Below are positions 1-64,000 of a stretch of 64,000 nt of DNA, piece by piece. The first letter of the stretch is position 1. The number at the start of each line of letters is the position of its first letter. A model generated the notes under the pieces. That model searched no databases. It was not told where the DNA came from and saw only the letters and a list, made by a program, of their open reading frames with translations. This DNA comes from Takakia lepidozioides (Eukaryota > Plantae > Bryophyta): positions 24,800,001 to 24,864,000 of the forward strand of contig CM060734.1 in NCBI GenBank assembly GCA_030704615.1, written 5' to 3'. The translations under genes and the position numbers were made by a program.

Positions 1-330
1 TACATGTCAGATGACCCTCCTCTTCTCTGCAAAATGTGTTATGTTTCACCCTGGAGCACGGCCTCTTTCATTGTTGTTTTGCTACGACTGTTTGGTCTAG
101 AATTCGTGCTTTCTACGCTCCTTGGAAAATTGTACATTCCAATTTGGTCTCTATTCACTTGCTGAATTTGCAAGGAAGGAACATCTGGCACAGGTGCCAT
201 GTCTGGTCTTCCATTCGCTCTCTCACTCTCTAGCATATTTGGAAATCCAGGTGTGCTAAGTGGTATGAGGGAGATTACCCTTGTCTGAGAGCGGTTCTTA
301 AGATGATCTTTTTTTATTCATGGGTTGAGG
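1..330 (+). mobile_element. 3' fragment of an L1-type LINE ORF2 (C-terminal Cys/His region), degenerate
   Basis: TLEHGLFHCCFATTVWS...SLTL*HIWKSRC parallels ETLERCLLGCHAPAKVW...LWHIWKARC in the LINE at 13405-14196. Confidence 0.6.
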
Positions 331-666
331 GGAAAAAGGCTTGTGGGGGGGGGGGGTGCGGTGAGGTTGCAGCTCATTGCAGATGTTCTAAAGAGAAACG
401 GGCCACGTTACTTCAAGAACTCGATTCTTCGTGGGGTTGGCGAGACATCATCTGTACCAGAAGTGGGGACAAATGCTCTTTCCACCCTGCGGTCCCCGAC
501 CAATGGTGGCCCCTCTAATCCCTGGCTCTTGACTTCGAAAAAGACATTAACTGGAAACATAGGAAGAACAGGAACTCCAAAATTAAAGCTCACTTGAATT
601 TTGAGGCCCTCATTAGGTTCCGGTTTTTGCTGCTATGGTCTCCTCTGCTTTTCTTAGCTCTGCAGG

Positions 667-1700
667 TTATGTCAATTTTTCCCTTTGTTGAACTTTCTGG
701 TTCTTGAGTTCTCTTCTGCAGGTCTATGGTGGAAGTGTGCGCTGGCGCACACTTCCAAACAGCTCTTCTAGTTATGTCAATTTTCCCTTTGTTGAACTTT
801 GTGGTTCTTGAGTTCTCTTCTGCAGGTCTGTGGTGGAAATGTGCGCTGGCGCACACTTCCAAACAGCTCTTTCCATTTTTCCCTTTGATGACCTTTCTGG
901 TTTGTTCTCAATTTCGCTGTCGTGCGTCAAAGCACTGTGCTCTGAGACTGCCCAGAGGTCGCTGATTTTAGTCATATGTGGAAGTAGCAGCAGCCCATAG
1001 AGGCAGCTGACAGACCAGGGTAATGGCTTCCAAAGCATGGATATGTTTTGGCTATGTAGAAGATGCACCAGCCCGCAAGGTTTTTCATCTGACTTTCTTT
1101 TATGCTTTATTCTACTTCCAATGAAAGCTGACTGCGTCAACGCGCGTGTCAAAGCTTGGTTCATATAGCTTTGTGGGAGTCACAAGTGCATATACAGTGA
1201 CAACATTGATTTTTTATGGTATCTAGAACGGGCGAGCAGCCTCCCGTGATTTTCTTTTGTTCCCGTCTTTGCTATGATATCCAGCCTTTGTCACCGGGCG
1301 TCAACGCAATGTGCTGTAAGGTAGCCTAGATCGTGGATATTCTTCATACGAAGAAGTGTCAGCAGACCCCAAGAAAATCTCTGTCACGCAGCCCAGCCCC
1401 TGGCATGGAATGGCACAGAGAATGGTTTCATTTCAGTTTTGGAGTCTCTTTAAAGTCTCGTCCATTCTGCTGTGAATTCCAGTTTTGAAATGGCGCAGAG
1501 ATGGTTTCATTTCAGTCTTCAGTTCTCTTTTAAGTCTCATTTCTTTTCATTTCATTTCAGGTGGTGGAAGTGTGCGGTGGCGCACACTTCCAAACAGCCC
1601 TACGAGTTTTCTTCATTTTTTCCTGTTTCAAACTTTCTGGTTTTGAGTTCTCTATTGCAGGTCTGTGGTGGAAGTGTGCGGTGGCGCACACTTTCAAACA
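667..1700. repeat. Four copies of a 26-bp hairpin GGAAGTGTGCG(C/G)-TG-GCGCACACTTCC in ~105-bp duplicated units
   Basis: Copies at about 731, 835, 1566 and 1670; 667-770 and 771-870 are tandem near-duplicates. Confidence 0.85.
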
Positions 1701-2940
1701 CGGCATCTCCTTTCATTCACGAGGTGCTATGTGAGGCCTGGTCTGTCTTCTTTACGATTTTAAAGCATCTCTTTCCAAGCATGATCAGATCAGATCTGTT
1801 CCGTTCTGATCTAATATGACATATCTCTCCTGTCCAGTCATGATTTATGTTTGTTTTCCTGATTGCTAGTGTGACTGGAAATTTTAAAAAAAAAAAAAAC
1901 AAGTCGGAGGGGGCGGAGCAATGAACATCGCTCCGCAATACGCGGTGAGGGGAGTGAGGTCTTAGCCGTAGTTGCAAGTCCCCCCGAGCTGTTGACGAAC
2001 GCCTCCAACACCTCCTTCTGCTCTTCTACTACTCTGTGGATGTGCACATCCGGATTCTCGATTGTTCCCCCCACACACTCTCTCGTCTCTTACTCATAAT
2101 TGCTTACTCTAGAAAGGTGTGAGCTTTATGAAATAAGGGCAGATGGTGTTCTAGCCTTCCCTCATGCTGCCACTTCCGGAAGTCTCGCTCTCCTCATCTT
2201 TTACTTTCAAGCTGCCATCGCCAGCTTCTGCAATATGACCCAAGGATTTTAACAGCTTGGCATGTATCCTCCTCTCCCCCAGGCAGATAGGTCGAAGCTG
2301 CCTGGAGCGAGGCAGCAGCTCCCTCTTCCGAGGAACAGCCAATCCTCAAGTTGAACATGGAGGTGATAAAAGATCACTCCAAAGTGCTCTCAGAGCAAGG
2401 CATTTTACTGCACTTTCCTGGGAGGGTGCGTGACAGGCACTGGGCGCGGATGTGGACAATGGAACACCTGGGGCGTGATAATGGCTAAGTGTCAGTGCCA
2501 CGAGGATAGGGCAGTTAAAGCCACGAGGGTACATGGCGGGTAATGATTTACTTCACACTACCGGCCACAAGGTAGAAAAGGCCGAGTGCTCGGCACTTAG
2601 CAGCATCAAAGCACGGAACACACTACCACGAGGAGCAGTAGTGGGTAGTGTAGCAGCTGTGGGCCGTGAACCATGATATTACACGGCCACGGTAGCATAG
2701 GCTTTACTAGTAGAAGGAGTAGTGAGGGACCGTGGGCCGTGTACCACTAAGGCACACCACCATGAGCCGCGGCAACGACCACGAACCACAAACCACGACC
2801 ATGGACCACTTTTTTGGCAAACCTTTTAGGTTGCGTAGGCAGTTAGGCAACGGTCAGTAACGACCGCAAGCTGTAAACGGCTCTTTCGAGCATAGTATAA
2901 AAGGACTGCACGCAACTTAGGAAGTGTCAGTGTATCAGGG

Positions 2941-2952
2941 TGGAATCAGAGT
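2941..2952 (+). promoter_or_regulatory. Probable primer-binding site (tRNA-iMet type) after an LTR-like region (~2350-2937)
   Basis: TGGAATCAGAGT vs canonical TGGTATCAGAGC, 3 nt after ...TGTATCA; TATAAAA at ~2897. Confidence 0.5.
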
Positions 2953-4037
2953 GATTCGATGTGTACTTATGCTATGATGTGGTGACTCTGAAGTAAAGCC
3001 ATGTTTTTTCCAAGTACGTATGGGTAGAGTGATTATGAGATGGAGAGAATGTGTATTATGAGAGAACGTGAGATAGAGATAATGTGCATCATCTCTGAAT
3101 GGATCTTCTCTGCGATGGCATAAAATACTAAATGTTTAGTCGCAGCTGTAGCAATACAGCCTCGCCTAAGATCCCGATGAATATTGATTATTCCATCAAA
3201 ATAGACAGTAAACAGGGAGGTTGAATCGTGGAACACTAGTGTTGTACCGGCCATTACCGATTACTCAATAATCGTACTACAAACATACCGTCGGACAGCC
3301 TCTGTCAAGTGTCTTTGGGAAATGGATTATGCTGTTAGAAGTCTATTTCGTCTAAGTCACGAACCAATGGTTAATATTTGGCGCCATACTGGGGAGTAAC
3401 GGTATGTTGAGTTCCAGTGAACTCAAGGAAGGATGGCTACTCAGTGATTTCTTGAATCACGAAAGAACGAGTCAACGGAAGCAAAAGAATGGAAAACATT
3501 CCTGGAAAAAAATCATGGCTTACCAGTAGCAATACAACAGAAGATCTTTCTTTCAATTGCGAAAGAAGATGACAAGTGGGGATTGAAGGGAGGAGTGATC
3601 AATATTGCACGAGCACCTTGGGAATGTGGAATTAGAAATGAGGATTGGCTGTCTCGTCTAGCTTTATTGATTACTCTATTGCCAATCAGAAAAGTGTGCT
3701 ACACTAGTTATATCTTCAGGGAAGGCTGCTCAAATTATGAATATTGTCATACGATCATAGAAGCAGTAGAGTACTGGATACCCAAAGACTTGTTACAAGT
3801 CAGATACACTGAGAAAGACAAATGGTATTATTGTGCCCATTAAAAGATTGGTGATCAATCGTAAAGGAAAATTAAGTTGTGCTACGGATTCTGGCAGGAT
3901 AGTGAAATCTTGAAGAAATGGTAGAGACCACTGTAATTTTCTTTACTGACATACCAAGGCTTAGGAGAGGGTAATTAAAAGAAATCCATGTATGATGTGG
4001 GAATGAATGAGGAAAATAGGGAAAAGCTAAGCAAGAC

Positions 4038-7000
4038 ATGACTCGGGCACATGGCCAAGAAGTGCGCGCGAAACCCCGACAATTGAACATAACTCGGGCA
4101 ACCACGGAGCTGTCCGAAGATTCCATCAGCCGCTTAGTGGAGGCGGTGGTCGCCAAGACCTGCAAGGTAGGCAACTACTCTTGTGAGTTGTATCAGGAGA
4201 CTGGAGCCTTGCGTAAAGGGAGTCAGTTAATGTTCGTGAGCGGAATAATTTTCGGAACTAACGTGTCGTTGTTGGTGGACACAGGAGCGTCGCACTCCTT
4301 CATGACACCGGCAACGGCACGGAAGCTGGGACTCCCGACAAGTGATGTGGGGGCCTCTATTGAAGTGCGTTCTGCCAAAGGAGAACCACAACTGGCAACG
4401 AGGTTGGCGTTCGATGTTCCTCTTCAGCTGGGGAGTTGGGAGGGACGTGAGAACTTCACCATTTGCGAGATCAATGGAACGAATCTCATTTTTGGGATGA
4501 CCTTTTTGAGTAAATCCGGAGCAGTCATAGATGGCCGCAAGAGAGTAGTCACGCTACCGTGTGGGAATGGTGGCGAAGTTTTACGGGTGTCGGAAATGCC
4601 CAACCGAGTGGGAGGGCGAATAAACCTGCTGACAGCAAAGGAGTGGGCCGTGGAGGAGCCACACGAGCCCCAGTTTTTGCTTTACGTAAGACAAGTGGAA
4701 GGAGAAGTCGATAGGGAGCCGAGCCCAGATTGGATCAAGGGGATCCTAGAGAAATACCAGGATGTGATGCCGGAGGATTTACCAAGCGGCTTGCCACCAC
4801 GAAGAGAAGTTGACCACAAGATAGAGGTGATACCGGGATCGGAGCCGCTTGCCAAGGCGCCCTACCGGTTGAGCCACAGAGAGTTGGTCAAGCTAAAGGC
4901 CCAGCTCAAGGATCTAATGGCAAAGGGGTACATCCGGCCAAGTAAGTCACCTTACGGAGCCCCGGTACTATTTGCAGATAAGAATGATGGGACGCTGCGG
5001 ATGTGTGTCAATTACAGGGCTCTGAATAAGGTGACTATAAAAAACTGGTACCCTTTGCCAATGATCGGCGACCTCTTCGATCGGTTGGCAAGAGCAAAGT
5101 ATTTCAGCCGGATCGATTCATGTTCGGGTTATCACCAGATCCGGATAGCGGAAGGAGATGAGAAAAGACAGCATGCAAGACAATGTATGGCTCATACGAA
5201 TTTTTGGTGATGTCTTTTGGGCTCACCAAAAGTATGTGAGAAATTTCGCCAAGATCGCGGGGCCGCTGTCAGACCTTTTGTGTAAGTCTAAGGTATGGGT
5301 ATGGAACACTTTTTGTGGCCAAGCTTTTGCCGAGTTGAAGCAGCGGATGGCGGAAGCTCCAGTCTTGAAAATCCTGGAATTCGATCATCCATTTGAGATT
5401 CATACAGATGCGTCGGACTTCACAATCGGGGGTGTGCTCATGCAGGATGGACGTCCAGTGGCTTACGAAAGTAAGAAACTGAATGAAATGGAGCGACGGT
5501 GGCCTACGCACGAGAAAAAAATGAAGGCGGTGGTGCATTGCCTTGAGCTTTGACACCACTATGTTGGTTCCAACCCGGTGAAGGTGTTCACGGACAATGT
5601 CACGGTGAAGTATTTTGCCACGCAGCCTAAGTTATCCCCAAAACAACTTAGGTGACAAGACACTTTGGCAGTGTTTGACGTGGATATCCAGTACAAACCG
5701 GGACGTGACAATGTGGTGGCCGATGCTTTAAGCAGAAAGCAGCAGCTCATGTTGGTGTACAGGGGCGATACGACGCTCCAAAGGAAAATCCAGAAGGCTT
5801 ACCGGAAGGATGAAATGGCGAAGTCCATGATGCGGGACTTGAGGTTGGGGGTTAAATCGCAGTTCCACTTGCACAATGGACTGCTCCGGTACAAGCAAAA
5901 ACGTCTCTAAGTGCCGAAGGAAGGGATCAGAGATAGTCTCTTGAGAGAATGCCATAATGGCCCGCTTGCGGGCCATGGCGGAGCCAAGCGCACCGCGACA
6001 CTCTTGAAGAAAGAGTATTTCTAGCCCAAACTGAGGGAGGAGGCCGAGGAGTATGACAAGACATGCACTACATGCCAACAAATCCGGAGTGAGTACAAAA
6101 AGCAAGCGGGGCTGTTACAACCCTTGCCGATTCCAGAGGGGTCTTGGGAAAGTGTCTCGATGGATTTCATGACTGCTTTGCCACTGTCGAAAGGATTCGA
6201 TGCAATCATGGTGGTCGTGGATAGGTTCAGTAAAATGGGCCATTTCATCTCCACCAAGGAGACGAGAACGACGCAGGAGACGGGACGACTTTACTTCGCC
6301 CACGTCTTCAAGCATCATGGACTCCCGAAGGATATTGTCTCGGACCGCGATCCAAAGTTTACAAGTAAATTTTGGAGGGCACTTTGGAAAAAAAAAATGG
6401 GGACGAGGCTCAAGATGACCACGGCCTTCTGACCTACAACGGACGGCCAAACGGAAAAAGTGAACTCCGTGGTGAAGCAGATCTTGTGGAATTATGTGTC
6501 GGCAGACCAGTCGGACTGGGTGGAGCACTTGGATGCGGCAGACTTATGTTATAATAACATAAAACACTCCGCAACGGGAGTTTCCTCTTTTGTATTGGTC
6601 TATGGAAAAGCACCTCTAGTGCCGACAAGTTGGGCTGCCCAGGACGGTGAGGAACCGGCAGCAACAGCGATACTGGAAGAACGCGAGCGTTTGTTGGAGC
6701 TCGCAAAGTACAACATTGCCAAAACTAGGAAACGATATGAATGGCAGGCGAATCAGAAACGGAGGGAAGTTAAGTTTGAGGCAGGCACGGAGGTCTGGTT
6801 GAACATCGAGAATTTTCGTCTACCTCCGGAAGTAAGTCCGAAGTTCGTACCTCTGTATGTGGGGCCCTTTCGCATCCGGAAGGTTATGAATGAGGATCTG
6901 TATGAATTGGAGCTGCCGGCAAACAGCAAGGTGCATCCAGTATTCCACGTTTTCCTTTTGAAGCCTTACTTCAAAGATGAAGCGCGTCCGAATCGGCATC

Positions 7001-7230
7001 AAGTGTTGCGTCCGCTACCTGTGCTGTTGGATCATGAAAATAAACCTGAGTACGAGGTGGAGGCAGTGCTTAGGTCGAGGAGGTTCAAGAATCGAGAAAC
7101 GGAGTATCTCGTGAAATGGAAGGGCTATCATCAAGTGGAGGCAACTTGGGTGCGTGCCTCAGAAATGGGAAACGCATCCGAGGTGGTTGCAGCTTTCGAA
7201 GGGCGACCTCAAAAGTGGAAGAAGCGTTGA
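4038..7230 (+). mobile_element. Ty3/gypsy chromovirus pol pseudogene: protease, RT (core deleted), RNase H, integrase, chromodomain
   Basis: LVDTGAS protease. RT RMCVNYRALN and GYHQIRI, then a jump at ~5228 to KYVRNFAKIAGPL with no YxDD. RNase H HTDASDF. Integrase HHCC, SMDF, SDRD and GPF motifs. Chromodomain YEVEAVL...EYLVKWKGY...TW. Multiple stops and frameshifts. Confidence 0.95.
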
Positions 7231-7264
7231 TGGGGATATCAACCTTGGATCGTGGGGGAGGAAA

Positions 7265-8120
7265 TGCATGCTTAGTCCGGCTTAGCTAGCTCAAGAATCC
7301 GATTGCAAAAACTTGTGTTGTACAAATTTTATTTATAAATGAAATGGTTTCCAAATGTTGTGATTCCTATTTTGTTTGGAATGGTGATGCATGGTATGGT
7401 TGGCTAGTGTGTAGAATGCATGCTAGCTTACAAAAGTGGGAGAGGTAAATTGGATTAATCGTGTGTTTGCATAGTGCCGAAATCGGGTGGCTCCCATCCA
7501 AGGGGCAAGGAAACTTGCGCCTTCTTTGGGAGTTCACGTGCTAGTGCGCACCTGGCGCGTGCGCGTACTATAACTGCGCTACCGAGGGGGTTGCCTTGTA
7601 GTGCGGGCTAACGCGGAAGCTACGTGCTTCCGTTCACGTACTATAATCGTGTAGCCTTGGGATGAAGTCGTAGTGCGGCTTTGGCGTGTTCCCGTACCTC
7701 AGGCCAGCATTCTAAGATGGACCCAATTATCACACGGACGATCGAGGGTCTAAGTGGTGGTGCACCAGATTTGGAGGGTGCTACTTATGGAACCCCTGCG
7801 GACACCTACAGAAGTATATATAGGGAGTAGTAACCGTGAGAACGGTGCAAGTCCGTTGGTGACCAAAAACTAGTGAGTAAGCGTGCAAGCCGGAAAGCGA
7901 CCAAGGTGTAGGGAGCTGTTCCGGACTGCCATCTACCAAAGGGAATTTCCAGTGAGCCCGATAGGTCGAGGGTTGAGTGGGAGTGTGAGGGGGACCGTTA
8001 TGCCCCGGTGAGCAGCCGAAGCTCCGAGTTGGCCCGGCGGCCGGTTTGGGAGTTAGGCGCGAGCATCAAGGCGAGTAACTATGACTTGAAGGGGAGTTTA
8101 CCGAAGTGAGGTGCGCGACA
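7265..8120 (+). repeat. Putative 3' LTR after a polypurine tract (~7252-7264)
   Basis: GTGGGGGAGGAAA then TG; TATA-like GTATATATAG ~7814; ends ...GTGCGCGACA; 7736-8120 matches 47136-47520 closely. Confidence 0.6.
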
Positions 8121-8166
8121 AGCACCTTCCACGGTAACAAGCCCAAATCGAGGTTTTACTGAATTA

Positions 8167-8665
8167 TTGGAGAAAAAATTTGAAGATCTGTTAAGTGAAG
8201 AAGAAGAAAGAAGTGAAACTGCTTCTCTAGAAAAAGTAACCAGAACAACACTCAAAGCATTTAAAGATTCATTAAGTTCAGTTGGGACAGCAGCTAGCAG
8301 GCGGCTATCCTTGGGACAAGAGCCTCTTAGTTTCGAATCTTTCTTTGGAAGACAGACACCGGTGACACCACTAGTACTGACAATCCCAACACCAACATCA
8401 TCAACAACAGCTGGACCATTTCAGTTTGGACAACCTGCAGCACCAATAGCTCTGGCAGCAAGCAAAACCCCACCACCATTCCCTCTGTATGATGGGAAAT
8501 CTGATCCAGATATCCATCTTAATCAATTTGAGAACATGTGCACTATTTACAATGAAGCTACGGATCAGGAAAAGATCCGATTGTTTCCCTGTTCAATGGC
8601 CAGGAAGGGCATCGAATGGTTGGCAACATTCCCAGCCAATCATTTTGCAACCTGGGATCTGACTG
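8167..8665 (+). mobile_element. Ty3/gypsy gag N-terminal fragment, truncated by a LINE
   Basis: FPLYDGKSDPDIHLNQFENMC...KIRLFPCSM...EWL...TWD retrotransposon gag signature. Confidence 0.75.
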
Positions 8666-9517
8666 GTCATCAACCCAGCCTCACCATTGACAGCATGCTC
8701 TAGGGTTGGATCGGCGATCAAGCCCGAGTCAACCACCTATAAAATCAAGCGTCCACACAAAACTAGCATGGCGCATAATCAAGCATGCAAGTGTGGAGGG
8801 GATCCAAACACAAGAATGAAAACAACAACCCCCCCCCCCACACCAAAAACAACTCCACAGTGTCGCTCCTGCAAGGACACCCCAGCCCAAACCCAGACTG
8901 ACTCTTGTGACTTATCTTCAAGCCAAGGGAAACCTAGAGAACCTTCAGTCCCCAAGACCAAAAACTAAAACTTCAGGCAGGCATCAACTGCTCAATAAAG
9001 GGGAAAAAAATGACAAAGTACTTCTTTGACAAAACTAAGCTACGCAGAGCCTCACAAAATATCACTGAACTGATTGACCAATCCTCAGGCATATCCGCCT
9101 CCTCTCCGAAACAATTGGCAGGCTTGGCAGGTAGGCACTTTGAATCCCTATTCAGCAGTATCTCCAGAGGAGATACTACTTCGTCTCCCCATCAACAAAA
9201 CTGCCTTCTGTCCACTCCTATATTACTTACCCACGAACTGGTTGTCTCCTTGGAAGGACCCTTTACGGAATTGGAGCTCGGGGAGGCTCTCTCAAAGCTT
9301 CCTAACGGGAAATCCCCGGGCATAGATGGGATGCCAGTAGAGTTTTACAAAAGTCCTTGGAAGGACATCTCAAAAGACTTCCTCTCCATGGCAAATCACA
9401 TTTTCAAAGTAGCTCGAACGCCCGCCTCCACGTCTCAAGGGTAGTCACGCTCTTCTTCAAAAAAGGAGACCGTACCAACATATCTAACTACAGGCCTATT
9501 ATCCTACTCAACGTAGC

Positions 9518-11506
9518 GAGGCGTGCTAGATTGTGAGCAGCTCACGTGAGCAGAAAAAACTGAGAGCAAGATTCTGCTCACAGTTTTCGCCCTATTGCCG
9601 CGGACTTGTACCTGCTGGAAGCCCTATTACCGTGGGCTACAAACATCGAAAAATGAGCATTTTGTTTTAAGAGTGAGCTTGCGGGTTAGCAGCAACATTG
9701 TGGAATGGTTGATTGATGTTTGAGTTTGTTTTGAAAAGGAGTTGGATGAAAGGAGTGGATGAACGATGGATGAATGTGCGATGAGAAAAGATGGATGAGA
9801 AAGAGAGTGGATGAATGAAAACGACGAATTCAGACCGGGGACCGCTAAAGGAAGCCCGAAAACACATCTTCAAACATGCAAGGTAGGGAAACTGATGCTT
9901 CATAAATGTCTGTCTTAAAACAATGAGTCATTCCGAAAAGGCACTTCCACTGCTATCTGATTTTGAGCCCAAAACTGATGCATAACTGTCTATAAAGATA
10001 CTAGCCCGGCTTTGCACAAAACCACCTCTATCGCGGACCACAGAAGGGGGAGATGAGAGGAGACAAATGTGCCAGATTAAGATGGCGTTGACGCCACCTT
10101 GATGCCACCTTAATCTGGCTTGAATTAAGCTCCAACAGGGTCTGGGAATTAAGGTGGCGTTGACGCCACCTTAATGCCAAGCCTGTTTCCCTCTACGAAT
10201 ATGGCTGCTCGCCAAGGCTTTTATTTAGTTTTTATTGTTTTATTGTTTTTGGGGTGAATTGTCGTGTTCGAACAGGGACTGGGAATTAAGATGTCGTCAA
10301 CGACACCTTAATCTGGCACATTCGGGAAAAATAAAATTAAAAAAAAATTCAGATTTGTTTTTTGTTTTTTGTTTTTTGTTTTGTTTTTTTTTTCCCCTTC
10401 CGAATGTGCCAGATTAAGGTGTTGTCAACGACACCTTAATTCCCAGCCCCTGTTGGAACATGACAATTCACCTGCCACCTTAATCTGGTTGGTCTTTGGG
10501 GCTGGAATTAAGCTCTAACAGGGGCTGGGAATTAAGGTGTCGTTGACGACACCTTAATCTGGCACATTCGGGGGAAAAAAAGAAAAAAGAAAAACAGATT
10601 TTTATTTATGTTTTCCTTCCGAATGTGCCAGATTAAGATGTCGTCAATGACACCTTAATTCCCAGCCCCTGTTGGAACCTGACAATTCACCTGCCACCAT
10701 AATCTGGTTGGTCTTCTGGGCTGGAATTAAGCTCTAACAGGGACTGGGAATTAAGGTGGTGTTGACGCCACCTTAATGTCGAGCCTGTTTACCTCTGCGA
10801 ACATGGCTCCTGAGTCCCCGCCAAGGCTTTTATTTCATTTTATTTTTTATTTTTTTGGGGGTGAATTGTCATGTTCTTTGTGAGGGCTGCGAATGACACC
10901 ACCTTAATGCCCAGCCTATTGCAATGGTAGAACATGGCTGTTCGCTTAGGTTTTGTTTTAATTTTAAATGTTTTAATTGGTTTTTGGGTTGGATTCTCAT
11001 GTGCCGTTTGAATTAGGGTTACCGTTTTGGGTTACTGGCTTCCGTTTCTGCTTTGGGGTTTATCATTGCGGGCATGGGTTTTCGGTTTATGGTTTTCCAT
11101 GGGGGTTTGAAATTTGGGTTGCGGGATCAGTGTTTGTAGTTACGGTTTCCCCGTGTTTCCCCGGGTATAGAATTTGTCGTCAATGTCGTGTTTGCTGTAC
11201 AATCAGTTTTATTTCAGTCCATGCATCCTCCACTCTTCAGGACTCACGTTCATCCCATATTCATCCATCATCCATCCATCACCTTCTTTCATTCATCCAT
11301 GCCTCTTTCATCCGTCCGTGTTTTATGACAAATTCATTCAGAACAGTTTGCATCCACGACAATAGGCCCTATATTACCTCGGTTGTAGGCTCTGCTTCCC
11401 TAATCTACTTACGCTTAAAATCTGCTCACGCTTAAGGATTCTGCTCACGATTAGTGTGCAAAGCGTGAGCGTGCTCACGTGAGCTGCTCACACGGTAGCT
11501 ACCCTC
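9518..11506. mobile_element. Non-autonomous Mutator-like element (MULE), 1989 bp, 9-bp TSD
   Basis: TSD CAACGTAGC (9509-9517) / CAATGTAGC (11507-11515). Imperfect TIRs GAGGCGTGCTAGATTGTGAGCAGCTCACGTGAGCA / rc GAGGGTAGCTACCGTGTGAGCAGCTCACGTGAGCA. Removing it restores the LINE frame NVAYK. Confidence 0.9.
10070..10910. repeat. Array of ~8 hairpins ATTAAGGTG(G/T)CGT-TG-ACG(C/A)CACCTTAAT inside the MULE
   Basis: Copies near 10076, 10148, 10285, 10413, 10530, 10632 and 10750, partial at ~10895; both orientations. Confidence 0.85.
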
Positions 11507-14500
11507 CAATGTAGCCTATAAGATCATTGCAAAAGCACTAGCACTAAGACTCCAACCTCTGCTGCCCAGGTTAATCAGGCCTAACCAGACAGGATTCATA
11601 AAGGGTTGTTACATTATGGACAATCTACTTCTGGCCCAGGAAGCTCCTCACTATGCCCTAAAAACGGAGCAGGCCATTGCAATGCTGCTTCTAGACTTTG
11701 AGAAGGCCTTTGATAGGGTGGAGTGGTCATTCTTCCTAGGAACCCCTACCAAAGTAGGTCTTCCAGACTCGTTCTGCCAATGGGTGCGTATTCTATTGTA
11801 GAACTCATCCAGCAGGGTAATGATCAATGGACAGCTCTCTAAACCATTCCCCCTTCACAGATCAGTCAGACAAGGCTGCCCCCTAGCTCATTTTTATTTT
11901 TTTGTTGTTGCAGACTCCCTAGGATACATGTTAGAAAACAACCCAGACATCCTTGGCCTTCAAGTCTCAAACTATCACACCCACCAGCCCGCACAAGTCA
12001 AGGACTCAATGTTCGTAGATGATGCTCTTCTGATATTGCAGGCCACCTCAGAAAACCTCCACAATACCTCTGAGACTCTTAACTCTTTCTGCCAAGCCTC
12101 CGGGTTTAAAGTTAATTGGGCCAAAACTTGTGCTATCCTTGCCGGGGACTTGTCCAGATCAACGATAGGTATCGACCCCTCTTGGGGATCAAATCTGGGC
12201 CTTTCTTGGTTGAGATCAGGTCAATCAACGACCTACCTGGGCTACACATTTGGAGTGGATCTCACAGATGAACAACGCTTCGCACCCACTCTATCAAAAT
12301 TTTAAAAAAAAACTTTACTTTCTGGGGATCCAAGCACCTCTCCATAACTGGCAGGGTGCTGGCAGTTAATCAGATTAACTCTGCAGGGATCTGGTTCTTC
12401 TCATCCTCATGGCGGCCTAATCCCTCACAAATCAAGCAGGTCAGAGCTCTTCTTAGAAATTGTGTTTGGGGAGTGGAAAGCAGCTCCTCGCGTTGCAAAA
12501 GGCCACAAGTTTCGTGGAAACAAATCTGCCTCCTAAAAGAAATGGGGGGGCTTGGCCTTATTGACCCGGATACTCAGATCATAGCTTTGTTAGGGAAATG
12601 GCTACCAAGATTCTTTGGTCTAGAAGGGGGTTGGTGGAAATTCCTGGTGGCAGGGAACATTCAAGCTTCCTCCCCTCTCAAAAACTCCCTGTAGAACCCC
12701 TCCTTTCGATGGGTGGCTCAAGGCTTCCAGCTTAAATCAGTTGGATCTACTCTGTGGTCTACGATTTGGGAGGCCTGGGGGAGACTAAGACATTTCCTCA
12801 AAAAATCGGAACTGCAATCCTTTGACGAAACACTGAGGCAGCACATCTTCCTAAACAAACAACCCACCCTCACAACCTCAACGATCCCAGGCACAACAAT
12901 GGTCTTTTTGAGACAAAAAGAGGGTCAGCCAGATTAAAGACATCTAGAACAACCGAAACTTTCAGGACCCCCCAGCCATAGCTCTCAAAATAGGTGTGGC
13001 AAGGACAAATCAAGGATACCAGGCTGTTAAAGACTCCATCCCACCTTCCTGGCTTCCAATTCTACAAGCAAGCTCTTCCTCACCGAATACCAACTTCTGG
13101 TCTCTAGGAATCATGAAAGACTGTCTCTCAGTCTTCTTTATCAAAGATAGACTCCAGGACTGCTTCCTAGGATTTCCCTTTCTCATTCACCCCATAACGA
13201 TGGTCCTATCCCTTCAAAGTAGCACCCCTATACGCATCCCATTGTTTGTTTATACACCCATAAAAGTCTGTGTTGGATCTCCCCCACGAAAGACATGAAC
13301 CCCGAGCCAGATCCAGCAATCCCTATTCATATATGGTTGGCGAGCAGTTCCTTTCTTTGGGTTCTAGGAAGGCCTTCGGGTGAACTGCAATTTGACCCCA
13401 AAGAGTGGAGTTGGTCATTCAAGCGCTCTCCAGTCCCATTCTTCGCCTACTCCACAAGGAAGGCTTACAAAGCCATGGCCGATCCAGAGCCTCTGATAAA
13501 TGGAACACCAAATGGCAATCCTACGGTTTTCACAATGAAAACTGGAAGGTAATTTGGAACTCTATCTGGAAAAAAACCAGGCCTGCAAAAATCTCAGCGT
13601 TCCTATGGCAGATTGCAAACAGGGTGCTTAAGGTAGGGGAGTGGCTCCAATTCCAGGACGCGCTACTTTGTTCTTGCTGCACTTCGGGCTTGATAGAAAC
13701 TTTAGAGCGCTGCCTTCTAGGCTGCCATGCTCCGGCAAAAGTTTGGAACATGGTTAATGGGCTCTACAGAGATTGGAACCCACAGCACCTATCACCCATC
13801 AACCTGTTGCTCAACTATGATAGGAGCTCCAAAGGAAAAGCACTCGACTGTCCAGTCTTTGAATGCCTCCATGCCTCTGCTCTTTGGCACATATGGAAAG
13901 CACGTTGTGCCTGGTCTTTCTCAGGTTCTACATGCTCTCTGTCTGTTAATTTGCTTTCTAGAATCTTTTGGGATCTGCAAATTGAGGCAAGGAAGGCTTG
14001 GATTAAATTATGTGTAGACATTCAAAGAGCCCCCCAAAGTGCAGTAGAATTGCATGCCTCCTTCAAGAGCACTTGGGCTACCAACGACCACCTCTGCACC
14101 ACCCCCAATCAATCAAGCTACATCTGGATAGCCCTCCCCCCAGTCAGTTCGAGGAATCTTGGGTCAGCACTCCATGGCGGCCTCCCCAGAGTTTGATAGG
14201 GATATAAATTGGAGACACATCAAATCGGCAGCCAGGCTGCGCTTTCGCTAGACACCACTTCTCTAGGCTTCAAGCTTTGCCACACTCCTGTTCAGCTAAC
14301 TTCACATGCACCAGTGCTCATCCTCAATGTAGTTCGTAGAGTAGTGGCTCATTCGCCTCAACCCCCTAAGAGCATAGCATAGGATTCTTGCCCTAGTTCT
14401 GCTCTAGTTCATCTCTCTCCAGAACGGAGAAGGTTTCATCCGAGTAGGATGGAGGCCCATCGGGCCTGTTTTTTCGCATAACTCCTTTTAGGAGGTTCAT

Positions 14501-15890
14501 CCATCCAGTATGGATGACGCTACAAGTTCTGACTTTGGTCCACTCCTCGTTCGAGGGTAGTTCCTATGCTCGAAAGCCACGATCCGACAATGTGCCTTCC
14601 CACCAACATATAAATTCCTACCATGTCGTACACCTCCCTCTCTAGCCAACTTTCACTGGTTACGGTGTGTGTGCCTTATGGCGTTCCACTGGGGTTTTAA
14701 TTTCTTACCCCGCAAAATAAACTTAATAAAGCTCCAGGGCTACTATCCCCTGTTATCTTATATATATATATACTACGGATATAAAAATGCATTGATAGGA
14801 TGGCTAGCATGCTAGAGTCTAGTAAGAGGATGATGTCAGCAATGCTACTCCAACACCCTTTGACCTTGCAAAATAGTGATACTTATAAACTCTATTCTTT
14901 TAGAAGGTCAACTTCCATGATATAAGGGAAATCTAGGTGGAGTTCGAAAGATGATCAGACTAGAGAAACAACCAAATATCACATATATCACAGGGAGTAA
15001 TTTGCATGAGATACAGCTCAGGAAATTTTTCTCCAAAAAAAAAAAAAAAAAAAAAAACAAAAACTGGACTGCTGCTTCTCCCAACGGCTACTGTGCACAT
15101 TTGTCCTGTACTAGTCCCCTTTTTAAATTTCAAAATTTGGCCCTCCCCCTGTACTACTGTGTATGTACATCTATGAGCCCTGGATTCATCCATCCATCCC
15201 AGCACCTGCAGCCTGAAGCATGGCAGCAGACTGCAAGGAAAGCATGTGAGGGGTCTGCCACACGTGCCCTGCTTGTGTGGGGGCTGGGCATGCCAGGCAG
15301 CCATGTGACTATGCCTGCCATTTTGGTAGCCCCATTTGTTTTCGCTCATTCGGCAATCCCAAGTGGGAAGTTGCACTTTGCACTTCAGATTCTAGTTTCA
15401 TTTGTCGTTTCGGGAGCGGAAGAACGATGCTCGTGAATGGGAAAAAATATGGGATTGGTGACGGATGGTGCGATTAACTTCCGCAAACTCCACGCCCAAT
15501 TGACCGGCCGGCCGGAGGAGATTGTTTTGAAGAATAATAACAAGGAGGGCGGTGCATGCCAGCTGGGGCTAGTTTTAGAGTGTGCGCAGCTCTTGGCACG
15601 TGCGAATCGAGTAAGTAAGTAAAGTCAAAAACTTGCTACAAAGGCTTGGAAAATTGAAAGGCGATGGGTCCTTCGACCAAAGTTCTGAGAAAAATGCTTA
15701 AAAAAATAACGATCCAGATCGGGCGGACTTTCCGGGAGGGTGCCACGTGCAGGCATCGTGGGAGGTAAGGTCTGCAGACAGGACTGTGTGGTGTTTCAGG
15801 CGGGCGTTTCCTCGCAAGGCCTGCTCCGCTGGGTGTGCAACTTATCGCTGCGGCCCGCCATCTCCATTCACATCTTCACGTTCTCACCAG

Positions 15891-17908
<2,018 letters not shown>

Positions 17909-18149
17909 GGGGGTGTTGCCTCTCTTGTTGGCTATTCTCATAAGTCTGATATATGGTATCTTATCTGCAGTCAGAACTGTGATGCCCCAAACTTTCCTCA
18001 TCACAGATTTATCTTATTCATCCAAAGCGGCGATACTCATTCTTAGTATAAATTTTTGGCTTAAAATACCGTGCCGTTACCAAGATATCACAGCCAGGGT
18101 TAGTTATGGCTTGTGGCTGCATCATGACCGTTCAATAGATCTAGGGCTT

Positions 18150-21100
18150 TGATGTGGCGCCGCGGGCTCAGCCTGACATGCCTCGCCATGTGTCAGGAAG
18201 GCATGCAGCAGGGTTTGTATAAAGTGGCGGCCTGACCTTGTGTCAGGCAGCTGATGTACTCTGGTGTATGTAGATGTGGAAAGCTGTCTGATTGCGATAC
18301 GTGTGTATGATTTTCTGTCAGTTCGCTCGTTGAGATCCTCCTCTCGCGTGCATGCACGGTCCTCTTGTTTTCCCTAGTTGTTTTGGAGAGCACTTGAGAG
18401 GATAGGCAGATATTCCTCTTGCTTCTTTTATGGTGAAGACGCGCCGGGTGTTTTTCTTGATCATTTAAACGGCGTGCTTAGGTTAAGATTAAGAGCTCCT
18501 CTTATAAGATGGCGGCAGCCCGCCACCCTGCAGTGTATTTGCTTAGTGTTGAGTTCTCTCCATGCTTGCTCGTTAATCTTGCTTATATTTCAGACTATGG
18601 CGTCTCATGTGTCGATTACTAGAAGTGCTATTAATCGTGACGGAGAGCGCTTGCATATAGAGCTTGATCTGGTCATTTCACTTTCTGCTTCATCTGCTAA
18701 CCCTCCTTCCAGCACGCCACCTGGCACTCTTGCCTTGCCGGTGTTGCCGGTGCGTGGAGATAATGCTATTGATTCAGGTCTTGTTGTCCTCTTGAATTCA
18801 CCTAGTCCTAGTGAAGAAGCTAATCTAGCTGCAGCCGAAGCTTGGTCGCCCAGCACTGCGAGGTCCGGTTCATTGGATAGCTGTGATCCAGAGTATTATA
18901 ACGTCTGTCCTAGAGAGCAGGAGCGAGAATTTGAGGGACATAGCTCGTTCACAGGAGTATGATGCTACAGTGTGTAACTTACTTTCTGTTGATCAATTCT
19001 GGTTTGACAAAATAGAGATTGCGGTGCAACGGGACATATCCTACTTTACTGAGAGTCAAGTTTCGGCGCCAAGACGACCTAACTCTGACCCAGCGGTGAT
19101 CGCTACGGACTCTCTCTCTTTGACAAGGCAAGTTGTGGCTTCGAGGAAGCTGCTCGTCTATCTCGTGATGTGGTCAAGTTCCGTTTCTTGAATCATCAGG
19201 TTTTGTTGTGGAAAGAACTGGGGCTTCATCTTCCTTTATCCATTGAACGTGTTCACCGTGATTGGCTGGTCTCCTTCTTTGTCGAGCCATCTTGGCTGTC
19301 GTTAGCTCTCCGAGGTACAGGCTCTCTCATTTTACGTCTTCTTCGCTTTCATCACGAGCCAAGCAAGGGTCTGCCACCGTCGATCGACCTGCTTCAAGGA
19401 CTGTCGTCGGATAGTCTGTTTGGCCGAGCTTCCAACATTGTTATTTTGCCAGGGACTTTATTTGACGATCAACGGCTTGTCAGACCTGAGATGCTTCAAA
19501 ATCTTGATCGCTTTCCTGTCTCGCATTTGGGAGAAGGAGAACTCTACTTGTGTGTCCTTTTGGGTTAAGACCACGAGCACGTGGAAATGGTGGGCGCTCT
19601 CCATGCACGATTCTGACTCTCACGACATCACCAAGGTGATCTCCTGTTCGACCTGGCCTTGAATTAAGGGCGATCATGGTATTGCGGGCTGCTGTAGCGG
19701 ATTGCTACCCATCCCTGTTCGCCGACTTTGGCTTAATCAGAACTCTTGTTGGTATTCGTTGCTTCCAGGTTATCTCTCTACTATTCCTATATCTTGACAT
19801 CGTTTAATCAGAACAAAATATTTTCTTGTTCGTGTTTGGGCTCATTGCTTCCTGTTGTATGGTAAGAAACACTGTCAGTACTTGGCTGAGGTCTGGGAGA
19901 CAACGTGTTGCGATGGATGCTCCCGATCTGGTCACAACAGAATCAGCCCCTGTCGAAGTCAGAGAGACGGGTCTTCCATCACCTACAGGTAATTTGAGTG
20001 ACAATCCGCGACTGCAACATGGAGTGGTAAGTCTAGATGAGGGATCGCCTCTACCAGAGGCCAGTCTCTATACTGATTTATCTTGCGAGGATGGTATTGT
20101 TTCCCAAGAATTAGATGATGTTCAGGTGACGCCCATTGGTCTCACAAAGATAGTGCAATTTGAAGTTGCAGGGGTCACTATGTTGCCTGGCAATGGGCCT
20201 GTGGTGCCAAGTATAGATGGTACTGGTAATTTTGTCACTAACAAGGGCCTGTCCGCAACTGTTGATCAGTTAGCCTCTACTCGACATATGGCCATGTTGC
20301 CTGGCCTGTCTCAAGTTACAAGAGCCAGTTCTTTGGGTGGTATTTCCAGGCATGCCATCCCTTCCCCTTCTTTAGACCCGATTGCTAGTGGTGTATGCAA
20401 TGCAAATGTGCAAGTCCCAGTGGGAAGGGCTAATGTGAGCAATATGCCAGCCCCACCAAGTGCTCGTGTTAACATAGGAACTGATGTTGGTTTGTCTGTT
20501 TCTATGATGCATGTTCCTAATCCTGCTCTTGGGGGAGGAATTGGTGTGTCTGTGACTTCTGGATTGTCTGTTGGCATGAATACTGCTTGTTCTAGCTCTA
20601 GTGTAGGCGGTCAGTCAGCCCAGCAATTGGGAAGACCACCCATTCCCACCATGAATGGAGTGGCTCCAAACCAAGCAGCCATGATCAGTCAAGCTGTTCA
20701 ATCAAGGCCTGTATTTCATGCACCCCCGGTGGGCGTGACAACATTTCCGCCTAGCCTGCCATCTTTGTCATATCAAGGTCCCTCTAATGTCATGAGTAAC
20801 AACTATGTCCCGGTTACTAGTGGGGTCCATGCTATGAATACAACCACTAATCAGACTCAGGCTATGACTCATTGCTGCCCGGCTCATGGATCTGCTCAGC
20901 CTGGTCACATGAATCATAGTCTGCCCTGTCATTTGCTTCCTCAACTCACTACCCAGCCCTATCCAGAATACACAATGGGAGAAGACTTTGATAGATATCT
21001 CTAGATGTTTGAAGTGATTGCTAATGTGAATGGTGTGCCTGAGAATTTTAAAATGGCAATTTTTAGAATGAGCATGAAGGGACCAGCCCGTGACTTGTTG

Positions 21101-22330
21101 CATGCAGCTGTCATGGATGACCCCCATATGACTTGGGCATCCCTTGTGGAATGGGCTAAAACCCTATTCAAACCTCCTGAAAGACCCTTGGACTGCTTCA
21201 CCTAATTGAGCTCCAGGACTTACCAGCCAGGAGAGTCCTTGTGGAAGTATTACATGGATCTAAAATTTGCTGCATTGATCTAGCAGAACGTGATCGTATG
21301 GTGAAGACCGACTTTCTCCTTGGCTTGCCCCATGTTATTCAAAATTGGGCCCAACGTCGTCATTTTGTCAATGACAAAACTATGCGAGCTGAAATTAATC
21401 TTAAGATGGCAGACTTGGCTGACAGCAAATCAATGCAAACTCATGCCAAGTTTCAAGCTCCAGTGGGCTCCGAACTTGGCATGGCTGCAACATCTTCACC
21501 TTATGTCCTGCCTGCTATGCAATGCAAGTTAGATAATTTCACTCTTCAAGGGCCGGCCAACACAGTGGGTAGTTTAAGTGAGTCAGTTGCCACTCAGTTC
21601 GCTGCCATGCAAGCTCATCAGCAATGGTGGTAGCCTAGACAGCCACGGGCACAGACAGGTGGTAGCAACAGAGGTCGTACCCAAACTGGGCAGGCCTATG
21701 AAGGCATCCGAGCCGCATGTTACATACGTGGGTCTTTTGAACATTGGACCAAGCATTGCCCTGATAGAGCAGGCTTACCAGAGCTGCTTAAAAACAAAAG
21801 GCTGCCAGTGGTCCTAACCCTCCTTTAAACTAGACAGACCTCTTGGGAAGGGGGCAAGAGGTCCACCAGTCACCAACCCTTCCTCTTTCGTTCCTTTGCA
21901 AGCTGTGTTGTCTACTAATTTCAAAGCTTTGCATTGTCCTCTAAGCAGGCAGACCTCAGGACAGCGGATCAGCCCTCTCATGCCCAATGCCATATTCACG
22001 AGTTAAGTTTCCCTTGTGTAATCGACACGGGTTGCACCATATCTGCTATGCCTCTAAATATTGTGAGAGTTCTTGGTCTTAAGTTATGCCCTGCCTCTGG
22101 TGTTGAAGTACTAATTGCGGATGGGTCTAGATATGAGCCTCTAGGTTTGGTCACTGTGCCTATCAGGATTCACAAGAAGGAGGTCGTGGTTACATGTATT
22201 GTCACTATAGGTGATCAATTCTTGCTAGGCCTTGATTGGATGACTGGAGCTGGTGCAACCATCAGTCTGGCTGATTACTCCCTCCGATTTAACAATGGAG
22301 AGGGCCATGAGGTCGTTGTTCCATAGGTCT
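18150..22330 (+). mobile_element. Degenerate Ty3/gypsy-derived element: possible 5' LTR/PBS, unknown upstream ORF, gag and protease; no RT or integrase
   Basis: gag PEYTMGEDFDRYL*MFEVIA...KGPAR...WASL; degenerate knuckle CYIRGSFEHWTKHC (~21717); protease VIDTGCT...LLGLDWM (21990-22320); PBS-like TGGCGGCAGC ~18510 (boundaries uncertain). Confidence 0.7.
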
Positions 22331-23499
22331 TCCGCCTGGCGTAAGGTACCTCCTCCTACCTAGATGAAACTTCATGTCTGAGAAGGTAATGATTTTAACA
22401 AAGGGAATTTCTAGGTGGGTTTTTACACAAGTAGCGGCTATTGTATAGTCCATGCAACTTGGTAGCCCTTTATGATGTAGTGCATAATGGCCGCCGTGTT
22501 GGCTGCCTTGGCACACATGGGGGGTTGGTATCACATGAGCACGCTCATGTGAGCAGGTGTGAGTACAAGCCATAGTCATGGGGGTTTTATGTTTTTAAAC
22601 CTCGGTCACAGGAGTTATATGTTTTCAAAACAGAAAAAAAAACCATTAGTGGACATAGAGACACGGTGCGTTTATAGGGTACAACTGCACCAATACGATA
22701 AACTACTTGGTCTATATGTACATTTATAAACATTCAACACGTTCTAAATAATTCCCTGTAAACCAAAACATATTGTATACTAAGAGAATCATTTTAATAT
22801 TAACTATTATATTGTGGTTCACCTCCAAACAAAAAACAAAAAACACCATATATAAACCCTTATTCAACCAAAATTTCACAAGGCAAAACCTTGAGTAGTA
22901 TAGCCTTGAACAACCCTAAACATATAGCAGTGGCGGCTAGGACCTTACGAAATTCGTAAGGTGACGATTTTGGGGGGGCCATGAAGGGACAAGTTGAAGG
23001 GTAGCCGATGAGTCCCTACCACTGTTTTTGTACGTCATGAACTCGGGCTATCGCCCTCGTTCACGCATTCTTAAATGTTGGAAGGGTGAGGATAGTAAGG
23101 TATGCAAGACAAAGAAACAGAGCTGGAATTTGGAGCATGATATGCTTTTAAAGTTGTCTACACAACTGTGAGAATGAAATCAGGACTCGCATAGGGAATT
23201 TGGCCAGTGTGAAACCAGCAATACAACAACAGACAAATCAGGAATCCATTAAGCTTTTTTCCAGTGGCACATGCTTCCACTAATCAAGCATCAAAGAATA
23301 ACAAAACTTCCAAGCCCACTATAACGAAGTGACCCGGAGCATTGTAAAACAACTGTTGACAGAACTGCGACTACATTGAGTGGCGTGGGGTTACTATATG
23401 CCTTTGTACAGCCCCTTAAAAGAGGGGCAAAACATGAAAGGCGCAATCAGACTTTGATTCTCAGAACTCTAAGGAAATGCTATGATAATATATTGTAGA

Positions 23500-24700
23500 A
23501 TAGGATGGGATGTTGGGGGGAGGGTCATTATGTATGTTGCAAGTAATTGGTGTACATGACCCGGTGGAGTTTGTAGGAGATCAAGGCAGTCTTGAACGCA
23601 TTTTAGGGGGTGCGATGGGGGCTTTGTACTGGGAGGGGTGTTCAAAGAGTGCTTGAAGCCTTGTTAGTGTGGATAGTATTTGAGTCTCCAGTTGTTGAGA
23701 TAGTAGGATATCACAGGATTTTGATTTTTGGGGATATACAAATTATGTATGTAAAAAATACAATATGGTCGTCAGAATGATAGCGTAGTTTGTAGCTATT
23801 ATGAGCTAGGATTGGGTATTCGGATGTGGTTATACCATGTGGAGGCGCATCTGGGGTATCTGGGTCAAGAATGTATTGTAGCTTGGGGAGGTATGGGTTA
23901 AACATGTTCTGAAGATGTATGTATTCTATTTTGAATGTGATTGTAGATGGGTGGAAGTACAAGTTGTATCTTGTTTTGGCCACTTTTGGTAAGAATTTAC
24001 AATGGTTCACACACCGTATGAGTAGCAAGTTCAAATGTTGATTTACATATTTGCATAGCCGTATTTGTAACTTACGTTTAGCTTGCTGAGAGATGGGCGG
24101 AGCATTATTCATGCTCCCTTCAGGGATTGAAGACATTTTTGATCAATATTGCAATATATTTGAGGAGCGATTTGTCTTGTTGGTGGCCACATGTATGGTT
24201 GGTGTATATGTTGAAACAACTATCAACAATTAGTTCTATAGTTGTGCAACTGAATTGCGAGTAGTGTATATCATTAGTATTGTTAGATCGTATGTTTTGC
24301 AGCATAATAATATAAATTTTGGGTGCTTGTGTGTTGGGCCAAGTTATTGGACATTTGGTCATGAGGTTTGTATTTATTTATGAGTAGTTGTTTTAGCAAA
24401 AGAATGGATATTTCTGAGTGTTCAAGAATATGGGGAGAACTTCGTTTTAAATTATTGTATGTTGGTGTTTTACATGGTAACTTTGTTTGTACATATGTTG
24501 TGAACGTTGTTGAGTTAATACCAGCAGGTGGGTATCGGTATTGTCTATTGTTTGTACATTAGTGCAGTGGGAAAAGGCGTAAAGGTGATAAATGTGGATA
24601 ATATTTTCTCGGGACGCCGTAAATGGTAGGTTATGTGGTTTGTGAATACCTTGATATATCAGTGAAGTGGGGCGTTTTAGAATGACTGTGGCCGATGGTA
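23500..24700 (-). mobile_element. Possible decayed internal fragment of the RNase H/RLE non-LTR family
   Basis: Only strand composition (C/A-rich minus strand) and P/H/T/I-rich decayed ORFs like 60853-61842; no catalytic motif. Confidence 0.3.
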
Positions 24701-24939
24701 AGCTATGACAAATAACATAAATCCAAGTGTTCCAGGATTCTATTTCACAACTAAACTAGAGGCGATGACACTCAATTAAACCAATTTCTAGCATCCGTGA
24801 GTTCAACCTGAATGAAACAAGATAACAATGGTGATGGAACTATTTATGATTATAAATGAGTGGGTCTTCAGACAAGACACAATGATTTAGGGTAGATGAG
24901 GGCATGAAGGCGAAAGGCTAAATATCTGTCAAGTTATTT

Positions 24940-26624
24940 GAGGGAAGCTAGCGCGTGAACGCGCTCACGCTTAGCGGACTAAGCGTGAGCAGACTTCGTT
25001 AAGCGTGAGCAGATTTCCTAAGTGTGAGCACATTTCTTAAGCGTGAGCATAGAATGAAAGCGGAGCCTATAGCCGTGGGAAAAACAGAACCTATTGTTGT
25101 GGGGACGACGTTTATGGTTTAGGGGGGCAACATACGCAAGACATGAATGGAAATTTGAGAGTAGTGCGAGAATGGGTTTGTGGAATGGATGAATACAGGA
25201 TGAATGTAGGATGAATGTTGGATGGATATGGGATGAATGTAGGATGAATGAGGGACGTCAAAATACGGATGAATATACAATGGATGAGACCAATGACATC
25301 TGGGTTGAACGAACTCGAACGATGTTTGATGTTCACGTACCTTTTGTTCGAAACAGTATACATGTCGTATAAACAATGCCAGTAGTGAAGGTCCATGTAA
25401 GACTGGGGTATATTCTGAAAGCACGGTCGAAATTGGAAAGTGTAGAAAGTGTAGAAAGTGTACAAAGCATTGCCATTCATTTGATCATGACGTGGGGTAG
25501 GAGATTGCTTCTGAGTCAAGAAAGTGCTGCCATCAAACAGCTTAAAGCTTTTTCCATACAAAGGCGCGACTTTGTCATCTGTCACCGGACGTCACAGAAA
25601 ACCATCCTAGGCTTTGCAAGGTCATGCTCGAGAACATCTCAAACTCATGCAGTACTATCTCGCTCCAGTAGTCATCAGCAGGCCCTATCGTACATTGGTG
25701 AATGTATGTGTCTCTTTTTTGATCACAAAACATCCTCTGAATGTACATGTAGTACAAATGTTTGCATGGCACAAATTTACCTCTCTTTCCTAGAGAACTG
25801 GAGATTGTGTTTTTGAAGTCTAGGCAAGTGCAATCTGGGAAATTGGAAACTGTTACCTCGTACGCCCTGTTGTGAAGAACAGATCCCATCGTCACCATAC
25901 TATACACCCGTCCATAGCGTGGTGGGGGAACATCGACAACGTGGGTGATCCGACACTGAAGGGTTTTCGCTGATTCAATCTTGCACTCGTGCTCTGCACC
26001 TGCCTCAACCCGCCGGACCACCTTTCCGTTTCTTTTCGTAGGCCAGTCGTTGCCAAGTGGAGGGCGCGCAGGAAATGGGGAAGGGAAATCATGCGAAGAA
26101 TTAACCGTCATGACAGTTGGTCCTCTTGGCAGCCGAAATCCTGCATCCTCCATCATGTCAATTTCCTGTGTAGATAGTGTAGTTCCCATCTTAACTGGCC
26201 AAACGTTTGGGATTTGAGATTTGCTTATCACCGAATCACGGACAGTTCCCATCACGCAATGTTTCATGTCATCAGGACAAAACCAAAACTTGTGAGGCCT
26301 GGCCTCCCGCGCACTATAATGCTTGAACAACCCTGTTAAAGTTGGGGCTGGAGTCCCTGCTGGGGCTCTACAAATCATAGATGTGCACTTCACAAAGGAC
26401 GTTGCCCTGATAGTGGAACATTTCACCTTTGAGCCTTACGGAGTTTGTTCTATGTGCCACAGCGCGTCTGCGCAATCAGACTCCTGGATGGGCAGCAGGT
26501 TTGCCCCTTCCTCCCGTTTAGTTGTAGTTGTCGACTCCGTGAACTCTGTCGAGGAAAATTCACCCACAAAGGATGTTGCGTGCACGAAAGTGGGTGGCAC
26601 GGGCACACGTGGCACCGAAAAGTG
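24940..26624 (-). mobile_element. MULE 3' end: TIR plus C-terminal transposase-associated region with SWIM zinc finger
   Basis: TIR GAGGGAAGCTAGCGCGTGA and GCGTGAGCAG/GGATGAAT subterminal repeats homologous to the right end of 9518-11506; ORF 25575-26426 has YEVTV...CTCLDF...CKHLYY. Confidence 0.8.
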
Positions 26625-26964
26625 GCGTAATTGTGCGCCATGTCACCTTCCACATGTGGATGGGATGATAGATCCCAACCTTGCAGTGATACCTGCAGGA
26701 TTGCGTTGCATGCTATGTGGGCATGCTCGTGGTGCCGCCACTATGCTGGTGTGTGATCGATGCTCAAGAGGTTGGCACATGAGATGCTTGACACCACCTC
26801 TTGAGAGGGTTCCTGATGGAGATTGGTTATGTCCACACCTCTTGGGATAGTGGCAGTGGATATGACTTGTGGCAGCTCACAAGACATGGGAGGCCAAGCT
26901 CATAGGAGTCAATACCCAAGATCTCAGGCTCAAGTTCACAGGTTGCAAGACGGCGACTAACGAT
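26625..26964 (+). mobile_element. Fragment of a second copy of the DNMT/PHD gypsy (integrase C-terminus, PHD, 3' UTR)
   Basis: Near-identical to 44358-44691. Confidence 0.95.
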
Positions 26965-29150
26965 CCTGGGGGGTGCACTCCTCATTAAATGTACCAGCCA
27001 CGTGCGTGCACATGAGGGGGTATTTTAAACCCCCCCATGTACAACATTATACATACAGAGGGGGGTTTAAAACACCTTAAATGTAATTTTACAGGATGGG
27101 GTTGTTGTATTTTAAGGGGTAGTGTAGTGGTAAGAGTGACGTTTTGACCGCGATGCACCGCGGGATCAAATCGCGGGATCATCTCTTTGTTTTTCTCTCC
27201 ACGATCTTTCTCCCCTTCCCTCCCGCCGCTTTCTCTTTTCCCTCTCCTCCTCTCATCTCCTCTCCACTCCTCTCCCGTGTTCGCCTTCCCTTCCGCGGGC
27301 TTTCTCTTTTCCCTCCTCTCCTCTCCCCTCCTCTCCACAGGGCATGGTATTCTTCCTGATGTTTACAAGGTTTAGGGGAGTGTTTAGGGAAGCGATCCTT
27401 TTGGGTTGATGGGAGGGCAAATCCTCCATGGGTCATGACACAAGGTCAAGGACAATGTGGTGAGGGCACCTTCTTCTTCGACCTATTTCAGCCTGTCTTG
27501 CCCTCTCAACAGAGTCGGCCCTGAATTTGCAGCACTGAGACCTGGCATGAGTTTTTAGAAGATTGACAATGGTAGGACAACTGCAATTGCAAGGTGTGGC
27601 GTTTTCTTAAGGTATGATGTGAAGATTTTTTTCCATCCTGCTATTACGGGCTCTTGCCTCCTATTAGTACCTGATTTGGTATTCTTCCAGATGTTTACAA
27701 GGTTCTTGGGAGAGTCAGCTTGTTCTAAGCAGGCCGTGCTCAGCTACACCGTGGTTTTCACTGACCAATCCGTCGTTACCTGACTACAGACAAGTATGCA
27801 CACACAAGAGGTCCTCTTTTGATCTCAGTCCAAACCAGGAAGTGGTCAGAGGTACCAATATCAGTTCTGTCGATCAACACATTGGCACACTGGGAGAACA
27901 AATTTTTGTCCATTATGATATAGTCCACAATGGATCGTTTAGGGTTTGGGATTTCTCACGAGTCCACTGCACTTGGTCACCTACAGTTGAAGTCCTTGCC
28001 CTTGGTTGTATTCCTAGAGCGCCCCATTGAATCACCAATGTGTAAGACCGCTCTCCAGCCAGTCAAGGGATGAACTTCTTTGAGATTGAATTGATGTGGG
28101 ACTCTATTAGAAGCACTTTTGGTCATTGCAACCTTCAACGTACACCTGTTATCAATGAGAGAACCCCGGACAGTGTATCAGAAAATGAATATTGTCTTCA
28201 GATTGCCCACACAATGGGAAGTGCACTCTCCTTTTCCTCTCTGCTTCTGTTTGCTGTTCAAAGGTAGGCTTCCTGTCCTGAGTTTAAATTTCAGTCTAGT
28301 GCCGAGAGTGGGTGGACTCTTGAGGTTATCCAAGATGTCCTCCCCCATGTCACTGACTGGAAACAAGTTCAGGGAAGTTTTCTGCCTAACTTCATTTTCA
28401 TTAGCCAATCTCATAGCAACAGACATGGCTTTGGACACTGCAGCCTCTAAGTCGGATTTATCCAGCAGGGTCAAGACTTGCGGATCCAGGTGCAGGTCCT
28501 TGAGAATCTTTTCTACTCTGGTGTTGGGAAAACACCTTTTGATCTTAGTCCAAACCAGGAAGTGGTCAGAGGTACCAATATCAGTTGTGTCGATCAACAC
28601 ATTGGCACACTGGGGGAACAAATTTTTGTCCATTATGATATAGTCCACAATGGAACGTTTAGGGTTTGGGATTTCTCACGAGTCCACTGCACTTGGTCAC
28701 CTACAGTTGAAGTCCTTGCCCTTGGTTGTCTTCCTAGAGCGCGCCCCATTGAATCACCAATGTGTAAGACTGCTCTCCAGCCAGTCAAGGGATGAACTTC
28801 TTTGAGATTGAATTGATGTGGGACCCTATTAGAAGCACTTTTGGTCATTGCAACCTTCAACGTACACCTGTTATCAATGAGAGAACCCCGGACAGTGTAT
28901 CAGAAAATGAATACTGTCTTCAGATTGCAGTAGCGGCACAATTGATAAAATCAGGCACTGCTGATGAAGGCACCTTCTTCAACACATTTCACCCTGTTTT
29001 CCCCTCCTATCAGAATCGGCCCTAAATTTTCATGTTGAATTATGCAAGTTAGCTGGTTGAGTGAATCTAGGATAGTTTGGAATGACTTTGACATGATACT
29101 GCCAATGTGACAACAGGAAAGTATCCAGAAACAGGTAACAAAGAATTGTT
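26965..29150 (+). mobile_element. Left arm of a TIR DNA transposon (CCTGGGGGGTGCACTC..., 8-bp TSD CTAACGAT) with captured PPR/PDF-associated and LINE fragments
   Basis: ~40-bp imperfect terminal match to 35215; 27400-27525 and 28930-29150 are reverse-complement homologs of 57180-57300 and 58620-58830. Confidence 0.7.
27817..28928 (-). repeat. ~390-bp direct duplication (27817-28207 / 28537-28928) of an internally deleted LINE remnant
   Basis: APE endonuclease end DYII...SDHFLV; KFKLRTGSLPL; PLCGQSEDNIHFLIHC C-terminal motif. Confidence 0.75.
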
Positions 29151-29942
29151 ATTACAACAGAAGGACAGCTGCAAGAGAACCTAGGCAAGTGAGGGTGCAT
29201 CAAGTGCAGCCCCAGCCAAGAAGAAACAATGATCAGGAGCACTATGGTAGGCCTGGTGGTTATAACAATGGTATGGCAAAGAGAGGTAATCCAAGAGGAA
29301 ATTACCAAGGCAATCCCAGAGGCAGCTATTAGGGTAATCCAAGGGGGAATTACCAGCCAGGGAATCAGGATTATAGAAATAATCACAGAGCAGACCAAGG
29401 GCGAGGACCCAATGGTGAAGAATTGTGTTACTATTGTAATCAGGCGGGACATCGCAAAGTAGCCTGTCCATTCTGGATCAGACACCAGAATGAGATGAGA
29501 GCTCCTATGAATGAGGGGCCAGTGGTGGCAGCTCACATGGTTAGGCCATGTTTTGTACCAGAAGTAAGTACAATGATAGTGACCAGAAGCAAAGCTAAAC
29601 TAATACCCCCAGAGGATGAGGAAGAAGATGTTAATGAAGATGGCAGTGATGTGCCTGAAGATGATGAGGCTTGGAGATATGAGAAGGAACTACACAGGGA
29701 AGTGGCTGATACCATAAGGGAAATGCAGAAGAATACATCCCTATGGCAGATTCTTCTGATTCTGATAGAGAAGATGAAGGGGGTGAAGATGAAGTGAAGA
29801 AAGAGGCTGTGCAAGTGCAGAGTAATGAAGGGACTCTGGCTGAAGTAATATGCCAGACCAAAGCTGAGATTACCATTGGACTATTGGCTGTGGCACCTCA
29901 TTGTAGGCACAGGCTGTATCAAGCAATCAATCAGATTGCTCA
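29150..29942 (+). mobile_element. Ty3/gypsy gag C-terminal fragment with CCHC zinc knuckle
   Basis: GNPRG repeats, CYYCNQAGHRKVAC, VTRSK. Confidence 0.8.
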
Positions 29943-32500
29943 TGTGACAGAGAACACCTGTGTAAAGCTGTGTCGGGCTGTGTCGTGCTGTGATAGACTG
30001 TGATAGACTACGACTGACCGTGACTGGCTATGATAAGCTGTGTAGGGCTGTATCGGGCTGTGTCAAGCTGTGTAGTGCTGTGCCAAACTGTGTTGAGCTG
30101 TGTCAGCCCGTGACTGACTGTGTGAGCCTGTCTACCACCCCTAAGGCCTGTGTCGGTCTAAGTCTACCATCTGCAAGTCTGGGCAAAAATTAAGGGTACC
30201 CCACAGAACCTGTAAAAGTGTCTAAGTCCCAGACAGCCCTCTAACATTACCCCTCCCCCTCTCAAAAAGCCGTGTCCTCACGGTTTACTGTTTAGGATCA
30301 GCAAACCTTTGTGAGCGAGCACCTTTCTTTCGGTGAGAGTCCCTTGGAGGGCTCTGTGTGCAAGCCCGAGCCCTGTCACTGGCTGATGGAGGCGATTGAG
30401 CACCAAATGGAAATGTCTGACCCTCCTGTGGTTGATAACGAGGTAACCTCTCAGGCATAGGAGATCCCCGTCGTTTCTTCTCTGCCATTTGTAGTGCATA
30501 GTCCTCCGCCATGTCAAAAGGTTCCTCCGTAGAACCAGTAGTATCAGAATCATCTTCCCCCCTGAGGTGTTTCGGTGGCCGAACCTTAAGTGGCTTCTCC
30601 GGAATTCTGCCCATGCACAAAATCATTTTTGAGTTTTCTTATGTCGTTTCTGAGTGCTGGCCGGACAGCAGGCATCGATATCATTCTGCACAGTGGGATA
30701 AGGATGTCTCCACTAGGAATTTCCATGGTCAGGATTACCTTCGAAGAGCTCACCTTCTGTCCCCCAATAACAACCTCTGCTCTGTCTGCGTAATGCTCGT
30801 CATCGCCTTCTTCATCATCTTCATACTCTGCCTCTGCTCCGTCTCTAGCAGGTTCTTTCCTTTTCCTTTTCCTCTGTAAAAAAATGGAAGATCTATCTGT
30901 CCTGAAGTCTGGTATTGAACACAATTACAGATAAACATGCAGTTGCAAGGCCCAAAACAGCCTTGCTACAAATCGAAATGACCCTTCATTTGCAGCCCAA
31001 ATCAACCTTGCGTTGATGCAAGGTTGTTTGTGGGGCTTGCAACAATGGGAATGGAGTCCAATATAGACTTCACCAGGACTCAGGACACAGGACACAAGAC
31101 ACAGAACTGCAGCCCAAATCAACCTTGCGTTGACGCAAGGTTGTTTCTGGGGCATGCACCTGGGGGATTGAAGGAAAAAACCGACATTGGCAAGACTCTC
31201 AAACTACCTTGCGTCAACGCAACGTTGTTTGATGAGCTTTAGCAGTTCTAAAAAAACCTGCAGAAGGACACTGGACTGCAGCCCAAATCAACCTTGCGTT
31301 GACGCAAGGTTGTTTATGGGGCTGGCAGTTTTGGGAGTGAAGGCAAAAGGAGACATTGGCTGTACTCTCAAACAACCTTGCGTCAACGCAAGGTTGTTTG
31401 GTGAGCTTGAACCGTTCAACAAAATCCTTCAGAAGGGCACAGGCCTGCAGACCAAATCAAACCTTGCGTTGATGTAAGGTTGATTGTGGGATTTGCAACG
31501 GTGGGATCACAGACAGTGAATGGGAAAAATAGACATAGACAGTACACTCCAAACAACCTTGCGTCAACGCAAGGTTGTTATGTGAGATTCAAACTTCAAA
31601 AGAAAGGAGAACCAGGCCACTCAATTCGGGTCGAAATCAATCAGTCAAAGGACAATGTTCGTTTCGGATGTCTATGTCTGTCACCTGAATCAACCTTGCG
31701 TTGACGCAAGGTTGATTGGGGTTTTCTTAAAAGAAACATCTTCTTGTTTATCAGTCAATATTCGGGCATTCCAGCTACCAGCAAATCAACCTTGCGTTGA
31801 CGCAAGGTTGATTGTGATCTATCACACAAACTGCAAACTCTTCTGTGGCAAATGGAATGTCACACATACCTCGGCTTGCTTCTTCGGACCGCTCGAAGAC
31901 GCACCTCCCGTCTGGCTCATCTCCTTCAATTCGTGTGGGAGGACAGGTCCCAGAAGATCAGGCTGGTGGGTGACAAAACCACGCACTTCAAGCTCCGGTG
32001 TCTCTTCCATTAGGCGAACTACCTGGGACTGTTGTCTGAGGCGGGTCCAGGGTTACTCCTCTCCGCCCTCAAAAGATTGAAGCTCGCTAGGCTCCTCCTG
32101 CACAGCAGCTAAACCCTCTAGAGATGGCCGTGCAACTGCTCCTCCGGCCTCTCGCTCTCCAGCCTCTGCCTCCCCCTCTCCTCCGGCCTCTCTCACCCCG
32201 GTGTCCTCCCCCAACATGAGTTCCCTTCGGATCTTCTTCATTCTCTCCTTCGCTCGCAACCTTTTTTGCTGGATGTGAAGTACAGAGTCCGGCGGCGCCT
32301 TCTTCTGGCTCGAGAGGGAGTCTCACTATCGACAGGATCCAGGATTGCAGCTAGGGAGGGAAAAAGTGTTGCGAGAAAGAGGGAGTTCACTTGCCTCTCC
32401 CCCGCCCCTACTGCGCCAAGATGCCAGCTTCGTGGAGAAGCGGCGGGGTTGCGTGGAGCATCTACATGCAAGACACGTCGTCTCTGAACGGTCAATAGTC
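29943..32500 (-). mobile_element. 3' portion of an LTR retrotransposon: LTR 29943-30246, PPT 30247-30264, spliced acidic accessory ORF
   Basis: Minus strand reads GAGAGGGGGAGGGGTAA|TGTTAG...TGTCACA; LTR contains ~10-bp CTGTG repeats; acidic ORF pieces at 30586-30877, 31866-32010 and 32053-32259. Confidence 0.6.
31003..31810. repeat. Nine copies of a 24-bp hairpin CAACCTTGCGT-TG-ACGCAAGGTTG
   Basis: Copies at about 31003, 31120, 31204, 31289, 31373, 31459, 31554, 31691 and 31787, in both orientations. Confidence 0.9.
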
Positions 32501-32753
32501 GCGCTAAAATCACATCTTAAGATAGAATGAACGGGTGGCTGGACAGCTGGTGTCTGAAAAAAACCGTTGGATACAGGCAGTTAATGATTACATAGGATAC
32601 CTTGTCAGATGGGTCATGTGGATGGATGAGGATAAATGGCCTAGTGCAAAGTGGAATGAAACCGCTCATCCAGCTAGCCGTGCATCGGCAGTGACGTTCC
32701 AATATGGGCGCTTCGATCATGTTGTTTGATGCTATCCCCAGACGTACGGCACG

Positions 32754-34752
32754 TTGCTCCAGTGCTGGCACACTTTGTTGGACACTGTTCCCGTACTCTT
32801 CTCTGCTTTACGAATGGCTCTCACAAGAGAGTTGGTAAAATTCTACTGTCCTTACAAATCGCTCCCCCTCACCAAAGTGCCAGACGCCAATGGGATGGCA
32901 ACCGTGGGAGAGGATGTCCTCTGTAGAAGCTTGGATCTGCAAGTTGGAACTGTGCATGTGGAGAAAGAAGTGCACGACTCTGTCGGTAGGGTCGACAGTA
33001 TGATGATTCTGGAGCCATTCATGTGCGATGACCGTATTAGACAATGGAGAGTTTCAGCAAGCACTTACCGTGTGCACGGGGATCAGCGACGTTTGTCTGC
33101 AGGTTCTACACTCACACCAGGAACTGCCGCTTCGGTAGCTCCGGCCTTCACACCTGCTACAATAAAAAAAAAAAAGGACACCAGCACATCGACGGCTTTT
33201 GTCAATCTCTCAGAAAGCTCCGGTGACGACGACATCTCTGAGATTCCACCACCTCCAACACATCTATCTTCTGTCGAAGAACCAGATTTGCAGGAGATAG
33301 GCAGTGTCGTTCCAAAGTTGCAGTCTATGAAAGGGTTGCCAAACTGCAGAAGTGACGTGCGTGGAATTGCATGGGGAACAATAAATATTGTAAGAGCAAA
33401 ATACCTTCCCGCAGAATTTGATGGAGATGTGGTTTTTGAGCTGCCACCTCCGACGTCCTGTGGAGGTTTGGGGGGACTCATGCAAGGGATGGACAAGAAG
33501 CACGACGGACACCTTTGGTGTCGAACTAAGACAACCAAAATACATAACCCTCATGGCTTGTCTTTCCGTAGATCAATCTGCGTTGGGCACCTACATTGTG
33601 GAAATGAAGCCTACAACTGTCTGGCATTGAGAGGCTCCCCAAACGAGACGGAGTGGGAGGGTTGCGCGGATAACCCATTCAAGGTTGGGTGCCCACCTCC
33701 TAAAAACATGACGTTGCTCTGCAAATATTGCAAAACGGCTCTAACATGCATTGGCACATGCAAGGCCCGCATGTACTATGTGCTCCATCGTTTACGTGGC
33801 CTTACCTGAGCTTGTGTTCATCTCGGCAATCATACCCACCCCGTATCGAAAGGGGATTGTCGAGAAAGTCTTGAAACAATTCGGGGACTTCTACGGCGCG
33901 AGGTGGAGAATGCCCCTTATGCACCGCCATCTGCAATTGCACTTTCTGCAAGCAAGAGCTTCTTGCAAAAACACATTCTAGGAGGAGCGGAAGAGAACAC
34001 TGAGAAACTTGACAGTGAAAAACTGGACGTCGTTATGGACTATTTCTTGACCCTTAGTTCACCCAATGTACGCAACCAGATCAACGCACTCAGAATGGGG
34101 ACAGGGAGCACAGGTTATGTGGATAGCCTCCTGGAATTGAAGCAGAGAAGCATGTATGACTTCATTCAAGATAATGTCTTTCCTGGTCAGGGCTCGTTGA
34201 AAGTGTTCTTATTCAAGATGTCCACAGTTGCGGAGGGAAGTGGAGTTAGTTTGGTCCGCAGAATGCAGCCCGGTGGCGATCTCCAGAAATCATAGCTCAT
34301 GTTTGATCATGTGAAACATGTGAAGGGCTGGACAACCATGGCTGCCCATGTGTACGATCCATCTTACCAAAGAGTTATGACAATTGCAGTGTGTGACATG
34401 CAATCCGAAGACACTAGTCTCAAATCCTGATGTGGAAGTCCCTTGTGAGAGTCATGACGAATCATGGTGTCTCAGATCCAAATTTTCATGGATTTATGGC
34501 GGATAGTGCGCAGACAAATTGGAATGCAGTCCGGTGTGTTTTTGGAAGTGGTGATCCAAAAATACCCATGGTGGGCAGGGAACGCACTTGCCTGTTCCAT
34601 TGGACTCAGTCCCTCCGAAGGCAAACCAAGAATTGCATAAAACCAGAGTTGCAGGAGGAACACATGAGACTCTGCCGGCTGTATAAAGATGCGACAAGCA
34701 AGGTCGAAGCAAACTCCTTATACCAAACTATAAGGGCATGGTGGTACTCCTT
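32754..34752 (+). mobile_element. MULE transposase pseudogene (GCM/WRKY-like Zn domain plus DDE core), truncated by an LTR
   Basis: DGHLW...SICVGHLHC...CKYC...CVHLGNHTHP; MFDHVK, FMADSAQ, CLFHW (CxxH); in-frame stops at 33807 and 34293. Confidence 0.85.
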
Positions 34753-35214
34753 TGTCGTGCGCATACATATCGCTACACAACTACATCGCTGTCCAAAACC
34801 ACACAACATATGTGCACACCAAACACTAGTCTATCACTAGTCCCACACAAGTGCACCACTAGGCTGCCACTAGCCACCACTAGTGCAACCTCTAGTCCAT
34901 CACTAGGCTGCCATTAGCCACCACTAGTGCAGCCACTAGTCCATCTCTAGGCTGCCACTAGTCCACCACTAGCGCAGCCACTAGTCCAACCACTAGGCTG
35001 CCACTAACCACCACTAGTGCAGCCACTAGTCCACCACTAGGCTGCCACTAGTCCATCACAATCGCCCCCCTAGCTGGCGCTTAGGTCCCTCTAAGTCCAG
35101 GTAGCCACAAGATGTGATAGTGGCCATAGCCTCACTAAGTCCTCCACCACTATCCCTATTACACTCAAACTCGATAGATCAAGAGGCCGGGTACAAAAGT
35201 TGCCCCATCGTTAG
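34753..35214 (-). mobile_element. 3' UTR, PPT and LTR (34753-35060) of the second DNMT/PHD gypsy copy, inverted
   Basis: Reverse complement of 44684-45089. Confidence 0.95.
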
Positions 35215-35500
35215 CCTGGGGGTGCACTCTTTATAAAATGTCCGTATCACGTGCGTTCGCCGCCTAATAAAAAAACCCCCTGTATACGGGTCCTTGGATC
35301 ATTTATACCCCCTCTGTACATACATTTTGAAGATTATAAAACCCCCTCCTGTAAATATATAGAAATTTGTAATTTAAAAAAAATACCCCCTTCTGTATGT
35401 ATATTTCCCTTTTCAATAATTAAAAAATACCCTCAAATATGTATATGTATGTTTTAATATTATATCAAGTTTATTCATTTAAAAAAGAATAAAATCTAAT
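35215..35500 (-). mobile_element. Right arm of the CCTGGGGG-TIR element (now in direct orientation to the left arm)
   Basis: CCTGGGGGTGCACTC...AAATGT...CACGTGCGT abutting rc TSD ATCGTTAG (35207-35214); ACCCCC subterminal repeats. Confidence 0.75.
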
Positions 35501-35902
35501 AAATTAATTAAAAAAATTGTGTGCCCTCGATAAAACTTGTTGTGGAATCTCACTTTGAACAATAATCAGATGCCGAGAGGAAAGGGACATTGTCAATGCC
35601 TTATGTGCAAGAGGCCTGAAGAAAGTTTCTATTTTCTGATATGCAGTCCTGGGTATTTCATCAGAGAGTGACCTTCTTGAAGACCAAGACCTAGTCACTG
35701 CAATTCTGTTCATCAACTAGGACAGTTTCTGAACTTGTTCTACAGTTTCAACCTTCGCAAGGTCCAATTATATTCAAAACCTACTGTTGAGAATTCCTCT
35801 CCAAAAAGAGATTTCGTGTGCCTTTGCTGCCACTACTGGAGTCCAACCTGACTCGTAGTTGACAGAGTTCAATACATTCAATTAGATGACAAGCATTTCA
35901 TT

Positions 35903-36565
35903 TCACCAATACTCCCTACAAGAACAAACACCATTTTGGAAGTGGTGAAAGTGGTTTGCATCCCGTACAACAATCTCTTGCTTAGCTATCTTTGAGATGA
36001 ATTTGGTGGCTGTGTGGCAATCACCACACATCCGAAGATTCTTGATGATCCCTAAAGACATCCCAGAGGGTGTGTTAATAAGCCCAAAAACAATGGCCAG
36101 CTTCTCATTGTGGTGGCAAAGAGACGATTCTTTAAGCTCTTCCTCAACATCATGCAATGCAAAGTGCGGGCTTCACCCCTTCGCACATCATTTGCTCATA
36201 GGTCTCCAAAGCCTCCATCCCGCGCCCTTGCTGTGCATATCTTGCAATCACCGCACTCCACAACAGCACATCTCGTTCAGCCATACCGTCGAACACTCCC
36301 TTCATACATGTCCACGAGGGTACTGTTCAGAATGACATTTGATACAATTGCAGATCCAACAATGTCGCCATGGACCTCTTTGCCCTTTTCCAAAGCTGAC
36401 AAACTTACACACGCATTGCAAATATACACAAACGTGATGTGGTCGGGCTTCACCCCTTCCCCCATCATTTGATCATAGGTCTCCAAAGCCTCCATACCAC
36501 ATCCCTGCTGTGCATACCCTGCAAGCATCGCACTCCACGACACCACATCTCGTTCAGCCATGGAA
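35903..36565 (-). pseudogene. PLS-class PPR fragments joined to a DYW deaminase C-terminal domain
   Basis: RDVVSWSAMLAGYAQQG...KPDHITF; HHNEKLA...[10 protein letters not shown]...RDANHFHHF...CSCREYW; E domain and PG box missing, frameshifts. Confidence 0.9.
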
Positions 36566-37166
36566 ACTCCCTTCGCAACAACGAGGCGCCCTAGAGCCAG
36601 GGGATATGCATGAGAAGTGCAGATGCACCAAGTTTGTAAAGGTGTGTATTTTCATATTCGTTTTTGTGAGCTTAATAAAGAAATGGAGCTTGTTGGGCAG
36701 CATATGGCTTGCTTGTTGAGTTGGGGACGCTTCTAGTGGGCCGTGAGAGCTCAGGAGTGTAGGGCGACGGGGCTGATGGCTCCGCAGAAGCTATAGCTCA
36801 GCGGTGGCAGGTGCAGGAGCAAACCCCAGCTTGGGGAGAGCTCGGGAACGCCTCAGGAACACATGGGAACTCTATTGGGAGTTCCAGGGAACGCAGGGAA
36901 TAATGGCCGTGATGGGCCGTTGGGGCGGTATCACGAGATACCACGAGCCCAGGTCGTGATGGTTGACTGTGACTGTTGACCGTGACCGTTGGAAGTCGTG
37001 GTGCGGACACAACGGGTGGGCATGGTGACCAGATCGTGGGAATGGCGGGTCGTGAAGGCTCGTGGGAGTGGTACCACAGGGTATCACGAGGCAGCCCGTG
37101 GCCAACGAGTGCCTAGGGCGGGTCATGAGGAGTCGCGCCACGGAAGGCCGCGAACAGGCATAGTGA

Positions 37167-37203
37167 AATAAATAAATAAATATATATATATATATATATA
37201 TAT
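37167..37203. repeat. (AAAT)n(TA)n microsatellite
   Basis: Direct reading. Confidence 0.9.
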
Positions 37204-40200
37204 CACTCGTTTCGTGGGACCTTGATGGGGAGGCTAGGCTCTAAAGAACAACGGTTTTGAGCTAGCTGATCCGGCAGAAAAGTCGGAATTGCCTCCCTGT
37301 TGCGTTTTAACAAAGGGGATTACTCCCCTGCAGATAATCTTTTCTGGTTTTCAGCCCAATTCTTAAACTATGGGGGAGACCAGCCTGCAGGTAATTCCTT
37401 TGGACAGAATGTTGTTGGGGCCTATATGTACCTCTATTTGCTCCATTTTTGAACCTTCAGCGAATGGTGTGGTTTCCTGAGGTGGTTCCATTCGGAGGAA
37501 TGGCTGGTGGACGTAAGGAGGCACTGGCGGACCCTGTGGAGGCTTGCATGGGGCCTTGGAGGCCAAGTTTCATGAGCTCGTGGAGGGCGGTTTGAGGAGT
37601 GTCTACAGGATGCTCTCATGGTCATGCAAGTGAGAGAAGAGAGGAAAAAAGAGGGTGTTGGGATGAGAGCATGCTGGGGATAGACATTGCTTTAGTTTAC
37701 CTTCCTCGTACCTTTCCACCTTCTCTGTAGGCCGAGACCTTTCCGTAGGTGGAGGCAAGAGTCAGTCCGGGTTTGGGCTGGGTTGCAGGAGCGACATTGT
37801 GGAGTTGTTTTGGTGTGGGGGAGTTGTTGTTTTCATTCTTGTGTTTGGATCCCCTCCACACCTGCATGCTTGATTGTGCGCCATGCTAGTTTTGTGTGGG
37901 CGCTTGATTTTATAGGTGGTTGACTCGGGCTTGATCGCCGATCCAACCCTAGAGCATGTTGTCGATGGTGAGGCTGGGTTGATGACCAGTCAGACCATCT
38001 TTGTTTCTCCTGTGGTGAGGTTAGAGGTGATGACCAACCAACCATAGGAGTGCCTGCGGTGGATGCAGGTGCAGGTGCAGGCTATGTTAAGAACCTAGTA
38101 TTCCAAACCATAAGCCGCATCAGGTTCTCTACCCGGATACCTTGTGGAGAGGGGGTTAGAGACATGTTCATGACCGTTTGAGTGTCAGTTTGTCAACACG
38201 GAGGTGCCACTAATTGCTGGGGAAAGTGCCGGTACGAGCACTAGTGATACTAGCGGGTATACAAGATGGGGTGTGCGATTTAGGCCACCTTCACCTCCTG
38301 TGTCTTCTACGGAAGGTTCTGATTCGGATTGTGAATCAGGAGGACTCACACCGGTGGTGCAAGTTGTTTCCTTGCAATTGTTGTGGGACACAATGGAGGA
38401 GATGTATGGAGCCACCAAGGGGCCACGTAGGTACTCTGGGGCGGTGGGCACCATTGAGTTGGATGATTTTATCCAAGAGTTTGATATTTGGTGTGACTTG
38501 CAGCAAATGCGCAATCCACAACTGTTTTCGTCTTTCATGGCATGGAAGGGGCTGTTTCAGCACCTTGAGGGGCCGCCCATAGATGATTACCATGAGTTTA
38601 GGCAGGGGCACGATGTTGAGATGGAGGAGTGGAGGATGTCCTGGTCAGCCGACTATGTCTCCATCACTAGAGGCACAAGGGCATCAGCCACACCGGCAGC
38701 TGCACCAGCAACAGCAGCTTCCACGAGTAGTAGTGGGACTAGTGGTATAGCAACTACGACATCCACCCAAGCTACTGCTGCACCAGTACCAGTGGCGGTG
38801 CTTGCTTTCAACCCTATTGTGGAGTTCTTCGAAGAGTTGAGTAGGAACTACCAAGGGGTGAGGACAGAGAAGTTGAGGAGCTTGCAAGAGTTCCAACGGA
38901 AGCCTATTGAGAGCTTGAGGGAGGCTTTCACTCGCATGAGGCGCTTGATTAATGTAACCCAAGGGGTTATGGAGGCTCAGACAGTCCAAGTATGGTATGG
39001 GATATTGGACAAGGAGCTAAGGAGAAGGATGCGGGATGCAACTCTCCTACAAGCGGCCCAACCCGCCTTAGCAAATGTGTTTTTTGCTGGCAGAGCGGAT
39101 AGAGCTCAACATGGTGGACGAACGAGTGGTTATGGTGGGATTTGCTAAGGAGGCACCACGGGGTAGTGGTGCTCTTAGCCAGCCATTACCTCAACGTGCT
39201 CAAAGCAACAAGGGGGCTCAGGTGAAGCCCAGGGAAGGACAGAGAGGACCTCAGATGCAGGGGTCTCTCCCTTCATTTGCTGGCCAACAACGGGCGGATG
39301 TGGTATGCTGGACATGTGGAGGACCCTATGTCAAGAAGGATTGCCCAGAGGGAGGCAATGGTTTGGCACCGGCACAGCCTGCACAGTTGTAGTGTGGGCA
39401 TTGTGGCAAGTATGAGCATGGAGAAGCCCAGTGCTATGGTTTGCATCCTGAGTTGCACCCAGGCCAGTTCCAAGAAAACAATGGTGGCCGGGGTGCGGAG
39501 GTGGAGTTGGATCCACAGCGTGGGGAGGCAAGCCGTCAGGCCAGGCTTCCTCAGTCATTCACATTGGCAGAGATAGTGTCGACTCCGTCCATGGCACCTA
39601 GTTCTCGCCCGACTGTTACCGAGGCGGAGGTTACTATGTCATTGGGGAGAGCTACATGGGCAGCACCACTACCTAGTGTTGCTTAGGCTACGGCAGCTAG
39701 TGTGCTGCAAGGGGCGGCCACAGCTGTGTGCCAGGCTCCATTGTTCTCGGCTACCATGATTGCGACGCCGGGGGTAAGACCAGTTGAGATGTTCAGCTGG
39801 CAGCTACACTCTGTGAGAGTGGGGAGGTTACTTCATCTTCTGCGGAGATAGTGTAGTGCCGGAGGGATCCTCGGATGTGAAGGTCAAGACTGCCACGGCG
39901 GTGCCATGGCAAGCTGCAGCTGCCAGGCTGATGGAGCTGCCAGCTAGGCCAGCCATTGAGCGCGCCATGGTGACACCTGGAGTTGTCATGTTTTTGTTTG
40001 AGTGGACCGGCAGGCAAGAGGTACCGGCCACTATGAGTCTAGTTGGACTCGGGAGCTCAACCATTGATGCTGGGCAGAGCTGCTATTGTAGGCTTGGGCC
40101 TCACGGAGGCGGATATGGAGCCATGCTCTTTCCAGATACAGACATCTCTAGGAGGATCAGAGCAGGCTTGAGGCATGACACGGCGTGAGTTGGCTATTAG

Positions 40201-40749
40201 ACTACAGCTGGATCATCCTACAGATGGCTCAGTGATGAGAGCCAAGGCCATTGTGACAGACGTGGTCTCGTACGATGTCCTTGTTGGTGAGGCAGTATTG
40301 TACCCCATGGGCTTCACCCTGCATTTTTGGGAGGAGTCAACTTCCTATAGGCCTGGATGGCAGTCAGGGGAGGGCCGGCAGGTGCAGCTCCCTGTGACGT
40401 TCATAGGAGGAGTTGCGGTTGCCCAGCGAGGCAAGATGTCAACACTGGCAGCATTCACAACTGCAGTGACTTGGCCTGGAGAGTAGATAGCAACACTCAT
40501 TCAGAGGATGTGTCACCTCCGGGAGAGCAAGATGACATGTATGGTATGGCGGAGTTGCCTGCCATGGTTGCTCACACTCCATTGTGGGGCTCGAGCAAGG
40601 ATTTGCAGCGGGTTACTGATCGACGGGTGCAACAAGCCTGGGTAGAGGCTTTTGTACCGTCAAGAGAGGAGGACGGTGCAGGGATTGCACCAGGACCACC
40701 TCAGTTGTCTCCATTGAACACCACACCGATCGTGTGGCAGTGTCCGGAT

Positions 40750-41700
40750 GAAGGCATTTGCCTTCTGGACTTGTTTAGCGGGATCAGCACCGGATTGGTT
40801 GTTGTTCTACGGGCAGGTGTACGAGTACAGCGGTACTTATATGTGGAGAGGGATGAGATTGCACGACGCGTCTCCCTACGCCATGTTCCTCAGTTGGTGC
40901 AGTAGTACCCTGAGTTATTGTCGGTGTCTGCAGTTCGTGGATATCAGCAGGCCTTACCAGCAGACATTTCGTTGCTGGGGGCGCAGGATTTAGAGCGGTT
41001 TGGCTCCATTGATCTAGTAGTGGCAGGTTGGCCCTGCCAAAGGCATTCATCAGCTGGACATGGCAATGGATTGCGAGACTCGAGGTCGGGTCTATTTTGG
41101 GAGATGGTGCGGGTTTTGCGCCACTTACAGCTGTATCTCCAGCATACATCTTGGAGAATGTGCCACTGATGGGCGATTCTCGGGCTAGGGTGATGGCCAG
41201 TGTGCATCAAGTCCGGTCGTGGCTTGGGTCAGCAGTGTTGCTGGTTGCAGCTGCAGTGGGGTCACGGGCTCATCGTCCACGGTTATGGTGGACTAACTTG
41301 ACGTCACCCGCACTGCTCAAGCGTGCATTTGATGGGGTGCAGCGGCCAGCACACCTCACAGTGGATAGCATTTTGGACACAGGGAGGCAGTCTCAGCGTG
41401 TGAGACACGATGACCGTTCGCCTTTGGCAGTGGTCAACAAGGTGGGTCAACCACGAGCAGCACTACCTACACTGCTCAGCTTTCCAGGATCGCATGCTTT
41501 CTGGGATGGTGGACCTGGCCTCCTGTGGGATGCTCAGCTGCAGCAGTTAGTGGAGCCTAATGCCGATGAGCGAGAGCGGGCTATGGGTTTTTCCACTAGG
41601 ACCACGGCGGTGCCTTCTCTTTCTGAGGCATCACGTCGTCAGGTGTTGGGGCAAGCGATGGATCTCAATTGCTTGACCTGGATTATCAGCTTGGCTATGG
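40750..41700 (+). pseudogene. C5-cytosine DNA methyltransferase domain (DNMT3-like, unpermuted) embedded in pol
   Basis: Motif I LLDLFSG (40762), II YVERD, IV AGWPCQ (41023-41040), V SGLFWEMVRVL, VI ILENV (41148), VIII AHRPRLWWTN, IX ERERAMGF, X RQVLGQAM; one stop (40903) and one frameshift (~41135). Confidence 0.92.
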
Positions 41701-44439
41701 CTGAACAATGTAGAGTGCAGAGTGCACTTCCCTTGACGGTCTCTCTGCCTACCGAGACAGTACAGGCAGTGAGTGGGGGCGAGCCGGTGAAGACCACGGG
41801 GTGTAGAATCCATGGCACACGTGGGAGATGCTCGAGGTTCAGAGGGAGTTGGCAGCCAAGGCGGCTGTGATGGATGAGGTTGGGGATTCTTCTCGGGTTG
41901 AGGAGGTCCTCAAGGATGAGATGATGGGGCAGGATGAGGCCTTGTCATTGACTGAGCAAGCAGGGAGTATTGCTCATGAGGTTGCGGCATAGCAACCACG
42001 GGACGCGTCTCCTACCTCTAAGTCTGCTGGACTTAAGGTTGCAGTTACGGAGGACAATTGCGAGCCTGCCATTGGACCCATTGTCACTGGAGGAGAGAGA
42101 CGACGTATATGACAGTTCCTGAGGGCTTACAGGAATTGCTTTGCCTTCAGTTTGAAGGATTTGGGAGCACTGAAGGGTCAAGAGATTCGTATTGAATTGG
42201 CCACGGACACGCCAATCTTTCGAAGACCCTATAGATACAGTGACATGGAGAGGTCTTTGATTCAGATGAGGACTCAAGATCTCTGGGAGGCTGGTTTGGT
42301 GGAGAGTATGCTTCAGCCACGGTGATGCCAGCCAAGAATGATGTCTATGGCAATTGGACGGAGAGGCGTATGTGCGGTGACTACCGGCCTGTAAATCGTT
42401 AGAGCAAGTCCGATAAGTATGCCATGCTCACACCGAAGGAGATCTTTGATGCCATTGGGCATGCCAAGGTCTTTAGCACTCTGGACTTGCGGTCTGGATA
42501 TCACCAGTTGCCGATCAAGGAGGCGGACAAGCAGAAGTCGACATTCTGGGGGATCAATGAGCACGGGAAGGATTGCCTATATCAGTGGCGATTTCTTACC
42601 ATTTGGGCTTAAGAACGCTCTTGTAGAATTCCAGAGAGTCATGGACAGGATTCTAGCAGGGGTGGACTTTGCTCAATGCTACATAGATGACATCATCATC
42701 TTTAGTGCTACGGTGGAGGAGCACGAGAGACACCTTCAAATGGTGTTTGAGCGCTTGAGAGGACACGGATTGAAATTACATCTGGGGAAGTGCAAGTTCT
42801 TCCACAACCAGATTGAGTATCTGGACCACATGATAAATCCTGGAGGATTGGGGGTGCAGCAGACTAAGGTAGAGGCCATCGCACAGATTCCACCCCCCAC
42901 GGATGTGAGCCGAGTTTGAGCTTTCATGGGGTTGGCAAACTACTATAGACGGTTTGTCAAGGGATTTAGTGCTATTGCAAAGGCTCTAACCAAGCTGACC
43001 AAGGTAGACCAGGAGTGGCAATGGGAAGATGAGCAAGAGCGAGCTTTTCAGGAGCTCAAGGCGAGGTTGACCTCGACGCCGATCTTGAGACGACTTATCA
43101 GGGGGCGTCCCTTTCAGCTGCATACAGATTGGAGCATGCGGGGGCTTGGAGCGGTTCTCACACAGGTGGATGATGAGGGAAGAGAGTTCGTAGTTGCTTA
43201 TGCTAGCCGCTCGAACAACGCTGCAGAGTCTCTAAGTATAGCTCATATGAGGGGGAGTGCTTAGCTGCAGTGTGGGCCATAACACACTTCAGGTGCTATC
43301 TATACGGCAATCTCTTCACCCTTGTCACTGATCACCAGCCACTCAAGTGGTTGATGGAGTCAGACAAGCTTACAGGGAAGTTTGCACGGTGGGCACTTAT
43401 ACTCCAAGAGTATGACTTTCAGGTTGTGCATCGACCGGGTTTGGTCAATAGGGATGCGGATGGATTGAGTCGCAATCCATGCACGAGCCAGCAGGATGAC
43501 ACTTGAGCTCGGTGGCATGGTGAGACGGACGAAGAGATGGTGCCGGGATGGCATGCATCTACCTTTTTGTGTATCTTGGCATCGGGAGGTCAGATTGGAC
43601 CTATAACAGGGATGACTGTAGACGGAGTGTCTGAGGACCCTGAGGCTAGTGATGAGCCAGGTGGTGCCAGAGATATACATGAGGATTCAGTTGTGTTGGA
43701 CTACCTCCGCACTGGAGACACGGCAACTAGTGTGACTGCCAAATAGAGGGATCGGATCCTGCAACGAGCCAAGAGGTTCAAGTGGGAGGGGATACACCTG
43801 CTTTGCGTGTGGGAGGATGGTCGGGTGAGGATCGTGCCTCATCCAACACAGCGTGCATGGTTAGTGCGGCATGCCCATGAGGAGTTGGGGCATTTTGGAG
43901 TGTGACGCACTCATAGTTTACTGCAGGGGCAGCATTTGTGGCGTGGTATGCACACAGAGGTGCAACAACTGGCTAGGTGCATGGTGTGTGACAGGGTGCG
44001 TGCTTCATTCAACGCCCCTACACCACAGTTGCATCCTTTACCCATCATGGGATTGGGCTACAGGTTGAGTCTTGACTTCGCAGGGCCGTTGCCATTAATG
44101 ATGCGCCACCACAGATATGTGTTGGTGATGGTGGAGCACTTCTCCAAGTGGATTGAGTTGGTTCCATTGCCTGACAAGGCTAGTGAGAGGCATTTTGGAG
44201 TGCGTTTCCACCCTGGGGACTATGTGTATCTGCAATAGACAGCGCCTACGACCTTGGATGTCACAACAGGACGTGTGATTCTAAGGGTCAGGGAGGTGTT
44301 GCCTTCAGGAGTGTTGATTCTGGAGGGTCGAGATGGCATGGTATGGAAGGACCATGTGCGTAATTGTGCGCCATGTCACCTTCCACATGTGGATGGGAGG
44401 ATAAATCCCACCCTTGTAGTGGTACCTGCAGGGTTGCGT

Positions 44440-44583
44440 TGCATGCTATGTGGGCATGCTCGTGGTGCCGCCACTATGTTGGTGTGTGATCGATGCTCAA
44501 GAGGTTGGCACATGAGATGCTTGACACCACCTCTTGAGAGGGTTCCTGATGGAGATTGGTTATGTCCACACTGCTTGGGATAG
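44440..44583 (+). other. PHD finger (C4HC3) at the integrase C-terminus
   Basis: CMLC...MLVCDRCSRGWHMRCLTPPLERVPDGDWLCPHC. Confidence 0.92.
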
Positions 44584-45409
44584 TGACAGTGGATATGACT
44601 AGTGGCAGCTAACAAGACATGGGAGGCCAAGCTCATAGGAGTCAATACTTGAGATCTCAAGTTCACAAGTTGCAAGACGGCGACTAACGATGGGGCAACT
44701 CTTGTACCCGGCCTCTTGATCTATCGAGTTTGAGTGTAGTAGGGACAGTGGTGGAGGATTTAGTGAGGCTATGGCCACTATCACATCTTGTGGCTACCTG
44801 GACTTAGAGGGACCTAAGCGCCAGCTAGGGGGGCGATTATGATGGACTAGTGGCTGCTCTAGTGGTGGCTAGTGGCAGCCTAGTGGTTGGACTAGTGGCT
44901 GCACTAGTGGTGGCTAGTGGCAGCCTAATGATGGACTAGTGGCTGCACTAGTGGTGACTAGTGGTTGTCTAGTGGCAGGCTAGTGGTGCACTAGTGGTGG
45001 ACTAGTGATAGACTAGTGTTTGGTGTGCACATGTGTTGTGTGATTTTGGACAGCGATGTAGTTGTGTAGCGATATGTATGCGCACGACAGCTGTCAAGTT
45101 ATTTTACCACTAGTGTGAAGTTAGCTAAGAAATAGCTAGCTTTTATATATTGACATTTGGGATTGACCCAAGTGTCAATCCAGGGGCTACTACATGTTTG
45201 GGCACCTGGCGTGGTTATCTTCACGACAGATCGCGGTGGGCTCATCTTTCTCGAGTTGAGCCTCACCGCGTCTAGCTATGGCGCCGTAGTGTGGATTCCC
45301 CATGGCGTGGGGTGCACTTGGCTCGACTTAATATATGAGTGATGTTTTCATGTGCAAGTGTGTGAGTTTGAGAGAGCTTGTGTGCTTGTATTATTCATTT
45401 CCTTATCAT

Positions 45410-45739
45410 TGTGATGGACTAGTGGCAGCCTAGTGATGGACTAGTGGCTGCACTAGTGGTGGCTAGTGGCAGCCTAGTGGTTGGACTAGTGGCTGCACTA
45501 CTGGTGGACTAGTGGCTGCACTACTGGTGGCTAGTGGCAGACTAGTGGTTGGACTAGTGGTGGCTAATGGCAGCCTAGTGATGGACTAGTGGCTGCACTA
45601 GTGGTGACTAGTGGTTGTCTAGTGGCAGCCTAGTGGTGCACTAGTGGTGGACTAGTGATAGACTAGTGTTTGGTGTGCACATGTGTTGTGTGATTTTGGA
45701 CAGCGATGTAGTTGTGTAGCGATATGTATGCGCACGACA
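45410..45739 (+). repeat. Further copy of the ACTAGT-repeat LTR, 320 bp downstream of the first
   Basis: TGTGATGGACTAGT...GCGCACGACA, matching 44838-45089 with a different repeat number. Confidence 0.9.
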
Positions 45740-46793
45740 CCCCAAATCCCTCCATCACAAGGAATCATCTCTGACCCTAATCCTTCATGTCCAACACGCC
45801 TCCCCCCCCCCCCCCCCCCGACATTCCAAAGCCCTTCCTGAATCAACTGGACCACATTCTAACTAGGACCTACAAAATGAAGGCGGTTATCCACCACCCT
45901 ATCTCCCACCACCCACCCACCCACCCTCCCCTGTACTGACCCAATGCTTGCAATTCCCACCCTCAAAATAAACAAGGATTGGGGAAGGGCGCAACCGCGC
46001 CCTCCCCAGACCACACCACCATCACCCACACCTCCTTTACCCTCAATATACAGAACTAAAATCCCTCTCAGATTCCCCTCATCTAACTCCCACTATACCA
46101 ATGGTTCCCTGACCAAGCCTAATGCTGGCTATGGAATATACCATGCCGCCACTAATACTGGCACTGCTTTGAGACTTCCTGGCCCTGCTAGTATATTACG
46201 AGCGGAACTCATGGCCATATTCGAAGCAATATCCCTCTTGGATGCCTTCCCCCCCCCGTACTATATATTTACAGATAGTCTCACCTCACTCTTTCTTATC
46301 CGGAACCACATTTCCCGCCCATCCTCCCATCATCACCACCCTGACCACAACCTCATCACAGCCATCGTCAGCCTCACTATATCCAAAAACCACCCCATCC
46401 ACTACCTTAAAGTCCATTCACACACTGGCATCCAATGGAACGAGGCAGCCAACCTGCTTGCCCAAGAAGGCGCCTCTAAACCTCCAGTGGCCCCCACGGA
46501 TGATCCTATACATATCGCCCACACCCACCCTTCTGGCTCATCCACCCAATCCCAGACCCCCCCACTCCCCGGCCTATTCGTAATCTCATGACCACTCTCA
46601 CCCGTGAAGCTAACAAACAAGTCGCAGCTTCTATCAGTCACACCAAAATCCACATCCAGAAATGGACCCAAATCTCGGTACTCCACCACAAACTGTCCAA
46701 TCACTTCTGGCACAGTACCAAAGCCACCACTGATGCACAAATCCGACAAACACTTAAATTTAGATACGCCCAGTACATGGGCCACCAGCGCAA

Positions 46794-47520
46794 AATGGTG
46801 GCCCCATGCCTTGAGGGCGGGGGGTCAGGACACAAGAGGGGCTGCCCCGTGGTGGGGGCAGTGGCAGCAAATAGGAAAGGGGGCTGAAGCACCCTTGAGT
46901 GCTGAAGGCACTCAAGGAGGCAGTGGCGCTCACTAGGTGGAGCCCTGCAAACCGGGTGGCGGTGGTGGGGGCTCCACGAGGGGTGGTGGTAGCGTAGGGA
47001 GTCGTAGTGGGGGTGGCATAGGACTCACCATGAGGCTGAGGCCTTGTTGTGGGAGTCGTGGGGAGTCTTGGGACGAGCACCACGGTCCATTGGGGCCGTG
47101 GTGGGTGGGCCAAGACTCACCGCGGCTCACCACTGGGACGATCGAGGGTCTGAGTGGTGGTGCACCAGATTTGGACTGTGCTACTTGTGGAACCCCCGCG
47201 GACACCTACAGAAGTATATATAGGGAGTAGTAACCCCGAGAACGGTGCAAGCCCGTTGGTGACCAAAAACTAGTGAGTAAGCGTGCGAGCCGGAAAGCGA
47301 CCAAGGTGTGGGGAGCTGTTCCGGACTGCCATCTACCAAAAGGAATTTCCACTGAGCCCGACAGGTCGAGGGTTGAGTGAGAGTGTGAGGGGGACCGTTA
47401 TGCCCCGGTGAGCAGCCGAAGCTCCGAGTTGGCCCGACGGCCGGTTTGGGAGTTAGGGGCGCGCATCAAAGCGAGTAACTATGACTTGAAGGGGAGTTTA
47501 CCAAAGTGAGGTGCACGATA
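46794..47520 (+). mobile_element. Solo-LTR-like insertion in the RLE element
   Basis: Splits MGHQR|KHIFWP; 47136-47520 matches 7736-8120; flanks CGCAA/TGTAA are a degenerate 5-bp TSD. Confidence 0.75.
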
Positions 47521-48320
47521 TGTAAACACATTTTCTGGCCACATCTATTCCCCTCCCCATATTGCCCATTATGCTCCAACACCCACCATGTACGTGACAC
47601 TTGGCCCCACCTCCTTATCCAATGCACCCACCCGATAATTCACGACCTTCATATCACCTGACACAATTATGCCATCTGGCACATCCATGAACTTCTCCTC
47701 AACCGTGCTGAAACCAGGTGGTACTCGCTCATCAATGCCGACACCTATCAAGGCCGCCCACCAGATCACACTGTACCACCATGGCTACTCCCCTCTGTAT
47801 ATACCCGTACACCATGCTCATGCCCCGCTAGGCTTTGTCCCGACATTCTACTCATCCTGGGTCTCCCCACTAATAGTCTGCCACCCACTGCCCCCTCCTC
47901 GCAACTTACCATATACTTCATTGAATTCACATATTGTCATGATCGCTACCCCTATGACTCGATCCTAGAAAAGCGACAAAAATACGCCCCGCTCATCTTT
48001 CCAATTCGCCGGCGAGGATGGAATACCGGCCCACTCACGGTCATCACTGCAGGTACTAGAGGAGGCATCTACAATGCTAGTATCGATGCTATACCCAACC
48101 ACTTCAAAATCCCCATCCTCCCTATCCACAAGTGCTTCAAAAGTATTCACCTCACGGCCCTCCGATCCCTCACAACCATCATCACTAACAAACGACAACT
48201 AGAAGCCAGCCCCTCAACAGTACCCTAAGTACCTCAGGGCTCCCCTGGGTACCCAAGGGTACCTATCGCCCGTACATACCTCTGATCACCTGGTGCCCCC
48301 GTGGCACCCATCTTTACTAT

Positions 48321-48406
48321 AGGGCCCACCCCCGAAAGGGGGCAGTAGCCGCAAGGCGAAGTGGCTCTTAGTTACGCCGGCCTCGGCCGGAGTCTTGTCT
48401 CTCTCT
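48321..48406 (+). other. Structured 3'-terminal RNA element of the RLE LINE (second copy 52733-52818)
   Basis: CCCCC-GNRA-GGGGG, C-AGUA-GCC-GNRA-GGC-GAA-G, CCGGC-yUyG-GCCGG, then (CT)n. Confidence 0.65.
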
Positions 48407-49079
48407 GTGGAGGGCTTTAGAGAGGGCTGGGTAGCAGCTGGAGGGCAGTCCAAATGTTGCGACGTGATGCGTGGGTGTGAGGTCAGTGCGTTGGCACGTT
48501 GGGAAGAAGGGTGCGAGATGGTATGTGATATGGCGGTAGCTGTGTATGAGTGATATGGTGTCTGGTTGAAAGTATAAGGTATATCTATCTTGTGCATCCG
48601 TGGGGTTTACTAATAATTGCAGTAATAGTGTTAGGCCCTAGGTTAGGATGTATATCGTCACATTGTAATAATATTAGGTCTAGCAAGCGTTTATATATAA
48701 ATTATTTGGTGTGGGAGGGTTGTAGTAGTAGTGTTTAGATTTACTTGGGTGTAAATGGTAGCATCCATGCGGACCATGAGTAATGCATTGGGGTTGGTGA
48801 TAAATATGGTGAAGCATTTTGAGGGTTTGCGAATTAGTGGGGTGTGGTGGGATTATATGACGCGGGAGATAATGGTCAAGAGCTGAGATGGTGTAGCTTG
48901 CAGCTATTGAATATATGGGGGGGGGTGTATATTGAAGATGTGGTAGTAGGGTAGTTTTATTGGTGTACCATGATTTGGGCAAAGGTTCTGTAATGGGAGG
49001 AATTTTCAAAAGGGGGGATGGATGTGTTAGTGGTTTTGGATGGGATGGATGAAGATCATCCGTCTGTTCGTGCATATGT

Positions 49080-49275
49080 GGAGAGAACCCTGAGTGTGAA
49101 ATTGTGTGTAGTTTGCTGTGTAAAAAAGTCTGGGGAGAGAGCCATGGGCGTGAAATTGTGTGTAGTCCGTTGTGTAAAAAAGTCTGGGGAGAGAACCATG
49201 AGTGTGAAATTATGTGTAGTTCGCTGTGTAAGAAAATCTGGGGAGAGAACCATGAGTGTGAAATTGTGTGTAACT
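49080..49275. repeat. ~54-bp tandem repeat, ~3.5 copies, in a C/A-skewed probable retroelement remnant (48410-51230, minus)
   Basis: GAGAGAACCATGAGTGTGAAATTGTGTGTAGTTCGCTGTGTAAAAAAGTCTGGG units. Confidence 0.85.
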
Positions 49276-52209
49276 CAGGGAGCCACTGAGAAACTTGTGA
49301 AAATAGAGTGTAGTATGAAGAGTGGAGACCTGTGGGAGGATGGGGGAGCAAAGTCCCCCAGTAACAAGTAGTCATGAGTAACTTGAACGAAAGAGTTGCA
49401 ATGTTCTGATTTCCGGTCACTTGAGAGATAACGTATACGAGCATTTTGGGAAAAAATGCAAGAGTCTTTGTGCATGGAGAGTGCACTAGAGATTGTCTTG
49501 TGATGTAGTATAGTATCTGATAAATGAAAGAGCACTGACATGTGGTACATTAACTGCCAATTGTTTGGATCTTGGTAGCAAATTGACCAGTAATTAAGAG
49601 GCACATCGGGGATGTGTACTAATGAGTGTGCACAATTACAAAGCAAAGAATGCAGGATAAAGAAAGAGAGAAGGGGGTGGTGTCGGTGTCTTTGGGGAGA
49701 GCTGCACAAGACTCGCTGCTGGTTGCTGCGAAGTTGTACCTTGGACCAATCCCACCAAAGCCACCCCACAACATGGGGGTTGATGTATGATTCGTCTATG
49801 TCAGTGCTGGAGTCTCGCAGAGTACTCTCAATTGTCCAGCATAGAGCAGCGGAGGGTTGAGGTGGTGTTGGAAGATTGGACCATAATCACAAAATGAGAA
49901 CTGGAGGTGGGTAAGGGCGAGTAATACCTGAGGACATGCATTGTTGATAAGTAGTAGAATTGTACCGTTGTTTGGTGGGACCATCCCCCAAGCTTCTACC
50001 GACTTTTATAGTGCCCCTCATGAATTGATGTCTTGTAGAACCCAGTGTGATTGGGTTGGCCTGCCAGTAAGGTAGAGTTGAGAGTGAGTCAAAATGCAAG
50101 GTACTGGTAGCATGAGAGGGAGAAACTAGTGGCCAGCAGGGTAGAACACAATAATTGTGAGTGGCATCTGGAGATTGAAACCACTGTGTGCACTTACAAA
50201 GAGTAAGTTTACTGAAATTAACCAGGCATGCAGATAACACCCTGTGAGGCAGCGTGATAAGGTAGTGGGGGAGGGAACACATTGTCACGGTAGTGGGATG
50301 TATTTGGGGGAGAGGATTGACAAGCATATTGGAGTGAAACAAAATATAGTGGTTGCAGAGAAGCAGAGTACCTTGTGAAAGCTGGGACAGACAGAGAGGA
50401 GTAATTGCACCTAGTGATATTGAATCGGGAGCGAGGTAGAGATATCACGTTGGGGGTTGCTGGTGTGGTATAGTGTCGTCTGAGCATGAGTCCAGCATGT
50501 GTCTCCTGCTTGGGCCAGATGATGCGTAAGTAACCCCACCCTCGCAACCAGCGAGCAGGGGATCAGACACCCATCTCCTCGTCTTGCGGCCGCACTGATG
50601 ACCGGGGTGTGAGCTGAGTCTCCAAGAACTGTTGAGTGATGTCACAAGCCAGGTGAAGTGGGGCATCATCTGCCAGACAGCAGGGGTAGCGCCCGAGTAC
50701 CGAAACAAGGGTAGCACCATGGGTGTTTTGTCTGTATATATCCAGATGGGGGGAGTGTTGTGTGCGAAGCAAAGCCACCAGAGCTCGTAGAAAAAACCTT
50801 GCAAAGAAGCCTCCTTACGTTCAAGGTTGTTGTAGTGGACAGCAGAGAGGCTGACTCGCTGTGTGTGGAAATGTGACTACACATCATAGTGCTAGATGCT
50901 TCAGAATGTTCCACAAAGTGCGATCTTGTCTCGCAAAACAGACGCAGGGAGCGTGAGGTAGTGGGATCGTTACACATAGGGTTATCAGTAGTGCCTCCTT
51001 TGTGAAAAGGGTTTCCCGAGATCATCTGAAACTAGATGGTGGGGGGGGGGGGGGGGGTAGAGCTTCCATCTGCATATAGAACCATCGTCACAAGCATAGA
51101 GCGGAGAAGCCGAGCGATGGCGGCAGTGGAGTGTGGCGCTAGAAAGATAGGTGGGGTAAGAGTAGCCGAGCCGACATAAAAGGAGGAGGGATAGAACGTA
51201 GAAGCTTAAAATATAGCGGAACCCTAAATAATAAGTCATGGTTACAAAGTTTAGCGACAAAAACGGTGGGAGGGCGGAGCTCCGCCCTCACGAGCTTCCA
51301 TTCATGCGACCGTGCTGCTGAAAAAATAAATAAAAATAAAAATGCAGAGCCAACCTTCAACCTGCACAACACCATGACATGTCCATGGATTCATTTCTAT
51401 ATCTCTTTTGTATATAGGCTTATGTGTGGTCTCATTCTGAAGTTTATTTTCAGTTCAAAGACTGCAGCTGATCTGCCCTGCTATGCTCTCTTCTCTTTAC
51501 TTTCCTTATTTTCCACTTCCCTGTCTACGTTGCTTCTTATCTTTAATAGTGCTGGAATGTTCCTCATTTTATAGTGCTAGCACTAACAACAAACTATACC
51601 CAACTGGATTGGTGTTGGCCGTGATTCCAATTGAGCTGGTTGAGTTGCACATAACAGAATGGGCTGTATCAGTAAGAGCAACCAATGTTTGCTGGAGACA
51701 ATAAGCACCATGGGCCTCACTTTCATGTAAGTAGTATTATTCGCCTCCCTCACTGGAATGTTCACAACAGGCTCATGAGCACTGCATCCAATCTCTATTA
51801 TGGGTTCTCTTCAAAACGACAGTCAATAAAGAATGGAATGATAGTGTTGTGGCCATTGACCTTGCGCCCGGTTTGAGTTGAACGCAAAGGGACAGAATCC
51901 ACCTCTGTCAAAATGAAAGGAGTGGATTTTAAAACTACTGTTTGACCACACTACTGCTACAAAGGGCTATACCAGCATGATGTGGGATGTGCAATGATAG
52001 GTTTTGGAGTCCTGGCCCTCTCCTGGATGGTGAAAGATATATCTACGAGCGCCAGTTTTGAAATTTATGTTTGTTGGGTAACCGACACCCATTTTTGTAG
52101 GCTTGAAGTGTGGCAAAACAGACTGACTCCTAACTTGGACTTGCAGTGGAACGTAAAGTATGTTGAACTCCATTACAATCCCATCAGCATTTTGTGAGAT
52201 GGAAGTCTC

Positions 52210-52818
52210 ACACTGGCTTCTCCCTTGTACTTGCTCCCACTCCCCCGCCAGACTATGCCCGGACATCTTGCTTGTACATGGTTTACCCATAAAAACCCCC
52301 CACCCACCACCCCAACCCCGAACCTTACCATCTACTTTATTGAGTTCACATACTGCCATGATCGATACCCCACTGACTCAACGCTAGACAAACGGCTAAA
52401 ATATGCGCCACTTATTATTGCGCTTCGACATAAGGGCTGGGTCACTGGTCCTTTGACGGTTAATACGGCTGGCACTAGAGGCGGCATTCATAACACCAGT
52501 ATCGATGCACTACACACTAACTTCAAACTCCCTATCCTCTCCATTCATAAATGTTTCAAAGCAATACACCTCACAGCCCTCCGCTCCCTCACAGCCATTA
52601 TTACTAACAAACGTAAACTCGAATCTAATCCTTCTCTGGCTCCCGGGGTGCCTAGGGTACCCTAGGTACCCCAGGTACCCACGCTACCTTGCTCCTCTAG
52701 ACTCCTAGTGTCCTATGGACACCTTTTTAGAGAGGGCCCACCCCCGAGAGGGGGCAGTAGCCGTGAGGCGAAGTGGCTCCTAGTTACGCCGGCTTTGGCC
52801 GGAGTCTTCTCTCTCTCT
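52210..52818 (+). mobile_element. 5'-truncated copy of the RLE non-LTR element (endonuclease and 3' UTR)
   Basis: WLLPCTC...RLCPDILL; YFIEFTYCHDRYP...KYAPL; same 3' UTR and CT tail as 48321-48406. Confidence 0.85.
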
Positions 52819-53659
52819 ACTTCTTACCACGCTTGCAAGGCCAGTGCCAAACACCTATTTGGCTTGGAAGGGGTTGTGGATATTTTCAAGAACGTCCTAG
52901 AGGGTTTGCATGGAAGTTCATCAACACCCCTTCCCAAGGAGCCACCTCTGGTTATTTATATCGCCGATACCGAGGACAAGGACCTTGACGAGGTTTTTTC
53001 CTGTGAGTAAGTTCAGTTTTCGCAGGTTTCGTCTGTTCTTCATAGAGCACAGTGTTCCTTCTTGTTGCTTGTCATGTCAGAATCCACATGATTCCACAGT
53101 GCATTTTTGGAAACTGAATGTAGTTCATTCCAATTGAAATTGTGCTTAGTTTCCCGTTTTTTCTGTGTTTGTTGGTCCAACAGATTCTTGTTGATCTTCT
53201 GCAGGAGTCCAATTGGATCCAACGGCCTAAGGCGCTTTGTCAACTTCATGCTTTGCTTTCAAGTCCCCCACCTTCTTATGAGCTGCCCGACTATGCAGAG
53301 GCATTTGCAAGAAGAATGTCTCTGCAACGGATCACCTACAGCCCTGCCAGGGTTGGCCCTATCACAAGACACCGTGGATGTGGGGCTAGGGTTCTTATAG
53401 ATGACATAGCGGATGTATCGGAGGGTAGTTCCACTGGCGTTGACACTTGACCATGTGCTAATTTGGTGCACATCGTGTAATTTTTTGTTCATCCATAAAC
53501 GACTATTCTAATAGACAATCATTTTCCAAACAATGGTCACCTGGACAGCTTCTTGCATATATATATAAATGTATGGAAATGTGGAGATTAGCTATATATA
53601 TATATGCAGTAAAATATAAGGAAGTCCAAAGCAAAATGGCTCCCTTTCTAACTCGTAAG

Positions 53660-53844
53660 ATTTCATCAGAAGTACTAGCATTGATTAGCGAGAACCATCT
53701 TTTCTCGACGCAATGTAGGAGGAGTTTATGGATGTGCCAGACTGCTTGGTTATGACAAGTTATACAAAGCCCGTGGATGACCGGGTGTGTGCATTGGCTA
53801 AGAAGGTGTGGCCAGGTGTCACGTTCCTGGTGGGTATGAGAATA
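53660..53844 (-). mobile_element. Distal piece of a minus-strand RLE non-LTR copy split by the CACTA
   Basis: SHTHQERDTWPHLLSQCTHP...HNQAVW; rejoins 60554 in frame as HCPLY|SHTHQ. Confidence 0.85.
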
Positions 53845-54899
53845 CACTAGTACAGATTAACGTTTTTATGACTATGGATATCACTGCATTTGCAGTGATT
53901 AGTGCTTTTATTACTACCTCACTCTGCAGTGACAAACACGAAGTCAGTTCTACCATGACTACAGAGTGACAAGTGCGAAGTCATGGTCGTCACTGAGGAC
54001 GTGGCACTTGCCCATCGACGCATAGTGATGTAGGGTTTGGTGATGTAGTCATAAATAGATGACTACACGACTGAATGTTATGACTGAGGTTACGCCTACA
54101 TGGAGATGCGTCTCCATGACACGTGTGACCCTCCGGATGTGACACGTAGCGTCTACATGGAGAGGCGTCTGCGTAACATGTGGGATCCTTTGGGATTTGA
54201 CATGTGTAATCATCCAATGGAGTAGTCATATCTTTATGACTACACGACTATGGGTATGGCTATATATCACTACAACACTATAGACGTCACGTGGTCTGTG
54301 ACTGACACGTGTTGGTCATGTAGATTTTATAATTTATTAAATATTATTTAATTTTTAATGAATAATTCAGATATTAAACAAATTAAATTAATATGAAATT
54401 TAATAAACCATGTGGAGCTCTCATAAGCACAAGAATTGGCAAAGAGGAAAGGCCAACCCTGTTGGCAGTTGCAAAGAGTGGCAAAGAAAGATTCTACCAC
54501 CAACCCTGTTGCATAGATTGACAGAAGCTGCAACAATATGATACAATATGAAAGACACAACTACAATCAAACATGCCATCCATAGAAACACCACAACAAC
54601 CTCAGAGGACATTGCACCTTCGAACGATTTCTGGAGGTTAATACATCAGACATTGACATGGTGTTCGAACCAGTCCGCCTATATATATTCCCAAAATATA
54701 CTTCATTGTTCAAGCACGAGAAACCCCAAGAGAAAAATTGAGGAAAACCCCCTAAGAAACCCCTTGAGAAACATCGGGGTCCAAGCAACCAGCTAGGATA
54801 ACACACATACAACGACCATCACATTTGCATTCTACCCCGAGAGTGAGGCCAGCCAAATGAGCACATGCCTTCATACATGTGTTCACTCTCTAGACCAGC

Positions 54900-57800
54900 A
54901 TTCACTCAACCAGCTAACTTACAGAATTCAACATCAAAATTCAGGGCCGATTCTCATAAGAGGGAACAATAGGGTGTTGACAAATGTATAGAAATGTGGG
55001 AAACCTTGAGTTGGTGACCATGTGCTTCACCCCTTCTCCCATCATTCATAGGTCTCCAAAGCCTGCATCCCGCATACCCTGCAAGCATCGCGTTCCACGA
55101 CACCACATCTCATTCAGCTATAGTGTTGAACTCTCATTTCGCATCCTCAATGCTCCCACATTTGGCATACATGTCCACCAGAGCAGTGTGCAGGATGAGT
55201 TCTAGTACAATTGCAGATGTGATGATGTCACCATGGATCTCTTGGCCCTTTTCCAGGGTTGCCAGGCTTGCACACGCATTGCAAACACACACAAACATTA
55301 TGTGATCGGGCTTTCACCCCTTCCCCCATCAGTTGCTCATAGGTCTCCAAAGCCTCCATCCCACGTCCCTGTTGTGCATACCCTGCAAGCATCGCACTCC
55401 ACGATGCCACATCTCATTCAGCCATAGTGTTGAACACTCCCTTTGCATGCACCCACATTTGTCATACATGTCCAGTACCAGGGGTGTCCATAATGACATC
55501 TGGTAATCTGACAGGCATTCACGATTGTCCCACCATTGACTGGGGTCAGAAAAGTACTCATTCCACATCTTCTCCTCATCTCTGTTTCCTGTTTGTGGAT
55601 ACTTTCATGTTGTCACATTGGCAGTATCATGTCATAAGTCACTCCAAACTCAATTCACTCAACCAGCTAACTTGCAGAATTCAACATCAAAATTCAGGGC
55701 CGATTCTCATAAGAGGGAAAAACAGGGTGAAAAGTGTTGAAGAAGGTGCCTTCATTAGCAGTGCCTAATTACAATCGAATGTGTCGCTGCTGCTGCGGCT
55801 TCTAATTGACCATCTACCCATGCGGGTTTCTTGTAGCTATCATTCCACAGGGAATCATAGGTAATCTGGAGCTTGAAATCCGGCCCTCTTGGATGAATCT
55901 GGACCCACACTCTATACCTGCTCCTTCAGCTATCCATGCTTCTGCACTAATCATGCATACATCCTTGCCTTGTTGCTAGTAGCTGCCAATGACAACCTAG
56001 ATTTTTTCTAGGAAACACCCTCACACGAGTTCCTATGCTCAATGACATCTGCTACTCTCTGTGATGCAGTAGGCATTCACCTTTTTGCCTCGATTGTCCC
56101 ACCATTGACTGGGGTCAGAAAAGTATTCATTTCACTTCACCGTCACCTCATTGACAAACTATCCATGCAGCTTGACCTGAGACTAACAAATCTGCCATGG
56201 CCAAGACAGCCAGGCACAAGAACAAAAGTAGGTGTCCATACCAGTGCAGAGAGTGTGGATGCAAGCAGGATCAGGCTCAAGATCATCTTTGGCAGCTATG
56301 AACAGGCAAGGCACCTCAAACCCATTGATCTCCACATGTGTTGCCACCTTAACCAATAACTTTGCATCATGCATCCATGATGCCTCATCCGAGCTACCAT
56401 GCCATACCATCCAGGAACATTTCCTCTCAGCCCCTTTATCCAGATGTATTAGCCCTCGCTCTCTTTCTGCTAGAGGATCAGTCTGAAATCAACCTCACAA
56501 TTCCTAAATAACGGACATAAATCCACATTCAATTCCCTTGGGAATTGAATTGCAATGGCAATTTGGGTCTAGTCTCATATATCCCGGTGGACTAAACCAT
56601 CGCAGCCAGCTCTAGGGTGTTATCAGGAATAGAGCCTTAAATGGTACATCAGAGCCCCAAACAACCACAGATCCACCCAACAAGCTAACTTACAAAATTC
56701 ATCCTAGGTAATCTTGTGCTTGAAATCTGGCCCTCTTGGATGAATCTGGACCCACACTCTATCCCTGCTCCTTCAGCTATCACTGCCTCTACAAATCACA
56801 AATCATGCATACATCCTTGCCTTGCTGCTAGCAGTTGACAATGACACCTACCAACAACGAGCAGACTCTAGAAATTCATGCAGATTTGTTCTAGCAAACA
56901 CCCCAACCCTACTTATCACACTACTTCCTATGCTGACTTACGCTTCCAAAAGGCATTCACCTTTCTGCCTCGATTGCATCTGTTTCTCTCTGTAATCCAA
57001 CATGCATTCACCTTAGCCTCCATTGTCCCACCATTGAATGGGGTCCGAAAAGTGTTCATTGCAAAGCTTCTCTTCATCTTTGTTATCTGTTTTTGGTTAC
57101 TTTCCTGTTGCCACATCAGCAGTAGCTTGTCAAAGTCACTCCAAACCACCAAAGAGCTAACTTACAAATTCAATATGCAAATTCAGGGCCGAGTCTGATG
57201 AGAGGGCAAAACAGGCTGAAATAGGTCGAAGCAGAAGGTGCCCTCACCACTTTGTCCTCGACCTTGTGTCATGACCCATGGAGGATTTGACTGACCATGA
57301 ACCCAAGAGGACCTCTTGTGTGTGCTGCTTGCATCTATAGTCATGTAATGTCGGATTGGTCTGTGAGAACCACCACGTTGCAGCTTAGCAGGCAGAGATT
57401 GAAACACGGCCTGCTAAGGATGGACAAACTTCTTCACATCGTACATGAAGAAAAGCCACACCTTGTGATTGCGGTTGTCCCACCATCGTGAAGGATCTTT
57501 ATAAAACTCATGCCAGCTCACATCACGAATAAGCTAACTTGCAGAATTCTACATGAAATTTTAGGGACGACTCTGATAACAGGGCAAAACATGGTGAAAT
57601 GTGTTGAAGAAGGTACCTTCATTAGCAGCGAATTGTTCTATCAATTGTGCTGCTGCCGCTTCTGTTTCCAAGATGACATCTGGTACAATTCCAGCTTTGA
57701 TAATGTTACTATGGACCTCTTTCCTCTTTTCCAGAGCTCCCAGGCTTGCACACGCATTGCACACACAAACAAATGTAATGTGGTTGGGCTTCACCGCTTC

Positions 57801-59950
57801 GCACATCATTTGCTCATATGTCTCCAAAACATTCCTACCACACCTATGCTTGGTAAATCCTTCCAACATAATTCGGCACGTTATCAAAGATCATTGAGGC
57901 ATTATGTTGAACACTTGGTGAGCATCCCTGATGCTCCAGCACTTAACATACATGTTGACAAGGGTGTTGAGTAGAATTTTTTTTGGCGTGAATCCACAAT
58001 GGATAATGTGGGTGTGCACCTGCTTTCCAGCTTCCAGGCCTTCCATCTTGATGCACTTAAGCAAGAGACAGACATACATATCTGAATCTGCTAACATGCC
58101 TCCTTGGTTTAGAGTCTGTAGAGCCTCTATCAGGCTGCCTACCGCACAAAGTATCTTCACATGCCCAGAAGTGCCAGAAGAGGCATTGTGGACTCCCTCT
58201 CTTGATCCTCTAATTTCAGAAGTTGTGGTTATGGTTGAGGTGCCTGATTTTATCAACTGTGCCGCTGCAGCTGCTGCCTTTAGTTGACCATCTACCCATA
58301 CAGGTTTCTTGTAGCTACTAATCCACCTGGAATCAAGGTAATCTGGAGCTTGAAGTCCAGCCCTCTTGGATGAATCTAGACCCACACTCTATCCCTGCTC
58401 CTTCAGCTATCCATGCCTCTACACAAATCATGCATACATCCTTGCCTTGCAACTGATAATGACAGCCTAGATATGTTCTAGGAAACACCCAACTCAGCTT
58501 ATTACTCTATATTGAATTGCGTCTGCTACTCTCCTGTAATGTAACAGGCATTCACCTTTTTGCCTCGGTGTCCCACCATTGACTGGGGTTAGAAATGTAT
58601 TCATTCCGCAGCTTCTCCTCATCTCTGTTACGTGTTTTTGGATACTTTCCTGTTTTCACAGTGGCAGTATCATGTCAAAGTCACTCCAAAACTACATTCA
58701 CTCAACCAGCTAACTTGCAGAATTCAACATGGAAATTTAGGGCCGATTTTGATAAGAGGGAAAAACAGGGTGAAATGTGTTGAAGAAGGTGCCTTGATTA
58801 CCAGTGCCTAATTTTATCAGTTGTGCCGTTGCTGCTGCGGCATCCAGTTGACCATCTACCCATGCAGGTTTCTTGTAGCTATTGATCCACAGGGAATCAT
58901 GAGTAATCTTGTGCTTGAAATCTGGCCCTCTTGGATGAATCTGGACCCACTCTCTATCCCTGCTCCTTCAGCTATCTCTGCCTCTCTGTTCTAGCAAACA
59001 CCCTAACCCTACTTATCACACAAGTTCCTATGTTGACTTGAGCTTCCAACAGGCATTCATCTTTTTGCACCAACGAGCTAACTTGCAGAATTCAACCTGG
59101 AAATTTTAGGGACGACTCCGATAACAGGGGAAACAGGCTGAAATGTGTTGAAGAAGGTGCTCATAGGTCTCCAAAGCCTCCATCCCGCGCCCTTGCTGTG
59201 CATATTCTGCAATCATCGCACTCCACGACACCACATCTCGTTCAACCATACTGTTGAACACTCCCTTTGCATCCTCGATGCACCCACATTTTGCATACAT
59301 GTCCACGAGTGACGAGAGTACTGTTCAGAATGACATCGGGTACAATTCCAGCTCTGACAATGTCACCATGGACCTCTTTGCCCTTTTCCAGGGCTGCCAG
59401 GCTTGCAAATGCAAACGTGATGTGGTCGGGCTTCACCCCTTCCGCCATCGTTTGATCGTAAACGAACGTGACCAGGTTTGCCTTTTACCCCTTCCGGCAT
59501 CATTTGCTTATAGGTCTCCAATGCCTCCATCTCGCATCCATACTGGGGAATATCCCGCGATCATCACACTCCAAGACACGACATTTCGTTCAGCCATATT
59601 CTCAAACACTCCCTTTGTATCCTCAATACTGCCACATTTGGCATACATGTCCACGAGGGTATTGTTCAGAATGACATCAGGTACAATTCCAATTTGATAA
59701 TGGCACCATGGACCTTTTATCCTTCTCCAGGGCTGCCAGGCTCGCACACGCATTGCAAACACAAACGAACGTGACCCGGTCTGGCTTCACCCCTTCCCGC
59801 ATTATTTGCTCATACGCCTCCGTAGCCTCTATACCACACCCCCGCTGTGCATATCCTCGCCCTTCCTGCATCATTTGCTCAAGAATAAGCTCAAGAAAGT
59901 TGCATCAGTGCCCCTGCATTGCATATCCTGCGATCATCGCGTTCCATGAC
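54900..59950 (-). pseudogene. Shuffled, duplicated exons: PLS-class PPR repeats and OSB-type PDF motif
   Basis: LVDMYAKCGSIEDTKGVFENMAERNVVSWS etc.; WNEYFSDPSQWWDNR(GKK) and IHPRGPDFKHKITHDSLWINSYKKPAWVDGQL, ~4 copies each, with GT-AG intron. Confidence 0.85.
56255..56400 (-). pseudogene. Captured fragment resembling mitochondrial Rho GTPase (MIRO) second GTPase domain
   Basis: SSDEASW...LLVKVATH...GFEVPCLFIAAKDDL, recalled as matching plant MIRO SSDESSW...LLVEVA...GYEVPCL..AKDDL. Confidence 0.7.
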
Positions 59951-60553
59951 ACAGGTTCTCACTGCTTCGGCTCGATACTACGAAAACAAATGGTAGCGCG
60001 GGAGACAAAAGGAGGCTAAGTCCCAGGCCTCTGTGTTCACGGCTGAACGTGGGCAACCCTAAAGCAACTTTTTGAATTTTTTAACTTTTTGTACTTTGTA
60101 TCATTCCATTAACACAAGTGCTTCGTTAAAGATAGATGGATGAGGTCATCCAATGGATGAACCCATTCATGTATATGCCTTAAGATGCCATGTGTAGTGA
60201 TGTAGTCATATAAATAGAGCTGTGAAACCTCATGTAGTCATGTAGTCATAAGCTTCTATGGCATGTCATCAATGTGTAGTAGTGGTGTAGTCATTTAGTC
60301 ATAAGCTTATATGGCACGTGTCTGACGTGTAGTATTGCGTATGACTACTAGTTATATAAACCAAGCCTATGTTCTTGGTCAACAATGTTTGACCGCGGCT
60401 CCTAGTCATGTAGTAAAATGTATGACTGCATTAGATTAAAATATATTAAAATGCCCCCAACAATGGGTTTCATCACTTCGTAGTCACATACATAGTCATG
60501 GTTACCAAGGTTTATATCACCCGTAGTCATAAAAACATTAATCTGTAGAAGTG

Positions 60554-61817
60554 ATAGAGGGGACAATGCGGGGAGGGAAAAAGACGTGGCCAGAATATGT
60601 GTTTACGTTGATGTCCCATATATTGTGCATATCGGAGATTAAGCATATGTCTGATTTGGGTGTCAGTGGTTGCTTTGGAGTGCCAAAAGTAGTTTGAGAG
60701 TTTGTTATGGAGTACTGCGGATTGTGTCCATTTCTGTATGTATATTTTAGTGTGGCTAGCAGATACCGAGGTTTGCTTATTGGCTTCTCGAGTAAGGGTT
60801 TTCAAAAGGTTGAGTATGGGTCGGGGTTCAAGGGGGTCGGGTATAGGGTGTATTAGCCAGAATGGGTGGTATGTGCTATGTGGATGGGATCATTGGTAGG
60901 GTCAACAGGGGGTTCGTCGGCACCTTCCTGGGCAAGAAGGTCGGTAGCCTCGTTCCCCCGGATACTTGTGTGTGTGCGTACTTTGATAAAGTGAATGGGT
61001 TGGTTGATGGAGATAGCCAGGTTGGCGATGGCTGTGATGAGATTACGGTCAGAGTGGTGATGGCGAGAAGATGGGCGAGAGAGGTGGTTGCGGATGAGAA
61101 AGAGCAAGGTGAGGCTGTTTGTGAAGATATAATGTGGAGGGGAGAATGAGGACAATTGGGCGAGCGCTTCAAATATTGCCATGAGTTCCGCACGAAGTAT
61201 GATAGCAGGACCAGGAAGTCTGTGAGCGGTGCCCTGATTGGTAGCGGCATGGTATATACTCCATAACGTGCGTGGGAGCCGGTGAGGGAGCCGTCGGCGT
61301 AGTGGGAGTGGGATGGAGGAAATTTGGGAGGTATAATTTGGCAGTAGGATGGGATCAGCATGACTTGCCGTGGGGGTAGCTGCACAGATTACACCAAACA
61401 ATTTGTGGAAAGAATGGATATCCGGAGCTATAGGCGTTACAGATGAAGCATTATGCTTACTAAGTTGTAGAGTAGAATTACTGTAGTTAGCTAGCATAGG
61501 CGTGGTGGCCGGGCACGGTAGCGCCTTTTTCCATGCCTTGCTTAAGTTAATCCTAGGGAGTGGGCCAGGTGGAATTGTGAGGACTGGGTGTGTGATATGG
61601 TGGGGATAGATGGTGGTTTTTAGCTTGTGAGTGCGCTTAAGGAGTCGATTCAGTAAGGCAGGGAAGGTGGGAGGTATGGTGGAATGTGTGGTGTGTTGGA
61701 CATGAAGGAGAAGGGTAAGGGTGGGTTCTTTGTAACAAAGGTATTTGGGGAGAGGTGGGGTGTGGATGTACCGGAGTTGGTAAGGTTCGATAGCGGCGAG
61801 GAGTGTTACGCTGGGTG
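60554..61817 (-). mobile_element. Minus-strand RLE non-LTR copy (RNase H region)
   Basis: YADGS, LRAELMAI, FTNSL, KVRTHT..GNEATD; YAQYMGHQRKHIFWP. Confidence 0.85.
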
Positions 61818-64000
61818 GGACCGTGCTGTCACAACATTTCATCCCCCTAGATGGAAATGCGGCGCCGAATTTCCATCCAGGGGGATGAAATGTTGTGACA
61901 GCACGGTCTCTCCCCCCGGAACAATTTCATCCAAACCCCCATGGATGGAAATTCGGTGCCGCATTTCCATCCTGGGGATGAAATCTGGGTTCCAGCTGGG
62001 CTTCTCTCCCCCCGAGACGACTTCATCCAAACCCTCTGGATGGAAATTCGGCGCCGTATTTCCATCCTAGGGACGAAATTGGGGTGCCACCTGGCATTCT
62101 CTCCCCCCAAGACGACTTCATCCAAAATCCCCAAGATGGAAATTCGGCATCGTATTTCCATCCTGTGGATGAAATTGGGGTTCCAACTGGCACTCTCTCC
62201 CCCCCGAGAGGACTTCATCTAAACGCTCGAGGATGGAAATTTGGCACCGTATTTCCATCTTGTGGATGAATTTGGGTGCCACCTGGCCCGAAAAGCCCGA
62301 AAAAATCCAAAAATGGAAGAAAATGGATGAAAATCGTCCGTAATTAGGAAGATCTCCACCCGGGATGGTCAAATCTGACCGCGCTGGATGGAAATTCAGC
62401 GCTGAATTTCCATGCAGGTGGATGAAAATGGTGTGTCAGCTCGGTTCCCCCCGCCCCCCCCCCCCCCCCCCCCCCCCCCCCCGAAGATTTCATCCAACCC
62501 CCATGAATGGAAATTCAGTGCCAGATTTCCATCCAAGGGATGAACTTTCCCGGTACAAGCTGGCCCTTTCTCATTCCGAAACAATTTCAGCCAACTCCTT
62601 CCGAATGGAAATTCGGCGCCGCATTTCCATCCTCGGGGATGAACTTGGGTGCCACCTGGCTGGCTCTCCTCCCAAAACGACTTCATCCAACTCCCCCCGG
62701 ATGGAAATTTGGTGTCGCATTTCCATCCGGGGGGGATGAACTTGGGTGCCACCTGGCCGGCTCTCCTCTGGAAACGACTTCATCCAGCTCCCCCCGGATG
62801 GAAATTCGGTGCCGCATTTCTATCCGGGGGGATGAAAATATTCTGCCAAGTAGGACTCTTGCCCCCCGAAATGATTTCATCCAACACCCCTTGGATGCAA
62901 ATGCGGCACCAAATTTCCATCTGGGGGGATGAACTTCGGTGCCAGGTGGCCCTCTCTTCCCCCGAGATCATTTCATCCAAACCCCCTTGGATGGAAATTC
63001 GGCGCCGTATTTCCATCCTGGGGATGAAATTTGGGTGCCAGCTGGGCTTCTCTACCCCGAGACGACTTTATCCAAACCCTCAGGATGGAAATTCGGCACC
63101 ATATTTCCATCCTTGGGACAAAATTGGGGTGCCACCTGGCATTCTCTCCCCCCATGAAGACTTCATCCAAAATCCCCAGGATGGACATTCAGCGCGGTAT
63201 TTCCATCTTGGGGATGAAATTTGGGTTCCAACTGGCACTCTCTCCCCCCGAGAGGACTTCATCTAAACGCCCGAGGATGGAAATTTGGCGCCGTATTTCC
63301 ATCTTGCGGATGAATTTGGGTGTTACCTGGCCCGAAAAGTCCGAAAAAGTCCAAAAATGGAAGAAAATTGCCCGTAATCAGGAAGATCTCCACCCGGGAT
63401 GGTCAAATCTAACCGCGCTGGATGGAAATTCGGCGCCGAATTTCCATCTAGGTGGATGAAAATGGTGTATCAGCCCCCCCCCCCCCCCCCTCCCCCTCCG
63501 AGAAGATTTCATCCAACCCCAATGGATGGAAATTCGGTGCCAAATTTCCATCCAAGGGATGACCGGTACAAGCTGGCCCTTTCTCCTCCCGAAACGATTT
63601 CATCCAACTCCCCCCATGGAAATTCGGCGCCGCATTTCCATCCGGGGGGGATGAACTTGGGTGCCACCTGGCCAGCTCTCCTCCCGAAATGACTTCATCC
63701 AACTCCCCCGGATGGGGATTCGGCGCCGCATTTCCATCCGGGGGGATGAAAATATTCTGCCAAGTGGGTCTCTCGCCCCCGGAAATGATTTCATCCAACT
63801 CCCCTTGGATGGAAATGCGGCACCGAATTTCCATCCGGGGGGATGAACTTCGGTGCCAGGTGGCCTTCTCTTCGCCCGAGATCATTTCATGCGGCGCCGA
63901 ATTTCCATCCAAGGGGGGTGGGATGAAATGGTCTTGGGGGAGGAGAGGGCCAGCTGGCACCCAACTGCATCCCCCGGATGGAAATTCGGCGCCAAATTTC
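61818..64000. repeat. Palindromic tandem array (core GATGGAAATTCGGCGCCGAATTTCCATC, ~80-120-bp units, ~1.03-kb higher-order repeat); probable foldback transposon arm running off the window
   Basis: ~20 palindromes; 61990-62560 recurs at ~63030-63590; long hairpin at 61820-61907; interrupts the RLE element. Confidence 0.85.

Follow-up and report, generated by a model that had tools for sequence, protein, structure and literature searches.

A decayed Ty3/gypsy element of Takakia lepidozioides whose Gag-protease frame ends in a DNMT3-like methyltransferase, before a stop codon that is likely leaky

The closest described system is KnitGypsy-Dnmt3 (or "Gypsy-DNMT3") of Klebsormidium nitens (de Mendoza et al. 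2018, PMC5890265), the latter name of which appears again in a preprint (bioRxiv 10.64898/2026.05.21.726589). As portrayed in the main text of PMC5890265, it unites the domains of a Ty3/gypsy element with a DNMT3-like DNA methyltransferase (DNMT) domain that lacks introns and permutation, with DIRS-like A-coding-B-A-B repeats and with purifying selection, all of which link it to the element analyzed here. The two differ in that our element resides in a land-plant host, contains a PHD finger (a term with no occurrence in that main text) and has its DNMT separated from the reverse transcriptase (RT) by a stop codon, whereas the DNMT of KnitGypsy-Dnmt3 is placed in the RT frame in the review file of the paper. 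According to the same main text, the Klebsormidium domain produced no methylation in yeast, a result its authors call inconclusive; domains of SymbioDIRS-Dnmt3 from Symbiodinium carried out de novo CG methylation in this host. The latter elements likewise encode a DNMT3-type domain within a retroelement polyprotein and have split repeats, but they are described there as DIRS elements with a tyrosine recombinase instead of a DDE integrase and as an independent capture, which sets them apart by description.

PHD fingers are also found in the green-algal Ty3/gypsy elements Gypsy-7a_cRei and REM1 (PMC9940879, PMC8557442); however, no DNMT is listed for Gypsy-7a_cRei (PMC9940879). In the main text of a paper on the non-chromovirus clades Phygy and Selgy (PMC6317226) neither PHD nor Marchantia occurs. 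A literature search covering few of the subscription papers returned no description of DNMT-bearing Ty3/gypsy elements in land plants or of a readthrough site in such elements. What DNMTs borne by retrotransposons do has been a question since 2018, in part because the hosts were difficult to work with and the sole Gypsy domain assayed gave no signal in yeast.

Organization of the element and its methyltransferase

The analyzed window (64,000 nucleotides of contig CM060734.1 of T. lepidozioides) contains a decayed element with the order Gag–protease (PR)–DNMT–RT–RNase H (RH)–integrase (INT)–PHD, in which PR-RT-RH-INT follow one another as in Ty3/gypsy retrotransposons (Table 1). The integrase C-terminus lacks a chromodomain, the chromovirus trait, and has the PHD finger in its place. 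HMMER searches, suggested by an earlier sequence-only reading of this DNA, detected PF00145, RVT_1, RT_RNaseH and PHD, together with a weak rve match. The gag region of this copy gave no Pfam match, and its knuckle-like motifs were identified by reading the translation; Asp_protease_2 was matched weakly in the intact relative P0089 (E 2e-4). PPR and DYW genes were noted near the element and, together with its bryophyte nearest relatives, indicate a land-plant host; one neighbouring PPR was assigned to Streptophyta and no more finely.

Table 1. Features of the element and of a second, partial copy in the window
Feature	Position	Strand	Details
Second copy, piece 1 (PHD and 3' untranslated region)	26625..26964	+	93.5% identity to 44358-44691; without DNMT
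Second copy, piece 2 (3' region and single B repeat)	34753..35214	-	matches 44684-45089
5' leader and start of gag region	37756..38392	+	37756-37994 recurs at 8658-8907; depth rise at 37463-37784
gag	38393..39460	+	two Cys/His knuckle-like motifs; frameshift near 39080; 63% identity to Marchantia P0007 residues 1-226
Aspartic protease	39992..40483	+	contains stops; LDSGA at 40043-40057
DNMT3-like C5 cytosine methyltransferase	40732..41705	+	motifs I-X unpermuted; stop 40903, frameshift near 41130
Motif I, LDLFSGISTG	40765-40794	+	
Motif II	40840-40854	+	
Motif IV, GWPCQ	41026-41040	+	
Motif V	41089-41103	+	
Motif VI, ILENV	41148-41162	+	
Motif VIII, RAHRPRLWWTN	41265-41297	+	
Motif IX, ERERAMGF	41568-41591	+	
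Motif X, GQAMDLN	41649-41669	+	
In-frame amber stop, end of ORF1 (Gag-PR-DNMT)	41990..41998	+	CAR-YYA context; likely readthrough site
Reverse transcriptase	42060..42900	+	frameshifts and stops; YIDD 42680-42691; RVT_1 E 5e-19
RNase H	42920..43506	+	RT_RNaseH E 7e-21; RT_RNaseH_2 E 9e-20
Integrase zinc-binding region and core start	43830..44187	+	rve weak, E 0.03
PHD finger, integrase C-terminus	44440..44580	+	PF00628 E 5e-11; kept in L028 and L029
Purine-rich tract (PPT-like)	44823..44835	+	immediately 5' of B1; same tract before B1 in L029
Repeat B1	44836..45089	+	terminal GACA
Repeat A2	45092..45403	+	initial TGTC; two bases past B1; copy of left-end repeat
Repeat B2, right end of element	45404..45739	+	terminal GACA; depth drops to background beyond

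The eight DNMT motifs named in the sequence-only reading (I, II, IV, V, VI, VIII, IX and X) were all located, unpermuted and on the same strand between LDSGA and YIDD. The N-terminal piece of the domain matches PF00145 with 43 bits (E 5e-11; cutoff 22 bits), and the domain aligns collinearly with proteins of Marchantia, showing no gaps of intron size, as had been claimed. In sequence comparisons it is closest to DNMT3A (E 6e-23), followed by DRM (2e-12) and M.HhaI (5e-8), and DNMT3A/B/C are the top matches of both its sequence and its predicted structure. These matches recall the host DNMT3 and DRM enzymes of plants (PMC6453930), from which the domain of the element differs in being intronless, embedded in a polyprotein and, unlike DRM, free of the circular permutation that is the hallmark of that family. 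It is thus an unpermuted, DNMT3-like domain by its sequence.

This copy is a pseudogene, as previously recognized: in addition to the premature stop and the frameshift of the DNMT, gag, PR, RT and RH are broken too, and past about 44187 the integrase core is for the most part deleted. The boundaries assigned earlier (38204..45089) have to be extended, since the right end lies at 45739 and the leader starts at 37756 or further upstream. The PHD finger, the split terminal repeats and the readthrough-type stop had gone unnoticed in the sequence-only reading. With a CpG o/e of 0.50, the element is no more depleted in CpG than a host tubulin exon (0.43) and does not stand out by this measure. Two sequencing runs, whose RNA origin is a guess, cover parts of it, which says nothing on expression.

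The terminal repeats are split. In place of two identical full LTRs, relatives have an A repeat on the left and B-A-B on the right, the same departure as that of KnitGypsy-Dnmt3 in the main text of PMC5890265. The A repeat was found 5' of gag in 11 related loci and after B1 in four (L029, L011, L017 and L048), and the A-coding-B-A-B layout is complete in L029. The window copy retains B-A-B, and no match to A, i.e. to the left terminal repeat (A1) known from relatives, was detected upstream. The termini are of the TG...CA type, and 4-bp target duplications flank both complete relatives checked (L029 and L015); that of the window copy is unreadable because only its right end is present.

The junction between DNMT and RT

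The DNMT had originally been placed inside pol. It does lie ahead of the RT and in the same frame, but the conserved in-frame stop at 41990 assigns it to ORF1. At this junction the window carries an exact UAG-CAR-YYA, in frame with the downstream ORF, which is the consensus of the Type I (tobamovirus-like) readthrough motif (PMC3159437); the difference is that here it would divide Gag-PR-DNMT from RT-RH-INT.

The junction was compared in 28 loci spanning DNMT to RT, chosen by their DNMT motifs. A stop occupies the homologous place in 27 of them (19 TAG, 8 TAA; the remaining locus has TAC) and CAR follows the junction codon in all 28, while the strict CAR-YYA is present in the window and 4/28 loci. 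This census corresponds to about four independent lineages, because 24 of the loci belong to one Sphagnum-like family, whose junction reads CAA-CCC, one base from the strict motif. In the intact loci L028 and L030, long open frames over Gag-PR-DNMT are followed by a single in-frame TAG and then by a 1047-aa RT-RH-INT-PHD frame. Among 27 PR-DNMT proteins without RT, 26 end 14–171 aa past the DNMT. The stop is not universal, since in several deeper relatives (P0100, P0116, P0129 and P0133) a single frame holds both DNMT and RT. A similar readthrough-type signal occurs in the copia element SIRE1. Judged from the sequence, the stop at the DNMT/RT junction is likely read through, and this would yield RT, RNase H and the PHD-tipped integrase.

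It is improbable that the DNMT ends ORF1 but RT-RH-INT arises by reinitiation, splicing or from a separate RNA. An ATG at the third codon past the junction, present in 23 of the 24 Sphagnum-like loci, would permit reinitiation, and the annotated start of many ORF2 proteins lies 20–150 aa ahead of RT. However, the window, L024, L028, L030 and L043 have no ATG at this place and yet keep the exact frame and CAR-YYA, and the stop and CAR are conserved while the flanking residues diverge, both of which argue for readthrough.

Predicted expression and substrate of the DNMT

Since the DNMT ends ORF1 before a readthrough-type stop, the enzyme is likely made at the Gag level and packaged; the conserved stop predicts its dosage at the level of Gag, not of RT. 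In the interpretation that we prefer, with a probability of roughly 0.55, the window holds a dead copy of a land-plant Ty3/gypsy element whose DNMT3-like enzyme ends the Gag-PR frame before a likely leaky stop, is likely packaged in bulk and probably methylates the element's own cDNA prior to integration. The following steps are envisaged: (i) the element protease would release the DNMT, (ii) the enzyme would be packaged in large numbers in the particle and (iii) being catalytically active, it would use the element cDNA as substrate before integration. A new copy might then arrive marked like host heterochromatin, or be shielded from cDNA surveillance.

Alternatively, the DNMT could do its work once inside the nucleus, where the integration site or other host chromatin would be its target; the PHD finger would guide the integrase to particular nucleosomes, and reader and writer would together shape the site of insertion. 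The fusion of PHD to integrase in the window and most complete relatives would fit this, as would a Gag-level output that exceeds the enzyme need of one cDNA. Nevertheless, such a role seems unlikely: in this lineage the stop splits DNMT and PHD into different frames, no recognized chromatin-reading domain was found within the DNMT, and PHD fingers are borne by Chlamydomonas elements without a listed DNMT (PMC9940879, PMC8557442).

Slightly less credible still is the retention of the domain for a non-catalytic or non-DNA role, e.g. cDNA or RNA binding or protection in the particle. The inactivity of the Klebsormidium domain in yeast, as given in the main text of PMC5890265, agrees with this, and EC replaces PC in motif IV of 6/47 domains located before RT and of 32/67 located after RH. 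Against it, the catalytic Cys, Glu and Arg and the SAM-binding motif are near-invariant across very diverged members, and the predicted fold matches DNMT3. In the domains before RT, the catalytic Cys is kept in 44/47 (the other three being gaps), the motif VI Glu in 47/47 and the second motif VIII Arg in 45/47 (the other two being gaps).

Relatives, selection and phylogeny

From a second partial copy in the window, the sequence-only reading had deduced a multicopy family. The multicopy nature was borne out, piece 2 of this copy resuming piece 1 across an 8-bp duplication; but the copy comprises only PHD and 3' sequence, and it is relatives elsewhere that show the DNMT to be a family trait. Named DNMT homologues (20/40) come from Marchantia (15), Calypogeia (2), Sphagnum (2) and Monoraphidium (1), and several are single proteins with RT/RH. 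The proposed land-plant lineage of DNMT3-bearing Ty3/gypsy elements is thereby corroborated in Marchantia, Calypogeia and Sphagnum, and the DNMT is carried in place, which contradicts the possibility, raised in the same reading, that other copies lack it or that it was inserted once. Nothing other than the general decay of this copy speaks for the idea that a retrocopy of a host DNMT, or a DNA transposon, landed once in an ordinary Ty3 element, or that the assembly is chimeric. This idea is refuted: 28 loci as well as named proteins of bryophytes and algae have the domain at the same place, in two studies the depth over DNMT equals that over RT (summed contig depth, which is not a copy count, of 0.5-1.1 million for DNMT and 0.66-0.71 million for RT, versus 195 in the right flank), and a contig from another sample bridges 41619-43780, from motif X to RT-RH.

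The absence of purifying selection, named earlier as an outcome that would refute the proposal, was not observed. The DNMT dN/dS was 0.13 for L028 versus L024 at an unsaturated dS of 0.25, 0.11-0.13 among the intact L024, L028 and L030, and 0.08, at saturated dS, when the window was compared with L011 and L013. Constraint on the DNMT is weaker than on RT (0.13 versus 0.047, both from the comparison of L028 with L030). Close decayed copies gave 0.41-0.79 for DNMT and 0.31-0.76 for RT.

The order PR-DNMT-RT-RH-INT was found in Klebsormidium P0139, which we infer to be the element of PMC5890265 and which is 40% (RT-RH) and 43% (DNMT) identical to the window copy. Closterium P0163 and P0190 have DNMT-RT-RH-INT. 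In chlorophyte-type relatives (44 complete proteins) the DNMT lies between RNase H and integrase, and proteins of the chlorophytes Tetrabaena and Haematococcus were among the RT relatives. At E 1e-10 or better, the clade amounts to 462 protein clusters, with the DNMT in two positions.

DNMT and RT trees were built, as had been recommended, for 60 elements and agree, with 28/57 splits in common compared to three at most in 1000 label shuffles. The DNMT is therefore a family trait co-inherited with RT and, in intact relatives, under purifying selection. The nearest relatives of the window element are bryophyte. Both trees place it in a common clade with the K. nitens element, represented by P0139 (FastTree supports 0.983 for RT and 0.951 for DNMT); this clade also includes Closterium, Coleochaete (RT only), liverworts and Sphagnum. 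The Klebsormidium element thus belongs to the clade of the window element and does not reflect a separate capture. An acquisition within the K. nitens lineage, as reported in the main text of PMC5890265, becomes part of a large, old clade. The root differs between outgroups (a chromovirus root leaves three before-RT proteins outside both clades; a bacterial root makes two after-RH proteins basal), and we propose neither a donor nor a sequence of events.

A more far-reaching scenario, which we regard as tentative, is that PHD-tipped Ty3 elements with split repeats form one ancient clade of the green lineage, that this clade brought an active DNMT3 along from algae to land plants, and that its land-plant branch moved the DNMT to Gag-level expression by a viral-type readthrough switch. 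Particles filled with methyltransferase would then cause new copies to arrive pre-methylated and, if this is true, derepressed copies would be a hidden source of de novo methylation in bryophytes, including Marchantia. The members in Marchantia polymorpha (15 annotated proteins) bring the question of DNMT function into a genetic model plant, and inventories of bryophyte methyltransferases would need transposon copies to be kept apart from host DNMT3.

A pattern-based metagenome scan with P0010 gave no relatives among 91 pattern matches; an alignment-based scan did recover relatives. In viral contigs, 59 loci were recovered, all of them matching only weakly and in part (24-48% identity, best E 1e-13).

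Domains of the window copy and the stop ahead of reverse transcriptase

A Pfam scan of 17 fragments matched domains of the element in seven: DNA_methylase (E 5e-11), RVT_1 and integrase core (weak), as anticipated by the sequence-only reading, together with a PHD finger (E 5e-11) and RNase H; an eighth match, also to RNase H, belongs to a neighbouring element. Methyltransferase motifs I to X were located, as claimed, on a single strand and in unpermuted order, flanked by the LDSGA and YIDD motifs. By tblastn, Marchantia proteins align collinearly with the window copy, in many broken pieces that run from gag, across DNMT, as far as RNase H. The copy is indeed a pseudogene, since its DNMT contains a stop and a frameshift and its integrase core is mostly absent past about 44187. 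Contigs of public runs differed over the element region mainly by A>G (112) and T>C (96), versus 32 C>T and 30 G>A, an excess that would be expected if the window copy decayed by cytosine deamination.

The domain had been placed "inside pol". It does lie between protease and RT, but an in-frame stop, overlooked in that reading, separates DNMT from RT (TAG CAA CCA, in the phase of RT). In the intact metagenome locus L028, a 1369-codon Gag-PR-DNMT frame is followed by a single TAG and, with phase unchanged, a 1047-codon RT-RH-INT-PHD frame; the junction of L030 is the same. A stop occupies the homologous place in 27 of 28 loci (19 TAG, 8 TAA; TAC in the other) and CAR follows the junction codon in all 28, a census equivalent to about four independent lineages, with 24 loci forming one Sphagnum-like family (junction CAA-CCC, usually followed by ATG). 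The tobamovirus readthrough consensus is UAG-CAR-YYA (PMC3159437, available text). Database PR-DNMT proteins terminate 14-171 aa past DNMT in 26 of 27 cases, and deeper relatives hold DNMT and RT in a single frame. We infer that in the branch of the window copy DNMT would be made at the Gag level, with RT and integrase as a minor readthrough product.

Architecture and selection are the shown parts of the reading that we favour (probability about 0.55). ORF1 would yield Gag, protease and DNMT, the protease would free DNMT within the particle, DNMT would methylate the nascent cDNA, and readthrough would supply RT and the PHD-tipped integrase. Action of DNMT on the integration site, also envisaged in the sequence-only reading, is unlikely, and it is just as doubtful that ORF2 is reached by a route other than readthrough of the junction described here.

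Similarity to DNMT3 and selection

A 40-member profile ranked DNMT3A first (E 6e-23), followed by DNMT3C/B, DRM (2e-12, confined to the N-terminal half) and M.HhaI (5e-8); a single-protein query left the ranking unchanged. The intact L028 domain gave a predicted fold with pLDDT 95.4, for which all 31 Foldseek matches listed were DNMT3 structures (best E 7.5e-21, TM 0.70). Both the profile and the predicted fold bear out the description of the domain as DNMT3-like.

Purifying selection, on which the original claim partly hinged, was found between intact loci: dN/dS of DNMT was 0.13 for L028 versus L024 (326 codons, dS 0.25) and 0.13 for L028 versus L030 (RT, 0.047). Values for close decayed copies were 0.41-0.79 (DNMT) and 0.31-0.76 (RT), as after insertion. 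Domains preceding RT retain the catalytic Cys (44/47), Glu (47/47) and Arg (45/47), all exceptions being gaps. The published Klebsormidium domain, that of KnitGypsy-Dnmt3, had no activity in yeast, which its authors judge inconclusive (PMC5890265, available text). A non-catalytic role of the domain appears improbable beside cDNA methylation.

Family members and relationships

The C-terminal half of DNMT retrieved 40 proteins (best, 76% identical), 20 of them named: 15 from Marchantia, two each from Calypogeia and Sphagnum, and one from Monoraphidium. Of 80 retained metagenome loci, 28 cover the interval from DNMT to RT with the order of the window copy, and in seven DNMT follows RNase H. With 40 homologous proteins and these 28 loci, DNMT is a family trait, as proposed, and its presence as a one-off insertion can be dismissed. 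The second copy in the window is without the DNMT region. Summed depth of contigs in public run X1, which differs from copy number and may come from the window's own sample, was 0.5-1.1 million for DNMT, 0.66-0.71 million for RT and 195 for the right flank; X5, from a separate study, gave the same pattern. In a search of 50%-identity cluster representatives, 870 clusters matched at E 0.001; the number fell to 462 at 1e-10 and to 55 at 1e-30.

The order PR-DNMT-RT-RH-INT occurs in K. nitens protein P0139 and DNMT-RT in Closterium proteins, while 44 complete proteins, Tetrabaena included, have RT-RH-DNMT-INT-PHD. A tree built from the 117 sequences in which both RT and RH were complete grouped the window with Calypogeia, Marchantia and Sphagnum-like loci (FastTree support 0.969), Coleochaete being close by (0.955). 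These joined Klebsormidium and Closterium (0.983) in a clade that, with the chromovirus root, is sister to the after-RH type (0.963). A tree of 121 DNMT sequences, restricted to spans of 170-420 aa and leaving aside 14 liverwort proteins that were redundant or partial, recovered this grouping (1.0 and 0.951). For 60 elements having both domains, the trees shared 28 of 57 splits, versus at most three in 1000 shuffles; this shows co-inheritance within elements and says nothing on co-evolution with hosts.

The after-RH group is large (L036, L037, L040-L042, L045; P0048-P0082 group) and includes chlorophyte proteins. Motif IV is EC in 32 of its 67 domains, and L042 is one 3329-codon frame. P0346 (cluster of P0090), within a plant-type retrotransposon cluster, is publicly labelled "uncultured Synechococcales cyanobacterium", probably a binning error.

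The element is real, more structured than first described, and a variant of a published kind. KnitGypsy-Dnmt3 has DIRS-like repeats and is regarded by its authors as an independent acquisition in the Klebsormidium lineage (PMC5890265, available text). The available text of PMC12344493, its preprint, PMC11244446 and bioRxiv 10.64898/2026.05.21.726589 adds no land-plant members; two of these, citing PMC5890265, use "streptophytes". No report of a land-plant member or readthrough site was found in the literature searched, mostly outside subscription papers.

Element ends and window surroundings

Complete locus L029 comprises A1, coding region, B1, A2 and B2, with termini TGTC...GACA and a 4-bp target duplication, likewise 4 bp in L015. 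A lies upstream of gag in 11 loci; A1 is absent from the window copy. The B1/A2 joint unites right and left ends with two bases between them (window, L011, L017, L028, L029) and would offer a natural template for restoring both ends in reverse transcription.

DYW (E 5e-39) and PPR matches occur near the element, and because of these the host was taken as a land plant. Other features are listed below. The second copy is laid out as if a DNA transposon had entered its 3′ region, with inversion after; the two Cys/His-rich frames are possibly that transposon.

Features of the window
Feature	Position	Strand	Remarks
Chromovirus-type Ty3 element	4020-7230	+	separate, broken; protease, RT, SH3, chromodomain; CpG o/e 0.88, above the DNMT element
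Third family fragment	8658-8907	-	92% identical to 5′ leader (37756-37994)
Beta-tubulin-like gene, last exon	17120-17908	+	Tubulin_C E 1e-40
Cys/His-rich long open frames	25575-26435; 32730-34840	-; +	between second-copy pieces; Pfam-negative
Second copy, junction of each of its two pieces	26957-26980; 35207-35230		common 8-bp duplicated site, each adjoining same GC-rich terminal sequence
Fragmented PPR/DYW gene clusters	27390-29144; 35903-36591; 54900-59900
Tandem arrays	30999-31838; 61842-63975		units about 85 bp and 96 bp
LDSGA (protease)	40043	+
Junction stop	41990	+
YIDD (RT)	42680	+
Right end of window copy	B1 to 45089; A from 45092; B2 to 45739	+	purine tract, B1, two bases, A, B2
Related fragments with RNase H	45881-46591; 60853-61926	-	probably non-LTR elements
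Repeated unrelated segment	near 55780-56800; 58336-59014		amid several PPR/DYW fragments; GTPase-like by eye; no Pfam match
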